A stretch of DNA of 64,000 nucleotides from an uncultured Candidatus Bathyarchaeia archaeon (GTDB lineage Archaea; Thermoproteota; Bathyarchaeia; Bathyarchaeales; Bathyarchaeaceae): the NCBI GenBank assembly GCA_964503065.1, contig CAZCYX010000001.1, positions 5,804 through 69,803 of the forward strand. The letters are read 5' to 3'. The number at the start of each line of letters is the position of its first letter. Position 1 is the first letter of the stretch. Shown here piece after piece: positions 1-64,000 of the stretch. A model generated the notes under the pieces. That model saw only the letters and a program-made list of their open reading frames with translations, searched no databases and was not told the origin of the DNA. The position numbers were made by a program, and so were the translations under genes.

Positions 1-1
1 C

Positions 2-316
2 GCTGTAGGATACCCAGACGAGCTCAAAAGAAAAATGCCCTCTGGATTTTCAATAGAAGTATTGGTAACCCGATTAACAGCTGAAACCTTTGAGAGCTTA
101 GGGCGACTTGAACATGTAAAGAGGGTGATCACAACTGACTACGAAGCTGAGACAGAGGGCGAGAAAATTGATCGAATAATAATTAATGTTGACAGCGATA
201 AAGCTGTACCAGAGGTGTTAAACTATATGTCGATGAAGCATTGCCGAGTAGTTTCAGTTAACCTACGGGGACCGACCTTAGAGGACCTTTTCATGTTTTA
301 CACAGGTGAGACATGA
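2..316 (+). CDS. ABC transporter ATP-binding protein, C-terminal fragment (5' end outside window)
   Basis: Frame is open from the window edge. It lies immediately upstream of, and is stop/start-coupled (TGAATG at 314-319) to, two ABC-2 permease genes. No Walker motifs are visible in this tail, so the call rests on context. Confidence 0.45.
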   Translation, partial: AVGYPDELKRKMPSGFSIEVLVTRLTAETFESLGRLEHVKRVITTDYEAETEGEKIDRIIINVDSDKAVPEVLNYMSMKHCRVVSVNLRGPTLEDLFMFYTGET

Positions 317-1132
317 ATGTTCTTTAGAGTTGTATTAGCTGAGGCTGAGAAGAATGTTAAACAGTACTTTTTCACCGCTAGGATATTATTTTGGACCTTG
401 GCTTTACCACTGGGCAATGGGCTCTACTTGTATTTCTTGTATTTACCCTTCGGTACAAAGACTGTTAATCTCGAGTTTAATGCTTCAAGTTTCACGCTTG
501 ACCTCGCAGGTTTTACTTTAATTGGGCAGTTGCTCTACTCTTTCTTTACGATGATGTTGCTTGCGGGAGTAGCCTTTGACACGGAGAGGTGGCAGGGCAC
601 TCTGGAATCGGTTCTGTTGTCTCCAGCCAACCGAATTGCCGTTCTCTTAGGGATGGCTGTCGCAAACACTTTGAACTACATGTGGTTGTTAATGGGGGTG
701 ATGCTCTCATGGGTGGCATTTCTCAACGTAAATGTGTTTATAACTGACTTCTTAGCTCTTTTCGCATCCATTCTCCTTTCCTATCTTTCACTTGTAGCTC
801 TTGGCATGTGTCTCGAAGCTTTCTGCATTCACTCAAGAAGAGCACACATGTATGCGAATATGCTACAAGAACCCATCATGTTTCTTTCAGGTCTAATTTT
901 TCCCCTTCAGTCAATGCCAAAGGCACTCATACCAATTAGTTATTTATTGCCTTTAACATTCGGACTTATTTCTGTCAGACTAACTCTGCTTGGAGGCGCA
1001 TCAATATTCGATGTTGCAGTTCCCCTAGTCACACTCGCCTTCATGGTGATCATCTTTTTCGCCTTGGCAATTTGGCTGATAGGTTATGCTGAGCGTAGCG
1101 CTAAAGTGAAGGCTACGCTGACTCAGTTCTGA
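317..1132 (+). CDS. ABC-2 type transporter permease
   Basis: 271 aa, about 6 predicted TM segments, typical ABC-2 size, coupled to the upstream ATPase tail. Confidence 0.7.
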   Translation: MFFRVVLAEAEKNVKQYFFTARILFWTLALPLGNGLYLYFLYLPFGTKTVNLEFNASSFTLDLAGFTLIGQLLYSFFTMMLLAGVAFDTERWQGTLESVLLSPANRIAVLLGMAVANTLNYMWLLMGVMLSWVAFLNVNVFITDFLALFASILLSYLSLVALGMCLEAFCIHSRRAHMYANMLQEPIMFLSGLIFPLQSMPKALIPISYLLPLTFGLISVRLTLLGGASIFDVAVPLVTLAFMVIIFFALAIWLIGYAERSAKVKATLTQF

Positions 1133-1144
1133 GGTGATTGAGAA

Positions 1145-1972
1145 ATGGCTTTTCACAGTCTCAGAGTTGTCGTCGCTGCAACCAAGTTCAATCTAATTAT
1201 GACATTGCGATTCTTCAGTGGGACAGCCATTGCTTTGCGACTCTTCGCGCCGATAATGACCCTTGGATCAGCGTGGGTGCTATACAACCAAGTTTATCGT
1301 GGTGCGCTGTCACCAGAGTTTGGAAGCGCTGTTGGAAGCTCTGGCTATTTATCCTTCATTACCATAGGCAACGCGTTCTACGTATTCGTTTTTGCTGCTG
1401 CTTTTGTGGTTGGCCGGGTCATGTTTTGGGAGCGTGCAACAGGCACAATTGAAGCAACATTCATGACCCCAATGAATCGTTTAGCTTACATGGCGGGAGT
1501 TATGGTGGCTGCGGCAGTAAACTCCCTTATCGATTTTACCGCAGTCTTTCTAATAGGCATACTCTTCGGCTTCCAAGTAACTTCCTTCAACGCTCTTTTA
1601 TTCTTCTCTAGCATGTTGCTTACAGCTTTAGCTCTATTTGGAGTCGGTTTGATTGTCAATGCAATAACGCTGACTTTCAGAGACAGAACCACAACAGCCA
1701 ACACATTAATGATATTGTTCTTAGTTTTCAGTGGACTAGTCTGTCCAATAGAGCTCATGCCTCAATGGGCTCAAATAATCTCAAAAATTTTGCCGTTAAC
1801 TTACGGGCTTAAGGTAATGCGTGCCTCCTTGCTTGGAATTGCAACTTCTGATGCAATATCTGATTTAGTTTTTCTCTCCATTATGGGAGTCGTCTACATT
1901 GGGATAGGCGCCCTAACGCTGAAGTTGATAGAAAGGAATCTCAAGAAAAACGCGTTGTTCTCCGTCTTCTAA
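1145..1972 (+). CDS. ABC-2 type transporter permease (second paralog)
   Basis: 275 aa multi-TM protein with the same architecture as the preceding gene. A T7 run at 1990-1996 follows the stop. Confidence 0.7.
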   Translation: MAFHSLRVVVAATKFNLIMTLRFFSGTAIALRLFAPIMTLGSAWVLYNQVYRGALSPEFGSAVGSSGYLSFITIGNAFYVFVFAAAFVVGRVMFWERATGTIEATFMTPMNRLAYMAGVMVAAAVNSLIDFTAVFLIGILFGFQVTSFNALLFFSSMLLTALALFGVGLIVNAITLTFRDRTTTANTLMILFLVFSGLVCPIELMPQWAQIISKILPLTYGLKVMRASLLGIATSDAISDLVFLSIMGVVYIGIGALTLKLIERNLKKNALFSVF

Positions 1973-2031
1973 CATTCAAGTGCGCGCTGTTTTTTTATGT
2001 ATCGAAAGGCTCACGATAAAATGCTTCTGTA

Positions 2032-2916
2032 TTAGTAGCGAGCGCTGGCCAATTGTTGCAGTATTATACCACCTATAACGAAGATCAACCCAACTATTGT
2101 TGAAAATAGGATTCTTTCTCTGACTAGGAAATGAATTGCAACCAGCGATAAAAATGGAACTACATAGATGAAGTGGCTAACTTGCGCAGTTGTCTTGGAT
2201 GATTTTAAGGCTTTTAGCCAGATCACAAAAGTAATTCCCATTTCAAATAAACCAATGTAAACTACCCCAAGAAGGCCAGTGGTGTCAGGTATTGTTATTT
2301 TTGAAAAAAGCAAGCTCGAAATCAATATAAAAACGAATCCAAATGTAAAATTCAAGAATAATTTAGCAACTTCATCACGTTTATCTTTGATATTGTAAAT
2401 CCAAAATAAGGCCCAGATTATTGCACTGCTCAATCCCAATGCCACACCCGTTAAATTGCTGAAACTGAAACCTAGAATATCGCCTTGAGTTGAAGTAATG
2501 AGAACACCAACAAAGCTGATGAATACTGCAAAAATGCTCTTGACTCCTATTTTTTGTTTAAGTATAGGAATCGATAAGAAAACAACCATGATAGGCCAAG
2601 TATAGTTTAATGTCTGAGCTTCTTGAGCAGGAAGTAACGAGTAGGCTTTGAACAGAACCACATAATAAAGAAAGGGATTCAGAAATCCAAGCAGTGCAGA
2701 ATACAAGTAATCTCTTTTTGAATACGTTTTAAGCAAGATTAGCTTATTCTGGATTAGTAGAACAACAAAAAAGAGGCTAATCGAAACGATTGAGGCGTAA
2801 AACAACATTTGGAGAAAATCCAAATATCTTAACGAAATTTTGAAAGCAGAGGCAACTGTTGACCAGATCAATACGGAGATAATTGCGTAAACATAACCTC
2901 GATGTAGTTTTTCCAT
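2032..2916 (-). CDS. EamA/DMT family transporter
   Basis: 294 aa, about 10 TM segments in two similar halves, typical of the drug/metabolite transporter superfamily. Confidence 0.75.
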   Translation of the reverse strand: MEKLHRGYVYAIISVLIWSTVASAFKISLRYLDFLQMLFYASIVSISLFFVVLLIQNKLILLKTYSKRDYLYSALLGFLNPFLYYVVLFKAYSLLPAQEAQTLNYTWPIMVVFLSIPILKQKIGVKSIFAVFISFVGVLITSTQGDILGFSFSNLTGVALGLSSAIIWALFWIYNIKDKRDEVAKLFLNFTFGFVFILISSLLFSKITIPDTTGLLGVVYIGLFEMGITFVIWLKALKSSKTTAQVSHFIYVVPFLSLVAIHFLVRERILFSTIVGLIFVIGGIILQQLASARY

Positions 2917-2980
2917 GAAGAAACGTTAAATTTCCAGAATATATCAATTATCGTGTGTACACACAGTTGTTCTCGGAAGA

Positions 2981-3415
2981 TCAAGTCATCTCTTTCTCGG
3001 TCATTGTTGCTATTTCGACAGCAATCTCAATATTCTTTTCCAGTTCATCCATCTCTGGTGAGACATTTCTGTAATACTCTATTGCTCCTCTGTCTCTAGT
3101 TCTTAGCAGAATTAGATTTGTAGGATAGAAGTAATGGCCCAATACATCTTTGCTTCGTAAGGATTCTTCCTGTGAGCCAGATAGTTGCCTAACATGTATC
3201 CGAGTGAAGACCACTTTACTCTCATACTTTTTCGTTGTAATTCTTGCCAGTTCCTTAAGTTTTGGCTTCTGTCTTTCACATGCGGGACATCCGTCTCTAG
3301 TAATAGCAACAACATAGACTTTACCAATGTCAGGGGCCAAGTGGTCTAAGAGAGGTTTACTTGTTTCCGAAATCTCCTTTTCAAGTTTGGCGAACTCTAT
3401 CTTGTTAATCAGCAT
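2981..3415 (-). CDS. thioredoxin-fold protein
   Basis: CPAC redox motif (DGCPACERQ) in a protein of about 140 aa. Confidence 0.5.
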   Translation of the reverse strand: MLINKIEFAKLEKEISETSKPLLDHLAPDIGKVYVVAITRDGCPACERQKPKLKELARITTKKYESKVVFTRIHVRQLSGSQEESLRSKDVLGHYFYPTNLILLRTRDRGAIEYYRNVSPEMDELEKNIEIAVEIATMTEKEMT

Positions 3416-3523
3416 AAAATTCTATCAGCGAGAAAGGATATTTAAGCAATCGCTATTGTTTTTTCTCGTTGTGCATACGCACAAATAATGAACTATTTTA
3501 AATGCGGTGTTGAAAATTAGGGT

Positions 3524-4243
3524 ATGCAAATAGAAAGAGCATTAAAAAATCTTAGAGCAAACAATTTTACTGTTCATTTTGCAAAGAGCAGCGAAGTTAC
3601 TAGAGAAGCTATTCTAAACATGATTTCAAAAGATGCTGTAGTTGGAGTTGGAGATTCTGCAACTATTCGACAGATTGGAATTCTAAGAGTGTTAGAAAAG
3701 AGAGGAACAAGGATTCTGAACCCTTTCTCTCGAAAGTTGACAATTGATCCAAGCAAGCGTGAAACACGTAACAGAATATCAAAAGAGATCTTCATGTGTG
3801 ACGTACTTATCACTGGAACCAACGCAATTACCACAGATGGAAAACTTGTTAACATAGATGCTGTTGGCAATCGTGTTGCTGCAATGATTTTTGGACCAAA
3901 GAAAGTTATCATCGTTGTAGGCAGAAACAAGATAGTGAAAGATGTTAAAACGGCTCTTCATCGTATAAAGAACGTTATAGCACCTTATCACGCAAAAACC
4001 AAAGATTTTGGAACACCCTGTGCCCAAACTGGCAAGTGTAGCGACTGCAGTTCAAATCGTAGAATTTGCAATGTGACCACTATTATGGAGAAAAGACCTT
4101 GGCGAACTGACATAACAATTATTCTTATCGACGAGGATTTAGGACTAAGTTGGGATGAAAAATGGTCAACAGAACGCATTGACCAGATAAAATCAAACTA
4201 TGAAAAAGTCACATGGGTTTTCACTAGTTCTTACACAAACTAA
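3524..4243 (+). CDS. LUD (lactate utilisation / DUF162-like) domain protein
   Basis: Size and N-terminal pattern (VGVGDSATI..., ITGTNAITTDGKLVN) resemble the LUD/YkgG family, with a C-terminal Cys cluster CSDCSSNRRIC. Confidence 0.5.
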   Translation: MQIERALKNLRANNFTVHFAKSSEVTREAILNMISKDAVVGVGDSATIRQIGILRVLEKRGTRILNPFSRKLTIDPSKRETRNRISKEIFMCDVLITGTNAITTDGKLVNIDAVGNRVAAMIFGPKKVIIVVGRNKIVKDVKTALHRIKNVIAPYHAKTKDFGTPCAQTGKCSDCSSNRRICNVTTIMEKRPWRTDITIILIDEDLGLSWDEKWSTERIDQIKSNYEKVTWVFTSSYTN

Positions 4244-4323
4244 ACTGTCATATATGCATACAGTAAAAAATTAGAAGTTTATAAAAATTTAACCTGATTA
4301 TAACTTTACTGAATCTAAAGTGC

Positions 4324-5136
4324 GTGTGCAAGGGATTGTTGCAGATAAGAAAGGTCGCGTCAAAGAGCTCACTCATGGCGTGTAGAAGATTTTTAGCACA
4401 AGATCCGATTGCTAATGTTTTACCACTAGGGGATCTCTATTCGCCCCTTTTTCAGGTAAGCGATATCTACAGTGCTGTCAGAAGCAGCAAAGTTGTTGGT
4501 GTATGTGCTATTTACCGTGCGTTCTCAACGCCGAGCATAGTTTTCGGAACTGCCACGCAAAAGATTAAACAGGTTCTCATCAAGAAAGCGGTAAGTGAAA
4601 TCTCAAGCGAATTCATTTCACTTTGCGAACCAAGTGATGTCGCTTTGTTCAAGGAATATTCAACTATTTTGCACTCTCACCTAGAACAACAGATGATCGC
4701 TGATCCTCCAAAAAAGATTGAATGTAGTGACATTAAAGTTGAGAAAGTTGGCAAGAAGGAGCTGGAATTGCTGAACAGGTTTTATACTGATCATCATGCT
4801 GAGGCATGGGTTCCACTACAGTTTAAAGCTGGGCCATACTATTGTGTAAAGCACGAGGGTAAGATAGTTAGCGTCGCTGGGGTTCACTTGGTTACGCCTA
4901 AAATTGCTCAACTTGGGAACATCATTACAGATGAAGCTTATCGAAATCGTGGGTTCGCGACAGCATGCACAAATAGGTTAGCAGCAGATTTAGCTTCCAA
5001 GGGACGAATTATAAGTTTGTTCGTGAGGGTGGACAATGCACCTGCCATTCACGTGTATGAGAAGTTAGGTTTTTACAAAGAACGGGAGATCATGTTTCTG
5101 GTCATGCGAAAGAATGGCATATTATGGCGTTCGTAA
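4324..5136 (+). CDS. GNAT family N-acetyltransferase
   Basis: C-terminal acetyl-CoA binding signature (YRNRGFATACTNRLAADL) and a GNAT beta-bulge region (VRVDNAPAIHVYEKLGF). Confidence 0.65.
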   Translation: MCKGLLQIRKVASKSSLMACRRFLAQDPIANVLPLGDLYSPLFQVSDIYSAVRSSKVVGVCAIYRAFSTPSIVFGTATQKIKQVLIKKAVSEISSEFISLCEPSDVALFKEYSTILHSHLEQQMIADPPKKIECSDIKVEKVGKKELELLNRFYTDHHAEAWVPLQFKAGPYYCVKHEGKIVSVAGVHLVTPKIAQLGNIITDEAYRNRGFATACTNRLAADLASKGRIISLFVRVDNAPAIHVYEKLGFYKEREIMFLVMRKNGILWRS

Positions 5137-5172
5137 ACTGAACCGCGCGCGCATATTTCTGCCGTTCTTCTT

Positions 5173-6429
5173 TTAAGGGATTAGTGTGAGTGCTAGTCCA
5201 GTGGTTAATGGTATTGTTAGGTTGTCATCTATTGGAAGAGGAAGAAGTTCCACGAGTATTCCTATGGCAGCACTTATGAGCGCTTTTGTAGGATTTACAA
5301 ATAGGAGGGCTCCTAAAAAAGCAAATATGAAGCCGAAGGCTGAGCCTTCCACAGTCTTTCCCTTATTAAACGGGAGAACGGTTCTTCCTAAGGTTTTTCC
5401 GAAAATGGTGGCGAAACCGTCCCCCAGAGTGAGTATTGCAACAAGCACATAGCTGATGGGGGGATCGAAAAGCATGAGTGAAAGTATTATGCCTAAAGCA
5501 AAGAAGACTGGGGCTGTTGCGATTTCATAGAGTTCTGGTTTTATAGCGGTTTTCCAGGTTATGGTTGATGTTATGGGTAGGTTTATGCCTCTTATTCTTA
5601 GGAATTCCGATGTGATGTAAAGCACAGTGATGAGGAGTATTATGAATGAGACGATCTGGGGGTCGAGAAGGTACATACAAACGAAAGGAATTGAAAAACT
5701 TCCTATGTGGATTGTTTCGCGAAGCATCTCGTTTTTAGAGAGAGTTGAACGAGGTTTTTTAGGTGTGTCTTCAGTTAGGATTGGTAGCATTTCTGTGAGG
5801 TCTCCTTTGATGACGAAGTCAGATTTGGCGCTTACTAGGAAGTCTGGGTTGTAGCCAACTTTTATGTTGGAGAGGGGAAACATTGGCAAGTTGTTTCGGT
5901 CATCAACGATTATTGTGCAGTCTTTGGGTGACAAATTAGTGTCTTGGAGTATCTTCTTTAGGACTAGTGCTTTGCCGTCTGGTTTTATGACATCGCCCCA
6001 AATCTTGCCTGTTAAGCGACCGTTGACTGTTTCCAATTCTAGACCGAAGGCATAGTCCGCTTTTAGTGTGGTTGCTAAGTGTTGAATGAAGGGTGTTGGT
6101 AGTCCGGAACTGATGAGGGCTGTTGTGTGGCCTGTTTCTTTTAGTTTTTTGAAGAGTTCTTTTGCGTTTGGCATTAGGGGGACTTTTTTGTAGAGTTGGA
6201 AGAGGTCGTTGATTTTGAATCCTTTTAGAAGTTTGAAGATTTTTTTGAGGGCGGATCCGAGGGGTATCAGTCCTGTTTCGTATAATGTGCCGTAGAGAAG
6301 GATTTTGAGGAATCCGAGGGTGCCTAGTTTTCTTGCGGCTTCAAAGAGGAGGTAGCGTCTTTTGGGTATTAGTACGCCTTCGATGTCGAAGACGATTAAA
6401 CGTTTGTGTTTGGGTTTTGTGGTGGTCAA
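5173..6429 (-). CDS. fusion protein: HAD (SerB-like) phosphatase domain + polytopic CTP-transferase/dolichol-kinase-like membrane domain
   Basis: N-terminal HAD motif I (VFDIEGVL) and motif III region (IVDDRNN). The C-terminal ~190 aa are multi-TM with GDGFATIFGKTLGR, typical of the CdsA/dolichol kinase superfamily. TTG start. Confidence 0.55.
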   Translation of the reverse strand: MTTTKPKHKRLIVFDIEGVLIPKRRYLLFEAARKLGTLGFLKILLYGTLYETGLIPLGSALKKIFKLLKGFKINDLFQLYKKVPLMPNAKELFKKLKETGHTTALISSGLPTPFIQHLATTLKADYAFGLELETVNGRLTGKIWGDVIKPDGKALVLKKILQDTNLSPKDCTIIVDDRNNLPMFPLSNIKVGYNPDFLVSAKSDFVIKGDLTEMLPILTEDTPKKPRSTLSKNEMLRETIHIGSFSIPFVCMYLLDPQIVSFIILLITVLYITSEFLRIRGINLPITSTITWKTAIKPELYEIATAPVFFALGIILSLMLFDPPISYVLVAILTLGDGFATIFGKTLGRTVLPFNKGKTVEGSAFGFIFAFLGALLFVNPTKALISAAIGILVELLPLPIDDNLTIPLTTGLALTLIP

Positions 6430-6465
6430 TGGTGCTCCTCTTTTAGGAGAGTTTCTTTTCTTGAT

Positions 6466-6515
6466 TATAGTTTTTGTGTGTGCGTGTGTGAGGGTACCTC
6501 TCTAGAGGGGGGAGC
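6466..6515 (+). repeat. copy A of a conserved intergenic element (GT/GC alternating tract + ACCTCTCTAGAGGGGGG dyad/G-string)
   Basis: Sequence tttttgtgtgtgcgtgtgtgagggtacctctctagaggggggagc aligns with copies at 18296-18350 and 55270-55317, all in the same orientation. Confidence 0.8.
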
Positions 6516-6893
6516 TTAAAAAAAGAGAGAATTATTGTTATGGGAAAGATTATCCAGATCTCAAACAGATTGATTAATATGATCAAAGAAGCTGCAAGCA
6601 CTTCCAAAAATAACTGAAGGAGATAAGTCTGGTGTGCCCAAAGCGATCAGCAAGTAGGTCACTTGGAACTGAAAAAACCAGTGAGAAGCTCGAGGAATAG
6701 ATAAGATAAAACTTGCAATGAGAACAGATAATCCATATTCATTAATCAAATTCGGTAGAAGAGCAAGAGGAAGATTTGAATAACATGAAGCAATGTATGG
6801 GAAGTGCATAAGAAAAGCAGTCTACGTTTGAAATCCTGCTTAACCACAAATCCACCACAGCTGCGCGCGCATAATCCTCTATAGAGAGTCTCG

Positions 6894-9614
6894 CTAGGGG
6901 TACGTTTCTCCGTAGTGGCTGGCTACGAGGGCTATGTCTCTTATGTTGATTTTGCCGTCTGGCACGCCTATTGTGGGGCCTGTTAGGTCGCAGTTGGGCT
7001 CGTATCTGGGATCTGGATAAATTACGCCGAAGAGATTGGCCACTACTGCAATGTCTTTTATGTTGACTTTTCCATCTGGTATAAAATCCCAGACGTTCGG
7101 GGTCCCACCAGTTATGTCTCCCATCATTGCCACAATGATCCAGCCGTCAATGAAGGTGTTGTCCGTTGTGTTCGTCTCGTCTGGTAGCATAGTTGCATTA
7201 GCAGATATGGTGTAGTTGCCCTTAGCAAAGCCGGTGGTATCCCATGTGAAAGTTATGGTTATGCCAATGCCGCTTTCAATGGTGACGGAGCGTGATGCAA
7301 TTGAGTTGGCGTTGAGATGGATGGTGACATTGAAGGTTTCTGTATAGCTGCCGATGTTCATGGCGGTTACCCTAATGGTTGAAGAGTACCCTTGTCCAAC
7401 AACGGTTTTTGAGGTAACGTCCTTAATGGCGACATCGTGCCCTGGACTTAATTGTCTAAATATTGTGTGCAGAGTGTGATTTGTGTTCATTGTAATATTT
7501 ACTGGGTTAGGTATCCCTATGTTGACACTGTCGAGTTCCCAGTGGTCAAGATAGTAGCCAGTGTTTGGTAGGGCGGTGATGCTAGCCATTGTTCCCGACC
7601 AGTAGGTGTGTGTGCCAGGTGTGGGGTTGGTGGTTCCTCCGTCGGTCGTTGTGACGGTCAATGTATATTGTATCCGCGCAAAGGAAGCCTTCAATGTGCG
7701 GTCCGTGTTCATTGCCACCGTTATTGGGTTGTTTGTGTAGTTGTTGCCGTCAAGCTCCCAGTGATCAAAGTAGTAGTGAGTATTTGGGGTGGCTGTTACT
7801 GTGACTAGAGTTCCAGCCGTATGTGTGTAGGTTCCTGATGTTGGATTGGTTCTTCCTCCATTTGTGGCTGTGATGGTCAAAGTGTAGGTTGCGGTGAAGA
7901 CTGCATGTAACGTATGATTTGCGTTCATTGTTACTTTCATAGGGATAGTGGTTCCGATGTTGACACCATCGAGTTCCCAGTGGTCAAACAGGTAGCCAGC
8001 GCTTGGAGTGGCATTGACGGGAATGTTTTGTCCCTTCGAATGCGTGTAATTTCCAGGTGCAGGATTGGTTGTGCCGCCAGCGGTGGCCGTGATTGTTAAT
8101 ATGTACTTGGGCAGAGGAGGGTTTCCATAGGGGCTCATGAGGGGATAACGGTCTCGATTGCGCTCGTTAATAACATAGGGTGAATCGCCAATCCCATCAT
8201 CGTCTGCGTCCCATCCCAAATAGTCACTCCAGTAGTTTCCTCCAGAATGATAACCATCATCCCAGTCGTTCGAACCGATTGGTATCTGAATATGTATCTG
8301 CTTCGAGTTATTAATGAAATTGTTGTGAAATATTCTGTTGCCTATGACCCATTCAGTCGCCATCCACATACCCGCACTGTTCTGAATAATGTCATTTTCC
8401 TCAATAGTACAATCGGAACATACACCAGCAACCATTATACCATATAACGTATTGCTATTTATGTCATTTCCAACTATCTCAATCCCGCTTGAATCGTCGA
8501 CCCCTATTCCCATCGTATTGTTTGTTAATATATTGTTCTTCAACACCTCCCACATCGTATCTTCTAGGTAAATACCCGCAGCAGCACCAGCAACTGCAAG
8601 CCCAGTATTGTTTATGGCGACATTATTCATTAGAAGATTGTGGGATGAGTCAACTAGCTGGAAGCCGCCTTCTGCGTTGCAACTGACGTTGTTCCCAACT
8701 AGAATGTTATGCTCTGCAGCGTCTAAAAGTGGACCGTACATGTTGTACGTGGCTGTAACATCTCTCAACTCACAATCCGTCGAAAAGGCAATTGTTACCG
8801 CGTAAACGTTGCCAGTAACCGTTAAGTGTTCAACCTTTATTCCTGTGGAATTTACGATGTAGACGCAACCCACATCTGAGGGGATTGTCTCATCATGTCG
8901 ATTAATCCAGTAGTAGAGGGGTTTTCCGTTTATTGTATTCGAACTGTCAATGTCATGAAGGTAATAAGACAACGCGTAATGACCAATCTCAATGCTGTAC
9001 TTGTTGCCAACCATAATATTATCTCTCAGTGTATTCCCAGTTCCCCATTGCATATCGATAGCCACAAAATTGTCTATGATTTCATTGTTAGACAAGACGT
9101 TATAACTTGAAAACCACAAAAAAATACCGCATACGTTATTGTTCATCGCGGTGTTGTCCTTAAGGAAGTTGTATTGTGAGTCCGATATTCTGATACCATA
9201 TTCGCAGCTTGCAAGAACGTTGTTGGTTAGTGTAATGCTGCTAGAGTCGTATAACCAAATACCATATTCGAAATTCGAAATGTACATGTTTGCAACTGTT
9301 ACGCTGCTTCTTTCAGTAAGATCGATTCCCATTATGCTTCCGACAGTTCCTTGAAGCGCATAACCGTCTCCATCTATCGTTATACTGTCCTTTTCCACCA
9401 CTATTGTCTCATTAATGTCATCTGTGAAAATGTAGACATCACCAGTCCGTTGGATGGGCGCGCTTATAGGATCAACTGAACCGTCAGCTCTGATGTAGAT
9501 CGTTCCAACCGCTATAGCTGATTTGATGTTAAATGCCAATACTAACGTACCTATTAGAAGTAATGTCAGCATTATTCCAGAAACTGCTTTTCCATTCGTT
9601 TCTCCTTTCTCCAT
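6894..9614 (-). CDS. secreted multidomain protein: signal/TM anchor, right-handed beta-helix (PbH1/NosD-like), 3 tandem InlB-B-repeat-like domains, CARDB-like domain, C-terminal dockerin-like module
   Basis: N-terminal hydrophobic segment. Repeated N..I...N beta-helix rungs. Three ~75-aa repeats (Y.LT.T...GGTTNP.PG.YTH...FDHWELDG). C-terminal duplicated PDGK(V/I)NI(K/R)DIA motif. Confidence 0.8.
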   Translation of the reverse strand: MEKGETNGKAVSGIMLTLLLIGTLVLAFNIKSAIAVGTIYIRADGSVDPISAPIQRTGDVYIFTDDINETIVVEKDSITIDGDGYALQGTVGSIMGIDLTERSSVTVANMYISNFEYGIWLYDSSSITLTNNVLASCEYGIRISDSQYNFLKDNTAMNNNVCGIFLWFSSYNVLSNNEIIDNFVAIDMQWGTGNTLRDNIMVGNKYSIEIGHYALSYYLHDIDSSNTINGKPLYYWINRHDETIPSDVGCVYIVNSTGIKVEHLTVTGNVYAVTIAFSTDCELRDVTATYNMYGPLLDAAEHNILVGNNVSCNAEGGFQLVDSSHNLLMNNVAINNTGLAVAGAAAGIYLEDTMWEVLKNNILTNNTMGIGVDDSSGIEIVGNDINSNTLYGIMVAGVCSDCTIEENDIIQNSAGMWMATEWVIGNRIFHNNFINNSKQIHIQIPIGSNDWDDGYHSGGNYWSDYLGWDADDDGIGDSPYVINERNRDRYPLMSPYGNPPLPKYILTITATAGGTTNPAPGNYTHSKGQNIPVNATPSAGYLFDHWELDGVNIGTTIPMKVTMNANHTLHAVFTATYTLTITATNGGRTNPTSGTYTHTAGTLVTVTATPNTHYYFDHWELDGNNYTNNPITVAMNTDRTLKASFARIQYTLTVTTTDGGTTNPTPGTHTYWSGTMASITALPNTGYYLDHWELDSVNIGIPNPVNITMNTNHTLHTIFRQLSPGHDVAIKDVTSKTVVGQGYSSTIRVTAMNIGSYTETFNVTIHLNANSIASRSVTIESGIGITITFTWDTTGFAKGNYTISANATMLPDETNTTDNTFIDGWIIVAMMGDITGGTPNVWDFIPDGKVNIKDIAVVANLFGVIYPDPRYEPNCDLTGPTIGVPDGKINIRDIALVASHYGETYP
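7455..8110 (-). repeat. three tandem ~225-nt coding repeats (B-repeat-like domains) inside the 906-aa gene
   Basis: Protein-level repeats KYILTITATAGGTTNP..., TYTLTITATNGGRTNP... and QYTLTVTTTDGGTTNP... each end in HTL.A.F. Confidence 0.75.
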
Positions 9615-9773
9615 TCTACAAATATATAATTCATGTATTTAAGCCTTCCAAATATTCCATAAACGATTTCTAAGTACATCATCTATAGAATCGACTTGAA
9701 TTTCTGTTCTGACCCTTTTTAAACCCTTTCCGTGAGAGAACAAATTTTTTTCTCTTTAAGAAGTGTTTACTGC

Positions 9774-9920
9774 TTATTCTCTCTTTTTCTTTTGTTCTTT
9801 TCTCCGTTTCTCATCAATCGCCTCTCTAATCCACTCCGAAGGGTTAGAGACATCCCTAAGATACAGAGCCTGATCAATCCGCAAACGAACACCATAATGA
9901 ATCTTCTTCTTATTACTCAA
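9774..9920 (-). CDS. small ribbon-helix-helix (CopG/Arc-like) protein, 48 aa, not in the ORF track
   Basis: Own translation: (TTG)MSNKKKIHYGVRLRIDQALYLRDVSNPSEWIREAIDEKRRKEQKKKRE. A beta-strand-like GVRLRID is followed by helical SEWIREAIDE. A TAG stop sits directly upstream of the TTG. Same strand as, and 160 nt upstream of, the secreted beta-helix gene. Confidence 0.4.
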   Translation of the reverse strand: MSNKKKIHYGVRLRIDQALYLRDVSNPSEWIREAIDEKRRKEQKKKRE

Positions 9921-10102
9921 CTAAATCCAAACCAAAAAAGCTTCAACCCTCACAAAAATATCTTATGAATCCACAATCATAACCACCAATAACTGCAAAG
10001 TCTAAACAATTCAGCCTCACCCACACCTAATAATGAACCTTTCACTTACCCAAAAGAGAAAAATCATAAACTTTTATACCCTCGAAAACCCCCAACTAAT
10101 TA

Positions 10103-10422
10103 GGCGGTGGGTCTCAGGCGGGGGGCTAGGGGTCCCCTGAACCATAAACCCTCTACATGATGGGCCGAAATCCAAGACGAGGCGTCAAAGAACGTAAAGT
10201 CCCTCAGCCTTCTGACCATGAACATCCGTCCCTTACGGCTGGCGGTCACAGAGCAGCCTTCGTAGGAAGACTGTCAACTGGGTTAACCAGGCGAACCTGG
10301 CCAGGCCCGGGAGGGAGCAACCTAAACTTGGACGTTCAGCGCTTAAGGGGGTGCGGATACGAGTAAAGAGATTGAAGGGGCTTTGCGAAAACTGGACGTC
10401 GACTCTCGGTGATCCACCGCCC
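10103..10422 (+). ncRNA. ffs: signal recognition particle RNA (archaeal 7S/SRP RNA)
   Basis: The 5' GGCGGTGG pairs with the 3' CCACCGCC. The helix-8 signature CCAGGCCCGGGAGGGAGCAAC parallels the CAGGUCCGGAAGGAAGCAGC of E. coli 4.5S RNA. About 320 nt, GC-rich island in AT-rich DNA, followed by TTTT. Confidence 0.85.
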
Positions 10423-10424
10423 TT

Positions 10425-11363
10425 TTACAGAACATGCAAGCTTTGAAGCATCTGACAAGATCTACATACTTCTCCCATAGTAGGCTCTCCACATAGCTTA
10501 CAGTCCCGCAATTTTTCTTCCCCACCCACGGATTCTAAGGCGGGTCTAATTCTTTCCATTGATCGGAAGATTGTGAACTTTGTTCCCGCATGTTTTCGTT
10601 CCAGTCTGTTAAGCATATCTCTTATATCATTTCTCAAAGCAGTTTGAGCATAAGGACAAGGAATTCCTTGAAACTGAATCTTCTTCAAGTATGCATAAAG
10701 TGCAATTTCTCTTTCAGGGACTTCGCAGAAAGGCTTTATCCGTTGTATGAGTCTTGGATGTGCAACTGATAAAACAGGTTTAGCCCGTGCAATTCTTATG
10801 ACATCTCCATGAATAATGTTTAACAGGATGGTTTGAGTTTCATCGTCCAAATTGTGGGCGGTAGCAAGCTTATTGGCACCCGCCTTTTGTGCAAAACTGT
10901 TTAAGGCTCGTCTTCTGAGCACTCCACAGTAAGAGCAAGGAGTTAGATCCTTCTGTCCTTTTCTTCGTATTATGTCTACAAGTTCATCTAACATATATCC
11001 ACACATTTCCTTAAACGAGATCACGTTGTGCTCTACGCCTAGTTTCTGACAATTTTTTATGGCGAACTTCATCGCTTCATCTCGGTAACCCTTTATTCCC
11101 TCATCAACAGTGACTGCACAGAGTCGTGCCTCGGGAAAGTCCTTTTCAATATTCGTTAGTATGTGGAGGAGGCTTATGCTGTCTTTTCCTCCAGAAACCG
11201 CCACCGCCAAAGTGTCATCTCGCTCAAGCATGTCATATCTCGAGATAGTTACCTGAACCTTCCTTTCAATGGATTTCTTGAAGCATCTTCCACACAGTTC
11301 TTCTCCAGAGTATGAGCGCATGAAGATTGCATCTGTGCTCTTGCATGAACTGCACTTTGCCAT
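10425..11363 (-). CDS. tRNA 2-thiolation PP-loop ATPase (TtuA/NcsA family)
   Basis: PP-loop SGGKDS, with N-terminal CxxC...CxxC and C-terminal CxxC...CxxC zinc fingers. Confidence 0.8.
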   Translation of the reverse strand: MAKCSSCKSTDAIFMRSYSGEELCGRCFKKSIERKVQVTISRYDMLERDDTLAVAVSGGKDSISLLHILTNIEKDFPEARLCAVTVDEGIKGYRDEAMKFAIKNCQKLGVEHNVISFKEMCGYMLDELVDIIRRKGQKDLTPCSYCGVLRRRALNSFAQKAGANKLATAHNLDDETQTILLNIIHGDVIRIARAKPVLSVAHPRLIQRIKPFCEVPEREIALYAYLKKIQFQGIPCPYAQTALRNDIRDMLNRLERKHAGTKFTIFRSMERIRPALESVGGEEKLRDCKLCGEPTMGEVCRSCQMLQSLHVL

Positions 11364-11373
11364 CGTTTCTCCC

Positions 11374-12513
11374 TTAGATTCTTATTAAGCCGTATCTGAT
11401 GAAACTCATTGCGATATTAATTGCGATCAGTCCGAAACAAATGGCATTAAACAGTATACGAGCTTCGCGATGTCTCTTCTTTACGATTTTTTTTAAGGGG
11501 TAGTAGAGGAATCTTTCTCCGTCAAAAGGATACAGTGGCAACATGTTGAAAATGGCGACATTTACGGAGATTAGGTAGAGCCAAAACAGGATCAGGTTCA
11601 AATGGACTGTTGTGTAATGTTCTAGTGATATTCTACTTGGGTAATAATCTGAATAATAAGCGAGACCGATAATAGCTTGACCCTCTGAGCCGATTCCTGT
11701 CTTTAGTGATATATTGCCCTTGTTTGTTTCCAGAATTAGAGTTTGCCCCGGTGTTACGTTATTCTGTATCATAAACTCTTCAAGGTCACTTATAGTTGAC
11801 ATAATTGTCCCATTAACGGCAAAAATGGCATCCCATTGTTGCAGTCCCGCCTGTGCAATGGGTCCATTTTCCGTGGTTTCGTATATTAGGATTCCAGAGG
11901 CTGGAGCGTATAAGCCCGTTAGCAGGAGCAAAACGAGAAAGCTGGTAATCAGGTTTGTGGAAGAGCCCACCGCAAGCATTCGAAGTTTAGAAACCGTTGA
12001 AGCTTTCTCAAAACCTTCTTCGTCTGGTTCAACAAATCCGCCAAAAAACACAAAGGCCATGAGAATTCCGGCTGATTTTACAGGAATCTTCTCCAACCTT
12101 GCAATAATGCCGTGAGCAAACTCGTGGGTCAAAACCGCTATTGCTATCGCTATGAAAAAGTATGGTAACCAATATAGTCGAATAGTGATGACGGGGAGAA
12201 TCGGAATAATTGGGACTGCACCCCCTACCTCCACTGGGTAAATGAATTTCAAGAGATTGTTGACAAAAAAGTAGATGACAAAGGTCATTAGTCCAAGTGC
12301 AAATGCTATGCTTATGTTGGAGAAGGTTTTCCAGAAAAACTGTCTTCTTTTCGATGCTTTATCCAAAAATCTTGTTAACTTCTCAGATTTATACATGAAG
12401 TATGCTGGTTTTACTTCTAATCCGTGCTTATCTAAATGGAAGAGATAGCCTGCTAAATACATGACAATCCAAAAGATGATGAGAATGAGTAGAAACCATA
12501 ACTCTGGAATCAT
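11374..12513 (-). CDS. site-2 protease family (M50) membrane metalloprotease with PDZ-like insert
   Basis: HEFAHG zinc motif in a TM helix, multi-TM protein, C-terminal NxxPxxPxDG motif (NMLPLYPFDG). Confidence 0.8.
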   Translation of the reverse strand: MIPELWFLLILIIFWIVMYLAGYLFHLDKHGLEVKPAYFMYKSEKLTRFLDKASKRRQFFWKTFSNISIAFALGLMTFVIYFFVNNLLKFIYPVEVGGAVPIIPILPVITIRLYWLPYFFIAIAIAVLTHEFAHGIIARLEKIPVKSAGILMAFVFFGGFVEPDEEGFEKASTVSKLRMLAVGSSTNLITSFLVLLLLTGLYAPASGILIYETTENGPIAQAGLQQWDAIFAVNGTIMSTISDLEEFMIQNNVTPGQTLILETNKGNISLKTGIGSEGQAIIGLAYYSDYYPSRISLEHYTTVHLNLILFWLYLISVNVAIFNMLPLYPFDGERFLYYPLKKIVKKRHREARILFNAICFGLIAINIAMSFIRYGLIRI

Positions 12514-12656
12514 ATTTCTTTTCCTTGCCCGTGTTCTAAAAGGAAACTAACTAAATAACACTTCGGTATAGTCTTTGTAGGAAACGAGCATAATAAAGGG
12601 ATCACCCTCTTACTTAAGATGGCTGGAGGATAACCTTCAATCAAGGAGTAATACCA

Positions 12657-13370
12657 ATGGCTAAGAAACCACTGAAGCGTGCTGAACGCATAGAAGTCAC
12701 TTATAGCGAAAAACACTGGGACCTACTAAAGGAATTAAGGGTTAAAGCGATGAAGATAATGGAAGCTCTAAACCAATTTCATCTTTACTCCGTTGTTCAT
12801 GGAAGTATTGCGCGAGGCGATGTGTCAGAGAAGAGCGACATTGACGTTTTTGTGCCAGATCCTCCATCCTCATTTATTGTAGAAACGGCTCTTGGACGTG
12901 CTGGGGTTTCTGTTAGTCGTCGACTTCTAGTGCAAGCTACACCTCACTATGCTGTCAAAGGATATCTGGAAATAAACAAGCAGCTGTGTGTCTCCTTTCC
13001 CCTTCTAAAACTTCGCCCTTTAGAAAGAGATTTCTACAAATTTGGTGGTGAGGCATCTCTTCCCATGCTCAGAAAAAATACGAGGGTTCTTGGGGTGGAC
13101 AAACGGCTAATGCTGATTGAACCAACCAAGGAAGGTCATGTCGAAACTTCAATCGTGAGGCAAGAAGAAAATATAGCAGGACTTTTAGGTGTTTCCATGG
13201 AAACAGTGCTGGATCGTGTTCACGCTTTGCTACGTCGTAACGAGATTGGCCGAACAGGAGTCTTCATAGAAAGAGAGCTCTCGCCTGAGGAAACTTTTGA
13301 AATGGTCCTGAAAAGACTTGTGGATCAAAATCCTGCGGTTCGTAGACGCTTCAAACTTTACGGAAGGTAA
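12657..13370 (+). CDS. nucleotidyltransferase (Pol-beta superfamily) domain protein
   Basis: GS...D.D signature (HGSIARGDVSEKSDIDVFV). Confidence 0.6.
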   Translation: MAKKPLKRAERIEVTYSEKHWDLLKELRVKAMKIMEALNQFHLYSVVHGSIARGDVSEKSDIDVFVPDPPSSFIVETALGRAGVSVSRRLLVQATPHYAVKGYLEINKQLCVSFPLLKLRPLERDFYKFGGEASLPMLRKNTRVLGVDKRLMLIEPTKEGHVETSIVRQEENIAGLLGVSMETVLDRVHALLRRNEIGRTGVFIERELSPEETFEMVLKRLVDQNPAVRRRFKLYGR

Positions 13371-14465
13371 CTACCCAATTGGGAAACGGAGTAGCGCAGC
13401 AATACTTCCTAATGAAAGGAGTTTTGCTCCCGCCTCATGCTCTACACTCAAAACTATAATTTCCCCTCCCTTTTCTTCGACATCTCTCATGAGGTTTTCT
13501 AGGAGAATTCTTTTGTCATCCGAGGCTTCTCTCAGAGTTACATCAGCGATGAGTAACATATCCACTGCTCCCATTGTGCTTGCAGTTTTCACTTCGTCAA
13601 ATCCGTATGTAATGTCCATCCTTCCCTTTCCCAGTCGTAAAAGCACTTCTTCCATAACTTTTGCCTCCTCTGCTATACGTATTTCTTTTATGGCTTTAGT
13701 GAAAACTCCCGAACGCAGTGCTTCGTCTATTCCAGCAACTCCCACACTATTCACACCTTTTACATCAATAACAGCCTCTGCAATTTCTGAATCTTGGTCT
13801 CTTATGAATTTGGCATAATGACCCTTGGTGAATCCGAGACCGATTATGACAATTGGGCTTCGAAGTTTCGTCCAAACCTGTCTTAGGACCTTTAATGCGT
13901 CTTTAAAGAATTCGCGTGTGGCTTGGGTTCTTTTTTCTGGTTCAAGTTTGCCTGGAAGTCTTGTTTTTGTCTCCACCTTAACGTCTATGCCATATTGTCT
14001 TAAAACCGCTAAGCAATATCCTTCGTCATCTATAGATGCTACAATAATCGGCGCAACTGCAGTTTTTCTGGCTCTCTTTAACCTCTCAACCTCGTGCCTC
14101 AACCACTTGGATTTTACAATGGTTATAGGCTTATTTACAGTGATGTTTAGGGTGTGATGTGAACCCTTCACGTTGAGGTCTTCTGGTGCCTTGCAAACGA
14201 TCCCGTGTACTCTCAGTCGGTTTAGACTTCTGTCCCACAACACTTTTTCAACTTTCACGCCGAGAAGAACTGAAACTCTCTTCCCCCTTTGTGGACGAGC
14301 ATAACGGTCTTCAACTTTTACCTCTCGAGTGGTTCTTGCATGTACCTCATCGTTTCTAAGAATTATGTTATAAAGATGCCAAATATCATCTAGACTCTCC
14401 GGTAAAACCTTCACAACGCCCTTTTTGAGTTTCATTTTCAAGATTTTCAAAGAGAGTTTCTCCAA
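13371..14465 (-). CDS. pelA: mRNA surveillance protein Pelota
   Basis: Length and N-terminal pattern (VKVLPESLDDIWHLYNII..D) match Pelota, with an eRF1-like C-terminal region. Confidence 0.85.
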   Translation of the reverse strand: MEKLSLKILKMKLKKGVVKVLPESLDDIWHLYNIILRNDEVHARTTREVKVEDRYARPQRGKRVSVLLGVKVEKVLWDRSLNRLRVHGIVCKAPEDLNVKGSHHTLNITVNKPITIVKSKWLRHEVERLKRARKTAVAPIIVASIDDEGYCLAVLRQYGIDVKVETKTRLPGKLEPEKRTQATREFFKDALKVLRQVWTKLRSPIVIIGLGFTKGHYAKFIRDQDSEIAEAVIDVKGVNSVGVAGIDEALRSGVFTKAIKEIRIAEEAKVMEEVLLRLGKGRMDITYGFDEVKTASTMGAVDMLLIADVTLREASDDKRILLENLMRDVEEKGGEIIVLSVEHEAGAKLLSLGSIAALLRFPIG

Positions 14466-14616
14466 TCAAGTTCTGTATAAGTGAAAAACATGTCTGAAAA
14501 GGTTATTGTATTTCTGGCTTATCTTTGTTACCGCTCTATCCTTGATAAATAAAAGAATCGCTTTATATGAGATTCTGAGGTGAGATATTTAGAAAAATTG
14601 TGGAGGGCTTTAGTGT

Positions 14617-16993
14617 ATGAAGAAGATGTTCTGGCTCTTGGATGTTAATTATGAGGTGAAAGACCATAAACCAGAGATGTGGATTTGGGGCATTGATGAT
14701 GAAGACAAACGAATCCTTATCATTGACCGAAATTTTCTTCCTTACTTCTACTTGGTTGCAGAGCAGAAGGAAAACCCCCAACTGATAATAGAAACAATTA
14801 GGTCACATGAGGCGGATTATCCGTTAATCAAGAAATTAGAACCCACAAATCGAAGATTCTTTGGCAAACCTGTGAATGCGATTAAGGTTGTTTGCCAAGA
14901 TCCAAATGTTGTATCGAAATATGCGAGGTCTCTTAAAAAAGTTGAAGGCATCAAAAACTGTCTTGAAGATGCCATCCGCTATTCTATGCGTTATCTGATA
15001 GACAATAACGTTATTCCGTGCAGCTGGCACGAGGTAGAAGTTGAAGAGATAGAAAACAATCTGGAAGTGCAAGTTGACAAAGTATACCTCGCTAAAACAT
15101 CTCCAAGAACTATTGAAAAACCTGAAGTTCCCGAACTAAGAATCTTAGCCTTTTCAACAATCTCATACAGTCGTCAAGGCGCACCAAAGCCAGAAAGAAA
15201 TCCTGTTGTTATCATTTCAGTATGTACAAATGTTGGAGATGAGAAACAGTTTGTGGCGAAGGACTCAGATGACAAAACTGTGATTGAATTCTTCTTAAAG
15301 TATGTTCGTGGTTTTGATCCCGACATCATTGCTGGTTATGGCATCAACCGACAAGACTGGCCCTATCTCCTATCTCGATCTAAAAAATTGAGTGTCAAAC
15401 TTTCTGTGGATAGGGCGAATACTGAGCCTCACACAAGTGTTTATGGCCCACATATCCATTACTGGACGAGCAAACATGGACTTCTTCGATTTTGCAGATG
15501 AACTCCCTGAAGTGAAGATAAAGACTCTAGAAAACATAGCAGACTTTCTCGGCGTCGTGAAGATTGAGAAACGCACCTTAATCGAAGACATCGACTTCCC
15601 TAGCTATTGGGAGAATCCAGAAAAGCGTTCTACTTTCCTGAAGTTTTCCCGAGAAAACACTCAGTCAATAATGGGAATCACCAAAGCCATGTTAGATTTC
15701 GCCATGCAGTTGTCCAGTCTTGTTAGTTTACCTCTAGATCATGTAGGAACTGCAGCAATTGGCTTTAGGGTTGAATGGTATCTAATCAAAGAGGCATACA
15801 AAATTGGTGAACTTGTACCAAAAAGGATAGAACGCCCTTATATTCCCTATGTAGGCGCTATAGTTTTGAAACCCAAACCTGGGGTTCATGAAAACGTTGC
15901 TGTTCTCGATTTTAAGGCTATGTACCCTAACATTATGATAACTGAGAATCTTTCACCCGACACTTACGTTTCCCCATCAGAGCCTGAACCATTGTGTGGC
16001 GTAAACATTGCCCCAGAAGTGAAACATAGATTCCGCAAAGAACCAGCTGGCTTGTATAAAGAGGTACTGTCAAGCCTTATTGGCGTAAGAGATGAGATCC
16101 AACTGAAAATGAAGAAACTTGACCCAAAAACCCCTGAATACCGAGTCTTAGATGCCCGCCAAAAAGCTGTAAAAGTGATCACCAACGCTTCTTACGGTTA
16201 TACAGGGTGGATAGGCGCACGATGGTACATAAAACCTGTTGCAGAAGCAGCAACCGCATGGGGTCGCCACTCCATTTTATACACAATAGAGTTAGCAAAG
16301 AAAATTGGATTAGAAGTCATATATGGTGACACTGACAGCATTTTCGTGAAGTATGAACCCAACAAAGTCGAAAAACTTTCCACAATGATTACTGAGAAAT
16401 TTGAACTTGAGATAAAGCCTGATCAAATCTACGTCCGCATCTTATTCACAGAAGCCAAAAAAAAGTATTGCGGACTTTTGCCAGATGGACGCCTAGATAC
16501 GGTGGGTTTAGAAATGGTAAGGGGAGACTGGACGGAAGTAGCGAAGAACGTGCAGAAAAGAGTGCTGGAAATAATACTTAAGGAACAAACTCCACAGAAG
16601 GCAGCACAATTTGTAAGTCAATTTATCTCTGATCTAAGGGAAAAAACGGTTCCTTACAAGGATCTCGTTATATGGAAAACACTTACCAAACCAGTTGAAG
16701 AATACGCTGTTAAGGCTCCCCATGTTGAAGCCGCAAAAAAGCTAATGGAAGAAGGGTGGGAGTTATCGTTAGGCGATAAAATTGGCTATGTCATTGTTGT
16801 GGGGTCAGGGCGTTTATATGAAAAAGCTAAGCCATATGTTTTAGCTTCTTACGATGAGGTTGACATTGAATACTACGTGTCTAATCAGGTGGTGCCAGCT
16901 GCATCTCGAATTTTAATCCTATTCGGCATATCAAAAGATGCGTTACTGCCTTCTAAGACTCCAAAAACTCTCTCTGAGTTTGTAGGAAATTAA
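14617..16993 (+). pseudogene. polB: family B DNA polymerase, reading frame broken by one extra nt in a CCC run near 15445-15449 (true pseudogene, recoding or assembly error unresolved)
   Basis: Two overlapping ORFs (14617-15501 and 15392-16993). Deleting one C gives ...TEPHTSVYGHISITGRANMDFF..., matching the exo-domain hairpin of archaeal PolB. Polymerase motifs are intact: DFKAMYPN, KVITNASYGY, YGDTDS, KKKY. Confidence 0.85.
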
Positions 16994-18126
16994 CCTCCAA
17001 TATCAGAGAATGTTAGTAAATGAATGTTTAGCGGCTGTTTTATCGCGTCGGAAATGCGACCTGCTACTAAATATTTCACATTTTTTTCTGTTGCGACATC
17101 CACGAGCCTCTGGGTTATTACTCCATCGAAGACTACGGTGTCAATGCCTTTGGCTTGTTGAAGTTTTTCCGCAAGTTTACTCACTGGTAGTCGCTCTATT
17201 TGCTTCATTTTTTCATCAAGCAATATCGCTTCTAAAGTTCCGTCTAATTCTTTTGCGACTTTAACTATTTGTTTAGGAACAAGGACTTTTCTTCGTTTCT
17301 CTTTGGTCTTATATCCTTTAATAGGTACTCTTTTTTGAAGGGCTTCCTCGATTTGCTTTGGATTGAGTTCTTCAACTTCCTTATGTCGCGGAGCCCTAGC
17401 AACATACTTAACGTTAGCCACTTGCATTAGTTCTTTGAGTATCAGGTCTCCTCCACGGTCTCCGTCAAGAAGTGCGGTAGCCTCTTTTTCACGAGACAAT
17501 TTTATTATAGATTCAGGGATTTTGGCTCCTTCCAACGCGATAACGTTTTGTATTCCAGTTCTCAGCAAGTTTATCACGTCTGCTCTCCCCTCAACAATAA
17601 TTATCTCTTTTGCGCTTTCGATGTCTGGTCCTGCAGTCAGTTCTTCTGGTCCGTATTTTTCAACTCTGGCTAGTCTCAATATTTCTGACACTTCTCTGAA
17701 AATTTCTTCTGTTCCGGGCATGGCTTTAATGGTCCATTCTTGGAGGATTTCTTTTGCTCTTTCTATGATTGCCTTTCGTCTGGCGTCGCGTATGTCTTCA
17801 ACCTTTTCTACGGTGACAGTGGCTGCGCATGGTCCAACTCTGTTTATGCTTTCGAGGCTGGCTGCAATGATTGCTGTGGAGACTCTGTCGAGGCTTGTTG
17901 GAATGACTATGGTGCCTGCTGTTTTGTCCTTTTCTGATTTTAACTCGATCTCTATTCTTCCGATTCTTCCTGATTTCTGGAGTTCTCGGAGGTCCAGTTC
18001 AGGTCCAAACAATCCTTCTGTTTGTCCAAAAACTGCTCCGATTACATCTGGTTTTTCAACCACTCCTTCTATCTCGAAGGAAGCGCGGATAACATACTTT
18101 ACAGTAAGTGTTTGTGATGAACCCAT
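16990..18126 (-). CDS. dnaG: archaeal DnaG primase-like Toprim protein
   Basis: N-terminus KYVIRASFEIEGVVEKPDVIGAVFGQTEGL and a Toprim core (IIVEGRADV...LLDGDRGGD). Confidence 0.85.
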   Translation of the reverse strand: MGSSQTLTVKYVIRASFEIEGVVEKPDVIGAVFGQTEGLFGPELDLRELQKSGRIGRIEIELKSEKDKTAGTIVIPTSLDRVSTAIIAASLESINRVGPCAATVTVEKVEDIRDARRKAIIERAKEILQEWTIKAMPGTEEIFREVSEILRLARVEKYGPEELTAGPDIESAKEIIIVEGRADVINLLRTGIQNVIALEGAKIPESIIKLSREKEATALLDGDRGGDLILKELMQVANVKYVARAPRHKEVEELNPKQIEEALQKRVPIKGYKTKEKRRKVLVPKQIVKVAKELDGTLEAILLDEKMKQIERLPVSKLAEKLQQAKGIDTVVFDGVITQRLVDVATEKNVKYLVAGRISDAIKQPLNIHLLTFSDIGG

Positions 18127-18258
18127 TAATATTCACCTCAGTCAAGATTTAACCTCACTATCCTAATTATAGTGGTGCTGAGCCATAAATTAGTTTGCGT
18201 CTAGTTATACTTTACTATGCTCCTTTCCATATTGATAGACAACAAATGAGAGGTTCAG

Positions 18259-18300
18259 AGGTTTTAAGATGTGTTATTGATGTTAGTATTTTGACTCGTG
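18259..18300 (+). repeat. left copy of a ~42-nt direct repeat containing a BRE/TATA-like GGTTTTAAGAT box
   Basis: aggttttaagatgtgttattgatgttagtattttgactcgtg compared with aggttttaagatataattggtattagtatttttaactggtg at 18434-18474, about 78% identical by eye. Confidence 0.6.
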
Positions 18301-18350
18301 TTTGTTGTGCGTGTGCGTGTGTGAGAACCTCTCTATAGAGGGGGGGCGAG
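18296..18350 (+). repeat. copy B of the conserved intergenic element
   Basis: gtgtttgttgtgcgtgtgcgtgtgtgagaacctctctatagagggggggcgag. Confidence 0.8.
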
Positions 18351-18433
18351 ATGTGTGGTAAGGTTTAGGATTTTTTGGTTTGTTATCTCGGAGTTAATAG
18401 GTCGGTTTTCAGGGGTGATGCCTAAGGGGTGGA

Positions 18434-18474
18434 AGGTTTTAAGATATAATTGGTATTAGTATTTTTAACTGGTG
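18434..18474 (+). promoter_or_regulatory. right copy of the direct repeat; likely BRE/TATA promoter of the 18506 gene
   Basis: The TTTTAAGATATAAT box lies about 55-65 nt upstream of the TTG start at 18506. Confidence 0.45.
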
Positions 18475-18505
18475 TTAGTGGTATTATTATGGAGTAGGTG
18501 GATGT

Positions 18506-18964
18506 TTGAGTCGATCTAGGCTTGAGAGGGATGTTACTGGGGAGTATAACACTTTTCGAGTTTATCTTTTGATGCTTAGGGTGCAGGAGGCTTCTGCTAG
18601 AGACATTGCCTATCAGCTTGGATTCTCTAGTCCTGCTTTGGCGGTTCATCATCTTGAAAAGTTGAATAGTCTGGGGCTTGTTAGGAAAGATGAGTATGGT
18701 GTTTATCATGTTGTCCCTCAAAAGTTTGGGATGCTGAAGTTTTTCTTTGTCGTAAGAAAGTTTATTGTTCCAAGAAGTTTTTCTACGCTCTTTTGTACGG
18801 GGTTTTGGCCGTTTTTTTCGTTCCTTATGCTTTCTGGGGCAGTGAGGAATGTGGCGCTTTTGTTTTCGTTGTTGGGCTTTGGAATTCACTTCGTAGAGAC
18901 TATACAATTCTATAAGGTTATTCCAAAAACTACTGTTCAAGAAGTAGAACAGAATGTTCAATAA
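18506..18964 (+). CDS. membrane-anchored winged-helix (ArsR/MarR-like) protein
   Basis: wHTH pattern (ASARDIAYQLGFSSPALAVHHLEKLNSLGLVRKDEYGVYHV) followed by two hydrophobic segments. TTG start. Confidence 0.5.
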   Translation: MSRSRLERDVTGEYNTFRVYLLMLRVQEASARDIAYQLGFSSPALAVHHLEKLNSLGLVRKDEYGVYHVVPQKFGMLKFFFVVRKFIVPRSFSTLFCTGFWPFFSFLMLSGAVRNVALLFSLLGFGIHFVETIQFYKVIPKTTVQEVEQNVQ

Positions 18965-19080
18965 AATGATTAATATAGTTTGATTTAGTGGTATTATTTT
19001 GGAGGACAGAGGGGTTGATCTTGTCTCCTAAGCAGATGGCTGTTTTTTGTATGGCATCGGTGCTCCTTGGTTCATGAGCT

Positions 19081-19587
19081 GTGTGGGGGTTAAAGGCAGC
19101 AGGTTGGATGGAAGTGACCGCAGAGGGAGCTGCTGTAGTAGAAGCATCACAGTTTCCTTTGAAACTAACAATGATACTCAATAAAACAACATTTGAGGTT
19201 AATGAACCCGTGGGTATCCATTTCTTCTTAGAAAACATTGGAAATGAAACCTATGGTTTTTATTGGGCAGGCCTTTATGTCTACTTCAAAGTATACGATG
19301 AAAAAGGTTCTGGGGTGTATAATGAATATGAAGATGTGTTTACTCAAGTACTCCCTCGCACCGTTGAAATACCTCCGGGTTTAGGTCGCAGAGTTAACTG
19401 CACGTGGTACCAACACGGTAAATTGGTATATCAAGGCCTAGGTGAAGATCCACCCGCCTATTACAAAGAGGTTCCACCGGGTAGATACAAAATTGTTGGT
19501 TTCTATGACGATATCGGTTCCTATCACAATATTAGTCGCCGCTTTACTGTCGAGACCCCTCCCATAACAATAACCATCGTATCATGA
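19081..19587 (+). CDS. BsuPI-like (intracellular proteinase inhibitor fold) beta-sandwich protein
   Basis: Pattern FEVNEPVGIHFFLENIGNETYGFYW...FKVYDEKG...EIPPG...W...VPPGRYKIVGFY matches the BsuPI/CARDB-like signature. GTG start is uncertain. Confidence 0.45.
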   Translation: MWGLKAAGWMEVTAEGAAVVEASQFPLKLTMILNKTTFEVNEPVGIHFFLENIGNETYGFYWAGLYVYFKVYDEKGSGVYNEYEDVFTQVLPRTVEIPPGLGRRVNCTWYQHGKLVYQGLGEDPPAYYKEVPPGRYKIVGFYDDIGSYHNISRRFTVETPPITITIVS

Positions 19588-19876
19588 ATCCTTTGATATG
19601 GTTACTACCTTTTGGGATTCCTTCTAAAAAATTAAATTCTTATTCGCCTTTTACGATAAGGGACTCATGAGCACAACATTGCTTGGATGGGCAAACCTAA
19701 GAGCTATTCTAAGGCTTTGGCACTGCGAAACCCTATTGTTCGACTACTGGTCTGGGGACATACACTACGTTCAATATTTAGATTCCGCCCAAACCTCTTG
19801 CCAGCACATAGTAAAAGGTTTTAAAAACATTTTTGATCTAACACAGTGTAACAACTGATGGAGAGGATAAAAGAGC

Positions 19877-20152
19877 ATGTACCTTTGGATTGATGTGGCT
19901 CGTTTTCTGATAGGTTCTATTTTGTTTTTTCACGGCATCCGCGAATACTATATAAAGAAGATGAAGGTGTTTCTGTATTTTAGTTGCGGTTTCGCCCTTC
20001 TAGCGTTTTCAGATTTGCTCCAGTTGGTGGATCGACTTCTACTCAATGTTTTGTCAATGAAGATTCTCGCTCTGATAAGTTTAAGTCTCTATGCAGGCTT
20101 TGTGTTTCTAAGCATCGTGGCTTTGAAGAGTGTTAAAAAGTCTTCTGACTAA
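19877..20152 (+). CDS. small membrane protein (3 TM), unknown function
   Basis: 91 aa, hydrophobic, lying between the two inhibitor-like genes. Confidence 0.3.
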   Translation: MYLWIDVARFLIGSILFFHGIREYYIKKMKVFLYFSCGFALLAFSDLLQLVDRLLLNVLSMKILALISLSLYAGFVFLSIVALKSVKKSSD

Positions 20153-20169
20153 GAGGATTATTATAAAAG

Positions 20170-20751
20170 ATGTTGATAACGACTGTTCTAATCAATAGTA
20201 TTATAGGTTATTTAACTTATAATAGTAGGGGGTGGAAGATTATAGTCTCAGACAAAAATGTCACTCTGTTCTTGCTACTTGGAATTTTAGTGTTTGCTTC
20301 TTTTCAGATGCTGTCAAGTGGGATTGAAGATTTTCCCACTGAAGCTGAAACCATATACGATGTATTCAAACTTGCTGTAAAGCTTGAGAAGAGTGTGTTT
20401 GAGATAGGCGAGACCGTGCACATGAATATTACACTGGTTAATATAGGAGAAGAGAACGCGACAATTACCTTCGGAGGTGGAATAACTGGTCAAACCTGGT
20501 TCTGGCGTGTGTACGATGAGAATGACCGAATGGTTTTTTATTACAAGTATCTCATATCGCCGAGCGTATGGACAGAGGTAACCTTGCAGCCAGACCAGTT
20601 TATACGACATGAGCGTACATGGGATCAGATAGATACCAACACCGAGCAACAAGTGCCACCTGGAATCTACTGCATAATCGCCGCGGTAGGCTTCACATAC
20701 AAAGAAGAGTCGGTCCCACTTGAAACTCGAATAAAAATCGCCATAAAATAA
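20170..20751 (+). CDS. membrane-anchored BsuPI-like protein (paralog of 19081-19587)
   Basis: N-terminal TM segments, then FEIGETVHMNITLVNIGEENATITFGGG..WFWRVYDENDRMVF...LQPDQ...W...VPPGIYCIIA. Confidence 0.55.
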   Translation: MLITTVLINSIIGYLTYNSRGWKIIVSDKNVTLFLLLGILVFASFQMLSSGIEDFPTEAETIYDVFKLAVKLEKSVFEIGETVHMNITLVNIGEENATITFGGGITGQTWFWRVYDENDRMVFYYKYLISPSVWTEVTLQPDQFIRHERTWDQIDTNTEQQVPPGIYCIIAAVGFTYKEESVPLETRIKIAIK

Positions 20752-20765
20752 TAACAGGTGCAGAC

Positions 20766-23321
20766 TTGAGAAACGAATGGTCGATTATTTTCCTAATTAC
20801 GTTAGCTTTGACAGCTAGTACAACATCAACACGTGAAACATTCGCTTCTCAGACTCAGGAAAATCTTGTTGGGGCTAAGTTTAATCCACAATTTACCTAC
20901 GACTGGTTACGTACTCTCAGTGTTCAAAATCCAGAAGAGGTGGTCTCAGCGCTTGTTTGGCTTATTGAAGATGAAGAAAAAGTAGGGATGAACATGAGCC
21001 AGCTTAAACAGCACGCCGAAAAAGTGTTTACGGAGCAACATAGCGCAAAAATATGGTACATTGCTGAGGTCTTACCTTTCATTCACATAATGGCTATGGC
21101 ATCGGAAATTGAGAAAATAGCCACCTACGAGTTTGTCGACGAGATCAACTTAAATGGAGATTTTGTGCACGTACACCCATGTCTTAGTGTTAGTGTTCCG
21201 ACCATAAGAGCAAGGGATGTCTGGGACCTAGGGTATAATGGTTCTGGAAAAAGAATAGCTATAATCGACACAGGTATCAACCAGTCACATCCGGACCTTG
21301 ACGATCTGGACGACGACCCCTCCACATCCGATCCAAAGGTAATAGCGGAACAAGACTTTACTGGAGAGGGAATAACTGATGATATCGCTGGTAACTGGTC
21401 AGGGCACGGGACTCACTGCGCAGGAATCGCTGCAGGTACCGGGGCAGCATCGGGGGGTGTTTATAAGGGAGTGGCACCCGGGGCTTGGCTACTCGAAGCT
21501 AGAGTATACAACTCTACGGGAAAATGCGCAGATGTAAATTGGATTAGCGATGCGATAGACTGGGCAGTCTCCAACGATGCAGACGTAATAAGCTTTAGCC
21601 ACCAGATCACCTATTTCCATAGTTTTTGGGGATATCAGATAAGAACTGATGGCACGCGTCCACCAAGCCCGGCAGCAGATGAGGCTGTCGAACGGGGAAT
21701 CGTCTTTGTAGCATCATCAGGTCAATATGATGAGCCTTATAACCCAAATAATTACATAGCCGCTCCAGGCGACGCGTTTAACGTCATAACAGTTGGCGCA
21801 TCGAATGATAGCAACACACAAGACATAAATGATGACACCGTCCCCTGGTGGAGCAGTCGCGGCCCTACTGATGATGGTAGACCTAAACCAGACGTAGTAG
21901 CTCCAGGTGTTGAGATAATGTCAACTTGGGCGGGTTATGATTCAGGTAACTACTACGTACCTTGGACAGGTACTTCTATGTCTGTTCCTCATGTTGCTGG
22001 TGTTACTGCTTTGCTTTTGCAGGCTCATCCTGGCTGGACTCCAGGTATAGTGAAAAGTGTCATCATGAGAACAGCCCATCTAAACGACAACCTTCAAGCA
22101 GAGCCAGAAAGAGAAAATGCTCGGGGAAAGGGAATCGTTGACGCCGGAAGAGCAGTGACATGCCCAACCGACATACCTGCTAACCAGGCTGACACAAAGT
22201 ACGAAAACGGTGGGGGAATAGTCTACGAAGCAGAGGCACATCTTAACGGAACGTATAAGGTCATGGCCAGCGGTTCTTACTTCTGGCCTGCTTGGGCTGT
22301 GGCAACTCTCAAAAAAAGTTTCATCCCGGAGCGCGATATGATCAATCCAACATTCCTTTTCGGATTTAATGACACAGGAGAACTAGCTACACTTTATGGA
22401 ACTGCTCTTTTCAGCGCCGAACTGAACCTCTGGAACGGCACAAATGAATTGTTTGCGTATTCAGAAACAATCCATTACATGGCGGGAATCGGCGGCTACG
22501 ACACTGACTGCTTCCATGCCATAAGTTACGCGTATGACGATGTGTTGCTCGCAGAGCACTCTTACGACATCGAATATGGCTTCGGAGTCCTTGCGACTGC
22601 CTATACTGAAGATGGGAGTGGCTTCGCAGATTTCGTAGTTCAGGCATTATCGTTAAGTATAATAGACATAATCGGACCGGGAAACCCAAGCTTCGAAGAA
22701 AGACTCAAGTCAGTCTACGAACCAGCCTACTGGAACTGGTCAGATGTCGACAACGACTGGCGAGAACTGAAAGGCGACATCTGTGGACCACCAGGCATCA
22801 CTGGACCACCAGATGGAAAAGTCAACATCAGAGACATAAACAGGGTATACCAAGCCTGGGGCTCCTATCCAGGCCATCCAAAATGGGATCCAGACTGCGA
22901 CTTAAACGGCGACGACAAAGTGAACATAAGAGACATAGGCATTGTCGTCAGCGAAAATGGTAAACATACCGAAAGCGTTGATGGTGCATACTCATGGTAT
23001 ACGAGCGGAAACGGCACTTATCACATGGATCAGTGGCTCTGCGACCACGATGTAAACGCCCTAAAAGGCCAGCAAGTCACATTCTCCTTCAGGTTTAAAC
23101 CACACGAAATGGGAAACAACGCCACAGCACAAATCTGTTACATCACAGAAAATGATCAGCAAACAACGGTTAGCGGTAACTGGGTTTACGCAACAGAAAA
23201 TTGGCATAACGCCAACGTCACAACTATGTTACCAGCAAACACAGTCGCCATCAAAGTCATCATCCACCTCATAAACAACTTCCAAACATGGATAGACAAA
23301 ACATCCATAGTAACTTCATAG
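20766..23321 (+). CDS. secreted subtilisin-like serine protease (S8) with internal dockerin-like module and C-terminal jelly-roll-like domain
   Basis: Catalytic triad motifs AIIDTGI, HGTHCAG and GTSMSVPHVAG. Signal-like N-terminus. DLNGDDKVNIRDI EF-hand-type repeat. Confidence 0.85.
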   Translation: MRNEWSIIFLITLALTASTTSTRETFASQTQENLVGAKFNPQFTYDWLRTLSVQNPEEVVSALVWLIEDEEKVGMNMSQLKQHAEKVFTEQHSAKIWYIAEVLPFIHIMAMASEIEKIATYEFVDEINLNGDFVHVHPCLSVSVPTIRARDVWDLGYNGSGKRIAIIDTGINQSHPDLDDLDDDPSTSDPKVIAEQDFTGEGITDDIAGNWSGHGTHCAGIAAGTGAASGGVYKGVAPGAWLLEARVYNSTGKCADVNWISDAIDWAVSNDADVISFSHQITYFHSFWGYQIRTDGTRPPSPAADEAVERGIVFVASSGQYDEPYNPNNYIAAPGDAFNVITVGASNDSNTQDINDDTVPWWSSRGPTDDGRPKPDVVAPGVEIMSTWAGYDSGNYYVPWTGTSMSVPHVAGVTALLLQAHPGWTPGIVKSVIMRTAHLNDNLQAEPERENARGKGIVDAGRAVTCPTDIPANQADTKYENGGGIVYEAEAHLNGTYKVMASGSYFWPAWAVATLKKSFIPERDMINPTFLFGFNDTGELATLYGTALFSAELNLWNGTNELFAYSETIHYMAGIGGYDTDCFHAISYAYDDVLLAEHSYDIEYGFGVLATAYTEDGSGFADFVVQALSLSIIDIIGPGNPSFEERLKSVYEPAYWNWSDVDNDWRELKGDICGPPGITGPPDGKVNIRDINRVYQAWGSYPGHPKWDPDCDLNGDDKVNIRDIGIVVSENGKHTESVDGAYSWYTSGNGTYHMDQWLCDHDVNALKGQQVTFSFRFKPHEMGNNATAQICYITENDQQTTVSGNWVYATENWHNANVTTMLPANTVAIKVIIHLINNFQTWIDKTSIVTS

Positions 23322-23351
23322 AGTTCTGTGCACGCTAGAGGTTTGTTTCTT

Positions 23352-23762
23352 TTACTTTACTTTTTTCTTCAAAGTTTCCAAATAAGTTGCCAAACCCTCA
23401 ATGTCCTTGACATTTCGTCCCACAAGTTTCAGGAGTCCATTCCAAAAAAGCGTGTTAGGTTTTATCCTCAGTTCCTGAAGGTGCTGTGCCATACGTTTGG
23501 TCCACTCTTTACCACGTCTGTCAAAATCCATCAAAAGAATGACTTCACCCTTTCCAATGTTTACTACTTCGTCTACCTCGTCGATGAAGGTTTTTCCAGA
23601 AGATTTCACTGGAATTATTTTTCCTCTGATAGATAGAATACGTAAAGCGTTAACATCATTGGGTCCTTCAACAACTATTGGGGTGCCTTTCGCTGATTCT
23701 GTTGCTAGTCTGTCTAAAAGTTCTAAGATTCTTTCCAGTTTTTCCTCTAGGTGAGTTGACAA
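23352..23762 (-). CDS. small Toprim domain protein (RNase M5 / small primase-like, COG1658-type)
   Basis: IVVEGPNDV...LLMDFDRRGKE Toprim motifs in 136 aa. Confidence 0.65.
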   Translation of the reverse strand: MSTHLEEKLERILELLDRLATESAKGTPIVVEGPNDVNALRILSIRGKIIPVKSSGKTFIDEVDEVVNIGKGEVILLMDFDRRGKEWTKRMAQHLQELRIKPNTLFWNGLLKLVGRNVKDIEGLATYLETLKKKVK

Positions 23763-23767
23763 GTTTC

Positions 23768-24856
23768 TTACCTAGTGATTTCAGCTCTCTTTATAGTTTC
23801 TAAGCATTGCTTTGCCTCTTTGTTTCTTTCAAAATACTTTCTAACGGGCTCCAGAATTTTTATTAGCTCTTCTGCAACCGCATTTTTCAAATCCATAGGA
23901 TGTAGTTCTCCTTTTCTGTAGATGGTCAATAATTCTTCGAAGGAGTTGAACTCGATATTTCCACCGAATTTTGCGGTTCTTTCTATTTCAAAGGATTTTA
24001 GTTCTCTGAAGATAATGTATTTGCAAATGTCTAATATTGGATTGAATTCAACTGTTCTCTCGGGGCAGAAGGCGTTAGAGATTTTTCTTCTTATGGCCTC
24101 GGATGGATCGTAAACGAAGACGCATGTTTCTGGTTTGCTTTTGGACATTTTGGCTGAAGCTAGGGCTTCCTTCTCTTTTCCTTCTGGAATTGGCCAGATA
24201 GCTGGTTTTTCTAAGCCTTGAAGTAGGTGGTGGTGGACGCATATTGGTTTCCAGTATCCTAGTTTTTCTCCGATCTCTCTTGCTACGACATTTGCTTTTC
24301 TCTGATCTATGCCTAGTTGACAGATTTTGACGTTTAGTTGGAATATGTCTGCGACTTGCATTGGGGTGTACATGAATTCTGAGACGTATTTTGCCTCTGT
24401 TTCTTTCCTACCTGCAATCTCTAGTGTTCTTCTTGTTCTTGCTATCGTTAGGTTTTTTGCGACTGAGATTGTTTTTGCCCAATAATCTAAATCGTCATAG
24501 AGTTGGTCTGAATAGATGAATTCAACTTTGTCTTCTGGGACGCCTAGGGCTATCCAGGAGTGTTTGAAGTGGTCTGCGGATTTTTTTATAAGTTCTAGAT
24601 TGCCGCCTAGTTTGTTGTTTATCCATGCATGCCACGTTGAGAGATATGCTTTGAAGTGTATTCCTGCTTCTGTTAGGTCCTTTATTTTGTAGGCGCAGAT
24701 TAGGCCTGTGCCGAGGTGGACGAGGCCTGAGGGTTCCCAACCGTTGTAAGCGATGGGGTGCTCGTCAGTTTCCAATAGTTGCCTTAAATCCTTTAGGGTC
24801 AAAATTTCTTCTGTGGGTGGTCTACTTATTAGTTCAATTTTTGTCTCTATGTCCAA
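23768..24856 (-). CDS. tyrS: tyrosine--tRNA ligase (archaeal long form)
   Basis: HIGH-region EPSGLVHLGTG, KMSKS present (AKMSKSKPE), N-terminal similarity to archaeal TyrRS. Confidence 0.85.
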   Translation of the reverse strand: MDIETKIELISRPPTEEILTLKDLRQLLETDEHPIAYNGWEPSGLVHLGTGLICAYKIKDLTEAGIHFKAYLSTWHAWINNKLGGNLELIKKSADHFKHSWIALGVPEDKVEFIYSDQLYDDLDYWAKTISVAKNLTIARTRRTLEIAGRKETEAKYVSEFMYTPMQVADIFQLNVKICQLGIDQRKANVVAREIGEKLGYWKPICVHHHLLQGLEKPAIWPIPEGKEKEALASAKMSKSKPETCVFVYDPSEAIRRKISNAFCPERTVEFNPILDICKYIIFRELKSFEIERTAKFGGNIEFNSFEELLTIYRKGELHPMDLKNAVAEELIKILEPVRKYFERNKEAKQCLETIKRAEITR

Positions 24857-24904
24857 CTCTGTTTTCTCCCTAGCATCTTCTCATTTTGGTTATGTGAGAC
24901 TTAA

Positions 24905-25150
24905 AAGTTCTTATCGCGGGCGTTGTGTGTCCCACGTTCCTAACCCTTAACCTCATTGTAGAGCATTGCGCTCCTCTTGGTTAAGCTCTCTCTAACATGG
25001 GTTTTTTTGTGGCGCCCGCGCCCACCGTGTCCCATGCCTGGGTTAACCCTTCGTCACTGGTAGATGAGAGCTTCATCTTTCCTCTGTTGAGTCCGTCTGC
25101 ATGAGCCTGCTCTTAAGGGTTCGGTGGGATTCCAATATTGCTCATGTCAT
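24905..25150 (-). ncRNA. candidate structured ncRNA of unknown family (strand tentative)
   Basis: GC-rich island in a 350-nt gap. Long-range helix CCCAC-CG-AACCCUUAA / UUAAGGGUU-AGGAAC-GUGGG. Nested helices CAUGGG/CCCAUG, GUGGGCGC/GCGCCAC, AGAUGA/UCAUCU and GAGC/GCUC. The plus strand has an internal T7 run, while the minus strand ends in CTTTT. Confidence 0.35.
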
Positions 25151-25207
25151 CGCTAATATTGAATGATGGTTTGCGTTCAGATAAGTTTTCGGTTCCTATA
25201 CCCATTT

Positions 25208-25762
25208 CTAAGCTTGAATAAGCTTCTTCACTGAGACAAGTAATGTTGCTACGACTAACGCTGAATCGATGTAATCACCTTTCAATACTCCGTTAAAGAC
25301 TTTGTTGAAATCCACCAACTCAATTTTCATTATTTCTTTAGGGTCGAATTTCCCCTTTGGCTTGAGGCTTTTTGTGAAGAATATTTCAACTGTTGCGGGT
25401 CCCATGGCTCCTGGAGCCCAAGTGAACCTTCCTATCCATTCCAGCTTCCCTGCAGTGTAGCCTGTCTCTTCCTCCAGTTCTCTCAAAGCTGCCTGCTCGA
25501 CTGTTTCACCCTCCTTCATTCCACCAGCCGGAATATCATAAATCACCTTGCCGAAGGGATGCCTATACTGCCTCGTGAGAATCATCTTGTTATCGTCGGT
25601 AAGTGCGGCTATCGCTACTGCAGCGCCTGAAGCCTTAAAATATACCCATTCATGCGTTGAGCCATCAGCAAACTCTAAAACATCTTCAAGAATCAGCCTA
25701 CCATGCTTGTTATAAACAGTTCTGGACTCCACAACCTTTACCCTATCAAACTTACCCACCAA
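25208..25762 (-). CDS. NUDIX hydrolase (ADP-ribose pyrophosphatase-like)
   Basis: Nudix box GGMKEGETVEQAALRELEEETGY. Confidence 0.85.
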   Translation of the reverse strand: MVGKFDRVKVVESRTVYNKHGRLILEDVLEFADGSTHEWVYFKASGAAVAIAALTDDNKMILTRQYRHPFGKVIYDIPAGGMKEGETVEQAALRELEEETGYTAGKLEWIGRFTWAPGAMGPATVEIFFTKSLKPKGKFDPKEIMKIELVDFNKVFNGVLKGDYIDSALVVATLLVSVKKLIQA

Positions 25763-25956
25763 AATCTTGCCCCTTCTTCACCTTCTCATGTTCTATATTA
25801 AGGAAGAAACCGTTAAAAAGATAGTTAATAATTGATTAGTCGTTCTTACTTGAAAACCAACATAAAAAGAGGAATTTGCGAGGGGAGACAGTGATCAGCG
25901 CTGTAAAATCCTTTTTTGTTAATGTTTTGGGATATTTATTTCGTTCTTAATCTGCT

Positions 25957-26736
25957 TCAAAAAACAACTGGTGCTACAATGAATGCACATCCAGCGTAGT
26001 CCCTTCCAATTTCCGTGGCTCTGAACAGAAACGGATGCGGTTTTTCTTTCAAGGCAAACACGTGGGCTTCTCCGAAATTATTTTCCAAAAACTGATATAC
26101 AACTCCCAAAATCTGAATTGAAAGATAATATTCTAAGTCTGGGTGGCTGAAGACTAATTCTTTAACTTTTTTTCCTTTTTTCCCACACTCTTTTAGGCTT
26201 AATTCGAAGTCTTCGATTGTGATTGGCTCGTATTGTGCGAAAGACTCTTTTTTGCAATCCTCTTGTGCAATGATACCTATTACTCTTCTTTCGTCCGTAA
26301 CAAGATCAATTCCATGGAACTTTGAAGTAGCCTTTTGCATTTTCGTTCCTGTCTCCTCCTCAAACTGTTCTGCAAAACTGAATATACTCATACGATCACC
26401 TCGCAATGTTAGTTCAAGTTTATTCCAAATTTGGTCAACATCTTTGACGAACCTTGCGATCTCCAGTCCCTTCTTCGTGAGTTTGTAGACAATGCCGTCT
26501 TTGGCAATTACAGAGTTCCCTAGCAGAAAGTTGAGATGATAGTTGAAGGTTCCTGTGCTAGTTAAATGCCTCACATACTCTGCAGAATCCAGTAAGTCGG
26601 AATAAGCAGCCTTTCCAGCTTCATTCAAACGTCTAACAATACTATTCCTAGTCGGGTCAACAATAATAGAGAACACGTCACTCTTCTTCAAAGATGTCAC
26701 CAACAAGTAAATCAATAAGTGGGTCGCATTTAGCAT
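25957..26736 (-). CDS. winged-helix (ArsR-like) domain protein with uncharacterised C-terminal domain
   Basis: DPTRNSIVRRLNEAG.AAYSDLL...FNYHLNFLL....DGIVYKLTKKG pattern. Start codon uncertain. Confidence 0.45.
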   Translation of the reverse strand: MLNATHLLIYLLVTSLKKSDVFSIIVDPTRNSIVRRLNEAGKAAYSDLLDSAEYVRHLTSTGTFNYHLNFLLGNSVIAKDGIVYKLTKKGLEIARFVKDVDQIWNKLELTLRGDRMSIFSFAEQFEEETGTKMQKATSKFHGIDLVTDERRVIGIIAQEDCKKESFAQYEPITIEDFELSLKECGKKGKKVKELVFSHPDLEYYLSIQILGVVYQFLENNFGEAHVFALKEKPHPFLFRATEIGRDYAGCAFIVAPVVF

Positions 26737-27104
26737 TTTTTGACTATAGTTTCGTCTTCATCCAAACTAAGAAAGCCTTGAATTTTTCATATAGTTTTCA
26801 ATTTTTATTAGTGGTGAACCCTAATAGGACTCAAGACAACACCTGTTTCAAAATCAGACGAGTAAAATTAAGGCCTGCATGCTATCCTATGCCGCTTCTC
26901 AGCCGAGTATCAGGACTACCCCATTTTTTTGGGTTGGACTATTGAAAAATTCAATCTTCTTTCCAGTACTTACACAAAACAATTTGATGCGATTTGATTT
27001 CCTTTATCTTCGCATCTTTACACTCATATGGTGACGAGAAAGGGCATGTTTTTTCATAATGTACAGATTCTCTATTACTGCAACGCATTCTTTCGCCAAT
27101 TAAT

Positions 27105-28805
27105 TTACGAAGTCATAGACTTATTTGACCTTTTCTCCTTCATTTTCAAACGGTGGATTTCTTCCAGATCGATCTCAAATGTGCTTACAGGATTTTCTAG
27201 TTCAAAGTTGTTGAGGACTTGTGGGTGAATTTCACCTAAGAACCCTCTTCTCTCACGTTTGATACTGAGTTTTGCTACTCTTCCCTCTAGAAAACTTGGG
27301 TGTTCAACTTCTTTTATCTTATAATTCGTGATGTCAAGGTTGGTTAGCAACGCCTCCACAAACGATTTTATCTCAGTGTAGTTGGCTGTGGGATGAGACG
27401 AAACCCCTGCCACATGAAGTCGTCTCTCACTACGAGTCTCCTTCTTCTCATTAACCACTATTATGTCCGAAACTTCAAAGATTCGTTGAGGATAACTTTC
27501 ATGCCTATTACTGACAAGGTTCTCAATTAAGCCAGGCAACAAATTTTCTCTGACTATCGAATATTCCGTCGAGACTGGATTCGCAAGTCTCACTACCCTC
27601 CCAATCTCGGTTCTCATTTTCCTATATTGAGTATCTTCGTTGGTTAGAATGAAGTTCATAGCCTCTGTAAAACCAAGCCCAATCATGATCTGCCGAACAT
27701 GACTCGCTACCTTATTTACTCTGTGTTGCTTACCAGTTGTTACTGTTGCAGGTCTAGTTGGCTTCAACTTATAATAGCCGTAACCAATCGCAACTTCCTC
27801 AACCAAGTCAACCTCATGCAACACGTCAATTCGATAAGCAGGAATCGAGACCTCCCAAACATTCTTGTCTATGCTTTTTGCATCCAATCTACATTTCCTA
27901 AGACATTTCACAACATTATCCTTTGAAAGTCTAAGTCCCAACAACTCATTCGCATAACCTACCCTTAACTTCATTTTCTGTGGCGTTAAGTCAGGAGAGA
28001 CAACATTATGATCTGAATACTTGACTTCTACAGTCTCGATGATGCCCCCCATATCTGCCAAAGCAGTTACCAAAACATTCAGGCTTCTAATAACCGCGTT
28101 CAGGTCGGTTCCAGTCACATCCAAGAATAAATTCTCTGTGTAATTATCCACTCGAGTCAGCTCCCCATTAATAATCGGCGGCATAGAAAGAACCCTATCT
28201 CCCTTATCAATGAGCAGCGGATACCTTGAAGCCCAATCTACGAGGTGGCGGTATCCAATACCCTTCTCATGCTTTTCCAGAATCTCTCGAAGACTCATCT
28301 TCTCTGTTTTGTCAAGGGGAACAAACCGAACACCATCAGGTTCACCAGTTGTGTAAGTGAACGGAGGTTCCACGCTGTCTAGATTGTGCACTCCAATAGA
28401 AGCTTTTTTTCTATCTCTACCTATCCCCCAGTGAAGGTCTTCTTGCATCTCCATAAGCTCTCGCACAGCTTCGCTGTCTAGCTTTATCTTACGTACCACA
28501 ACAGCTAACATGAAAGGCCTAACTTCAACTACCGTCGAATCTATCTTCAAAACAATATCGCCTTTTTTCACATCATACTTCGGCAGTCCAGTCTCCCATC
28601 CCATAAGCCCTTTAAAAGCCCTAGCAATTCCCGCATAACTGCAGAAGTCAACTCGGTTCGGATTGAACTCAACCTTCACATAATCCGGTCCAACGTCTTT
28701 TATGTCAAGACCAAGCCATGGAAGCCACTTAGCCATCTCCTCAACTGTAAGAGTTCGATTAATGAAAGAACAAAATCTATCTCTATCCAAGATTATTGCA
28801 GGCAA
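27105..28805 (-). CDS. pheT: phenylalanine--tRNA ligase beta subunit (archaeal type)
   Basis: 566 aa with B3/4 and B5 region patterns. Overlaps the pheS stop by 13 nt (operon). Confidence 0.88.
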   Translation of the reverse strand: MPAIILDRDRFCSFINRTLTVEEMAKWLPWLGLDIKDVGPDYVKVEFNPNRVDFCSYAGIARAFKGLMGWETGLPKYDVKKGDIVLKIDSTVVEVRPFMLAVVVRKIKLDSEAVRELMEMQEDLHWGIGRDRKKASIGVHNLDSVEPPFTYTTGEPDGVRFVPLDKTEKMSLREILEKHEKGIGYRHLVDWASRYPLLIDKGDRVLSMPPIINGELTRVDNYTENLFLDVTGTDLNAVIRSLNVLVTALADMGGIIETVEVKYSDHNVVSPDLTPQKMKLRVGYANELLGLRLSKDNVVKCLRKCRLDAKSIDKNVWEVSIPAYRIDVLHEVDLVEEVAIGYGYYKLKPTRPATVTTGKQHRVNKVASHVRQIMIGLGFTEAMNFILTNEDTQYRKMRTEIGRVVRLANPVSTEYSIVRENLLPGLIENLVSNRHESYPQRIFEVSDIIVVNEKKETRSERRLHVAGVSSHPTANYTEIKSFVEALLTNLDITNYKIKEVEHPSFLEGRVAKLSIKRERRGFLGEIHPQVLNNFELENPVSTFEIDLEEIHRLKMKEKRSNKSMTS

Positions 28806-30313
28806 ACCGGAGTCCTCCTAATCCACCCTAAATCATTCTTATACAAGAATCGGATGTCATCAACATCAAGCATCACCATTATCAAACGTTCTAATCCTCC
28901 TCCCCAAGCCAACACTGGGTATTTTATACCCAGCGGTTCCAAAACCTCTGGTCTAAAGACGCCCATTCCACAAAGTTCCATCCACGTCTTCAATTTAGGA
29001 ACGTAAACAGTAGACTGCGCCGAAGGTTCTGTGTAAGGGAAGTAACTGGGCCAAAACTGCACCTTGCTTAATCCAAGTCTAAGGAAAAACTCCTTCAAAG
29101 TCCCAATTAAATCACGCAATGTTACACCCTTATCCATTACTATTCCCTCAATCTGATGAAGTTCCGCTAAGTGTTGATAATCCAACTTTTCATTGCGATA
29201 TATCCGATCCACCGAGAACACCTTCACAGGCGGCTCCTTATGTTCAGCAAGATAATGAATCGTAACCGCAGTAGTGTGAGTACGCATAACGAGCTTCTTG
29301 GCTTCGTCACGACTCCACGAATACTGCCACCCTCGAGCCCCAGTCTTCCAACCATTCTCATGTGTCTTGGCCACCGTATCAACAATCCTGCTTTCAGGAA
29401 GTTTTCCAGCCTTCGGCTCAGAGAGATAGAAGGTATCCATCATCTCCCTCGCAGGATGATCCTGGGGCTGGAATAATGCGTCAAAATTCCAAAAGGCGGT
29501 CTGAACAATTGAACCACGAATCTCGGTAAAACCCATCTCCAGAAAGATTTCTCTAATTCTTTGTATTATCTGCTGTACAGGATGAATTTTTCCAGGATAT
29601 ACTACGGGTCCCGGTGCTGTTATGTTGAACTTTCTCAGCTTCACCTGCTGCCATTTTCCAGTTATGATAAGCTCTGGTGTTAATTGACTCACTTCCTCCA
29701 TGACTTTTAGTCCTTTTCGAATTAGTCGCCATCCATTCTTTGTCAGTTCTAGTTCCTGAAGAGTTTTTTCTTTCATTTTCAAGAGTTTACGTCTCTTTAG
29801 CGTGATAGCGGCTTGTCGTAAGTTTTCGTCAAGTTCTTCAAATGTGGCTATGCCTTTTTCAGCTAGAAGCGTTAAGAGTCTTTCATCGTTACCAGTGGGC
29901 GGTTCTTCTTCTTGTGCGACGGCGACGGTACCCTTCTCTCTATTTATTATTGCCCAATGCTTTTGTGTCAGCCAAGCTAGAGCAACAGGAATAGCACCCG
30001 GTGGTATGTCTACTTCATGCGATATGTCTGAAATTGAGATTTCGCCACCTTTCTCATAGGTTGTTTCGAGAGTGCCACGTTCTGGTAACCACCCTCTTTC
30101 TGCCCAGAGTTTCCCTTCCTTGTTCAGTTCAATGACTTTCTGTTTTTGTTTGTGGGTTGCCACTAGTTTCTTTTCTGCAAGTGCTAGCGCTGCTCGCATG
30201 ACAGCTGCATGGGCTAAGCCGCTAGTTTCCATTATCTCTTTAACTCTTGCTCTTCCGTTCAGCTTCTGTAGGGCAAGCAGAGTTTTTTGTTCATTTTCTC
30301 GAAGTTCAATCAT
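28793..30313 (-). CDS. pheS: phenylalanine--tRNA ligase alpha subunit
   Basis: Class II motifs (FQPQDHPAREMMDTFY; GMGVFRPEVL; AWGGGLERL) with N-terminal wHTH repeats. Confidence 0.9.
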   Translation of the reverse strand: MIELRENEQKTLLALQKLNGRARVKEIMETSGLAHAAVMRAALALAEKKLVATHKQKQKVIELNKEGKLWAERGWLPERGTLETTYEKGGEISISDISHEVDIPPGAIPVALAWLTQKHWAIINREKGTVAVAQEEEPPTGNDERLLTLLAEKGIATFEELDENLRQAAITLKRRKLLKMKEKTLQELELTKNGWRLIRKGLKVMEEVSQLTPELIITGKWQQVKLRKFNITAPGPVVYPGKIHPVQQIIQRIREIFLEMGFTEIRGSIVQTAFWNFDALFQPQDHPAREMMDTFYLSEPKAGKLPESRIVDTVAKTHENGWKTGARGWQYSWSRDEAKKLVMRTHTTAVTIHYLAEHKEPPVKVFSVDRIYRNEKLDYQHLAELHQIEGIVMDKGVTLRDLIGTLKEFFLRLGLSKVQFWPSYFPYTEPSAQSTVYVPKLKTWMELCGMGVFRPEVLEPLGIKYPVLAWGGGLERLIMVMLDVDDIRFLYKNDLGWIRRTPVCLQ

Positions 30314-30576
30314 TATGTTCTCCTCTGGATAGGTTATGCTTTTCTTTCGTTTGTTGATAATGTAGTTTATGGTTCTTGTTATAAGATTCGTTTAGAAGTT
30401 TTAAAGGCAGGTGGTCTTTTCTGGGCTGAAGAAGAGTTAGAAGATGGGTTATGGAAATTGGTAGGGCATCCCTTCACCAGCAAGAAAGATGTAAATGAGG
30501 TTATTTATATTTTATGAAGTTTTATACATCGGCTGATTTGCTACTGTTTGCTTTGTTTGTGTCAACTGGTTTCTTT

Positions 30577-31689
30577 CTACGAATTCTGCAATATTTCCTT
30601 TGCCTTATCCATGCATTTTCGTCGTTCTCGCCGATGGTTCTTGACAAATTTCAAAACAGTTTCTATTGTTTGATTTTTGTGTTCTCCACATAGGAGTTTT
30701 CCACTTTTACAGTCATGGTAAACTTGAATGACTTTGTCATCGTCTTCTACAAATTGATACATGTCCAGTTCATATACCGGGCAATTCTCAGGGGTTCCGC
30801 CAAGTTTCCGCTGTTCCTTAACAGTCGGTCTTCCGCCCGTGAACGCGTCTGAAATCTTTTTCGCAATTGTTTCTGGCTTCTCATGTAAGGTGAAATAACT
30901 TGTAGGACTGCGTTTGCTCATTTTTGGCGACCCATCTAGTCCCTTCATGATTTTATGAACAGTGGATGATGGAAGGATGAAGTTGTATTTTCGGCGAAAT
31001 TTGGTTGCAAGGTCTCTGGTGAGTCGCAAATGGGGGTCTTGATCTACTCCAACGGGCACTACTGTTGGTTTAGGCCCGTCAAAATCCTTCAGTTGTGGCA
31101 TCAAGATATCTCCAGCCTGGATAAGTGCAGACAAGTAAAGCCCTATGTGGCGCTCTCCATAGATTGCTTTCATCGTAGCTAATGTTGCACCTCTTCCAAA
31201 GATTATCGCTAAATCTTGAACCCGCCTCTCTTTAGATTGTTGATAAATGTAGCCCTTTTTCGGGTTGAATCCCAGAGCAAGAAGATCTGCAACATTTCCT
31301 ACAGCGAATTTTTGGCTTCTCTCAAAAGAAATTTTGTTGTCTTCGTAGGCTTCTACATCTGCAATACAATAGAAAGCCACGGCACCTTGATTTTGGAAGT
31401 AGATAACCTCACGAGCAGTCATCAGGGTTCCAAGGTGAAATTCCCCAGTAGGTTTTATTCCACTCATAACCGCGAAATCCTTGTGATTCTTCATTGCTTC
31501 TAAGACGCATTGGAAATCTCTATGACCGAAGACAACATTGCGTCTCATGTACATGCTTGGGCTTGGTACATCACCTAACAACAGCCTAAACGGTTGAATT
31601 CCAAACTCTTCGTACAGACGGTTATAATCTTCAATTATCGTTGTTCCAAAGGGATCAAGAACAGTTTTCTTATCGTCAGTTGTTGACAA
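30577..31689 (-). CDS. trpS: tryptophan--tRNA ligase (archaeal/eukaryotic type)
   Basis: KPTGEFHLGT HIGH-like motif, KMSKRSP, N-terminal DPFGTTIIEDYNRLYEEFGIQPF. Confidence 0.85.
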   Translation of the reverse strand: MSTTDDKKTVLDPFGTTIIEDYNRLYEEFGIQPFRLLLGDVPSPSMYMRRNVVFGHRDFQCVLEAMKNHKDFAVMSGIKPTGEFHLGTLMTAREVIYFQNQGAVAFYCIADVEAYEDNKISFERSQKFAVGNVADLLALGFNPKKGYIYQQSKERRVQDLAIIFGRGATLATMKAIYGERHIGLYLSALIQAGDILMPQLKDFDGPKPTVVPVGVDQDPHLRLTRDLATKFRRKYNFILPSSTVHKIMKGLDGSPKMSKRSPTSYFTLHEKPETIAKKISDAFTGGRPTVKEQRKLGGTPENCPVYELDMYQFVEDDDKVIQVYHDCKSGKLLCGEHKNQTIETVLKFVKNHRRERRKCMDKAKEILQNS

Positions 31690-31951
31690 GTACTAGGAAC
31701 CTCCATTAATCATCGATCCTTGAGATGTACAAGCTTCTTCTTTAAAGGCTAATCGCTGGAAAAAGTTGGTCGCATGCACCACTAAACTTAATGCCATTCC
31801 AAGGCGTTCACCTTATCAAGGAACAAATAATTATCTCAAGGAGTAATTAAGTTTTCTGAAACCGTGTGCGCATCAATATCTTCGCAACTTAACTCGCGGG
31901 CGCATTTATGCAAAAAAAGAGGGGAGGTAAGTGGTTTCGAGTTGGCTTCTC

Positions 31952-32239
31952 CTAGCAGATAAGGCGACGTCTTTGCCAATCTATTAATGCTTTAGCCTTT
32001 CTTTGCTCTGCCTCCAGCAAGGCGGTTCTAATCTCTGTCTGATAATTTTGATAGTTGATCGGAACATCCGTGATCTCTTGATAGCTTGGAGATTCTCCAA
32101 GGCTTTGGCTTGTCCCAAGTAGTCGAACGATTCTTCCCTTCAGCAAGCGAACCACTTCACCTTTCAGAGACACCTTGTTTCGTGGAACTGTTTTTTCCAT
32201 CTCAATCACACGAAAGAGATTATTGTAAGCGAAACACAT
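31952..32239 (-). CDS. hypothetical small protein
   Basis: ORF only, no recognisable motif. The likely start is the internal MEKTVPR. Confidence 0.2.
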   Translation of the reverse strand: MCFAYNNLFRVIEMEKTVPRNKVSLKGEVVRLLKGRIVRLLGTSQSLGESPSYQEITDVPINYQNYQTEIRTALLEAEQRKAKALIDWQRRRLIC

Positions 32240-32325
32240 AGGGATTGTGCCGTCACATGACTATACATAATGAAGCGTCACATGACGGCTAAACTAATAT
32301 ATATAGCAAACACAATTTTCTAATT

Positions 32326-33114
32326 ATGACACTATTTGAAGTCGTGTTGAAAGTAACGTTCGACTCCTTTTTCATAAACTTGTCACGGAGATTTCCGTCT
32401 ACAAAGATATTCATCTGGTGTAACAGAGAGAACGATGTCATTGAGGTGATCGTGAAGAATCCAGAAGAGTATCCCCTTGTTATGGAAGAAATGCGTGCAA
32501 GCAACATTCTCGATATTGTTGAGGAATCATCTGACAACCACAGCCTCTACTTAAACGTTCACAAGTGTCATTGCATGAATCAAAATACAATAGTCAGGCA
32601 CATAGGGACATTAGATATTCTCAACATCTTTCCAAATTTCATAGAAAAAGGATGGGTATACCACCGTCTCATAGTTTTCAAACATGAAGACTTGAAAGAA
32701 CTTTTCCGACGTCTCGAAAAATGGGGATGGGTTTACAAGATCTTGCGCAAAGTTCCCTTCAATGGTTTCATTGCAAGTTCTTTGACCCTCACAGCTGATG
32801 CGCTATTTTCCAGATTGACTGAGCGACAGATAGACGCTATGTTAACCGCATACAGTCATGGCTACTATAACTTGCCAAGGGATGCTGATATTCAAACAAT
32901 ATCAACTAAAGAGAAGGTACCTCGGACGACATTTCAAGAGCACCTAAAAAAAGCTGAAAACAAACTTGTTGCCTCTCTGGTTCCCTACATTCAGCTTTAC
33001 AAAAATGCCTCCCCAGAGAAAAGAAAAAGTCTAGGGATAGACAAGTTAGCTGCACCGCATCCTCTTGATCATGTCAAATCCGAGCCAGAAGGTCATGCAA
33101 AGTACGTCCTCTAA
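32326..33114 (+). CDS. HTH_10 (bacterio-opsin activator-type) DNA-binding protein
   Basis: C-terminal LTERQIDAMLTAYSHGYYNLPRDADIQTISTKEKVPRTTFQEHLKKAENKLV. Confidence 0.65.
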   Translation: MTLFEVVLKVTFDSFFINLSRRFPSTKIFIWCNRENDVIEVIVKNPEEYPLVMEEMRASNILDIVEESSDNHSLYLNVHKCHCMNQNTIVRHIGTLDILNIFPNFIEKGWVYHRLIVFKHEDLKELFRRLEKWGWVYKILRKVPFNGFIASSLTLTADALFSRLTERQIDAMLTAYSHGYYNLPRDADIQTISTKEKVPRTTFQEHLKKAENKLVASLVPYIQLYKNASPEKRKSLGIDKLAAPHPLDHVKSEPEGHAKYVL

Positions 33115-33199
33115 GATTGCGCGCGCGAAATATAGGGATTTGTTACTACAAGATTTCCAGCTTTTGAACAGAGTTTCAGAAGTACATTAAGATATTGAA

Positions 33200-33655
33200 C
33201 TATTTCACCACTAAAACTGGGCTATGTGCGTGTCTCATCACTCCGTCACTTACGCTTCCCAAGAGTATCTCCCTTATTTTGCTTAGACCCCTAGCACCCA
33301 CAACAATTAAATCGAATTCGCCTTCTCCAGCTGTCTTAAGTATCTCCTCAACTGTATGCCCCTCCCTCAACAATGTTTCAACTTGAACTCCTTCAGCTTT
33401 AACCTTCTTTTTACCATCCGCTAAAATGCCTTCTCCAGCCTCACGAGCCGCTTCAATCAATTTAGGAATTATCTCAGTTGCTTCGGGCATAATAGTTGCA
33501 TGGGGCATGATAATTGGCCATACCTTTGAATATACATGAATTAAAGTGATTTTTCCATCAAACTTTTTAGCTATTTGAACGGCGACTTTTAACGCTCGCA
33601 CTGAATGTTCAGAACCGTCTAATGGAACTAAAATTTTCTCAAACAATGGCATCAA
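33200..33655 (-). CDS. universal stress protein (UspA family)
   Basis: ILVPLDGSEHS...DLIVVGARG...GSVSDGVMRHAHSPVLVV. Confidence 0.85.
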   Translation of the reverse strand: MMPLFEKILVPLDGSEHSVRALKVAVQIAKKFDGKITLIHVYSKVWPIIMPHATIMPEATEIIPKLIEAAREAGEGILADGKKKVKAEGVQVETLLREGHTVEEILKTAGEGEFDLIVVGARGLSKIREILLGSVSDGVMRHAHSPVLVVK

Positions 33656-33776
33656 CCCTCTAGAAGAGGTTTGTTGATAACTTTGAGATATAATCCTTGC
33701 GTGTGCAGAAAATTTGGGGTTCCATGGAGTGGGTTAGGTCTCTAATTTTGTAGAGACTTATGTCTCAAATCTTACG

Positions 33777-34376
33777 TCAATCTCCTTCGTATTCTGGAAT
33801 TACCTCTCTAACGGCTTGCTCTTCTTCTTTCAGTTCTTGTCTTAACTCTTCCCAGAATTTCCGTGCCCTTTTAAGACCTTTTTCACCAAGAACCCTTCCA
33901 GCCTCGGTATAGAAGTCTTTTCTTGGTCCTCTCCTTCCGCTTGGAACTTTCATCATCTCTTTCACACCAGCTTCTTCTTCCCTCATAAAGTAATCGAAAA
34001 CTCTTGCCACACCGATGTAACCCACTGAGCAGGAAAGAACTTCTGCATCATAAACAACTTTTGCTTCGAGAGTTTTTGGTTCTTCTAATCCTCTGGGACC
34101 ATGAGCTCTTACACAATGCGTTATCTCTCTAATCTCTTCATCTGTAAACCCAACATTTCTCAGATATTTTGAGGATATTTTCGCTCCTGCAGCGTGATGA
34201 TTCCTTTCTAATTGAGGATAAAGTCTCCCGATATCGTGCAACAGTGCACTTGCCAGAACAATCTTCATGTTAGCTTTTTCTGCTTCTCCTATGATGATGG
34301 CTGTTGCGAGACTTCGAAGTATGTGGTGCCAGTTGTGATGTACAAGCCCTTTCGTAGAAAAATCTTTTTTCACCAA
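33777..34376 (-). CDS. HD domain phosphohydrolase
   Basis: H...HD motif (SALLHDIGR) plus later conserved His residues. Confidence 0.7.
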   Translation of the reverse strand: MVKKDFSTKGLVHHNWHHILRSLATAIIIGEAEKANMKIVLASALLHDIGRLYPQLERNHHAAGAKISSKYLRNVGFTDEEIREITHCVRAHGPRGLEEPKTLEAKVVYDAEVLSCSVGYIGVARVFDYFMREEEAGVKEMMKVPSGRRGPRKDFYTEAGRVLGEKGLKRARKFWEELRQELKEEEQAVREVIPEYEGD

Positions 34377-34472
34377 TTCATAGAGCGCCTTTAGTTCTGG
34401 AAATCTTGAAAGATAATTATCAAGTTTTATCTCGTGTTTCCCCCTTTACTTCAAAACAATGTTGGGGTTCAT

Positions 34473-35117
34473 TTAAATTAATAGGGTAGTTATAAGGAAG
34501 TTCAGTCCAAACCCGATCAAAATCAATCCAAACACAATCATGAGAATCCTATATCCTTTGCTACCTATTAGGCTGACTCCTCTACGTGCAAGATAAGCCG
34601 ATAAAGTGATCCAAGCATAATCCATCCAGACATGAGAGACATACATCAGTAGAAAACTAACAAGAGATAGAAAAACCGAAAGGTCTGACATAAGTTTGAT
34701 TCCAATTGTAAGCCACCACATAATAAAATAAGGGTTTAAACCTGTAAATATAATGCCCAAAAGAACTGGATTTCTAACCAAAATGCCACTAAACATGGTT
34801 TGACCACGTTTTGGCACCAAAGACTCTCGAATCTGCAAAACACCAAAGAAAAGCAGTGCCACTCCACCCAGCAGTCCTGTTAAGGGGCGAACTATAGGTT
34901 GGTCGACTACAGTCGAAAATCCAAAAGCCAAAACAGCAGCGAGTGGCAACTCAAATAGCATATGCCCAACCGAAAACAGTAGACCACTTTTTGCCCCAGA
35001 CTTGGCACCATGCGAAACAGTGGCGAAAAACAAAGGACCTGGCGCTAAGGCTCCTGAAACGGTGACAAGAACAACTGTAGAAACGAAACTCAACGCATCC
35101 AAAGCTTCGACTTCCAC
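34473..35117 (-). CDS. LysE/RhtB family amino-acid exporter
   Basis: 214 aa, 6 TM, N-terminal GALAPGPLFF pattern. Confidence 0.7.
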   Translation of the reverse strand: MEVEALDALSFVSTVVLVTVSGALAPGPLFFATVSHGAKSGAKSGLLFSVGHMLFELPLAAVLAFGFSTVVDQPIVRPLTGLLGGVALLFFGVLQIRESLVPKRGQTMFSGILVRNPVLLGIIFTGLNPYFIMWWLTIGIKLMSDLSVFLSLVSFLLMYVSHVWMDYAWITLSAYLARRGVSLIGSKGYRILMIVFGLILIGFGLNFLITTLLI

Positions 35118-35217
35118 TAATATTCACATGAGTAGTTCTGCTTATTTTAGCGTTCATCTGTTCTAGCTAAATTTTATATCAACCATAACGTTGATTTTAA
35201 CTGGCGTGTGAACCATT

Positions 35218-36258
35218 TTGGGCGTAAATTTACGCGATTTAGTTCCCAAAAAACAAGTAGCACTCTCCGATTTAAGTGGTAGGTCAATTGCAATTGACGC
35301 TTACAATGCATTGTATCAGTTTTTGGCCATTATACGTCAGCCAGATGGCACCCCATTGAAAGACAGAACTGGAAAGGTTACAAGTCATTTAAGCGGACTA
35401 TTGTACCGAACCGCAAACCTAGTTGAAATGGGTATGAAGGTAGTTTATGTTTTTGATGGCGTGCCTCCTGCCCTAAAGGAGGTAGAAATAAGACGTAGAG
35501 CAAGAGTGAAAGAAGAAGCCATAGTAAAGTATGAAAAAGCCTTGCAGGAAGGTAAAATTGAGGAAGCCCGCACCTACGCTCAGGCTACTAGCCGCCTCAA
35601 AGACTACATGGAACAAGACTCAAAACGCCTACTAACTTTAATGGGAGTGCCTTTGGTTCAGGCTCCAAGTGAAGGTGAAGCCCAAGCCGCCTATCTAAAC
35701 AAAAAAGGTGACACAAACTATTGCGCCAGCCAAGACTACGACAGCCTACTATTTGGTGCCCTCTTGTTAATCAGGAATGTCACGATAAGTGGAAGACGAA
35801 AACTTCCTAGAAAACAAGTCTACATAGATGTGATCCCAGAAGTAGTGGAGTTGAACCAGGTTTTAAAGGAATTAGACATAACTCGAAAACAACTGGTTGA
35901 TGTTGGAATCCTCGTTGGAACTGACTTTAACCCCGAAGGCATAAAGGGAATCGGTCCAAAAACTGCCCTTAACTTAATAAAACAACATGGAAGCCTCGAA
36001 AACGCCTTGCCTCACCTAAAGGCAGCAACCTTTCCAGTGGAACCCCAACGCATCCGCGAAATCTTCCTTAACCCCAAAATCACAGACAATTATCAGCTTA
36101 AATGGAAAGAACCCGACATAGAGGGCGTTATAGATTTTCTGTGCCGAGAAAGAGATTTCTCTGAAGACAGAGTGAGGAAAGCACTTGAAAAAATGACGGC
36201 TGGCATCAAAAAGACCAAGGGAAAGGTGACTTTAGAAGCTTTCTTCCAGAAAGACTAA
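35218..36258 (+). CDS. fen: flap endonuclease 1
   Basis: N-domain GVNLRDLV...IAIDAYNALYQFL, I-domain APSEGEAQAAYL, H3TH GTDFNPEGIKGIGPKTA. TTG start. Confidence 0.9.
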   Translation: MGVNLRDLVPKKQVALSDLSGRSIAIDAYNALYQFLAIIRQPDGTPLKDRTGKVTSHLSGLLYRTANLVEMGMKVVYVFDGVPPALKEVEIRRRARVKEEAIVKYEKALQEGKIEEARTYAQATSRLKDYMEQDSKRLLTLMGVPLVQAPSEGEAQAAYLNKKGDTNYCASQDYDSLLFGALLLIRNVTISGRRKLPRKQVYIDVIPEVVELNQVLKELDITRKQLVDVGILVGTDFNPEGIKGIGPKTALNLIKQHGSLENALPHLKAATFPVEPQRIREIFLNPKITDNYQLKWKEPDIEGVIDFLCRERDFSEDRVRKALEKMTAGIKKTKGKVTLEAFFQKD

Positions 36259-36276
36259 AGCACTTGAGGTAAGCAG

Positions 36277-37491
36277 ATGAGATGCAAATATTGCCAGATA
36301 ATTCAATCAGCCGACAAAAAATACTCCGTCCGCAGAGCAACATTTGACTTAAACAATAGCTATCCCAGATGCAACCTTCATTGGAGATTCATTTGTAACT
36401 CTTGTGGCAGACCAACCCACTTCAATGGGATAACATGGTGCGAAAAAACAAAACAATTTATCTGCATTCGTTGTGCGGTTGACCACCGAGCGATCCATGA
36501 GCCTTTTTGGAACTGGGAATACTATTATGCCATAGGTTGCGAAAACTGTAAAGAAAGGCACCCAGCTTTAGATAGATTGGAGTTTGAAGGAAAGCATCCT
36601 TGGCAATTGCACCCAACAATGAGAAGGAACCTAACTGGGCTCAGTCGAGAACCTATTATCAAGCCTCTATTTACTTCATCTTTTATTCATGAAAAAAATG
36701 ATCATATTACAGATGAGGAAATCGCCCAACAATGGAATGGTGTAGCTGAAAAGTGGGTCGCACGCTATACTGAACACGGAGACATAAACAGAGAATATGT
36801 AATTTATCCAACAATGCTAAGAATTCTGGCAGATGTCAAAAACAAACGGATTTTAGACGCAGGATGTGGTGCTGGATACTTTTGCCGAAAACTAGCAAGA
36901 AAAGGAGCTAAAGTTACAGGAATTGATATCTCAAATAAGCTTATTGAAATTGCAGAATTAAAAGAGAAAGAAGAGCCACTTGGAATTAGTTATTATGTCG
37001 GAAGTCTTAGCAACTTAAAAATGCTCTCTTCTTCGACATTTGATGTAGTCGTTTCGAACATGGCTTTAATGGATACTCTAAACTTGAAGAAGGCTATGGA
37101 AGAAATAAGCCGAGTCCTCAAAAATGACGGAAAATTCGTGTTTTCAATATCGCATCCATGTTTCGCAAGTTCATGCAAAAATGAATGGGAGAAACAGCCT
37201 TCAGACAGCGAGAGAAATGAAGATCGACTCTGTCGAAAGATTGACCGTTACTTTGACCGTGGAAGAGTTGTATGGTCAATGTATGGATTTCCCCCTGTAA
37301 GCTCCTTTCACAGAACCCTCACAGACTACATAAATTTGCTTTTAACCAACGAATTTGTGATAACACATTTTGAAGAACCAGTTCCAGACCCTCAGGCTAT
37401 GGAGGAACACCCTAGAGACTTTGCTAATGATTACGATAGAATTCCTTTGTTTTTAATAATCGGTGCAAAGAAACTAGGGCGCGCACAGTGA
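36277..37491 (+). CDS. class I SAM-dependent methyltransferase with N-terminal Cys-rich (zinc-ribbon-like) domain
   Basis: Motif I ILDAGCGAGYF. The N-terminal ~95 aa carry multiple CxxC pairs. Confidence 0.7.
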   Translation: MRCKYCQIIQSADKKYSVRRATFDLNNSYPRCNLHWRFICNSCGRPTHFNGITWCEKTKQFICIRCAVDHRAIHEPFWNWEYYYAIGCENCKERHPALDRLEFEGKHPWQLHPTMRRNLTGLSREPIIKPLFTSSFIHEKNDHITDEEIAQQWNGVAEKWVARYTEHGDINREYVIYPTMLRILADVKNKRILDAGCGAGYFCRKLARKGAKVTGIDISNKLIEIAELKEKEEPLGISYYVGSLSNLKMLSSSTFDVVVSNMALMDTLNLKKAMEEISRVLKNDGKFVFSISHPCFASSCKNEWEKQPSDSERNEDRLCRKIDRYFDRGRVVWSMYGFPPVSSFHRTLTDYINLLLTNEFVITHFEEPVPDPQAMEEHPRDFANDYDRIPLFLIIGAKKLGRAQ

Positions 37492-37554
37492 TATCCACTC
37501 TACAATTTGTCTCCTTCTTGTGTGGTTCAAACTTTTTAAATATGAACGGAAACA

Positions 37555-38198
37555 GTGAGTTGTGAGTTGCTGGTTATGAGGATTTTTGGGATTTGTGCTT
37601 CTCATAGAGAGGGTGGTAGTTCATACACTTTGCTTGAGGAGGCTATGAAGGGGGCGAAGGAGGAAGATTCGTCTATTGAGATCAAAATCGCTGAGTTAGC
37701 TAGGTTGAAGATTGGTCCCTGTATTGCCGTATGTGCCTATATGGATCCAGTAGTTTGCGCCAAGAAGCCTTTTGAGTGTAAGGTCAAAGATGATCTTAAA
37801 GTGATTTTCGAGGATATGAAACATGCAGATGGCATCTTGATTGCTTCTCCATATTATTTCTTGGTTCCGTCAAAGCTGGCGGCGCTAATGGAACGACTGT
37901 ATTGTGTTCACTATTTCACTAGGCATAGACATCCGTCATTTTCTTTCCCAACAGCAGATAAACCCTTTGGCTTGCTTGCAGTTTCTGGAACTGGTGGGTA
38001 TTACACCTTGCCTTTATTAGAGCACATGCAAAGGTTTTGTCTATACTTACAAATGAAACCAATTGTAACGAAGATTTCACCTTTTATAGGAGTCGCTGGC
38101 GAAGACCAATTGAGAAGAACCCCGAGGCTCTGCAACATGCAAAAACACTCGGACAAATGATAGTGAAAGATATAAAGAAGACAGCCTCAAAAGTTTAA
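37555..38198 (+). CDS. flavodoxin-fold NADPH-dependent FMN reductase / iron-sulfur flavoprotein-like protein; C-terminus apparently frameshifted near 38105
   Basis: GICASHREGGS and ILIASPYYF motifs. The annotated frame ends in ...GEDQLRRTPRLCNMQKHSDK, while the -1 frame reads PIEKNPEALQHAKTLGQMIVKDIKKTASKV up to the stop at 38196-38198. Confidence 0.55.
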
Positions 38199-38220
38199 AG
38201 AAATTACATATTTTATAGTT

Positions 38221-38926
38221 CTACAACCTTTGTCCATACCTTCCAGTCAAAGGCACAAAAGCAACTCCACCTAAATTCTCTTCCAAAATCTGGTCATCCC
38301 TCTTCCTAACACGCACAAGCGTCTGATAGAGATACATGCCTCCAACTGGGATTACCAGAACTCCGCCAGTTTTCAACTGCTCTACCAAAGGCTTAGGAAC
38401 GTCGGGAGCCGCTGCAGTAACCAAAACACGGTCGTAAGGTGCCTCTTCCGGGTATCCTAAGGAACCGTCTCCACAAATCACTGTGATGCGGTCGCCGTAT
38501 CCAGCCTTCTCAATATTTTTCTTTGCAAACTCGGCTAGTTGAGAGACAATTTCCACACTGTAAACGTGGCCCCATCTATCTTTAGATGCATCTCTTGGAG
38601 CAACAATCTCCGCTATAGTGGCAGCGTGCCAACCTGACCCAGCTCCAACCTCTAACACCTTATGTCCCATTTCTAACTCTAAGACCTCATCCATGATGGA
38701 AACCATGTTTCGCCCGACTGATCTTAGTCGGTCAGTCGTGAGGCGCAGAAATCGTTTGTCCCCATCCAATTGGAAGAGGTGAATCCACCGCCGCATAAGA
38801 CCTCACGTTTTCGGGAAGAAAAGCATCCCTAGAAACCACTCGCATCGCCTTAATCACATTAGGTGAACGAAGAATACCTTCTCTTATTAACCTCTCAACT
38901 AGTTCCTCCCAGTCCTTTTTCTCCAT
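38221..38926 (-). CDS. pcm: protein-L-isoaspartate O-methyltransferase, interrupted by a 31-nt BHB-type insert (exon 1 38740-38926, exon 2 38221-38708)
   Basis: ORF 38732-38926 ends ...PIGWGQTISAPHD*. ORF 38221-38796 contains MVSIMDEVLELEMGHKVLEVGAGSGW... Joining after removal of 38709-38739 gives 675 nt (224 aa) with the family motif GQTISAPHMV. Confidence 0.85.
38709..38739 (-). other. putative bulge-helix-bulge (BHB) intron in a protein-coding mRNA
   Basis: RNA reads UG[CGCC](UC|A)[CGACUGA]CCGACUAAGA[UCAGUCG][GGCG](AA|A)CA. That is a 4-bp central helix, two 3-nt bulges on opposite strands and a 7-bp intron stem. Cutting after the 2nd bulge nt removes 31 nt and restores the frame. The insert carries an in-frame UGA. 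Confidence 0.7.
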
Positions 38927-39164
38927 ACTTAAGCCTCAAACAAATAGTAGAAAACCCTATGCCTTAAGACTTTGCGAAAGTTTGTGAAGGAAAAGGTCTT
39001 TAGCCATAAAAATGGCGAATTCTCCGCGAATCCTATTTTTATTGTGGAGCATCTTTGAAGACGCGTTATGAACTCCAATAAGGTTTTGCACTCTCATTGC
39101 TGAAAATGGAGAAGGGCTCAGTCTTATATGTGCATATTGTTTCATATGGAGAATCGGTGTTAGA

Positions 39165-39821
39165 ATGACAGTCTACGTCAAGTGGCTTGGCCACTCGAGT
39201 TTTCAGATCAGAACCAAGGACAAAATCATCTACGCTGATTTGAAGAAATATGGGAAAGTAGTTGATACTTCAGAGAAGGCCGACATTATATTGGTGACGC
39301 ATAATCATGGCGACCACTGCAGCCCGCCCAAAATCCAGACTCTTCGCAAGAAAGAAACGATCGTAATTGCTCCCCAAAACTGTGCTTCAAGAATTGGCGG
39401 AAACGTCAGAACCATAAAACCAGGAGAAGAAATCGCTATTGACAGTGCAAGGATTGAGGCAGTTGAAGCTTACAATATAAAGCGGTTCAAGCCTTCAGGA
39501 AAACTCTGGCATCCTAAAGGATATGGAGTAGGCTACTTAATAAAGACTGAAGGTAAGACGATTTACCACGCTGGAGATACAGATTTCATTCCAGAAATGC
39601 GTCACCTTAAGGACATAGACTTGGCTCTACTTCCCACAGGAGACAAATACACCATGGACAATGCTGAAGCTGCCGAAGCTGCGATAGCAATTAACCCGAA
39701 AATTGCAATGGCTATGCATACTTGGGAGACAGATCGCGGAGACTTCAAAAGAAGGGTAGAAGCCAACTCAAATACTAAAGTAGTGTTACTGCAAGAAGGC
39801 GAAGAAATAGACTTGAGCTAA
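39165..39821 (+). CDS. metallo-beta-lactamase fold hydrolase (UPF0173-like)
   Basis: HNHGDH metal motif and overall size. Confidence 0.7.
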   Translation: MTVYVKWLGHSSFQIRTKDKIIYADLKKYGKVVDTSEKADIILVTHNHGDHCSPPKIQTLRKKETIVIAPQNCASRIGGNVRTIKPGEEIAIDSARIEAVEAYNIKRFKPSGKLWHPKGYGVGYLIKTEGKTIYHAGDTDFIPEMRHLKDIDLALLPTGDKYTMDNAEAAEAAIAINPKIAMAMHTWETDRGDFKRRVEANSNTKVVLLQEGEEIDLS

Positions 39822-39849
39822 AAAGCGAGAAGCAATAGGAAAAGGAGTT

Positions 39850-41673
39850 TTATTTGACCGTAACTGACTTAGCTAGGTTTCGAGGCATATCTGGGTCACA
39901 GTTTCTTTCAACCGCCATGTAATAGGCAAAGAGTTGTAGTGGAATCACGTAGGGGATTGGTGAAAGAACCTCTGGAAACCCCTTTGAAACCTCAATGTAA
40001 TCGTCAACGGTTCTTTTGGTTTCCTCGTCTCCCTCTTCTATTATTGCAATGACAGAGGCTCCACGAGCCTTCATTTCCATAATGTTTCCCATGATCGTCT
40101 TCCGTGTTTCGTCCTTAGGGCAAATAAAGATCACCGGAAATCCAGGTTCAACGAGGCTGATAGGTCCGTGTTTGCTTTCTCCGGCTGGGTATGCAATGGA
40201 GGGGATATAGGCTATCTCTAACAATTTCAATCTGCTTTCTAGTGCAGTGGCTGAACTTATTCCGCGCCCGAGAAAGAAGAAACATTGTTTGTCTTTGTAT
40301 TTTTTAGCGAGCAGCTTTATTTTCTCCTCTTGAGTTTTCAGAATTGTCTTCACAATGTCTGGGATCTGTTCTAGTTTCTCTTCTAGGTTTTCAATTTCTA
40401 TGTGGGAAATTTTGCCTCTCCGTTTGGCAACGTTTAAAGCAAGCTGGGAGAGGACCGATAGTTGAGATGTGAAAGTTTTTGTGGCTGCCACTCCAATTTC
40501 TGGACCAGACTGTTGACAAACATAGGCCCTCGCCACCCGTGTTAGCGTAGATCCAACAACATTGGTTAGCCCAAGAATTGTGGCGGCTCGTTGTCTTGCC
40601 CACTCTACAGCTGCTAAAGTGTCTGCTGTTTCTCCAGATTGACTAACTGCAAGGATGGTGCTATCTATGTTTACAGCCTTTCCATGTTGCTCTATAAACT
40701 CAGAAGAAATGACTGGGTGGGTAGCCAATAACGCAACTTTTGAAAACATGTAGGAAGCTGCGAGACAAGCATGATATGAGGTCCCAGCTGCGACGAAGTA
40801 AACTTCAGTGGCACGTTCCAGAAAAGTTGCCATCAGATCTAAGTATTGCTCCTGTAATCTAAGCGTGTTTCTTAAACAGAGTGGTTGCTCATGAATCTCC
40901 TTCAGCATAAAGTGCGGATAACCTTGTTTCTTAGCCATTTCTGGCGTCCAATCAATAATCTTAGGTTCTCTCAAAACTGGGCTCCAATCACTGATTTTTC
41001 GAATTTCATAACCATCGTCGTTTAAGGCAATGAGTTCTCCGTCCTCAATTATTACTGCTCTATTCGTCAACGGGAGAAAGGCGGGAATGTCAGATGCACA
41101 ATAAACTCCATCCTCTGCAACCCCAACCACTAAAGGGCTTTCCTTTCGGGCGCACACAATCTTGTTTGGCTCCTTTACAGAGATCACTGCGAGGGCATAG
41201 GAGCCATCCAGTCGCTTCGTAGCCTCACGAACTGCTTCTGACAAGGGTAGACCATCTTCTAACTTTTCTTCAATCAAATGTGGGATAACCTCAGTGTCGG
41301 TTTTTGAGCGAAACACATGCCCCAGTTCTTCCAGTTCCCTTTTAATTTCGGCAAAGTTTTCAATGATTCCATTATGAACGATAGCGATCTGTCCGTGACA
41401 ATCCATATGAGGATGTGCATTCACTTGAGACGGTGCTCCATGAGTGGCCCACCTCGTATGCCCCAGTGCTATTCGCCCAGGAAGATCATCTAAATCGTGT
41501 ACTGCATGAACATCATCAATTTTTCCTTGATCCTTCTTGATGAAGAGCCTATTTTCATGAATTGCTGCTTCACCTACTGAATCGTAGCCTCGATATTCAA
41601 GCCTCTTTAGGGCAGCATGAACAATGGGCGCGGCAACACCGTTCTTGAGGATGCATCCAAATATTCCACACAT
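39850..41673 (-). CDS. glmS: glutamine--fructose-6-phosphate aminotransferase
   Basis: N-terminal MCGIFG, tandem SIS domains, C-terminal ...LAKSVTVK. Confidence 0.92.
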   Translation of the reverse strand: MCGIFGCILKNGVAAPIVHAALKRLEYRGYDSVGEAAIHENRLFIKKDQGKIDDVHAVHDLDDLPGRIALGHTRWATHGAPSQVNAHPHMDCHGQIAIVHNGIIENFAEIKRELEELGHVFRSKTDTEVIPHLIEEKLEDGLPLSEAVREATKRLDGSYALAVISVKEPNKIVCARKESPLVVGVAEDGVYCASDIPAFLPLTNRAVIIEDGELIALNDDGYEIRKISDWSPVLREPKIIDWTPEMAKKQGYPHFMLKEIHEQPLCLRNTLRLQEQYLDLMATFLERATEVYFVAAGTSYHACLAASYMFSKVALLATHPVISSEFIEQHGKAVNIDSTILAVSQSGETADTLAAVEWARQRAATILGLTNVVGSTLTRVARAYVCQQSGPEIGVAATKTFTSQLSVLSQLALNVAKRRGKISHIEIENLEEKLEQIPDIVKTILKTQEEKIKLLAKKYKDKQCFFFLGRGISSATALESRLKLLEIAYIPSIAYPAGESKHGPISLVEPGFPVIFICPKDETRKTIMGNIMEMKARGASVIAIIEEGDEETKRTVDDYIEVSKGFPEVLSPIPYVIPLQLFAYYMAVERNCDPDMPRNLAKSVTVK

Positions 41674-41951
41674 CAGCGATGCCTCATGAATTCTGTAATT
41701 ACGTTAATCCCCCACGTGTAGATTTAATTAGAGCAAAGCAGTATCTATAAGGTTTTTTAGGAAAAAATTCTTGATTTGAAAAATGATTTTTAAAGGGTTT
41801 CATGGGCATTTTTTATGTTTCTGTCTGACCGTTAAAAAAATGTCTATAACAGTTCTAGACTTGTTGGTTAGTCTCTTACGGATGACAAGTCAATGTGGGT
41901 TTGTGTGGTTACCACAAGTTTTATATAGATAACCAATGAAGTATCATTCAT

Positions 41952-42356
41952 ATGAATAATTGTTCAGGCAAAGTGATCAAGATGAAACGTGGTTTGAGTG
42001 AGACTTGCCATCTATTCTTCTCAACACTCTCAAATCCGACACGACTAGCAATTCTGGAACTCCTTCGCGATGGACCAAGAAATGTAACAGAGATTTCTAA
42101 GGCTCTAAACCAAGAACAGAGCATGATTTCGCACAATCTTAAACCCCTAGAGAGATGCAGATTTATCTTTTCAGCGAGAAGAAAGAAAGAACATCTCTAC
42201 TCTTTGAATAAAGAAACAATGGAACCGTTATTCAAGATATTCAACTATCATGCCGAAAAATATTGTCCAACAGAAGGAAAATGTCTAACAGACAGAGGGC
42301 TTCAAAAACAGAAGAAGAAAGACGCTTCGAGTCCGTTATACGTATCTCGTTATTGA
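41952..42356 (+). CDS. ArsR family transcriptional regulator
   Basis: LSNPTRLAILELLRDGPRNVTEISKALNQEQSMISHNLKPL. The true start may be the MKRG at about 41982. Confidence 0.75.
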   Translation: MNNCSGKVIKMKRGLSETCHLFFSTLSNPTRLAILELLRDGPRNVTEISKALNQEQSMISHNLKPLERCRFIFSARRKKEHLYSLNKETMEPLFKIFNYHAEKYCPTEGKCLTDRGLQKQKKKDASSPLYVSRY

Positions 42357-42397
42357 GGAATTATGGATGCATACACTCCTATGAGGTAGGATTTGAA

Positions 42398-44341
42398 ATG
42401 GAAGGCGATAGGGTTTCTTACCATGAATCTGTTCGTAGAGTTTATGAGAGAATAAAAAAGGACAACATGAACAACATTTGGGATCGATATGAGGCTCAAG
42501 GCTTTGCAGGTGATCCTGACAAGAGGTGTCCTTTCTGCATGGGCGGAGTTAGGTGTGACTTGTGTTCTAATGGACCGTGCCGTGCAGACGCATCAAAGGA
42601 CAAGAAAGGAGTATGTGGTATTACAGCAGATGGTATGGCTATGCGGATGACGTTACTCAGAAATATTATGGGGGCGTCCACTTACCATTACCACACAGAT
42701 CAGACTATCAAGACCCTTCGGGCGACAGCGAAAGGTAAAACCCCCTTTGAGATAAGAGAACCTGACAAATTGAAAGATTTTGCAGAGCGGCTTGGAATAA
42801 ATACATCAGGTTCGGAAAAGAAAATTGCCATACGACTGTGTGATTTTGTAGAAACCGATTTTAACAGAAAATACTATGAACCAAGCCAAATCGTAGAAGC
42901 ATTAGCTCCACAAGAGCGTAAAGAAGTTTGGAAAAAACTGGACATTTTCCCTGGTGGAATTTACGGTGAGATGTTGCTGGCAACTAGTTCGTGCCTCACT
43001 AACGTCGACGGCTACTACATAAGCCTAACTCTTAAGGCCATGCGCCTTAGTTTGGCAATGGCTTATCAGAGCCAAATTGTTAACGAATATTGTCAGGACG
43101 TTCTCTATGGAATACCCAGACCCCATAAGATGCGTGTAGACCTAGGCGTATTAGATCCTGATTACGTTAATGTGCTGCCAAACGGCCACGAACCTTTTCT
43201 CGGGTTTGCCATGGTTCAACTGGCTCGAAAACCGAAATGGCAGGAAAAAGCAAGGGCTGCAGGCGCAAAAGGATTACGTATCATTGCAAACATCGAAACA
43301 GGCCAAGAGATGATTCAAAGGTGGGAGATGGACGAAACATTCTATGGTTTTACTGGGAACTGGATTATGCAGGAGGCAATTCTGGCAAGTGGTTGTGTAG
43401 ATCTCTTCGCAGCTGATATGAATTGTTCTATGCCGATTGATCCGTTGTACGCTCAAAGATATAAATTCAGGCTTGTTCCGGTAAGTGAACTTGTAGCTTT
43501 TGAAGGCGTTACAGATCGAGTTAACTATGTACCTGAGAAGGCTGAAAAGCAGGCTGCGCAGCTCTTGCAGATGGCTATAGACAATTTTAAAGAACGCAGG
43601 GCGTTAGTGGAGCCTGTTACAAAGTTACCCATGAAAAAAGCCTTAGTTGGCTTCTCCACAGAAAGCATCCTTGAGGTGCTTGGAGGCACTCTTAATCCAC
43701 TCTTGGAAGCTATAAAAGATGGGACCTTGCGAGGAATTGCAGGTCTTATATCATGCACAACCCTTAGAGATTACGGCCAAGATGTACATAGCGTACGTGT
43801 AGCTAAAGAACTGATTAAACGAGACATCTTAATTCTTTCAATGGGGTGTGGCAATGGAGCGATGCAAATTGCGGGTCTTTGCAATCCCAAATCTAAAGAA
43901 TTTGCAGGTCCAGGTCTCAGAGCTCTTTGTGAGAAACTGAATATTCCTCCTGTTTTGAGCTATGGCACTTGTACTGATACAGGACGCCTCGCTGACCTGT
44001 TGGCTGCAATCTCAAATGCATTGGGAGTTTCCATTCCAGAATTACCTGTCGTCGCTGTAGCACCTGAATACATGGAACAAAAGGCTACAATTGACGCGGT
44101 GTTCGCACTGGCTCTAGGGCTCTATACTTACGTTAATCCAGTACCGACAGTTACGGGAGCGCCAAATTTAGTTAAACTCTTGACAAAAGACTGCGAGAAT
44201 CTAACGAGTGGCTTGCTTAATGTAGAAAAAGACCCTGTCAAAGCAGTAGATGCAATCCTAGCCCACATAGAGGACAAAAGGAAAAAATCGGCATCTGAAT
44301 TATGTTTGCAAACAGCCCACGCCAAAGGGAAACAGGCTTGA
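42398..44341 (+). CDS. cooS: CooS-type (Ni,Fe) carbon monoxide dehydrogenase / prismane-superfamily homolog, divergent
   Basis: N-terminal CPFCMGGVRCDLCSNGPCR...GVCG. Motifs NGHEP, DMNCSMP, SCTT, MGCGNGA and PPVLSYGTCTDTGR parallel CooS cluster ligands. I prefer the ATG at 42398 (after a GAGGT) over the TTG at 42263, which overlaps arsR. Confidence 0.75.
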   Translation: MEGDRVSYHESVRRVYERIKKDNMNNIWDRYEAQGFAGDPDKRCPFCMGGVRCDLCSNGPCRADASKDKKGVCGITADGMAMRMTLLRNIMGASTYHYHTDQTIKTLRATAKGKTPFEIREPDKLKDFAERLGINTSGSEKKIAIRLCDFVETDFNRKYYEPSQIVEALAPQERKEVWKKLDIFPGGIYGEMLLATSSCLTNVDGYYISLTLKAMRLSLAMAYQSQIVNEYCQDVLYGIPRPHKMRVDLGVLDPDYVNVLPNGHEPFLGFAMVQLARKPKWQEKARAAGAKGLRIIANIETGQEMIQRWEMDETFYGFTGNWIMQEAILASGCVDLFAADMNCSMPIDPLYAQRYKFRLVPVSELVAFEGVTDRVNYVPEKAEKQAAQLLQMAIDNFKERRALVEPVTKLPMKKALVGFSTESILEVLGGTLNPLLEAIKDGTLRGIAGLISCTTLRDYGQDVHSVRVAKELIKRDILILSMGCGNGAMQIAGLCNPKSKEFAGPGLRALCEKLNIPPVLSYGTCTDTGRLADLLAAISNALGVSIPELPVVAVAPEYMEQKATIDAVFALALGLYTYVNPVPTVTGAPNLVKLLTKDCENLTSGLLNVEKDPVKAVDAILAHIEDKRKKSASELCLQTAHAKGKQA

Positions 44342-45135
44342 CCTTATCTGATGACAGAGAGATACTAACTTCAGTATTCATTTACAGCGGAGAATTTGCA
44401 GAACGAGTGATAAGAAATTTGATAAACGACCCCAGCTTCTGCAAATCCTGCAGCATATACTGTGACTCCTGCAAATACAACGTGTACAGCCATGTCCGCA
44501 ACATCCTAGCAGCAATACAGTTGCCAGACCCTTCCGAACTACCGGCATTCATAGACGACCCAGAAAATTATATGCCTAAGAAGATTCCGAAAGCCGATCT
44601 ATGCCTAACTTCAGGACTACACAAAGACCTATTATTAGAAGTCCCAAATCACATACAAAAAGTCGGAATAAAAGGGTTAATTGCACCAATAGAAGACTTC
44701 ACCGAAGTTCCATCCGGTCTAAGAAAGCAGGTGGAAGAGAGATGCCAAGAACTAGGCATAGAAAATGCGTTTCCAAAGCCTTTTTGCTCGTTGGAACCGA
44801 CAGAGGATAAACCAGTGATTTCGAGATTTGCAACTGAACTGAAAGTGGGGCGTCCCTTATTAGAGATTTCAACTGCGAAAAGAGGCAGAGACGAGGTTAT
44901 AGGCTCTACTACTGTTAGGAGAAGCGCTCCTTGCGGCTCCACATGGTATGTAGCAAGAAAACTCATCGGAGTTGGCACAAAAAAGGAAATTCTCTACGAT
45001 GCAGTAGCAAAAGCCCATCACAGCTACCCGTGTACTGCAACAATGGGCGTAGACCCAGAAGTGAAAGAGCCGATACTTCACATTGGAGGCTACATAATAC
45101 GAGAAGAAGTCAAGAAAGCACTTGAACAGAGCTGA
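44338..45135 (+). CDS. Cys-rich hypothetical protein (DUF166-like?)
   Basis: The TTG at 44338 overlaps the cooS stop (cTTGA), suggesting translational coupling. FCKSCSIYCDSCKY cysteine motif. The family assignment is from memory only. Confidence 0.35.
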   Translation: MTLSDDREILTSVFIYSGEFAERVIRNLINDPSFCKSCSIYCDSCKYNVYSHVRNILAAIQLPDPSELPAFIDDPENYMPKKIPKADLCLTSGLHKDLLLEVPNHIQKVGIKGLIAPIEDFTEVPSGLRKQVEERCQELGIENAFPKPFCSLEPTEDKPVISRFATELKVGRPLLEISTAKRGRDEVIGSTTVRRSAPCGSTWYVARKLIGVGTKKEILYDAVAKAHHSYPCTATMGVDPEVKEPILHIGGYIIREEVKKALEQS

Positions 45136-45231
45136 GGCTCTATGTGTAAATTACATAAAACATTTGATCCAACAATAGATATTGAAAAAAATGTGAAATT
45201 TGCAAGTTATAGCGGTTGGCTGGTCTGATAA

Positions 45232-47391
45232 ATGAAAGAGCAAGAAGTTATCCTTCAAATCCTTGGGATGCACTGTCTCGGATGTGCGCAGCGAATTGAG
45301 ACGAGTCTGTCAAAACTTGATGGAATCATAGAAGCTAAAGTAAATTTTGCATCCAGAGAAGCTATTGTAAGATTTAACTCAGACAAGACCAATATTGGTA
45401 AGATTAAGGCAACCATTAAGAAAACTGGATATGAAGCTGTGGAGCAAGCGGAAGTTTTCACTACTGAAAAGCGTAGGAAAGCACTAGAGAGAAAGTTGTT
45501 GCTTTTCTTTATTGGGCTTGTCTTAACAATTCCAATTGTCGTTATCACATATTTCTTGAGTTTTCCTGAAAAGAATCTTCTATTGTTGGTTTTGACAACC
45601 CCTGTTCAGTTTATTGTAGGTTGGCGCTTCTATAAAGGCGCATATAATTCACTCAGAAGTAGGTTTGCAGACATGAATGTGCTTGTCGCTATGAGCGCTT
45701 CAGCCGCTTATTTTTATTCATTGTTTTCAACATTCTTCATTCATGGCATGGTTTTTTATGAAGCTTCAGCGGTTGTGATCACCACTATAACTCTTGGTAT
45801 GCTATTGGAGGAGATGGCTGTTGAAAAAACTGGGGAAACAATTAAGAAACTTATGGAGCTTCAACCAAAAACCGCCATTGTAGTGCAGGATGGGGATGAG
45901 AGAGAAGTTTCTGTTGAAGAAGTTGAGGTCGACGATGTTGTGATTGTTAAACCTGGAGAAAAAATCCCTGTTGATGGTATTGTAGTTAATGGGCATTCAT
46001 TTATAGATGAATCGATGATAACTGGTGAATCCGTTCCTGTTGAGAAGAATGTTGGAGACACTGTTTTCGGCGGAACGGTTAACGAAGCCGGCACTTTGAA
46101 GTTTAGGGCAGTGAAAGTTGGAAAGGAAACGACTTTGGCGCAGATTGTAAGGTTGACCCGTGAAGTGCAAATGAGTAAGGCGCCGATTCAAAGGCTTGCA
46201 GATAGAGTTGTCAACTTTTTTGTTCCCATAGTTATCGTGATTGCTGTTGGAGCATTTGCAATTTGGTTTCTCTTCTTTCAGAATGGAATGCTAGCCTTAA
46301 CCACTCTCGTTTCTGTCCTAGTAATAGCTTGCCCATGTGCTTTAGGCATAGCAACACCTGCTGCAATCATGATCAGTGTTGGTAAGGGAGCTGAGAATGG
46401 AGTTCTAATTAAGAATAGTGCAGTGCTAGAGGTTGTTAAAGAACTTGACACTGTTGTTTTTGACAAGACTGGCACATTAACTAAAGGCAAATTAGAAGTC
46501 ACAGACATTGTCACAGAAGATAGGCAATATCTTTTGAAAATTGCCGCTATTGCCGAGAAACGGTCTGAGCACCCAGTTGGCGAAGCAATTGTTAAAAGAG
46601 CTGAGAGTGAGGGAATTGACGTTCCTGAACCAGATTCTTTTGAAGCCTTACCTGGACTTGGTGTATCAGTGAAGTTTAAGCAGGAAAAGATCTTGCTTGG
46701 AAACCGTATATTGATGAGAAATCATAAGGTGGCAATAAAGAAGTTCAAAGGCCGCATTGAAAAGCTAGAGAAAGAAGGCAAAACCGTATTAATCGTGACT
46801 GTTGACGGAAAAGCAGTTGGACTATTGGCTGTTTCTGACACCATTAAAGATCACTCTAAAGGCGCTGTGAAAACGCTTCAAGAGATGGGATTAAAAGTCA
46901 TTATGCTTACAGGTGACACAAAAAGAACAGCTGAAGCTATCGCAAAGCAGCTAGGTATCAATGAAGTTTTAGCTGAAGTCCTTCCAGCTGAAAAAGTTGA
47001 AGAAATAAAGAAGCTGCAAAATGAAGGAAGATTTGTTGCCATGGTGGGTGATGGAATAAATGATGCCCCAGCCATTACACAGGCAAATGTAGGAATTGCT
47101 ATTGGCGGCGGAACAGATATCGCTATGGAAGCCGGAGATATAGTTTTAGTCAAAGATGACCCACGAGATGTAGCAGTTAGCATTAAGCTAAGTAAGAGAA
47201 CACTGCAGAAGATAAGGCAAAACCTATTTTGGGCGTTCTTCTATAACATGCTAACAATTCCGTTAGCCGCAGGCATTCTCTATTCATCCCTCGGCATTTT
47301 AGTTAGACCTGAAATCGCAGCGGCAGCAATGATACTCAGCGACATCACAGTTGTTGGAAACTCAATGCTACTAAAACGATGGATGCCCTAA
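45232..47391 (+). CDS. copA: copper-translocating P1B-type ATPase
   Basis: HMA domain [19 protein letters not shown] ([11 protein letters not shown]), [15 protein letters not shown]. Confidence 0.9.
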
Positions 47392-47469
47392 AAGACACGC
47401 ACGTTAAAGATTCTGGTCTGGAACCGTTATTAAAATGTTTATAAAGGAATCACGGCTACTTTCTGAGAT

Positions 47470-48435
47470 ATGAAGACGAAACTGTTACTCAGTGGCGATA
47501 AAAAGGAGTACAAGGTTAAAGATATTGCTGTTTTTGAGGAGCCTGAAAGGCTTAAGAGTGTTTTAGGTAGGCTTAGTTGGAGAATTTTGGGTCTCTTAAG
47601 TGAAAAAGATATGTATCCTATAGAGATTGCAAAGAAACTTCAAGTGCATGAACAAAAGGTTTACTATCATATCAGAAAGCTGGCTAAGGCTGGAGTAATT
47701 AAAGTTGTGAAGGAAGAGGAAAAGAAGGGAGCTATCGCAAGATATTACAGCGCTTCTTATCCAGCCTTTGGAGTTGAACTTCCCTTTGGTTACCAAAAAA
47801 TCAGAACAATCGCAGCACCCACTGTTGACCAAAAATTGAAACAATTCCTCAGCCCTCTCCTAAAAGAAGACGGAAGTTTTGACGGGAAAGTTGTGGTTGG
47901 CAGTCCAGAACCACATGGCCCCTTCAAAACAAGTGCAAGGGATGGACACTACGCCTCATACCTGACATTTTTCCTTGGTCAACTTGCTAGCTTACCGGAA
48001 GATTTCGCCATAAAACTGGATGTTGACTTGAAGGTTGAGAAGGAAGAGAGAAACAACCTAATTTTGGTTGGTGGTCCTGGAACCAACTTAATCACTCAAG
48101 AGATTAACGAGTTTTTACCTATTCGATTCAACATGATGCCTTCCGAACTTGGCTTCCTCTTTGGCGGATTAGTCTCTGAAAAAACTGGAAACATCCACAC
48201 CCGTGACACTATAGGCGTAATAGCAAAGATACCGAACCCCTGGAGTGATGAAAACCGTATAATTGTCCTTGCGGGTAACAAGGCTGTAGGCACCAAAGCT
48301 TGTGTCATAGCCATCACAAAATTCTGGAAAGAAACCCTAAAGAACTTCAATGAAGATGAGAAGTTTGCAGTGGTCATTCAGGGATTTGATTTGGATGGAG
48401 ATGGAAAAGTGGACTCCATAGAAGTTTTAGAATAG
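47470..48435 (+). CDS. winged-helix domain protein with LVGGP-type C-terminal domain
   Basis: N-terminal wHTH (MYPIEIAKKLQVHEQKVYYHIRKLAKAGVIKVV). The C-terminal NLILVGGPGTN resembles S-layer-associated domains. Confidence 0.45.
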   Translation: MKTKLLLSGDKKEYKVKDIAVFEEPERLKSVLGRLSWRILGLLSEKDMYPIEIAKKLQVHEQKVYYHIRKLAKAGVIKVVKEEEKKGAIARYYSASYPAFGVELPFGYQKIRTIAAPTVDQKLKQFLSPLLKEDGSFDGKVVVGSPEPHGPFKTSARDGHYASYLTFFLGQLASLPEDFAIKLDVDLKVEKEERNNLILVGGPGTNLITQEINEFLPIRFNMMPSELGFLFGGLVSEKTGNIHTRDTIGVIAKIPNPWSDENRIIVLAGNKAVGTKACVIAITKFWKETLKNFNEDEKFAVVIQGFDLDGDGKVDSIEVLE

Positions 48436-48499
48436 ACTTGTTCATCAAAAAATCGACTTCCCTAAATATAATAAATAATATCTTAAGATTAGAGTAACC

Positions 48500-48928
48500 A
48501 TGAAAATAACCGAAATCATTTGGGCATATGGTCACAAAAACATTCTTTCCACTCATAAAACCACTCTTGAGATCACGAAAGAAGCCACCCTTACAAACCA
48601 TGGCGATTGCATAATTGCTGTAAAAGCTACAAAGGGTGCGGCAGATATGCATCCAGACTTTAAAGAAGCCACTAAGAAGGAAAATGCACAACTGATGATA
48701 ACTATTGAAGCTAATGGCATTAAGGAAACTGTTAAGGCGTGTGGAAGCCCCAAGTTGACGTTTACCAGCCCCACAGACATTGTGATTAGAAAGAGTAACT
48801 ACGTTTGTGGGCGAACAGTGGCGATAGGAGCAGATAAGGCGGCATGTGATCTGTCAAGAAAACTTGTTGAAAAACTAAGGAATCCTTATCAAAAAGTTAA
48901 GATTACGCTAATAGCCAAGAGTTACTGA
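48500..48928 (+). CDS. DUF371-like protein
   Basis: GHKNILSTHKTTLEITKE..LT..GDCIIAV pattern, recalled from the archaeal DUF371 family. Confidence 0.45.
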   Translation: MKITEIIWAYGHKNILSTHKTTLEITKEATLTNHGDCIIAVKATKGAADMHPDFKEATKKENAQLMITIEANGIKETVKACGSPKLTFTSPTDIVIRKSNYVCGRTVAIGADKAACDLSRKLVEKLRNPYQKVKITLIAKSY

Positions 48929-49986
48929 ATTTCAGCGTCCACCACAACTTGCCATTCATAGGGGGCAGTTGCCCTAACTCTCTTCGTAAGCAGAATCTTC
49001 TTAACGCTTCGATTAGTTTGTTTCACAGCTTCAATTAATCGAATCTTTGCAGTTTCCAACGGATCTGGGGCATTTGTGAAATCGTAAAAATGAATGACGC
49101 CCCCTTTAGGCTTAATTGCCTCACACGCCACATCAACGTATTCTATCGCCTTTTCAGGCAAATTCATAATAACTCGATTTGCAACACCAACTAACTGCTC
49201 TTTAATGATCTTTCTAGTGTCGCCATGAATTGGCTTAACCTTGTCACGAACACGGTTTGCTTCAATGTTTTTTTCCAAGAAACTTATGGCGTCTGGGTTT
49301 ACGTCGATAGCATACACCTGAACTTTGTCACATCTTTTGGCAATTAAGATAGAGAAGGGTCCGACTCCTGCGAACATATCCACGACTGTTTCCCCTTCCT
49401 TAACTTGAGATGCAACTCGGTCATGCTCGTGAGAGAGCCGAGGTGAAAAATAGGCTTTTTTAGGGTCCACATAATAAGTGCAGTTATACTCCTTATGAAC
49501 CGTCTCCGTTTTGCCAGTTCCCGCTATAACCTCAAACTCTCTAACACGAAAAACACCCCCCACCGCACCTGATTTTGCCAAAACTGTGTGTACCCGTTTA
49601 TGCACTTTTAAAATGGCTTCGCCAACAATGCTTTTGTAGGACTCCAGTTCTGGAAGAACCTCAATTATCGCGATATTTCCCGCAAAATCAATTGCATGAG
49701 GAAGACTTGCCAAAAGATGAGGAGCCAACTTATCCTCGAGCACATCAACAAGTTTCAGTGGACGTTTGGTTCTCATAGAAAAATTGCAGACAGAAATTTC
49801 AAACTGAGGAAGATTTCGCCTAAATTCTTCAATGCTCATTGGTGGGGGGTCACCGATTAGCGGAATATGTAAATAATCTTCTATTTTTTGAACCTTCAAC
49901 TCTTGATTGAGAAGATCAAGTTCTCTAACAAGAATCATGGCTTTCTCACCATAAATCTTAGGAACTTTTAAACAAGACGCTTTCAT
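48922..49986 (-). CDS. tRNA (guanine37-N1)-methyltransferase Trm5/Taw22 family (Met-10+ like)
   Basis: VVDMFAGVGPFSILIA SAM motif and NLPE-like MNLPEKA. The start is set at the internal MKASCLKVP; the ORF itself extends to 50079. Confidence 0.72.
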   Translation of the reverse strand: MKASCLKVPKIYGEKAMILVRELDLLNQELKVQKIEDYLHIPLIGDPPPMSIEEFRRNLPQFEISVCNFSMRTKRPLKLVDVLEDKLAPHLLASLPHAIDFAGNIAIIEVLPELESYKSIVGEAILKVHKRVHTVLAKSGAVGGVFRVREFEVIAGTGKTETVHKEYNCTYYVDPKKAYFSPRLSHEHDRVASQVKEGETVVDMFAGVGPFSILIAKRCDKVQVYAIDVNPDAISFLEKNIEANRVRDKVKPIHGDTRKIIKEQLVGVANRVIMNLPEKAIEYVDVACEAIKPKGGVIHFYDFTNAPDPLETAKIRLIEAVKQTNRSVKKILLTKRVRATAPYEWQVVVDAEIQ

Positions 49987-50083
49987 CACTCTTGAACCCA
50001 CAAAATATTCAGTAAAAAAGCATTTAAATCCATGAGTTAGGGCCAAATTTAGAGAATATATATAGGTTAACAGCGTCATTAAA

Positions 50084-50761
50084 TCAACGCTTAGACCTGC
50101 GGCGTTTTTTAGCGGGTTTCGACCATCCTAGTTTTTGCCCTGCCACAACTATACCAACCAAGAAGACTACAACTACGCCTCCTATAATGGCAATAAGTTC
50201 AAAAGGTGGCCCTGATGACACTGTGTCAGAGTTACCGTTAGAATCCCCGTTGCTCGTTCCTGAAAGTAAAGAACCAATTTTAGAGCGTAGTTTTGACGCG
50301 TCTGTGTCACCACTCCAGCCAAGATGATCATAATCAATGTAGCGATTAGCGTCGACAAGAAAAATATGTGGGATTCTGGTATCAAGACCAAGATAGTCAC
50401 CTGAAACACTACCAGCTGGATCACTAGCAACAATCCATATCATGTTGATGTCGGCCCTTTGAGCAAAGCTTCGAAGGGTGTCTTCGCCCTCTGGACTTAT
50501 AGAAATGATTTCTAATTGATCTCGCGAATATTCGTTATATAGACTCCTAAATGTTGGAATCGCAGCTTTGCATGGATCGCACCAAGTGGCAAAGAAATCT
50601 ATAAGAACAAGTTTTGCTGAACATTTGGATAGAGTAAACGAGTTTCCGTTTATGTCAACCAATGCAAAATCGAGTGCTTTTGTTTTTCCAACCACTGGAT
50701 TAACTCCAAAAAAAAGTATGGTCATCAATAATGTCAAAAAGAAACTAACTTTAACTTGCAT
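50084..50761 (-). CDS. secreted TlpA/redoxin-like thiol:disulfide oxidoreductase with Ser/Asn-rich linker and C-terminal TM anchor
   Basis: Signal-like N-terminus, FFATWCDPCK active site, C-terminal ...SGPPFELIAIIGGVVVVFLVGIVVAG...KKRRRSKR. Confidence 0.72.
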   Translation of the reverse strand: MQVKVSFFLTLLMTILFFGVNPVVGKTKALDFALVDINGNSFTLSKCSAKLVLIDFFATWCDPCKAAIPTFRSLYNEYSRDQLEIISISPEGEDTLRSFAQRADINMIWIVASDPAGSVSGDYLGLDTRIPHIFLVDANRYIDYDHLGWSGDTDASKLRSKIGSLLSGTSNGDSNGNSDTVSSGPPFELIAIIGGVVVVFLVGIVVAGQKLGWSKPAKKRRRSKR

Positions 50762-50807
50762 GCTGTGTCAACTAATTTTGACGAAAAGACACCTAATAAA
50801 TCTTGTT

Positions 50808-51599
50808 TCATTTTCTCACATTCATTTTCAAGGCGTCGATCTGGCAAGCTTCAACGCACTTCCCACATAAGATGCAATCGCTCGACGAACCGATGTCTGA
50901 TAATTTGTCTATGCCCATCGGGCACACATCTAAGCACCCTAAGCATTCTGTACATTTCGTTGAGTTCAGGGATATTGTGAGAACTGATAGTTTGTTGAAG
51001 ACGCCTATGGAAGCCATTGGACACAAATAGCGACACCAAAACCTAGAGAAAAGTAGCACTAGAAGAATTGTTAAGATGAGGGTTGCTATGTGAACATAGA
51101 AAAAGAACCCTAAACTTAGAGATGGATAAAAGATGAGAGCTGGGATGGCTGCAAATAGGCTTCCAGCCGGACAAAACTTACAGAAAAAAGTGTCCACAGT
51201 GATCCATGCCAACACGATAACAACTAACAACATGGCGAATTTGGAATACGTAAAAGGGCGCAACTTCCTTTTTCGTTTCCCAAAGGCCCTAAGTAAATCT
51301 TGAAGTGTCCCAAAGGGACAAGCCCAGCCGCAAAAGGCCCTACCGAAAATCGTTCCATACAAGCCCAAAGTGCCCAGAAGGTAGAAAGGAATTGCCGGCA
51401 GAATCACGAAGTGTTGCAAGGTCCCTATGGGACATCCAGCAGATGCAATGGGACATCCGTAACAATAAAAGAATGGATAAATAAGTCCGGTTTTTAACAC
51501 TGGAAGAAAGCCTAGATTAGATATAACAAACGTGATTGTCTGTGTTATATGACGTAGTCGGCTTAGATTCATGATGTTCGCTACCCCAACCCGATGCAA
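50808..51599 (-). CDS. NapH/MauN-like membrane polyferredoxin (4Fe-4S binding)
   Basis: TM helices with CxxxCP-type motifs (GCPIASAGCPIG, CGWACPFG, CRYLCPM) and a C-terminal 2x[4Fe-4S] motif (CTECLGCLDVCP, CILCGKCVEAC). Confidence 0.68.
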   Translation of the reverse strand: MHRVGVANIMNLSRLRHITQTITFVISNLGFLPVLKTGLIYPFFYCYGCPIASAGCPIGTLQHFVILPAIPFYLLGTLGLYGTIFGRAFCGWACPFGTLQDLLRAFGKRKRKLRPFTYSKFAMLLVVIVLAWITVDTFFCKFCPAGSLFAAIPALIFYPSLSLGFFFYVHIATLILTILLVLLFSRFWCRYLCPMASIGVFNKLSVLTISLNSTKCTECLGCLDVCPMGIDKLSDIGSSSDCILCGKCVEACQIDALKMNVRK

Positions 51600-51815
51600 G
51601 AAGTGCAGATGAACCTAACAAAACTTCTCACGATTCCATATTCAGCCTCTAAGATTCCAACAGTCAATAGTCCAACGAAAAGAACTAGGAGAAGAGATTG
51701 TTTATGCGTTATTTTCAACTAACAGATCACCTCGCCAGCAGATGGAATAAATTACTCTGCTCTGACATGCCTTAACTTTTCCCTTTTACATCTTCTACCC
51801 AAAGGAGTAGAGGGT

Positions 51816-51916
51816 TGGCGGGCCCGTCGGGAATTGAACCCGAGACCTACGGGTTAAGAGCATCAGCCTAGCACTGTTGGCTAGTCCGCCGCTCTCCCTT
51901 GCTGAGCTACGGGCCC
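51816..51916 (-). tRNA. tRNA-Lys (anticodon CUU) with 24-nt intron at position 30/31 and encoded CCA
   Basis: Manual fold: acceptor GGGCCCG/CGGGCCC, D arm GCUC/GAGC, T arm UCGGG-UUCAAUU-CCCGA. After intron removal the anticodon arm is GCGGG-CUCUUAA-CCCGU. Confidence 0.85.
51862..51885 (-). other. BHB intron of tRNA-Lys
   Basis: AGAG[CGGC](GG|A)[CUAGC]CAACAGU[GCUAG][GCUG](AU|G)CUCU forms a strict hBHBh' motif. Confidence 0.8.
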
Positions 51917-52002
51917 AGTTTTAGCGTCTAATTTGTATAGGTGGCTACGCTAATATCTTTCGTTACACATATGATTTAAAACCATTTATGTGAGGGCTAA
52001 TA

Positions 52003-52806
52003 GTGAGTGAACTTGTATTTGTTGGCTTAGGTTTATTTGATGAAATGGATGTTTCGCTTCGTGGTCTCAAAGAAATTAAGGAAGCCGATGTGGTTTTTGC
52101 AGAGTTTTACACGAGTTTGATGGCTGAGTTGTCAGTTAAGAAACTTGAAAGACTAATAGGAAAAAAGGTTTCAGTCGTTTCCAGACACCATCTAGAAGAA
52201 GAGAATGGGCAGATGATTTTGCAAAAAGCAGAACAGGGAAAAACGGTTTTGCTGGTTCCAGGCGATCCATTAATTGCAACAACCCACGTAGATTTACGGA
52301 TCAGAGCTGAAAAGTTGGGAATAAAAACTCGTGTCATACATGGAGCCTCCATAATCTCTGCAGCCATTGGCTTGTCAGGACTACAAAATTATAAGTTTGG
52401 AAGAAGCGTGACTGTACCTTTTCCAGAGAACGGTTTCGTCTCAGAAACTCCTTACCAAGTGATTAAAGTAAACAGGAAAATGGGGCTTCACACTCTCTGT
52501 TTCTTAGATGTCAAGGTTGAAGAAGGGAGGTGCATGACAGTGAAAGATGGGTTGCAAGCACTTTTGATTGTAGAAGAACGAAAAAGAAACGAAGCAGTTA
52601 CTATGGATACTTTGGTTGTAGGTATTGCGAGAGCGGGCTCTAAAGACTCGGTTGTCAAAGCCGGATACACTGGAGAAGTGATGAAGTATGATTTTGGAAA
52701 GCCGCCTCATACCATTATTTTTCCTGGAAAGCTTCATTTTATGGAAGCTGAGGCATTAATCATGCTTGCCAGAGCTCCCGAAAGTATAAGGGGGATGATT
52801 GAATGA
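52003..52806 (+). CDS. dph5: diphthine synthase
   Basis: N-terminal LVFVGLGL...ADVVFAEFYTS and GDPLIATTH tetrapyrrole-methylase-like motifs. GTG start. Confidence 0.88.
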   Translation: MSELVFVGLGLFDEMDVSLRGLKEIKEADVVFAEFYTSLMAELSVKKLERLIGKKVSVVSRHHLEEENGQMILQKAEQGKTVLLVPGDPLIATTHVDLRIRAEKLGIKTRVIHGASIISAAIGLSGLQNYKFGRSVTVPFPENGFVSETPYQVIKVNRKMGLHTLCFLDVKVEEGRCMTVKDGLQALLIVEERKRNEAVTMDTLVVGIARAGSKDSVVKAGYTGEVMKYDFGKPPHTIIFPGKLHFMEAEALIMLARAPESIRGMIE

Positions 52807-53072
52807 CGTTGGAAAGACTGGTATCTAAATATATTAAAGCCATTGAAATGGTTTTCACAGAGATGACAATCTCTAATGTTGTATTAAGCGTTGATAGGGG
52901 AAAAATTAAAGCCGTTATTGAACATGCGAAGAGATATTTAGAAGACGCTAAATACTACCAGAAGAAAAACAAATTGGAGACTGGTTTGGCATCTATTTCA
53001 TATTGTGAAGGCTTGTTGGACGCTTTACGACTGTTAGATGTGGTGAAATTTTCGTGGCCAACAAAGAAGTGA
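52803..53072 (+). CDS. DUF357-like small protein
   Basis: 89 aa, AKRYLEDAKYY...SISYCEGLLDALRLL. Overlaps both neighbouring genes (operon). Confidence 0.4.
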   Translation: MTLERLVSKYIKAIEMVFTEMTISNVVLSVDRGKIKAVIEHAKRYLEDAKYYQKKNKLETGLASISYCEGLLDALRLLDVVKFSWPTKK

Positions 53073-53518
53073 AGAAGAAAAAGATTGTTTTAGCCTCTGG
53101 AACCTTCGACCTACTTCACTTCGGGCATGTCAAATATTTAGAAGAAGCAAAAAAAATGGGTGGAGAGAACGCTAAACTCACAGTCATCGTGGCACGAGAT
53201 AGCACCGTAGAGAAAAGAAAAGGAACAAAGCCAATAATGTCAGAAGATCAGCGGAGAGCACTCGTAGAATCGTTAAAGGTTGTTGATGAGGCAGTATTAG
53301 GCTACAAAGACTTTAACATGGAAATGACAATCGAGAAGATCAAGCCAAACATCATCGCAGTAGGACACGACCAAAGCGGCATAGAAGACACTGTGCGAAA
53401 CCTAGTTAATGAAAAAGGTCTTGACATTCAGATTGTAAGAATTGGAAGATTCGGAAAAGCGGAACTGAACAGTTCATCAAAAATTTTGAGAAAGATCGTT
53501 AACCGTCATAGAAGATGA
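53054..53518 (+). CDS. ribL: FAD synthase (archaeal RibL, cytidylyltransferase fold)
   Basis: GTFDLLHFGHVKYLEEAKKMG nucleotidyltransferase motif, about 150 aa. Confidence 0.78.
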   Translation: MANKEVKKKKIVLASGTFDLLHFGHVKYLEEAKKMGGENAKLTVIVARDSTVEKRKGTKPIMSEDQRRALVESLKVVDEAVLGYKDFNMEMTIEKIKPNIIAVGHDQSGIEDTVRNLVNEKGLDIQIVRIGRFGKAELNSSSKILRKIVNRHRR

Positions 53519-53522
53519 TAAA

Positions 53523-54521
53523 ATGGAGAACCTAAACGAGTTGATCAAAAGACTGCCAAGGATAAGGCTTGCAAATCTGCCAACTCCCATCGAAGAGATG
53601 TCACATCTATCCCAAATATTGGGTGGTCCAAGACTTTGGATTAAACGAGACGACCTCACAGGATTGGTTTTTGGAGGAAACAAAGTAAGAAAATTAGAGT
53701 TCGAGATAGCTGAGGCAAAAAATAAAGGAGCCGATGTGGTGATCACTGATGGAGTTCTTCAATCGAATCATGCACGCACTGTGGTAACGGCTGCAAGAAA
53801 GTTGGGCATGAAGGTTGTTCTTGTGTTGCGGGGAGAAGAACCGAAGGAGTATGATGGAAATCTTCTTCTCGACCGAATTTTTGGAGCAGATATTAGATTT
53901 GTTCGTGCAGAATGGCATGAGATAGGAGCGATAACAAAAAAAGTTGTTGAAGAGTTGCAGAAAGAAGGGCACAACCCCTACGTCATATATTTTTCTTCTC
54001 CGTTAGGCTCAGTTGGATACGTTAACGCCTTCTTGGAACTGATTACACAAGCAAGAAATATGAAATTTAAAATTGATTATGTTGTTCATGCAGCTGGCTC
54101 AGGCGGCACTCAAGCTGGGTTGATTGTTGGAAATAAGGCGTTGAGAGCTGGAATAGAGGTGGTTGGTATAAGTGTAGAGCCTGATGATGATTGGTTGCTT
54201 AACACAACTGTGGAAATTGCTGATGGATGTGCCAAACTTTTGGGCTTAGACTTTTCCATCACTTCAGACGATGTTAAACTTCTATACGATTATGTTGGGA
54301 AGGGTCATGGGGTGCTAACCGAAGAAGTGATAGACGCCATTAAACTTGTTGCTGAAACTGAAGGGATATTGTTAGACCCAGTATATACGGGTAAGGCAAT
54401 GGCGGGATTGGTAGACTTAGCGAAGCAAGGTCGTTTTAGAAAGCAGGAAAATGTGGTCTTTCTTCACACAGGTGGTCTTCCAGCTATATTTGCATATAAG
54501 GATGAATTTAGGGTAAAGTGA
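53523..54521 (+). CDS. PLP-dependent D-cysteine desulfhydrase / ACC deaminase family protein
   Basis: LWIKRDDLTG..FGGNKVRKLEF (PLP lysine), GGTQAG and FLHTGG motifs. Confidence 0.8.
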   Translation: MENLNELIKRLPRIRLANLPTPIEEMSHLSQILGGPRLWIKRDDLTGLVFGGNKVRKLEFEIAEAKNKGADVVITDGVLQSNHARTVVTAARKLGMKVVLVLRGEEPKEYDGNLLLDRIFGADIRFVRAEWHEIGAITKKVVEELQKEGHNPYVIYFSSPLGSVGYVNAFLELITQARNMKFKIDYVVHAAGSGGTQAGLIVGNKALRAGIEVVGISVEPDDDWLLNTTVEIADGCAKLLGLDFSITSDDVKLLYDYVGKGHGVLTEEVIDAIKLVAETEGILLDPVYTGKAMAGLVDLAKQGRFRKQENVVFLHTGGLPAIFAYKDEFRVK

Positions 54522-55209
54522 GGACTTCAACTTTCACTTTGTTTCCGTCTTTCAGTTTTAGTTGACTACGGAGAAAGGTGGGGGCGATAACTTCCAGAAC
54601 AGATGAGTTGTAGTGGCTTCGTAAAGCCGACAAAACGGCTCCCTTCACTTTGTTGTTGATTACGGCTGGATAACACTTCACAGAGCCGAAGGTTCTCGAT
54701 TCATTCGTGAAGCCTTGAATCTCTATTGCTGGGTACACTTCGAGTTCAGATAATGTTTTCATGTCATATTCTGTGGTGAGTTTTAGGTTGAGAGTTCCTG
54801 GATAAGGGTCAAACCCGAGTTTCTCAATGAACTGTTTGCGGTATCCATCCCTTGTTACGTAGTAGGCGCCTTCACCGAGTCCGCTGAATAGTACGCCTTC
54901 TAAAGTGATGGAGGGAGGATATTTCGCTTCCAAGATCATCCGTAGTCCAGAATATAGTTTCTTTATTTGGGCAACTCCTAAGTCTGTAATCTTGATGAGA
55001 CAGCCTTCACGGGTGATGTTCCTTTTAATCCAATGTTTCTCCTCAAGTTCGATAAGGTGCCTAGAAGCTGTTTGCTGGGAAATCCCGATTTTTGCGGCTA
55101 AATACTCTGTAGAGACTTTTATGGTTCGCCTGGTCGCACCCATTTCCGCCAGTTTATAGAGTGTAAAGAAACGCTTCAAAGAATGCACATCAATGTTTGT
55201 TGGGTTCAT
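54508..55209 (-). CDS. ribK: HTH-fused CTP-dependent riboflavin kinase (RbkR-type)
   Basis: N-terminal wHTH (LAAKIGISQQTASRHLIELEEKHWI) plus a RibK domain (GEGAYYV...GFDPYPGTLNL). The start is set at MNPTN; the ORF extends to 55242. Confidence 0.78.
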   Translation of the reverse strand: MNPTNIDVHSLKRFFTLYKLAEMGATRRTIKVSTEYLAAKIGISQQTASRHLIELEEKHWIKRNITREGCLIKITDLGVAQIKKLYSGLRMILEAKYPPSITLEGVLFSGLGEGAYYVTRDGYRKQFIEKLGFDPYPGTLNLKLTTEYDMKTLSELEVYPAIEIQGFTNESRTFGSVKCYPAVINNKVKGAVLSALRSHYNSSVLEVIAPTFLRSQLKLKDGNKVKVEVLTLP

Positions 55210-55269
55210 TTGGGAGCGCCTTTTCAAGAGGGAATTTGGCAATTATGTATAATAACATTGTGACATTTT

Positions 55270-55317
55270 GGAGTTTTTGTGTGCGTGTGAGAGAACCTCT
55301 CTATAGACGGGGGAGAG
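55270..55317 (+). repeat. copy C of the conserved intergenic element
   Basis: ggagtttttgtgtgcgtgtgagagaacctctctatagacgggggagag. A second TATAGAGGGG half-site lies at about 55328-55339. Confidence 0.8.
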
Positions 55318-55684
55318 ACAGAGACGGGTATAGAGGGGTGATAGGAGTTTACGCTCTTAACTCTCTGTTTGAAAATGGAAAAAATTTTTCGGTTTTTTTC
55401 ATCAACTGCACAAGGGAATTTTGGTTTTGGCTGTCTGATTTTGGAATGGGTGTTGCTTTGGGTTCTGTTAGGGGGTACCACTATTATAACTTTTGATAAA
55501 ATAGGTTTTCAAGATCATCAAAGGGTTTTGTATATTATTATATGTGAATGTATAGGAATGCCTCTAAACAAGTTCCAAAGTGCGATTTCTAGACTGCAAA
55601 ATTACAATCAACAACCATGTTAATGCATGCATTGCATAAGATTTTTCTGCATAGAACCTGTAAGGCTTTTATTGGTTCATTATC

Positions 55685-58600
55685 ATGTCTCGGAGAGGAA
55701 AGGTGAAAGAAGTTCTGAGTAAGGCTGAGGAACTGGAGAAGAAATACGACTGGGTAGAGGCGGCGGAGTTCTATGAACAAGCTTTACGTGCGGTTAGAAA
55801 AAGGGATCTTTCGAAGTCTGGGGAGATTCAGGAGAGGATTAGCTATTGTCTTTATCGGGGTGCCTTTCAAAGTGAAACTCAGAAGGAGTTTAAGAGTCGT
55901 ATGTTGGAGGCTGTTAGGGCTTATGAAAAGGCAGCTGAGGCGTATGAGGAAGTTGAACACGCTAGGGGCTTATACTGTAACGCTATGGCCTTCTATACCA
56001 ACTCTTGGACGCTAATAGATGCATTTAGAAAGAAGGAGATCTTAGATGACTGCGAAAGACTACTAAAGGAGGCCATGAAGGCTTTTGAAGAATCGAGGGA
56101 TCGCTTAGGCTATGGAAAGGCATGTAACGACCTGCTATTTTGTCTCCTGGATAGAAGAGACTTAGAATGGGATCACACTGAGAACAAAAGACGCCTTGAG
56201 GAAGCTGTAGAGCACGGTCAAAAAGTCCTCTCTACACTCTCCGAGGTTGGCGACAAAAGAGAAGTCGCTCGCGCTTATGTCATAGTAGGCTTTCACTACG
56301 TCTTAGCAACAATTCAACAACAAGAAGAAGAGAAGAGGAAGGAGTTCATCCAGACAGCACTAACGTACGCAGAGAAAGCGTTGAGACTTTCGAAGAAAAC
56401 TGGAGACGCATCTCTTATCGCTTGGTCGAACTTTCTGGCAGCTTTTACTCAATTCAGTTTAACTGGTAATCTAGAACTTTCTCTGAGATACACTGAAGAA
56501 TCGTTGCACGAAGCGAAGAAGACAAAAGACCGGTTCCTAATAGGATACGCACAGGAAGACATGACAGGTATCATTTGTTCGACAATGGCCACAGAGGAGG
56601 ATCCAGACAAGAGGAGAGAAGGGTATGAAAGAGTTATACGGTATGCCGAAGACGCTGTGCGTCATTATCTCATAGTCTGTCGTTACGACGCTCTTCCCAG
56701 CGTTTGTAAAGAATACATCGAAAGCTGTAACTCCTTGGCATGCGAAGTTGAAACTGATCCTGAAGAAAAACGCAGTCTCTTAGAGAGGGCAATTGAGGTT
56801 GGGCAAGAAGGCTTGGAATACGCTAAGCAATCAGGAGTTCCTAGCATAATAGTTGTGCACCACGGCCTGAGCAAAGCTCTCTATAACCTTGCCAGAATGG
56901 AAATACAGATCACTGAGAAAAGGCGGCTCCTTGAAGAAGCCTTAAAGTATAGAAAAGAATCCATTAACATCAGTGAACGGACAAAGTCCCTCTTTTTTTA
57001 CTGGAATCGTGGCGTGTTTCAAAACTATGCGGCTTTGATAAAAGCCGAATTGGCCATAATAGAGATGGACAGCGAAAAGAAAAAGCTTCTTTTAGAAGAA
57101 GCCGTCTTACACATGGAAAAATGCATCGAACTATGCACTAAATGGACAAGAAGTTTCCCCCAAGCCATGCTTTTTACAGTTCTCGGGTGGTACTATGGCT
57201 GGTATGGAGGCATCCTAAATCAATTATACTCGCTTACAAGTGAGGAAGAGACTCTAGAGAAGGCTATAAAAGTATACCGAGGAGCAGCCGAGACGTACCA
57301 AAAGGCGGAACTTCCCAGTCGTGTGGCTGAGACCTACTGGCACACGGCAAGGCTTTACGACCAACTTAGAGAACACACTAAATCTGAACACAACTTTCAA
57401 TCAGCATCAGAAAACTACAAGCTGGCAGCTGAGAAAATCCCGCAGCTAAAAGAGTTCTACATGGATCATGTGTTGTATATGCAAGCATGGTCCGAAATCG
57501 AGAAAGCAAAACACCATCACGCAGAAAACCATTATGGACGGGCAAAAGAGCACTACGAGAAGACCGCCGACCTTCACAAGTCAACAGAGAAATGGAACTA
57601 CCTAAGCACGAATTACTTGGCATGGGCTCGACTAGAAGAAGCAGAAGACCTGAGCCGAAGAGAACAAACCGAACAAGCGAGAGACTTCTTCCAACAAGCA
57701 GCCAATCTGTTTGTAGATGCACAGAAATCAATCCAAACAAAATCAGAAAAAATCGAAAGCAAAGACGAGAAGGAAATACTAGCTAACCTAGCCAAGGCTT
57801 CAAACATAAGACGTGAATACTGTCTTGGAAGGATTGCCCTTGAAGAGGCAAAAATCCTCGACAGACAGGGCAACCATGCTGCCAGTTCTAAAAAATATGG
57901 TTCTGCAATCGAAAAATTCCAACACGTAGCTGGTGCCATGGAAGATGAGGCAGATCGCCAAGAAATCAAACCGATAGTTTGTCTCTGTCAGGCTTGGCAG
58001 ATGATAACGCGAGCGGAAGCGGAAGCCTCACCTGACCTGTATAAGGAGGCATCCAAACTCTTCGAGGAAGCCAAAGAACACATCTTCGATGAGAAAGCCA
58101 AAGTATTAGCATTGGGTCACAGCAGTTTCTGCAAGGCGCTTGAAGCAGGCACAAGATTCGAAGCAACCGGAGACATCACAATGTACTCAGAAGCTAAAAA
58201 ACACTTGGAAGCCTCCGCAAAATATTATCTCAAAGTCGGCTTCAAAACCGCCTCAGAATATGCCAGAGGTACTAATAGGCTTTTTGACGCCTACACGTAC
58301 ATGAACAAAGCAGAGATAGAGTCAAATCCGAAGAAAAAAGCAGAGTATTATCGAATGGCTGAAAAACTCCTACAAGCTTCAGCTGGCTCTTACATGAAAG
58401 CGAAGCATCCTGAGAAAAGCGAGCAGGTTCAGAGGCTTCTGGAAAGCGTTAAAGAGGAACGACAACTCGTCATGTCACTGACTGAGGTTTTACATGTACC
58501 ACTAGCGACTTCAACCACCGCAACATTCACAACGCCCACTCCAGGAGAAGAAACACCTACCGGACTAGAACGATTTGAACATGCAGACGTACAAGCCAAC

Positions 58601-58975
58601 CTGATTCTTAGAGTAAGAGAAGTAAAAGTTGGCGAAGATATAAACTTGGAGATAGAACTTGTTAACGCAGGAAAGGCACCCGCCTTATTGATTAAAGTTG
58701 AGGAAGTTGTTCCAAGAGACTTTGAGGTGAAAAGAGCCCCCGAAATCTACAGGGTTGAAGACAGCTATCTCAATATGAAGGGAAGAAGACTTGCTCCCCT
58801 TAAAACTGAAGAGATCAGGCTTGTCCTTAGACCCGCAACCAAGGGAACCTTCATTCTGAAACCAAGAATAATGTACCTCGACGAAACAGGCAAATACAAG
58901 GCACACGAACCAGAACCAGTAACCATCACAGTTAAAGAACTTGGAATCAAAGGCTGGATAAAAGGAGAAAAATAA
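55685..58975 (+). CDS. large (1096 aa) TPR-like all-alpha repeat protein with C-terminal beta-sandwich (CARDB/NEW3-like) domain
   Basis: About 950 aa of helical repeats rich in A/E/K/Y with recurring EA...Y..A motifs. The C-terminal segment is EDINLEIELVNAGKAPALLIKVEE...GTFILKPRIMYLDE. Confidence 0.55.
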   Translation: MSRRGKVKEVLSKAEELEKKYDWVEAAEFYEQALRAVRKRDLSKSGEIQERISYCLYRGAFQSETQKEFKSRMLEAVRAYEKAAEAYEEVEHARGLYCNAMAFYTNSWTLIDAFRKKEILDDCERLLKEAMKAFEESRDRLGYGKACNDLLFCLLDRRDLEWDHTENKRRLEEAVEHGQKVLSTLSEVGDKREVARAYVIVGFHYVLATIQQQEEEKRKEFIQTALTYAEKALRLSKKTGDASLIAWSNFLAAFTQFSLTGNLELSLRYTEESLHEAKKTKDRFLIGYAQEDMTGIICSTMATEEDPDKRREGYERVIRYAEDAVRHYLIVCRYDALPSVCKEYIESCNSLACEVETDPEEKRSLLERAIEVGQEGLEYAKQSGVPSIIVVHHGLSKALYNLARMEIQITEKRRLLEEALKYRKESINISERTKSLFFYWNRGVFQNYAALIKAELAIIEMDSEKKKLLLEEAVLHMEKCIELCTKWTRSFPQAMLFTVLGWYYGWYGGILNQLYSLTSEEETLEKAIKVYRGAAETYQKAELPSRVAETYWHTARLYDQLREHTKSEHNFQSASENYKLAAEKIPQLKEFYMDHVLYMQAWSEIEKAKHHHAENHYGRAKEHYEKTADLHKSTEKWNYLSTNYLAWARLEEAEDLSRREQTEQARDFFQQAANLFVDAQKSIQTKSEKIESKDEKEILANLAKASNIRREYCLGRIALEEAKILDRQGNHAASSKKYGSAIEKFQHVAGAMEDEADRQEIKPIVCLCQAWQMITRAEAEASPDLYKEASKLFEEAKEHIFDEKAKVLALGHSSFCKALEAGTRFEATGDITMYSEAKKHLEASAKYYLKVGFKTASEYARGTNRLFDAYTYMNKAEIESNPKKKAEYYRMAEKLLQASAGSYMKAKHPEKSEQVQRLLESVKEERQLVMSLTEVLHVPLATSTTATFTTPTPGEETPTGLERFEHADVQANLILRVREVKVGEDINLEIELVNAGKAPALLIKVEEVVPRDFEVKRAPEIYRVEDSYLNMKGRRLAPLKTEEIRLVLRPATKGTFILKPRIMYLDETGKYKAHEPEPVTITVKELGIKGWIKGEK

Positions 58976-59051
58976 CCAACCTCTCTTGTATGCATGCATT
59001 AACATTAGCTTGTCTATATGTATATGAGTAGACTCTAATTATTTGCTTATG

Positions 59052-60269
59052 TTATTCCCAGACGAGCGGCAACCGACCTCCGAAAGGAAAGCCTTTCGGA
59101 AACAGTCCATCGATAAGTCTCACAATTTTTTTACCCTTTATAGATAATGCATTTTCTTGTAACAGGTCATGTATGCTTTTGTAGCCTGTTATTAGCGGAT
59201 TAAGAGAGGCAAGAGATATGTTAAGTTGAAAATCGCCAGCGGTAACATCTGTGTTAACTGTGACTCTGCCTTGAGTAATCTCAAGTTGAGCTGCACCTTC
59301 TTCACTTACAATGTTTAGTGTTGATGTTAAGTTGTGAAACTCAGAATGAGCCAGCCTCTTCTCAAACTCTTTCTTCATTTTCTTGAGGAGTGAAACCAAA
59401 TTGAGGACTCGAATCATACCGGCTCCGCTTCGAGTGACTCTTTGCTCAGCATTTTTCCAGAGAGCGAAACTAGCGAAAGGATGATCTGGAGGAACAATAC
59501 AAAAGAATTCTTTGATTCTCCTTTCTATGGCTAACTGAAGCGTACGGTTAAAAACTGCTCCACAAGCAAGGTCATTCAGCGCACCTACCTCTATGACATG
59601 TTCCGTGGGGTTCTGAAGAGTAAGCACAACATATCCTATGATTTCGCCTTTCTGGTTAACAATGGTTTCAAAGTCTACGTTAGGATTTCGGGGTTTCCAT
59701 TCGTATAGTTCTGGCGAACGAACTTCAGCGCATGTTCTTGTGGCAGTGTTATTGTGATAGATTTTTGTGACCTCTTTAATACAATATTCGTCAAAAGGCT
59801 CCAAGGTGTACGGTTCTGTCTCAACTTTTCTGCATCGTTCTGGGTTTATGACTAGACGTGGATATGGCATAGCGGGTGAATAGCCGTATTTTGGATATAG
59901 CCAGGGATGGCCCCATAGAAGGGTCATGTCGATGTTTTGTTTCATCATGTAGGTAATGGCGTCTCTCATAACTGCTGAGCAGTATCCCTTTCTTTGATAT
60001 TCAGGGTGAGTGGCAACTGGCGCAACCATCGCTCCCTCAACGATAGCCGTTCCTATTCGCATTGGACGCCGAATAATCAGCATCATGCTAACAATCTTGC
60101 CTTCCACTTCGGTGACGCGTAAGTCGCCTTCATGAAAGTTCGGGTCCTCAGTGGTTGTTACTTCAACTATGCAACGCTCTAAGTCGGTGCCATTATCTTG
60201 TTGAAATGCACGATACACCATCTCACCTACTTCTTCGTACTCTTCAGGCGTAGCTGCTCTTACTTCCAT
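59052..60269 (-). CDS. Eis-like GNAT acetyltransferase with SCP2-like C-terminal domain
   Basis: GNAT core QRKGYCSAVMRDAI. 405 aa three-domain size typical of the Eis family. Confidence 0.65.
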   Translation of the reverse strand: MEVRAATPEEYEEVGEMVYRAFQQDNGTDLERCIVEVTTTEDPNFHEGDLRVTEVEGKIVSMMLIIRRPMRIGTAIVEGAMVAPVATHPEYQRKGYCSAVMRDAITYMMKQNIDMTLLWGHPWLYPKYGYSPAMPYPRLVINPERCRKVETEPYTLEPFDEYCIKEVTKIYHNNTATRTCAEVRSPELYEWKPRNPNVDFETIVNQKGEIIGYVVLTLQNPTEHVIEVGALNDLACGAVFNRTLQLAIERRIKEFFCIVPPDHPFASFALWKNAEQRVTRSGAGMIRVLNLVSLLKKMKKEFEKRLAHSEFHNLTSTLNIVSEEGAAQLEITQGRVTVNTDVTAGDFQLNISLASLNPLITGYKSIHDLLQENALSIKGKKIVRLIDGLFPKGFPFGGRLPLVWE

Positions 60270-60456
60270 GTTGTATTCACCAGTCTTTGCTTAAACCCAT
60301 TACCAAAATGTAGTCGCACTACCTCTCCACTATAAATACTTTCGTGCGGATGATACTGTCAACTTATCCTGGATCAATAAATAGCGCATATATGTGTCTG
60401 AGGAGAATAAGAACTTCAAAACGTTTGTATCAGCAATTACACTGCATGAACATCCT

Positions 60457-61143
60457 TTATTCTATGTATTTGAAGATTTCTTTAAAATTAGCGATTGTCC
60501 TTAAGCCTATGTTTCTACTGGTTTTATTTTCCGTTCTTTGGATCAATATAGCTTTTATTCCCACTTTCTCTGCTGCCTTGTAGTCAGCATCCATATTGTC
60601 TCCAATAAACAAGGTTTCTTCTGGTTTAACGTTCAGTCTTTGAAGAGCATATTCGAGAACATCTGGGTGAGGCTTTGCTTTGCCTATGGTGTTTGCCCCT
60701 ATAATAACATCGAAGAGTTCCTTTTGAAGGGTTACTTTTTCCAAAATGGTATGCACATCTTCTTTATAAGCTCCCGAAACAAGTCCTATTTTCAAATTCA
60801 TCCTTTTCAGTTTATACAATGTCTCCTTGACATCAAAATAAATCTCATAATCTGCATAATCAAACCAACTTGCCCCAATATCCCTGATGAGTTTCTCATC
60901 TTTAGGAAGCCCTAAATGCCTTAAAACAAGCGAATCCCATTTATGCCAGAACTTTCTGTAGGAAACTTTGCCACACATCGACCGAAAGTCAAACTCTTTT
61001 CCTGCTTTCTCAAGTGCCTCCTTTATTTCCTCAACTGATCTACTAATTCCCAAGGAACCCAAGACTTTCTGAAATGTCACTTCAGGCACGCACACCTTAA
61101 CCAGAGTGTTCCCCAAGTCACAAAAGACTGCCTTGATTTTCAA
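60457..61143 (-). CDS. HAD-superfamily hydrolase
   Basis: Motif I variant FCDLGNTL, motif II VSGA, motif III/IV K...GDNMDADYKAA. Confidence 0.78.
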   Translation of the reverse strand: MKIKAVFCDLGNTLVKVCVPEVTFQKVLGSLGISRSVEEIKEALEKAGKEFDFRSMCGKVSYRKFWHKWDSLVLRHLGLPKDEKLIRDIGASWFDYADYEIYFDVKETLYKLKRMNLKIGLVSGAYKEDVHTILEKVTLQKELFDVIIGANTIGKAKPHPDVLEYALQRLNVKPEETLFIGDNMDADYKAAEKVGIKAILIQRTENKTSRNIGLRTIANFKEIFKYIE

Positions 61144-61478
61144 GATGACACACCTCTCGTTACCAGTATGTTCTAAACTCTTCTTACATTTTACTCTAAG
61201 TTCTAATGAAGAAGGCTAGCACGGCTAGATGTCCAGATGGCTATACAAGGACTTACAGAACTATTTTGAAAGAATAACCGAGAGACAAGTGAAATCAATG
61301 AAGATTCTTCTTCAATAGTGTTCAACAATTTGATCCATATTTTTCTTATCAAAGATTCGTGCATACCTAATTATTTATCATGAATAAAGTTAGCAATATC
61401 GTATGGGCAAGTGCCCTTTTTTCTAGCATTAACTGAAATTGCACAGCTTTTTTATCCTCCTGAAGTCAAGATAAAATC

Positions 61479-62549
61479 ATGAATTACCCAGTGAAGAACT
61501 TCATCAAGTGTATGATCAGCAACTTCATTCTGAAAAAGCCTACCCCCTTATTTATCAGTCTTGAAGTCACGAGGAGATGCAATGCCAAATGCCCTTTCTG
61601 TGGTTACTGGAGACTGAAGGAACCAGAACTCTCAGTGAAAGAAATCAAAGGAATTCTTGATGAAGCATATGATCTGGGCTATTCTATTGCGGTAATAACG
61701 GGTGGAGAACCCCTCCTAAGAAGAGACCTATCATCCATATTAAAATATGCAAAAGAAATCGGATTATCAGTCATCCTCCTCTCTAACGGTTATCTACTCA
61801 AAGACCGTATACACGACTTTTACAAGTACGTTGACGCAGTCAATGTAAGCATAGACTTTCCAGATACTCGCCATGATAAAAATCGTGGTTTAAACGGATT
61901 GCTAGAAAGAGCAGTTTCTGGCATAAAATTTTTGCGAGTCCATGAAATAGCCACAAACATAAACTGTGTTGTAACAGGAAAACACAGTCTAGAAGATGTG
62001 AGAAAAATCTTATTCTTAGCCAAAGAATTAGACAGTCAGTTTACTTTTTCACCTATTTTTATTACACCCCATCAGTACCCTCATGGCTCAATTTTAGGAG
62101 AAACCTTAGAGAAAGACGAAAATATAATGAGGGTGGACAATTGGAATCTTGTTAAATCGGTTGCAGACATGCTTCTCTATTACAAAAAACATGGATTCCG
62201 AAAAACGATACAGAACAGTAGCGCATACCTCAAGTTGGTAAGAGACAAGGGTGGATTCACATGCTTCCCCTTTTCGTTCCAATTTGCAGTTTCGAGTAAC
62301 GGAACAGTAAGCGCAGTCTGTCCTGCTAGCTTGTTTGGGTCACACAATTTAGGCAATGCATTGAAACAAAATTTAAAGGACATTTGGTATTCCAGAAAGG
62401 CAGAGATAATACGAGATAAATTCAAGAAATGCGAGTTGTCACAAGCATTGGGTTGCTATCTTTTCTGTGTGGCGGAACCTTCCCTACCTTTCACTGACCC
62501 CACGACCATTATAGACTACATAAGAAAGGGATTAGAAACTCTACGTTAG
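61479..62549 (+). CDS. radical SAM protein with C-terminal Cys-rich (twitch/SPASM-like) extension
   Basis: CNAKCPFCGYW CxxxCxxC motif, GGEPLL, additional C-terminal cysteines. Confidence 0.78.
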   Translation: MNYPVKNFIKCMISNFILKKPTPLFISLEVTRRCNAKCPFCGYWRLKEPELSVKEIKGILDEAYDLGYSIAVITGGEPLLRRDLSSILKYAKEIGLSVILLSNGYLLKDRIHDFYKYVDAVNVSIDFPDTRHDKNRGLNGLLERAVSGIKFLRVHEIATNINCVVTGKHSLEDVRKILFLAKELDSQFTFSPIFITPHQYPHGSILGETLEKDENIMRVDNWNLVKSVADMLLYYKKHGFRKTIQNSSAYLKLVRDKGGFTCFPFSFQFAVSSNGTVSAVCPASLFGSHNLGNALKQNLKDIWYSRKAEIIRDKFKKCELSQALGCYLFCVAEPSLPFTDPTTIIDYIRKGLETLR

Positions 62550-62623
62550 ACTTATTATGCATGAGAAACATAAACCCCTTTCTCTAAAATACTTAGCAGA
62601 ACTAAAAGAAAAATAGACTAATT

Positions 62624-64000
62624 CTATTCTTGGACCAAGCAGTGTTTCAAGTAGTCGTTCAAGGTTTTGCCAGGCACCACTTCCAACTTATAATCTCTAG
62701 TATCAATAGAATAGTCAAAGTTCTTCTGTGGAACCACCACTTTCTTAAATCCCCACGCTTCAGCAGCCTTAATCTTCTCATACAACCCTCCAACAGCAGT
62801 AACCAGCATGGGACCATCAGCTCCCAGGTTGATTTCACCAGTCACTGCAACATCTTGTCTAACAGACTTGCCTTCAAGCAAAGAACACAACAGAATAGCC
62901 ATCGTAACTCCTGCAGATGGGCCGTCAACTCCATAGGCTTGTGCAAAATCGATATGCGTCAAGTAGTCCTGAGCAATGTCCATACCATACTTTTGGAGTA
63001 TCACGCTTCTCACTTTGGCTATACTGTCAGATATGAACTTCTCTCCTTTGGCTATACCTGTTACTTTGAAGTATCCTTTTATCGGAAGCTTTCTGGGGTT
63101 AACACTGTTCTTAATCATCTGCGCCTTTACGCACAAAACGTTGCCGGTCTTCTCTCCGCTGTACGGGTCTGACACAACAGCTAACCCATAGATTTGTCCA
63201 AGCTTGTTACCCTCTGGCTTAATCTCCAAAAGTTTACCTCGCTCGTTTAGTTGGTGTTCAAGTATTTGCCTCTGTATGGTTTTACAGTGTTTTTCTATGG
63301 CTTCTTTGACATGCTTTCTTTTCACAATCTTTGCGCCTTCATTCATAGCAAGAGTAGCTGCAGTCTTGATTATGGCGATAAGAGGTCTAAACTTTGTAGT
63401 CAACGCATTTTTATTGCTTCTACGTCTACCCTCAGCAATGATTTCTTCGCATGCTTCTCTGCTGAACGGAATCAAATGGAAACGATTTATTTCTTGCGCA
63501 ATGAACTGTACATATTTTCTTCTGTTCTCTACAGTGTTAGGCATGTCGTTGTTCATCCTAACTACTTTGCCATAGCCGTAGATTCTATCCATTAAAGCAG
63601 GATGAATCTGATTGATGCTGTCAAAGTTTCCTGCACCCACCAGAAATGTCATACATGGCACAGGTTGCGTGGATACTGACATCGCTGCTGTATCTCCACC
63701 GTGCCATCTTCCCCTTAAAGTGATTGGTAATTGTCCGTCTTCAAGAACTGTTAGGAGAGTAACTACCTCCTCTGGGACAAAATTCTTAATCTCATCAATG
63801 TAGAGAATCCCCAAACACGATCTGTGCACATCTCCTGCTGAAACTCTTTGATGTTCTGGAGTTCCCATTCCTCCCGTTTGATAGGGGTCCCAAGCGATGG
63901 AACCGAACAATTGGGAACTTCGATGCCCAGTAGCATCCACAAAAGGAGCTTGCTCAGAACTGTTATCAACTATCAGTTTCGGAATATCTGTTTGTTGAGA
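62624..64000 (-). CDS. lonB: archaeal Lon protease (LonB), 5' end outside window
   Basis: Frame is open to the window edge (SQQTDIPKLIVDNSSEQAPFVDATGH...). AAA+ sensor region, and a Lon proteolytic domain with DGPSAGVTM (catalytic Ser). Confidence 0.85.
   Translation of the reverse strand, partial: SQQTDIPKLIVDNSSEQAPFVDATGHRSSQLFGSIAWDPYQTGGMGTPEHQRVSAGDVHRSCLGILYIDEIKNFVPEEVVTLLTVLEDGQLPITLRGRWHGGDTAAMSVSTQPVPCMTFLVGAGNFDSINQIHPALMDRIYGYGKVVRMNNDMPNTVENRRKYVQFIAQEINRFHLIPFSREACEEIIAEGRRRSNKNALTTKFRPLIAIIKTAATLAMNEGAKIVKRKHVKEAIEKHCKTIQRQILEHQLNERGKLLEIKPEGNKLGQIYGLAVVSDPYSGEKTGNVLCVKAQMIKNSVNPRKLPIKGYFKVTGIAKGEKFISDSIAKVRSVILQKYGMDIAQDYLTHIDFAQAYGVDGPSAGVTMAILLCSLLEGKSVRQDVAVTGEINLGADGPMLVTAVGGLYEKIKAAEAWGFKKVVVPQKNFDYSIDTRDYKLEVVPGKTLNDYLKHCLVQE

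Follow-up and report, generated by a model that had tools for sequence, protein, structure and literature searches.

A mosaic extragenic repeat that coincides with islet edges and synteny breaks in a genus-level clade of Bathyarchaeia

Background

REP elements are defined by a GTAG (or CGTC) tetranucleotide at one end of a stem-loop and are known substrates for rearrangements, and the descriptions on which our comparison relies concern bacterial phyla only (PMC3733652). Bacterial REP/BIME elements, together with modular repeats such as pneumococcal BOX, are the closest analogues of the archaeal repeat described here. BOX (boxA-boxB-boxC), ERIC and Correia/CREE are modular non-coding intergenic repeats of 200 to 300 nt, the modules of which may be present, absent or duplicated, as they are in our repeat; the Correia and ERIC elements have terminal inverted repeats. 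The origin recognition box (ORB) combines a dyad with a G-string, and several copies of it are clustered at an AT-rich unwinding element beside orc1/cdc6.

Bathyarchaeia are among the most abundant archaea of anoxic sediments, and we know of no member of the group in pure culture. A full-text literature search returned no description of such repeats in Bathyarchaeia. The DNA analyzed here (the window) is a stretch of 64,000 nucleotides from an uncultured Bathyarchaeia archaeon, for which an initial annotation had reported a conserved intergenic element in three dispersed copies and had offered four roles for it (an operator, an upstream promoter or Z-DNA-prone element, a small RNA, or a miniature repeat family). 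The last of these stands, whereas the options that tied the element to its three neighboring genes do not.

Results

Three copies in the window

The three copies are present in the window, intergenic and in the same (+) orientation, where shuffled sequences are expected to give none. They have in common a (GT/GC)n tract, GAG, the dyad CCTCTC(TA)TAGAGGGG and a G-run, a unit that we refer to as the head. The copies, with a tentative fourth, are as follows.

6473 to 6514, + strand: head copy A (solo), tttttGTGTGTGCGTGTGTGAGGGTACCTCTCTAGAGGGGGGAG, with a T-run, a GT/GC tract at 6476 to 6490, GAG, the dyad CCTCTCTAGAGGGG at 6497 to 6510 and a G-run to 6512
18306 to 18349, + strand: head copy B (solo), tttgttGTGCGTGTGCGTGTGTGAGAACCTCTCTATAGAGGGGGGG, with the tract at 18307 to 18323, the dyad CCTCTCTATAGAGGGG at 18328 to 18343 and a G7 run (G-run to 18346)
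55274 to 55317, + strand: head copy C, tttttGTGTGCGTGTGAGAGAACCTCTCTATAGACGGGGGAGAG, the first module of a head-L2-tail composite, with the tract at 55279 to 55289, a dyad at 55296 to 55311 that has a single G>C change (TATAGACGGGG) and a G-run at 55309 to 55313
6860 to 6900, + strand: possible degenerate fourth head (tentative), with a GCGCGCGC tract, CCTCTATAGAGAG (6876 to 6888) and then ..GGGG

The dyad of copy A is 2 nt shorter, which corrects the initial annotation. Copy C matches a 32-mer of copy B at all but 2 positions (the expectation from dinucleotide-preserving shuffles is 0.00 matches), and the 17-mer dyad, at up to 3 mismatches, recovers all three copies against an expectation of 0.14. 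Profile scores for copies A, B and C range from E = 1e-13 to 6e-11, values that are partly circular because the profile was built including these copies; a profile search of the whole window returned no other full head. The candidate remnant at 6860 to 6900 scores weakly (E = 0.04), has a 13-nt inverted match to head A (repeat I1) and closes the non-coding stretch of islet A (see below) on its far side, abutting the stop of a NosD-like gene. Copy B is identical in an independent assembly (L001).

Each copy does lie 5' of a minus-strand gene, as had been noted: copy A is about 44 nt from the start of the HAD-fusion gene (TTG at 6429), copy B is about 180 nt from the dnaG ATG (18126) and about 50 nt past the conserved dnaG leader, and copy C is about 65 nt from the ribK ATG (55209). 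The accompanying observation that the reverse complement runs directly into an A-run and a TATA-like box in copies A and C is correct for A ('CACACAAAAACTATAAT') and incorrect for C (CACACAAAAACTCCAAAA), where the box is about 20 nt further on.

Distribution and lineage of the repeat family

Dozens more copies occur in relatives of the window organism, both in metagenome contigs and in clade loci anchored by their proteins. The strict head pattern, GTGTGAG-N(0-6)-ACCTCTCTA-N(0-2)-GASGGG, matched 59 loci in JGI and ENA metagenome contigs, with several copies on single long contigs; the near-identity of these copies is in part a consequence of the exact pattern used for searching, and protein-anchored orthologous copies vary more. 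The strict pattern had no match in GTDB species representatives and none in IMG/VR, and on the latter count a viral or protospacer origin was rejected. Profiles of the head and of the tail module (described below) returned nothing in 1.3 Mb around dnaG of 80 other Bathyarchaeia and nothing in the nearest outgroup ribK loci; three weak matches to the tail in other Bathyarchaeia were judged by eye to be spurious, lying in apparent coding sequence.

A protein search delimits a clade around the window organism with RibK at least 87%, DnaG at least 88% and M50 protease at least 80% identical, beyond which the next relatives have at most 83%, 82% and 59%, respectively; the window DnaG is 70 to 78% identical to DnaG of the 80 best-matching GTDB Bathyarchaeia species representatives. 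Clade loci fetched via proteins, a sample that is unbiased with respect to the repeat, contain about one head per 20 to 25 kb, which corresponds to roughly a hundred copies per genome (an extrapolation from about 230 kb rather than a complete-genome count). The 10-mer CTCTATAGAG occurs 2.4 to 3.1 times per 100 kb in the clade versus 0.08 times per 100 kb in other Bathyarchaeia, a difference of about 30-fold. The repeat family is confined to a genus-level clade of Bathyarchaeia.

Modules of a mosaic repeat

The head belongs to a mosaic repeat, the modules of which are a head, a linker (L1 or L2) and a tail, and each of these may stand alone. When the copies are aligned, the 5' edge of the head is GT-rich and sharp to fuzzy, and the 3' edge is sharp, immediately after GGGG(A)GAG, beyond which only a few sequence classes recur (L1, L2 and often the tail). 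The L1 linker is ATAAAATTATTTTTT followed by a CT-rich run, and the L2 linker is GAGACAGAGAC followed by a short hairpin or a second TATAGAGGGG. The tail is found in many loci, is about 160 to 190 nt long and ends ..GTTGATAAC..TTTTCAAGATTG. Copies A and B are solo heads, and copy C belongs to a composite of about 270 nt (55274 to 55547). The remaining modules in the window are as follows.

55318 to 55358, + strand: linker L2 of copy C (GAGACAGAGACGGGTATAGAGGGGT...), the same module that follows heads in L019, L023, L038, L043, L052, L056 and others
55359 to 55547, + strand: tail module of copy C (nhmmer E = 6e-34), aligned with 18 other tails
26793 to 26873, - strand: partial solo tail without a head (nhmmer E = 4e-10, profile positions 59 to 141)

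The second TATAGAGGGG in the L2 of copy C (55329 to 55338) is complementary to the left arm of the head dyad (repeat I2). The landmarks of the copy C tail are ..CTCTCTGTTTGAAAA..TTTCATCAACTGC..GCTGTCTGATTTTGGAA..GGGTTCTGTT..TTTGATAAA..TTTTCAAGA, about 155 nt being covered by the profile match and the conserved stretch amounting to 160 to 190 nt. The partial solo tail lies between pheT (27105 to 28805) and a wHTH gene (25957 to 26736). Across loci the arrangements seen are head-L1-tail, head-L2-tail, solo heads and solo tails, with L1 duplicated in L046 and a tail-head-tail tandem in L055. A small ORF in the tail or linker was rejected on inspection of the alignments by eye, in which indels break the reading frame. 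The string ..CTCTATAGAGGGGGAGA has a likeness to T7/T3-type phage promoters, which we take to be coincidental because the upstream AT-rich part is missing.

Within the head, the span of the core from GTGTGAG to GGGG is nearly constant (24 to 27 nt), and the alternating purine-pyrimidine tract (12 to 17 nt) is Z-DNA-prone. The center of the dyad varies (TATA, TA, TAGA or a shifted register), the half-site spacing being 0 or 2 nt, and these changes (TA insertion or deletion, T>G) leave the stem foldable with 4 to 7 pairs; among these there is usually a T.G pair of the + strand that is a C.A mismatch on the other. In general form the palindrome is CCTCTC-TATA-GAGGGG, strand-asymmetric and closed by this T.G pair. 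Variant (H') heads, seen among protein-anchored orthologous copies, have a GTCT-rich 5' half.

Gene context

Gene context was assigned by a simple longest-ORF call around approximately 55 non-redundant heads, each of which, on inspection, lies between, or at the very end of, these mechanically called ORFs. Left neighbors were co-oriented with the head in 23 cases and divergent in 25; right neighbors were co-oriented in 20 and opposite in 28; and all four gene configurations occur (11, 11, 8 and 7). About half of the heads begin close to the stop codon of a co-oriented gene, at most approximately 18 nt before or after it, and some of these lie between convergent genes; where the left gene is divergent, the head is mostly 24 to 115 nt upstream of its start, just past the core promoter. 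The flanking genes are housekeeping ones (acetyl-CoA synthetase, ketopantoate reductase, M24 peptidase and others). With no preference for orientation or position across these copies, an operator or upstream promoter of the HAD fusion, dnaG and ribK, as had been proposed from the window, is ruled out; context and orientation are arbitrary in the wider sample, the fixed position and orientation of an archaeal operator or promoter are absent, and a gene-specific role of this kind is not tenable. Repeats seen in a single window are easily misread as regulons.

It is highly improbable, in our estimation, that the head is the site of a host DNA-binding protein (a global regulator, a chromatin or domain-boundary factor, or a protein of the Orc1/Cdc6 type) and that the variable islets described below adjoin it for unrelated reasons. 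Such a site would be consistent with a core of about 40 nt that is kept at orthologous sites while the adjacent spacer diverges, with a palindrome and flanking boxes held at near-constant spacing, with the location of all three window copies upstream of divergent promoters, and with the resemblance of a dyad plus G-string to an origin recognition box. However, half-site spacings of 0 or 2 nt are tolerated by hairpins and usually not by dimeric double-strand binders, many copies lie between convergent gene ends, the copies are dispersed with no clustering around an origin, and a candidate protein was not found. The variable spacing at the center of the dyad is more readily accommodated by a hairpin or cruciform than by a double-stranded site for a dimeric binder. 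An ORB proper was rejected: the dyad and G-run are present, but the window copies are 12 and 37 kb apart beside unrelated genes.

Accessory islets beside the window heads

All three heads of the window lie at the conserved-gene edge of accessory islets that are absent or different in close relatives, and at all three sites the G-run end of the head is directed at the variable cargo.

6515 to 9790, no strand: islet A, a variable segment from head A to a conserved small gene and the SRP RNA
18256 to 23348, no strand: islet B, an insert of 5.1 kb bordered by the dnaG leader on one side and by the stop codon of a 136-aa Toprim gene on the other
55256 to 59012, no strand: islet C, 3.8 kb inserted between the ribK promoter and the acetyltransferase stop

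In the window, islet A consists of about 380 nt of non-coding DNA and a gene for a 906-aa NosD/beta-helix protein (Pfam); among relatives, L154 is devoid of cargo genes and has about 130 nt of non-coding DNA here, and L151/L152, L153 and L155 have other genes. An orthologous head occupies the same position in L153, L154 and L155, and a variant head in L151/L152, such that the head is found 40 to 60 nt upstream of the HAD-fusion gene in six of six genomes (M50 protease 80 to 100% identical). Promoter and untranslated region have diverged at this site and the cargo differs by genome, yet the head is kept. The SRP RNA was located at 10105 to 10419 by an Rfam scan of the window, which also returned one intron-containing tRNA; the two mark the DNA as archaeal.

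In islet B, head B is accompanied by an ORF of 168 aa and by genes for an ArsR-like HTH protein, a BsuPI-like inhibitor and a dockerin-domain subtilase. The site is empty in L156 (Toprim gene stop, 128-nt conserved leader and dnaG, with no head) and in L153 contains a different insert (HpaB), also with no head. Islet C contains the head-L2-tail composite and a 1096-aa TPR protein; the site is empty in L142, L143 and L145 (acetyltransferase, 66 nt and ribK, with no head), and in L141 a variant head stands at the same ribK-proximal junction with different cargo. The outgroup ribK loci have other upstream neighbors and give no polarity for this site. The ribK TATA region (TATACATA...) is present at both junctions of islet C (55236 to 55255 and approximately 59012 to 59040), an apparent target duplication of 8 to 19 nt. 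Many variable islets in clade genomes have no head (for example, in L142, L143 and L145).

These sites bear on the possibility that the composite is a non-autonomous MITE-like or PATE-like mobile element, that solo heads are its decayed remnants and that the rearrangements described below are a by-product of having many repeats, which we consider unlikely. A mobile element would fit the cases in which the composite occupies the entire spacer between convergent genes, the presence or absence of heads at orthologous sites B and C, the apparent duplication at site C and the doubled L1 of L046. Against this, alignments and an inverted-repeat search of the composite found no terminal inverted repeats and no matching hairpins at its ends (an 11-nt inverted repeat around composite C consists of the TATA-like boxes of the two promoters); copies within a contig are old and divergent (the mean column identity of the tail alignment is 63%); the duplication at site C borders the 3.8-kb gene-bearing islet and not the repeat; heads are kept at orthologous sites across the clade; and no transposase occurs in the annotated clade loci or beside heads.

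Breakpoints in metagenome loci

Heads also coincide with synteny breaks outside the window. In contig Ga0315314_1000006 one head joins flanks U1 and D1 at about 201.7 kb (+ strand) and another joins U2 and D2 at about 112.0 kb (- strand); in Ga0315312 the combinations are U1-head-D2 and U2-head-D1, on two separate contigs, and the distance of about 90 kb is thus seen in Ga0315314 only. The four flanks are 94 to 100% identical between the two over at least 1.5 kb. The most economical account of this reciprocal exchange would be that two heads in inverted orientation served as the ends of an inversion of about 90 kb. GT-tract length follows the U side, and the base immediately after GAGGGG follows the D side, which places the crossover within the 25-nt core (from the GT tract to the end of GAGGGG). 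Mis-assembly is unlikely, because the identity extends over only about 38 nt, which is below the largest k-mer presumably used in these assemblies, and because both reciprocal products are present.

In eight ortholog groups, homology (77 to 94% identity over up to 3 kb) reaches the head and stops at its 3' end (L019/L020/L051/L054; L013/L036 and L013/L035; L011/L029; L002/L004; L039/L047; L017/L038/L042), and the members of the groups compared have nothing in common past this point. What comes after one and the same orthologous head varies among genomes: L2-tail, L1-tail, an L2 variant or unique DNA. Heads have therefore been shown to coincide with islet edges, with synteny breaks and with at least one reciprocal exchange mapped within the core, and part of this association could reflect a high general turnover of genes.

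Folding of the head and of the composite

The annotated claim that the dyad pairs better on the plus strand was confirmed, with head hairpins of -7 to -8.4 kcal/mol on the + strand versus -4.2 to -6.6 kcal/mol on the - strand, neither being beyond shuffles; head hairpins and the whole composite have z from +0.4 to -1.5. The RNAalifold consensus of 19 tails amounts to -2.1 kcal/mol and 8 pairs, with weak covariation. Structured RNA for the tail or composite was rejected on this negligible consensus fold and on single-sequence folds like those of shuffles; neither tails nor heads show the covariation, or the energy beyond shuffles, of a structured non-coding RNA. An Rfam 15 scan of the window at gathering thresholds returned only the SRP RNA and one tRNA and nothing at the repeats, and a permissive scan of 55200 to 55700 gave chance-level matches only (E of at least 1.5), and so a known RNA family was rejected, as were C/D-box and H/ACA sRNAs, the boxes of which were absent on inspection of the alignments by eye.

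That the head works as RNA, whether as the small RNA suggested initially or as a 3' or 5' UTR hairpin that stabilizes or terminates messages (as proposed for many bacterial REPs), is in our judgment very unlikely. The T.G (U.G) pair by which the + strand folds better than the - strand would fit a role as RNA, as would the start of about half of the heads within approximately 18 nt of a co-oriented stop codon, the T-runs before the head and later in L1, and the G.U-rich helices possible in the tail. But the remaining half have a divergent neighbor from which they point away, and heads as a whole lack the orientation bias expected of a cis-acting mRNA element, which argues against a role in mRNA; the folds are no better than shuffles and match no Rfam family, the tail consensus is negligible, L2 variants imply mutually incompatible folds, the hairpin has no T-run immediately after it, and many copies leave no space for a promoter of their own. 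The property of the head that is conserved is the ability of its + strand to form a short hairpin.

Discussion

We favor, with reasonable but not strong confidence, the view that the repeat is an extragenic hairpin repeat, similar in kind to REP, BIME and BOX elements, that acts on DNA as a recombination hotspot, and that the head works independently of particular genes and is no stand-alone RNA gene. The Z-DNA-prone tract and the hairpin, both singled out in the initial annotation, are real properties of the sequence and are retained in this explanation: tract, palindrome and G-run are non-B-DNA features that would accord with a fragile or a recognized site. Each head may be a preferred site of crossover by virtue of its Z-prone tract combined with the hairpin or cruciform, and exchange from head to head would then shuffle the DNA on the G-run side. 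Exchange could proceed by homologous recombination on 25 to 40 nt of identity, or by a recombinase that recognizes single-stranded hairpins. An enzyme-driven mechanism is conjectural, because no candidate enzyme, whether a recombinase, a transposase or a RAYT-like protein, is encoded by the genes annotated over approximately 190 kb from the clade or by those beside heads. Exchange may be favored by heads, or heads may be brought in as the terminal part of incoming DNA, the second possibility arising because the empty alleles at site C have no head.

A more specific proposal, which we consider improbable, is that heads are the cis sites of an archaeal recombination system in which a hairpin-recognizing recombinase encoded elsewhere swaps the DNA on the G-run side. 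If it were true, heads would be docking points for swapping islets (secreted proteases, surface proteins and others) and for inverting chromosome segments, and would constitute a dispersed functional counterpart of integron attC or REP-RAYT chemistry.

The head is a practical marker for variable regions and rearrangements in metagenome-assembled genomes, and a candidate recombination hotspot or site. It touches on the question of how genes for extracellular enzymes, by which the ecology of Bathyarchaeia is defined, are acquired and lost by their genomes.

Relation to known repeats and recombination sites

The sites that are folded as single-strand hairpins (integron attC, the ends of IS200/IS605 elements and archaeal PATEs) resemble heads in being strand-asymmetric imperfect palindromes with variable cargo directly on one side, the same site having different cargo in different genomes. 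Heads differ from attC in that they are scattered singly rather than arranged in cassette arrays, and the R''/L''-L'/R' boxes are absent from the head consensus. Neither an integrase nor a TnpA/TnpB gene adjoins heads, no integrase is annotated in the clade loci examined, and the islets have no second site at their far end, barring the doubtful remnant at 6860 to 6900. An element derived from IS200/IS605 (a PATE, or the omega-RNA ends of TnpB) was rejected, the tail hairpins being unrelated to the head dyad; the annotated clade loci contain no OrfB, tnpA, tnpB or Y1 transposase. A MITE was likewise rejected, on the absence of terminal inverted repeats, the variable size and module content, and the sole duplication, which flanks the islet.

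The likeness to REP/BIME elements is closer. Like these, heads are short (about 40 nt) imperfect palindromes, extragenic, dispersed in many copies and with G.T pairs in the stem; they are often found just past stop codons, are combined with short motifs into mosaics and persist in a lineage. Heads differ in having no GTAG or CGTC, the aligned copies showing instead GTGAG and 1 to 7 nt before the stem, and in the long GT/GC alternating tract and G-run that flank the stem. They also differ from REPINs, which are inverted dimers of about 100 nt, in being almost always singletons: two heads per locus are seen only in L021 and L035, 1.5 and 3 kb apart with genes between. The single-copy Y1 (IS200-like) transposase flanked by repeats that characterizes REPIN-RAYT systems has no counterpart, by Pfam family, in approximately 190 kb of clade loci. 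The host here is an archaeon, and heads are linked far more tightly to the edges of islets and to breaks in synteny than REPs have been reported to be.

Heads have no sequence relationship to BOX, ERIC or Correia elements, and the composite lacks the terminal inverted repeats of the latter two. What the head-linker-tail family has in common with BIME and BOX mosaics is a set of ordered modules, each of which may be optional or repeated; here the head module alone is the conserved, recombination-associated unit, and the repeat would be one of very few REP/BIME-like mosaic systems described in archaea.

Islet boundaries

Islet C, the 3.8-kb segment at 55256-59012 that carries a head-L2-tail composite and a gene for a 1096-aa TPR protein, has the TATA-box region of ribK (TATACATA.., up to approximately 19 nt) at both of its ends, at 55236-55255 and at approximately 59012-59040. 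This doubled stretch looks like a target duplication that would have arisen on insertion of the islet into the gap separating ribK from the acetyltransferase gene. The far limit of islet A (the variable segment 6515-9790, which begins at head A) is the minus-strand segment 9790-10104, upstream of the signal recognition particle (SRP) RNA gene (10105-10419). This segment is kept in L154, the related locus on Ga0315314_1000003, and our guess is that it is a candidate small minus-strand gene.

The dnaG leader

Upstream of dnaG on the minus strand lies a non-coding leader of approximately 125 nt (18127-18255), which is approximately 93% identical between the window and the orthologous dnaG sites of two relatives (L153 and L156); amino acid identity of the DnaG protein is 91-94%, indicating that the leader is conserved about equally with the protein. 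Homology with both relatives stops sharply at the 5' edge of the leader, which could be a long 5' untranslated region or a regulatory element.

Variable DNA and an interrupted reading frame

A further indel in the ribK neighbourhood, at 13599-14420 of the related locus L142, has no head; it is an inserted free-standing LAGLIDADG/HTH_38 homing-endonuclease-like gene, present in this locus alone among the relatives, with the TP_methylase gene on one side and the next conserved gene on the other. In L154 (positions 1-9600), approximately 9.5 kb of short open reading frames (ORFs) with nearly no Pfam matches (a single weak match to DUF2116) take the place of the genes that normally precede the M50 protease gene on its upstream side, and could represent an integrated element or provirus.

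The window's polB gene, encoding a family-B DNA polymerase, is read as two overlapping ORFs in different frames (14617-15501 and 15392-16993), whereas its counterpart in relatives is a single protein of 791-792 aa. The frame changes within 15440-15470, between ..TSVYG and H.SITGRAN.., reflecting either a true frameshift or pseudogene, or an assembly error of one base.

RNA genes

A 98-nt tRNA gene on the minus strand (51819-51916; Rfam match of 49.6 bits), not picked up by ARAGORN, presumably contains an archaeal intron. At the matching intergenic position, the related locus L145 carries a primase/HD-domain insertion. On two related contigs (L007, approximately 1400-1560, and L058, approximately 340-500), a head-L1-tail composite lies immediately upstream of a long tRNA-like gene, which reads GCCGGGATGGCAGAGCGGT...TTCAAATCCCCTTCCCGGCGCCA; the repeat can therefore border genes for RNAs and not just those for proteins.

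What the first reader, a model, noticed from the sequence alone, without database searches (positions are those of the whole stretch)
38706..38747. Putative BHB (tRNA-type) intron interrupting the protein-coding gene pcm
The pcm gene is split into two overlapping ORFs in different frames. Reading the minus strand, the conserved motif GQTISAPH is followed by 31 nt (gactgaccgactaagatcagtcgggcgaaac, or shifted by up to 2 nt) and then MVSIMDEVLELEMGHKVLEVGAGSG. The insert and flanks fold into a bulge-helix-bulge motif. It has a 4-bp central helix CGCC/GGCG, 3-nt bulges UCA and AAA on opposite strands, each 3' of its central-helix strand, and a 7-bp intron stem CGACUGA/UCAGUCG with a 10-nt loop. 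The outer helix is weak (UG/CA). Cutting after the second nucleotide of each bulge removes exactly 31 nt (38709-38739). The exons then ligate to ...CCU C|AC AUG..., giving APH|MVS and one continuous 224-aa PIMT. The same cut geometry, applied to the tRNA-Lys intron in this window, yields a perfect anticodon stem, so the rule is internally validated. The insert carries an in-frame UGA, so unspliced mRNA would encode only 64 aa. To my knowledge, endonuclease-spliced introns in archaeal protein-coding genes are established only for cbf5 of some Crenarchaeota. A pcm intron would therefore be a new case, and possibly a regulatory splice.
Basis: partly seen in the sequence, partly recalled or inferred. 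Interest (0 to 1): 0.9.

Follow-up and report, generated by a model that had tools for sequence, protein, structure and literature searches.

The report
tRNA-type intron inside archaeal pcm gene
The protein-repair gene pcm of this Bathyarchaeia archaeon is interrupted by a 31-base bulge-helix-bulge intron of the kind normally found in tRNAs; the same intron sits at the same codon in more than 100 related genomes, which would make pcm only the second archaeal protein gene family known to need this splicing.

Summary
On the minus strand, pcm is split into a 64-aa ORF ending ...GQTISAPHD* and a second ORF starting MVSIMDE.... They are separated by 31 nt (38709-38739) that fold as a 4-bp helix CGCC/GGCG, 3-nt bulges UCA and AAA, and a 7-bp inner stem.

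A single sequence is weak evidence, because BHB-like motifs are common by chance in the window. Comparison is decisive:
- 115 distinct pcm genes carry an insert of 22-50 nt at exactly this codon. Most are Bathyarchaeia; one lineage is labelled Ca. Baldrarchaeum.
- The stems differ in sequence but stay paired. All 7 inner pairs and one central pair show compensatory changes.
- Cutting after the second bulge nucleotide always rebuilds ...SAPH|M.... In several species the conserved His codon exists only after that cut.
- Intronless close relatives read exactly the predicted ligated junction.
- 93 of 95 complete genes are intact after in-silico splicing.
- The window's tRNA-Lys(CUU) intron follows the same rule.

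The best explanation is an EndA/RtcB-spliced intron, of the same kind as the crenarchaeal cbf5 intron. I found no paper describing it. Splicing itself has not been shown, and a regulatory role has no support. I rate it a new member of a known kind.

The parts
38740..38926 (-). pcm exon 1 (ATG 38926-38924 to C38740, the first base of the His codon); 62 codons plus 1 nt
   Evidence: Searches give the ORF. One search shows that gene callers report it as a separate 64-aa PCMT fragment. One search shows it aligns to PIMT structures.
38709..38739 (-). 31-nt bulge-helix-bulge intron (ACGACUGACCGACUAAGAUCAGUCGGGCGAA). It is phase 1, lying between bases 1 and 2 of the His codon of the SAPHM motif.
   Evidence: fold; homologous inserts and covariation; intronless relatives equal the predicted junction; unique in the window.
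38221..38708 (-). pcm exon 2 (A38708 C38707 complete the His codon; AUG 38706-38704; stop codon ends at 38221)
   Evidence: Searches show it is called as a 161-aa protein (P0060). One search confirms the alignment.
38742..38745 (-). Central 4-bp helix, 5' strand CGCC. This is exon sequence: Ala codon bases 2-3 plus Pro codon bases 1-2.
   Evidence: 100% paired in 14 sequences, with G-C changed to A-U twice and to G-U once; 110 of 115 are CGCC/GGCG and 3 are CACC/GGUG.
38711..38714 (-). Central 4-bp helix, 3' strand GGCG (intron 3' end)
   Evidence: Same as above.
38739..38741 (-). 5' bulge UCA; predicted cleavage between C38740 and A38739
   Evidence: bulge in the MFE structure; the second bulge nucleotide is C in all 115 sequences. 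The cut rule is stated for cbf5 in PMC2738675.
38708..38710 (-). 3' bulge AAA; predicted cleavage between A38709 and A38708
   Evidence: the bulge is A-N-A in all sequences. (junction in intronless relatives).
38715..38738 (-). Intronic helix h' (CGACUGA 38738-38732 paired with UCAGUCG 38721-38715) and its 10-nt loop (38731-38722)
   Evidence: all 7 pairs have compensatory changes and 95.9% of cells are paired; pairs 1-6 are 86-100% paired over 115 sequences, with 112 distinct inner sequences.
38746..38747 (-). Exonic outer helix h, 5' strand UG. It pairs with CA at 38707-38706. It is weak, only 2 bp.
   Evidence: the G-C pair is invariant, but U-A is present in only 6 of 14. RNAalifold does not predict this helix. 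In most relatives the motif is therefore a relaxed HBh' type.
51819..51916 (-). tRNA-Lys(CUU) gene with a 24-nt BHB intron (51862-51885) at the non-canonical position 30/31. It serves as an internal control for the cut rule and shows the organism must have BHB splicing.
   Evidence: Rfam tRNA, 49.6 bits; sequence; ARAGORN -i; the spliced form folds as a perfect cloverleaf.

Best explanation
The 31 nt at 38709-38739 (minus strand) are a bulge-helix-bulge intron in the pre-mRNA of pcm, which encodes protein-L-isoaspartate O-methyltransferase.

Shown from sequence:
- The last bases of exon 1 (CGCC, from the Ala-Pro codons) pair with the 3' end of the intron (GGCG). This 4-bp helix is flanked by 3-nt bulges, closed by a 7-bp intronic stem on the inner side and by only 1-2 bp on the exonic side.
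- The structure is conserved by covariation in more than 100 homologous genes.

Inferred from the established archaeal tRNA and cbf5 splicing pathway:
- The splicing endonuclease EndA cuts after the second nucleotide of each bulge. In TACK and Asgard archaea this is the broad-specificity (alpha-beta)2 form.
- The RtcB-type ligase then joins the exons and circularises the intron.

Shown in silico:
- Ligation recreates the split His codon (C|AC) and gives ...GQTISAPH|MVSIM..., a 224-aa enzyme.
- Unspliced RNA can yield only a 64-aa fragment, plus possibly a 161-aa fragment from the internal AUG.

The intron is old within Bathyarchaeia and has been lost precisely in some sublineages. Its loop carries no conserved sequence, so I see no function beyond being spliced. 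A regulatory role is possible but has no support.
For: 1. Anatomy and cut rule. The same rule applied to the window's tRNA-Lys intron gives a perfect tRNA. The rule matches what was verified by cDNA for cbf5 (PMC2738675).

2. Homologous inserts at the same codon. They occur in 14 GTDB species genomes, including the complete genome of Ca. Bathyarchaeum tardum.

3. Covariation.
- 93.4% of cells are paired, and 0 of 500 shuffles reach this.
- Sliding the register drops pairing to 21-37%.
- All 7 inner pairs and 1 central pair have double changes.
- RNAalifold independently predicts the 4-bp helix, 3-nt bulge and 8-bp stem.

4. Intron lengths are 22-50 nt. Only 19 of 115 are multiples of 3, and all 19 contain in-frame stops. 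Within a single 90%-identity cluster of a soil clade there are 22/23/25-nt (frameshifting) and 24/27-nt (in-frame) variants. The insert therefore cannot be meant for translation.

5. The predicted splice gives SAPHM in all sequences. His is present in 317 of 320 homologs. In L005, L014, L015 and L020 the His codon exists only after the predicted cut.

6. Intronless relatives about 90% identical at protein level read GCGCCTC|ACATGGT, which is exactly the predicted junction.

7. 93 of 95 complete genes are intact after in-silico splicing. The spliced product aligns gap-free to 1JG1 and 2YXE.

8. The insert is not an artefact. An independent assembly is identical. The Baldrarchaeum-type locus is on at least 13 contigs from several samples.
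Against: - There is no transcript, cDNA or enzymatic evidence. Everything is inferred from DNA.
- The exonic outer helix is only 2 bp in the window and 1 bp in most relatives. The substrate is therefore a relaxed BHB and needs a broad-specificity EndA. No EndA or RtcB gene lies in the window, and I did not verify the EndA type in this genome.
- BHB-like motifs are frequent by chance in the window, and single-sequence folding z-scores are modest.
- Only 77 of 115 homologs give the exact motif as the single-sequence MFE.
- Some variants are in frame and stop-free, so they could in principle be translated with a 7-9-aa insertion.
Confidence: 0.9

Rival explanations
1. EndA cleaves at the BHB but the exons are not ligated. 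The 3' product starts ACAUGG... and is translated as a nearly leaderless mRNA into the 161-aa methyltransferase core. The 62-aa N-terminal piece is made separately or lost. On this reading pcm is a post-transcriptionally split gene.
For: Exon 2 always starts one codon before an AUG. Gene callers readily call the 154-161-aa ORF. The 161-aa part holds the Rossmann fold.
Against: - The AUG is the conserved Met of SAPHM and is also present in intronless genes, so it is not a special start codon.
- The second nucleotide of the 5' bulge is C in all 115 sequences. It has a coding role only if it is ligated to AC to make His.
- Exon 1 remains an intact ORF with conserved motifs in 93 of 95 genes.
- Intronless descendants equal the ligated product.
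Confidence: 0.04
2. The gene is simply broken. A hairpin-forming 31-bp insertion inactivated pcm (pseudogene), or the two ORFs make two polypeptides that associate, with no RNA processing at all.
For: The genome annotation and gene callers treat it as two ORFs. The same contig also carries a frameshifted PolB, so gene disruptions or sequence errors do occur on it.
Against: - The insert is conserved at one codon in 115 distinct genes from many samples, and both exons are under evident purifying selection.
- The stems covary.
- A synonymous site in the Ala codon is constrained and compensated by the intron: GCG/GGCG versus GCA/GGUG. In 9 intronless Bathyarchaeia genes the same position takes all four bases.
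- Insert length varies out of frame among near-identical genes.
- None of this is expected for a pseudogene or for a protein-level split.
Confidence: 0.03
3. The gap is crossed during translation by ribosomal bypassing (as in phage T4 gene 60) or by programmed frameshifting over the hairpin.
For: A stable hairpin and a stop codon (UGA) lie just after the putative take-off codon. This superficially resembles gene 60.
Against: - There are no matching take-off and landing codons in the correct frame. Landing of tRNA-His on CAU (38707-38705) would continue in the wrong frame (sequence).
- In L005, L014, L015 and L020 there is no His codon before the gap at all.
- The gap varies from 22 to 50 nt.
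- The conserved features are exactly those of a BHB (4-bp helix plus 3-nt bulges), which bypassing does not require.
Confidence: 0.01
4. The 31 nt are an assembly or sequencing artefact of this contig.
For: The source is a metagenome-assembled contig. A probable 1-nt error or frameshift exists in PolB.
Against: An independent Logan assembly of DRR045396 is 100% identical over 2494 bp, including the insert. Homologous inserts occur in more than 100 other assemblies, including complete genomes.
Confidence: 0.005

Closest known systems
BHB intron in the cbf5 (pseudouridine synthase) pre-mRNA of Crenarchaeota (Watanabe et al. 2002; Yoshinari et al. 2006; Yokobori et al. 2009, PMC2738675)
   Same: - A short intron (cbf5 16-44 bp; pcm 21-50 nt) inside a protein-coding gene.
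- A mostly relaxed BHB motif.
- Cleavage between the 2nd and 3rd bulge nucleotides.
- Phase 1, splitting the codon of a highly conserved residue (Asp in cbf5, His here).
- Some length variants are in frame.
- Too small to encode anything.
- Lineage-specific precise losses.
- Routinely mis-annotated as a frameshift or as two ORFs.

   Different: - The host gene differs: pcm, a protein-repair methyltransferase, rather than an RNA-modification enzyme.
- The host lineage differs: Bathyarchaeia plus a Baldrarchaeum-labelled lineage, rather than Desulfurococcales and Sulfolobales.
- cbf5 splicing has cDNA and in vitro EndA evidence. The pcm intron has none yet.
Archaeal pre-tRNA BHB introns at canonical and non-canonical positions (Marck & Grosjean 2003), including the tRNA-Lys(CUU) intron in this window
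   Same: The architecture is the same: exon sequence pairs with the intron 3' end to form the 4-bp helix, there are two 3-nt bulges, and an intronic stem-loop follows. The cut rule is also the same.
   Different: The context is an mRNA coding region, not a tRNA body. The exonic helix h is 3 or more bp in the tRNA-Lys intron but only 1-2 bp in pcm. Splice accuracy is read out as a reading frame rather than as an anticodon stem.
BHB element in the 5' UTR of Haloferax volcanii HVO_1309 mRNA (Schwarz et al. 2020, PMC7714728)
   Same: It is an mRNA substrate of the archaeal splicing endonuclease.
   Different: That element lies in the untranslated leader of a euryarchaeon with an alpha'2 enzyme and does not interrupt the coding frame. 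The pcm intron interrupts a codon.
Ire1/RtcB unconventional splicing of HAC1/XBP1 mRNA in eukaryotes
   Same: Both are spliceosome-independent. A protein endonuclease cuts at RNA stem-loop structures inside a coding region, a tRNA-type ligase joins the exons, and the reading frame changes. This comparison rests on general knowledge and PMC13149111.
   Different: The endonuclease is different (Ire1, not EndA) and so is the recognition motif. XBP1 and HAC1 splicing is a regulated stress switch, and nothing here shows regulation.

Membership tests
Archaeal bulge-helix-bulge (EndA-type) intron | A 4-bp central helix flanked by two 3-nt bulges on opposite strands, each 3' of its helix strand | tested here: met
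   CGCC/GGCG with bulges UCA and AAA. The helix is conserved and 100% paired with compensatory changes. 110 of 115 homologs have CGCC/GGCG and 3 have CACC/GGUG.
Archaeal bulge-helix-bulge (EndA-type) intron | An intronic closing helix h' of at least 2 Watson-Crick pairs | tested here: met
   7 bp in the window. All 7 pairs covary. Pairs 1-6 are 86-100% paired in 115 sequences.
Archaeal bulge-helix-bulge (EndA-type) intron | An exonic closing helix h of at least 2 Watson-Crick pairs (strict hBHBh' form) | tested here: inconclusive
   The window has exactly 2 pairs (U-A, G-C). In relatives only G-C is invariant, and U-A is present in 6 of 14 and 39 of 115. RNAalifold does not predict the helix. 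Most homologs are therefore the relaxed HBh' form, which is accepted only by (alpha-beta)2 and epsilon2 EndA (PMC5829648).
Archaeal bulge-helix-bulge (EndA-type) intron | Cutting after the 2nd nucleotide of each bulge and ligating gives a functional mature RNA | tested here: met
   The cut restores SAPH|M in all sequences. 93 of 95 complete genes are intact. The junction equals that of intronless relatives. The product aligns gap-free to PIMT structures.
Archaeal bulge-helix-bulge (EndA-type) intron | Actually cleaved by EndA and ligated by RtcB in vivo or in vitro | not testable with these tools
   No transcript data were accessible. No spliced-length protein of this organism is in the protein collection.
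Archaeal bulge-helix-bulge (EndA-type) intron | The host encodes a splicing endonuclease able to process relaxed motifs | not tested
   No EndA or RtcB was found among window ORFs of 150 aa or more. There are two indirect indications: the window's tRNA-Lys gene requires BHB splicing, and the literature places (alpha-beta)2 EndA with the specific loop in TACK and Asgard.
cbf5 pre-mRNA intron family (Crenarchaeota) | The intron is located in the catalytic Asp codon of cbf5 | tested here: not met
   The host gene here is pcm (PF01135). It works like the cbf5 intron but is not homologous by position or gene.
Self-splicing group I / group II intron | A ribozyme core of hundreds of nucleotides | tested here: not met
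   The insert is 22-50 nt. There is no Rfam intron hit in the window.
Translational bypass (T4 gene 60 type) | Matched take-off and landing codons that restore the frame | tested here: not met
   No in-frame matching codon pair exists in the window. Several homologs have no His codon before the gap.

The most novel reading that the evidence does not exclude
The pcm intron may be more than a tolerated passenger, in one of two ways.

(a) It could be a regulated splice. Production of the protein-repair enzyme would then depend on the activity of the RNA-repair and splicing enzymes EndA and RtcB, making it an archaeal analogue of HAC1/XBP1.

(b) It could be an ancient or laterally homing intron shared between TACK (Bathyarchaeia) and Asgard (Baldrarchaeia) lineages. 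That would make it the oldest or the first mobile protein-coding BHB intron known.

The evidence does not exclude either. The same site and a similar UAG.../...CUA stem occur in a Baldrarchaeum-labelled lineage whose Pcm does not nest within Bathyarchaeia.
Probability: 0.12. Interest if true: 0.92.

Novelty: new member of a known kind. Interest (0 to 1): 0.8.

Why it matters
Since 2002, the only confirmed endonuclease-spliced intron in an archaeal protein-coding sequence has been the cbf5 intron of some Crenarchaeota. Reviews up to 2025 still cite only that case.

A second gene family changes the picture from a curiosity to a recurring phenomenon of archaea with broad-specificity EndA. This one is in a different and globally abundant lineage, is conserved in more than 100 genomes, and shows clear covariation and gain/loss dynamics.

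Practical consequences:
- pcm is mis-annotated in public databases. It appears as two ORFs (64-82 aa plus 154-161 aa), or as a full-length protein carrying a spurious 7-9-aa insertion.
- The intron is a natural readout of EndA and RtcB fidelity on an mRNA.
- It is directly testable. A cultivated carrier with a complete genome exists: Ca. Bathyarchaeum tardum M17C-01, CP122380.1, locus L010.
- It is a clean case for studying precise intron loss in archaea.

Tried and rejected
1. Generic BHB scan of the window for further mRNA introns. It was far too unspecific: 3634 raw hits, of which 230 merged ORFs. It flagged the PolB split ORFs (14617..15501 and 15392..16993). Sequence inspection and a gap-free alignment of the merged protein to PDB 5mdn show a plain 1-nt frameshift, not an intron.

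2. Search for EndA, RtcB or cbf5 in the window by Pfam annotation of about 50 of the 54 listed ORFs of 150 aa or more. None was found.

3. Search for direct evidence of spliced transcripts.
- No full-length protein identical to the spliced product exists in the protein collection.
- Apparently full-length proteins in the soil clade turned out to be read-through of in-frame, stop-free introns, not spliced forms.

4. A look-up of the PolB N-terminal ORF in other assemblies returned nothing.

5. ARAGORN in default mode misses the intron-containing tRNA. Intron mode finds it.

6. Repeat or mobile-element origin of the 31-mer. It has a single copy in the window.

7. Literature searches combining BHB with isoaspartate, isoaspartyl, Bathyarchaeota/Bathyarchaeia, mRNA, frameshift or TACK found no description of a pcm intron. 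The library lacks most subscription journals, so an existing report cannot be excluded.
Full report
OBSERVATION

Reading the minus strand, an ORF starts at ATG 38926 and runs 64 codons to ...PIGWGQTISAPHD, stopping at UGA (38734-38732). A second frame contains AUG 38706-38704 followed by MVSIMDEVLELEMGHKVLEVGAGSG..., and ends at the stop at 38221. Both halves are protein-L-isoaspartate O-methyltransferase (PF01135).

Between His (CAC, 38740-38738) and Met there are 31 extra nucleotides. The element has these parts:
- Outer pairs: U38747-A38706 and G38746-C38707.
- Central helix: CGCC (38745-38742) with GGCG (38714-38711).
- Bulges: UCA (38741-38739) and AAA (38710-38708).
- Inner stem: CGACUGA (38738-38732) with UCAGUCG (38721-38715).
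- Loop: 10 nt.

RNAfold gives the central helix, 3-nt bulge and inner stem as the MFE structure, at 50% of the ensemble for a 51-nt stretch. It does not give the outer helix.

Cutting after the second nucleotide of each bulge removes 38739..38709. The joined sequence is CCU C|AC AUG, a 675-nt CDS of 224 aa. The product aligns without a gap across the junction to the solved PIMT structures 1JG1 and 2YXE (...GQTvSAPHMVaIM...).

The 31-mer occurs once in the window. It is present, with 100% identity over 2494 bp, in an independent Logan assembly of run DRR045396.

IS IT MORE THAN CHANCE?

On this sequence alone the case is not strong. Folding z-scores are only -1.8 and -2.1. My crude BHB scanner found 3634 BHB-like arrangements in the 64-kb window, and 230 of them would fuse two open frames. 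The case rests on where the motif sits, which is exactly at a frame break inside the most conserved PIMT motif, and on comparison with relatives.

INTERNAL CONTROL

Rfam finds a tRNA at 51819-51916(-) with a 29-nt unaligned insert. The sequence forms GAG-CGGC-GG|A-CUAGC-loop-GCUAG-GCUG-AU|G-CUC. This is a canonical hBHBh' motif at the non-canonical position 30/31.

ARAGORN in intron mode calls tRNA-Lys(CUU) with a 24-nt intron. Removing 51885..51862 by the same rule of cutting after the second bulge nucleotide gives a perfect cloverleaf. The organism therefore needs BHB splicing, and the rule is validated locally. The same rule was confirmed by cDNA for cbf5 (PMC2738675).

RELATIVES

The closest uninterrupted Pcm proteins are about 73% identical and come from Bathyarchaeia.

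A scan of GTDB species genomes with the spliced protein returned 80 loci.
- tblastn shows the match broken at residue 62/63 with a frame change in L012, L013, L014, L015, L017, L020, L022, L029 and L047.
- L002, L005, L009 and L010 carry in-frame inserts with stop codons at the same place.
- L024 also has the insert.
- L010 is the complete genome of Ca. Bathyarchaeum tardum M17C-01. L047 is labelled Ca. Baldrarchaeum yapensis.

All have the same plan: GC[G/A]CC, a 3-nt bulge, a variable stem-loop, GG[C/U]G, A-N-A, then CAUG.

About 105 of the 119 matches are genuine pcm inserts and about 10 are chance hits. Together with the genome loci there are 115 distinct intron regions with 112 different inner sequences. 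Lengths are 22-50 nt, with a mode of 31.

COVARIATION

On the 14-sequence alignment A1, my stated structure performs as follows:
- 93.4% of cells are paired, against 76.9 +/- 1.6% in shuffles; 0 of 500 shuffles reach the observed value.
- Pairing falls to 21-37% when the 3' partner is slid by 1-3 columns.
- All 7 inner-stem pairs show double (compensatory) changes.
- The central helix is 100% paired.
- The exonic G (third base of the Ala codon) changes to A twice, each time matched by C to U in the intron. It pairs with U once.

RNAalifold independently predicts the 4-bp helix, the 3-nt bulge and an 8-bp inner helix, but no outer helix. Over 115 sequences, inner pairs 1-6 are 86-100% paired with 4-8 pair types each.

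The outer helix is only an invariant G-C, plus U-A in 6 of 14 or 39 of 115. Most homologs are therefore the relaxed HBh' type. According to PMC5829648, this type is processed only by (alpha-beta)2 or epsilon2 EndA, and (alpha-beta)2 with the specific loop is the form found in TACK and Asgard archaea.

THE INSERT IS NOT MEANT TO BE TRANSLATED

- Only 19 of 115 lengths are multiples of three, and all 19 contain in-frame stops.
- In a soil Bathyarchaeota clade, one 90%-identity protein cluster contains two kinds of product. There are 154-aa and 81-82-aa fragments; contigs of this clade carry 22-, 23- and 25-nt introns. There are also 232-233-aa proteins that read through a 24- or 27-nt stop-free intron, giving SAPH-VPKKDGRD-MVAIM.
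- Length therefore drifts in and out of frame among near-identical genes. This is tolerable only if the segment is removed from the RNA.

THE PREDICTED CUT IS THE RIGHT ONE

- In-silico splicing gives ...GQT[ISAV]SAPHM[VI]... in all 15 genome sequences.
- His is present at this position in 317 of 320 full-length homologs.
- In L005 (CCA CGG...), L014 and L015 (CCU CUC AGU...) and L020 (CCA CUC GGU...) there is no His codon in the unspliced reading. It arises only by joining ...CC[U/A]C to ACAUG.
- The second nucleotide of the 5' bulge is C in all 115 sequences.
- Intronless relatives within the same subclade (L003, L006, L007, L040) read ...GCGCC[U/C]C|ACAUGGU.... That is exactly the predicted ligation product of their intron-bearing sisters L015, L130, L163, L112, L135 and L152. 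L015's spliced Pcm is 91% identical to the intronless P0038.
- Of 95 intron-bearing genes fully contained in their contigs, 93 are intact ORFs after in-silico splicing.

DISTRIBUTION AND HISTORY

In a neighbour-joining tree of 184 Pcm sequences (no support values, so tentative), most intron-bearing genes form one large Bathyarchaeia clade.
- The intronless Bathyarchaeia L001, L003, L004, L006, L007, L008, L040 and L078 nest inside this clade. The simplest reading is one old gain followed by several precise losses, as proposed for cbf5.
- Intronless L011 and L018 fall outside it.
- L047, L082 and L101 group elsewhere, near Asgard sequences.
- L047's best named hits are Asgard and Methanomethylicota proteins at about 65% identity.
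- The L047-type locus, called as 71-aa plus 161-aa ORFs, recurs on at least 13 contigs of up to 199 kb from several samples.

Whether this reflects ancient origin, lateral transfer or mis-binning is open.

MECHANISM

Shown:
- the RNA structure, its conservation, and the exact boundaries;
- that removing the segment yields a normal PIMT.

Inferred from the established archaeal pathway:
- EndA cleaves in both bulges, leaving 2',3'-cyclic phosphate and 5'-OH ends;
- RtcB ligates the exons and circularises the intron;
- unspliced RNA yields a 64-aa product.

The loop has no conserved sequence, so nothing suggests an intron-borne function.

RIVALS

- Pseudogene, or a split at protein level without RNA processing. 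This is contradicted by covariation, the constrained and compensated synonymous site, out-of-frame length polymorphism and intact exons.
- Cleavage without ligation, with leaderless translation of exon 2. This cannot be excluded without RNA data. It does not explain the invariant C that completes the His codon, or the intronless descendants.
- Translational bypassing. There are no matched codons in frame, and some homologs have no His codon before the gap.
- Assembly artefact. This is refuted by independent assemblies.

COMPARISON WITH KNOWN SYSTEMS

The closest known system is the cbf5 pre-mRNA intron of Desulfurococcales and Sulfolobales. It is 16-44 bp, usually a relaxed BHB, phase 1 within the catalytic Asp codon, occasionally in frame, lost in some lineages, and often mis-annotated. 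The pcm intron works like it in every respect I could test. It lies in another gene and another lineage.

Papers from 2020 and 2025 still cite cbf5 as the only coding-region case. The HVO_1309 5'-UTR element in Haloferax is the only other mRNA substrate mentioned. Eight full-text searches found nothing linking pcm or isoaspartate methyltransferase to a BHB intron. The library lacks most subscription journals, so prior description cannot be ruled out.

VERDICT

My confidence that this is a genuine EndA-type intron removed from the RNA is 0.9. The regulatory suggestion is unsupported. I classify it as a new member of a known kind, with high interest for archaeal RNA processing, genome annotation and intron evolution. 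It is directly testable in a cultivated carrier.

Noticed in passing
window 14617-16993 (+), break near 15440-15446: The family-B DNA polymerase is split into two overlapping ORFs in different frames: 294 aa (exonuclease domain) and 533 aa (polymerase domain). This is a plain 1-nt frameshift in GGCCCAC. The merged protein ...EPHTSVYG|HISITGRAN... aligns gap-free to PDB 5mdn, so it is not an intron. It is either a sequencing or assembly error or a real frameshift.
   Followed up: yes
window 51819-51916 (-), intron 51862-51885: tRNA-Lys(CUU) carries a 24-nt canonical hBHBh' intron at the non-canonical position 30/31. The default ARAGORN run reported no tRNA in the whole window. Only Rfam and ARAGORN's intron mode find it. 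CCA is encoded (51816-51818).
   Followed up: yes
P0241, P0335, P0337, P0338, P0340, P0344, P0359, P0245, P0248; locus L207: In a soil Bathyarchaeota clade, some pcm introns are 21, 24 or 27 nt and stop-free. Databases therefore hold 'full-length' PIMTs with a spurious 7-9-aa insertion (SAPH-VPKKDGRD-MVAIM, SAPH-GSSAGRY-MVAIM). Near-identical genes with 22/23/25-nt introns are called as 81-aa plus 154-aa fragments.
   Followed up: partly
L047 / L202-L206 (JAEOSH010000045.1 and at least 12 other contigs): A lineage labelled Ca. Baldrarchaeum yapensis (Asgard) carries a 32-nt intron at the same pcm codon, with central helix CACC/GGUG. Its neighbours include ribosomal protein L38e, a presenilin homologue and PAC2. 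Its Pcm does not nest within Bathyarchaeia. Binning and taxonomy were not verified.
   Followed up: partly
L129 and L166: These two intron-bearing pcm genes still have premature stops after in-silico splicing (85 and 109 codons downstream of the junction instead of about 165). They may be real pseudogenes or assembly errors.
   Followed up: no
L087 (Ga0190367_1000217): This is the longest pcm intron seen: 50 nt, with a 15-bp inner stem. It comes from the same hydrothermal sample that also holds the Baldrarchaeum-type locus.
   Followed up: no
L058 (Methanobacteriaceae MAG CAVPON010000011.1): This pcm homologue matches in two overlapping tblastn segments in different frames (residues 3-56 and 33-221). 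The break is not at the SAPH|M site. It is probably a frameshift unrelated to the intron.
   Followed up: no
window 10105-10419 (+): Archaeal SRP RNA (Rfam RF01857, 160.5 bits), full length and apparently not permuted or interrupted.
   Followed up: no
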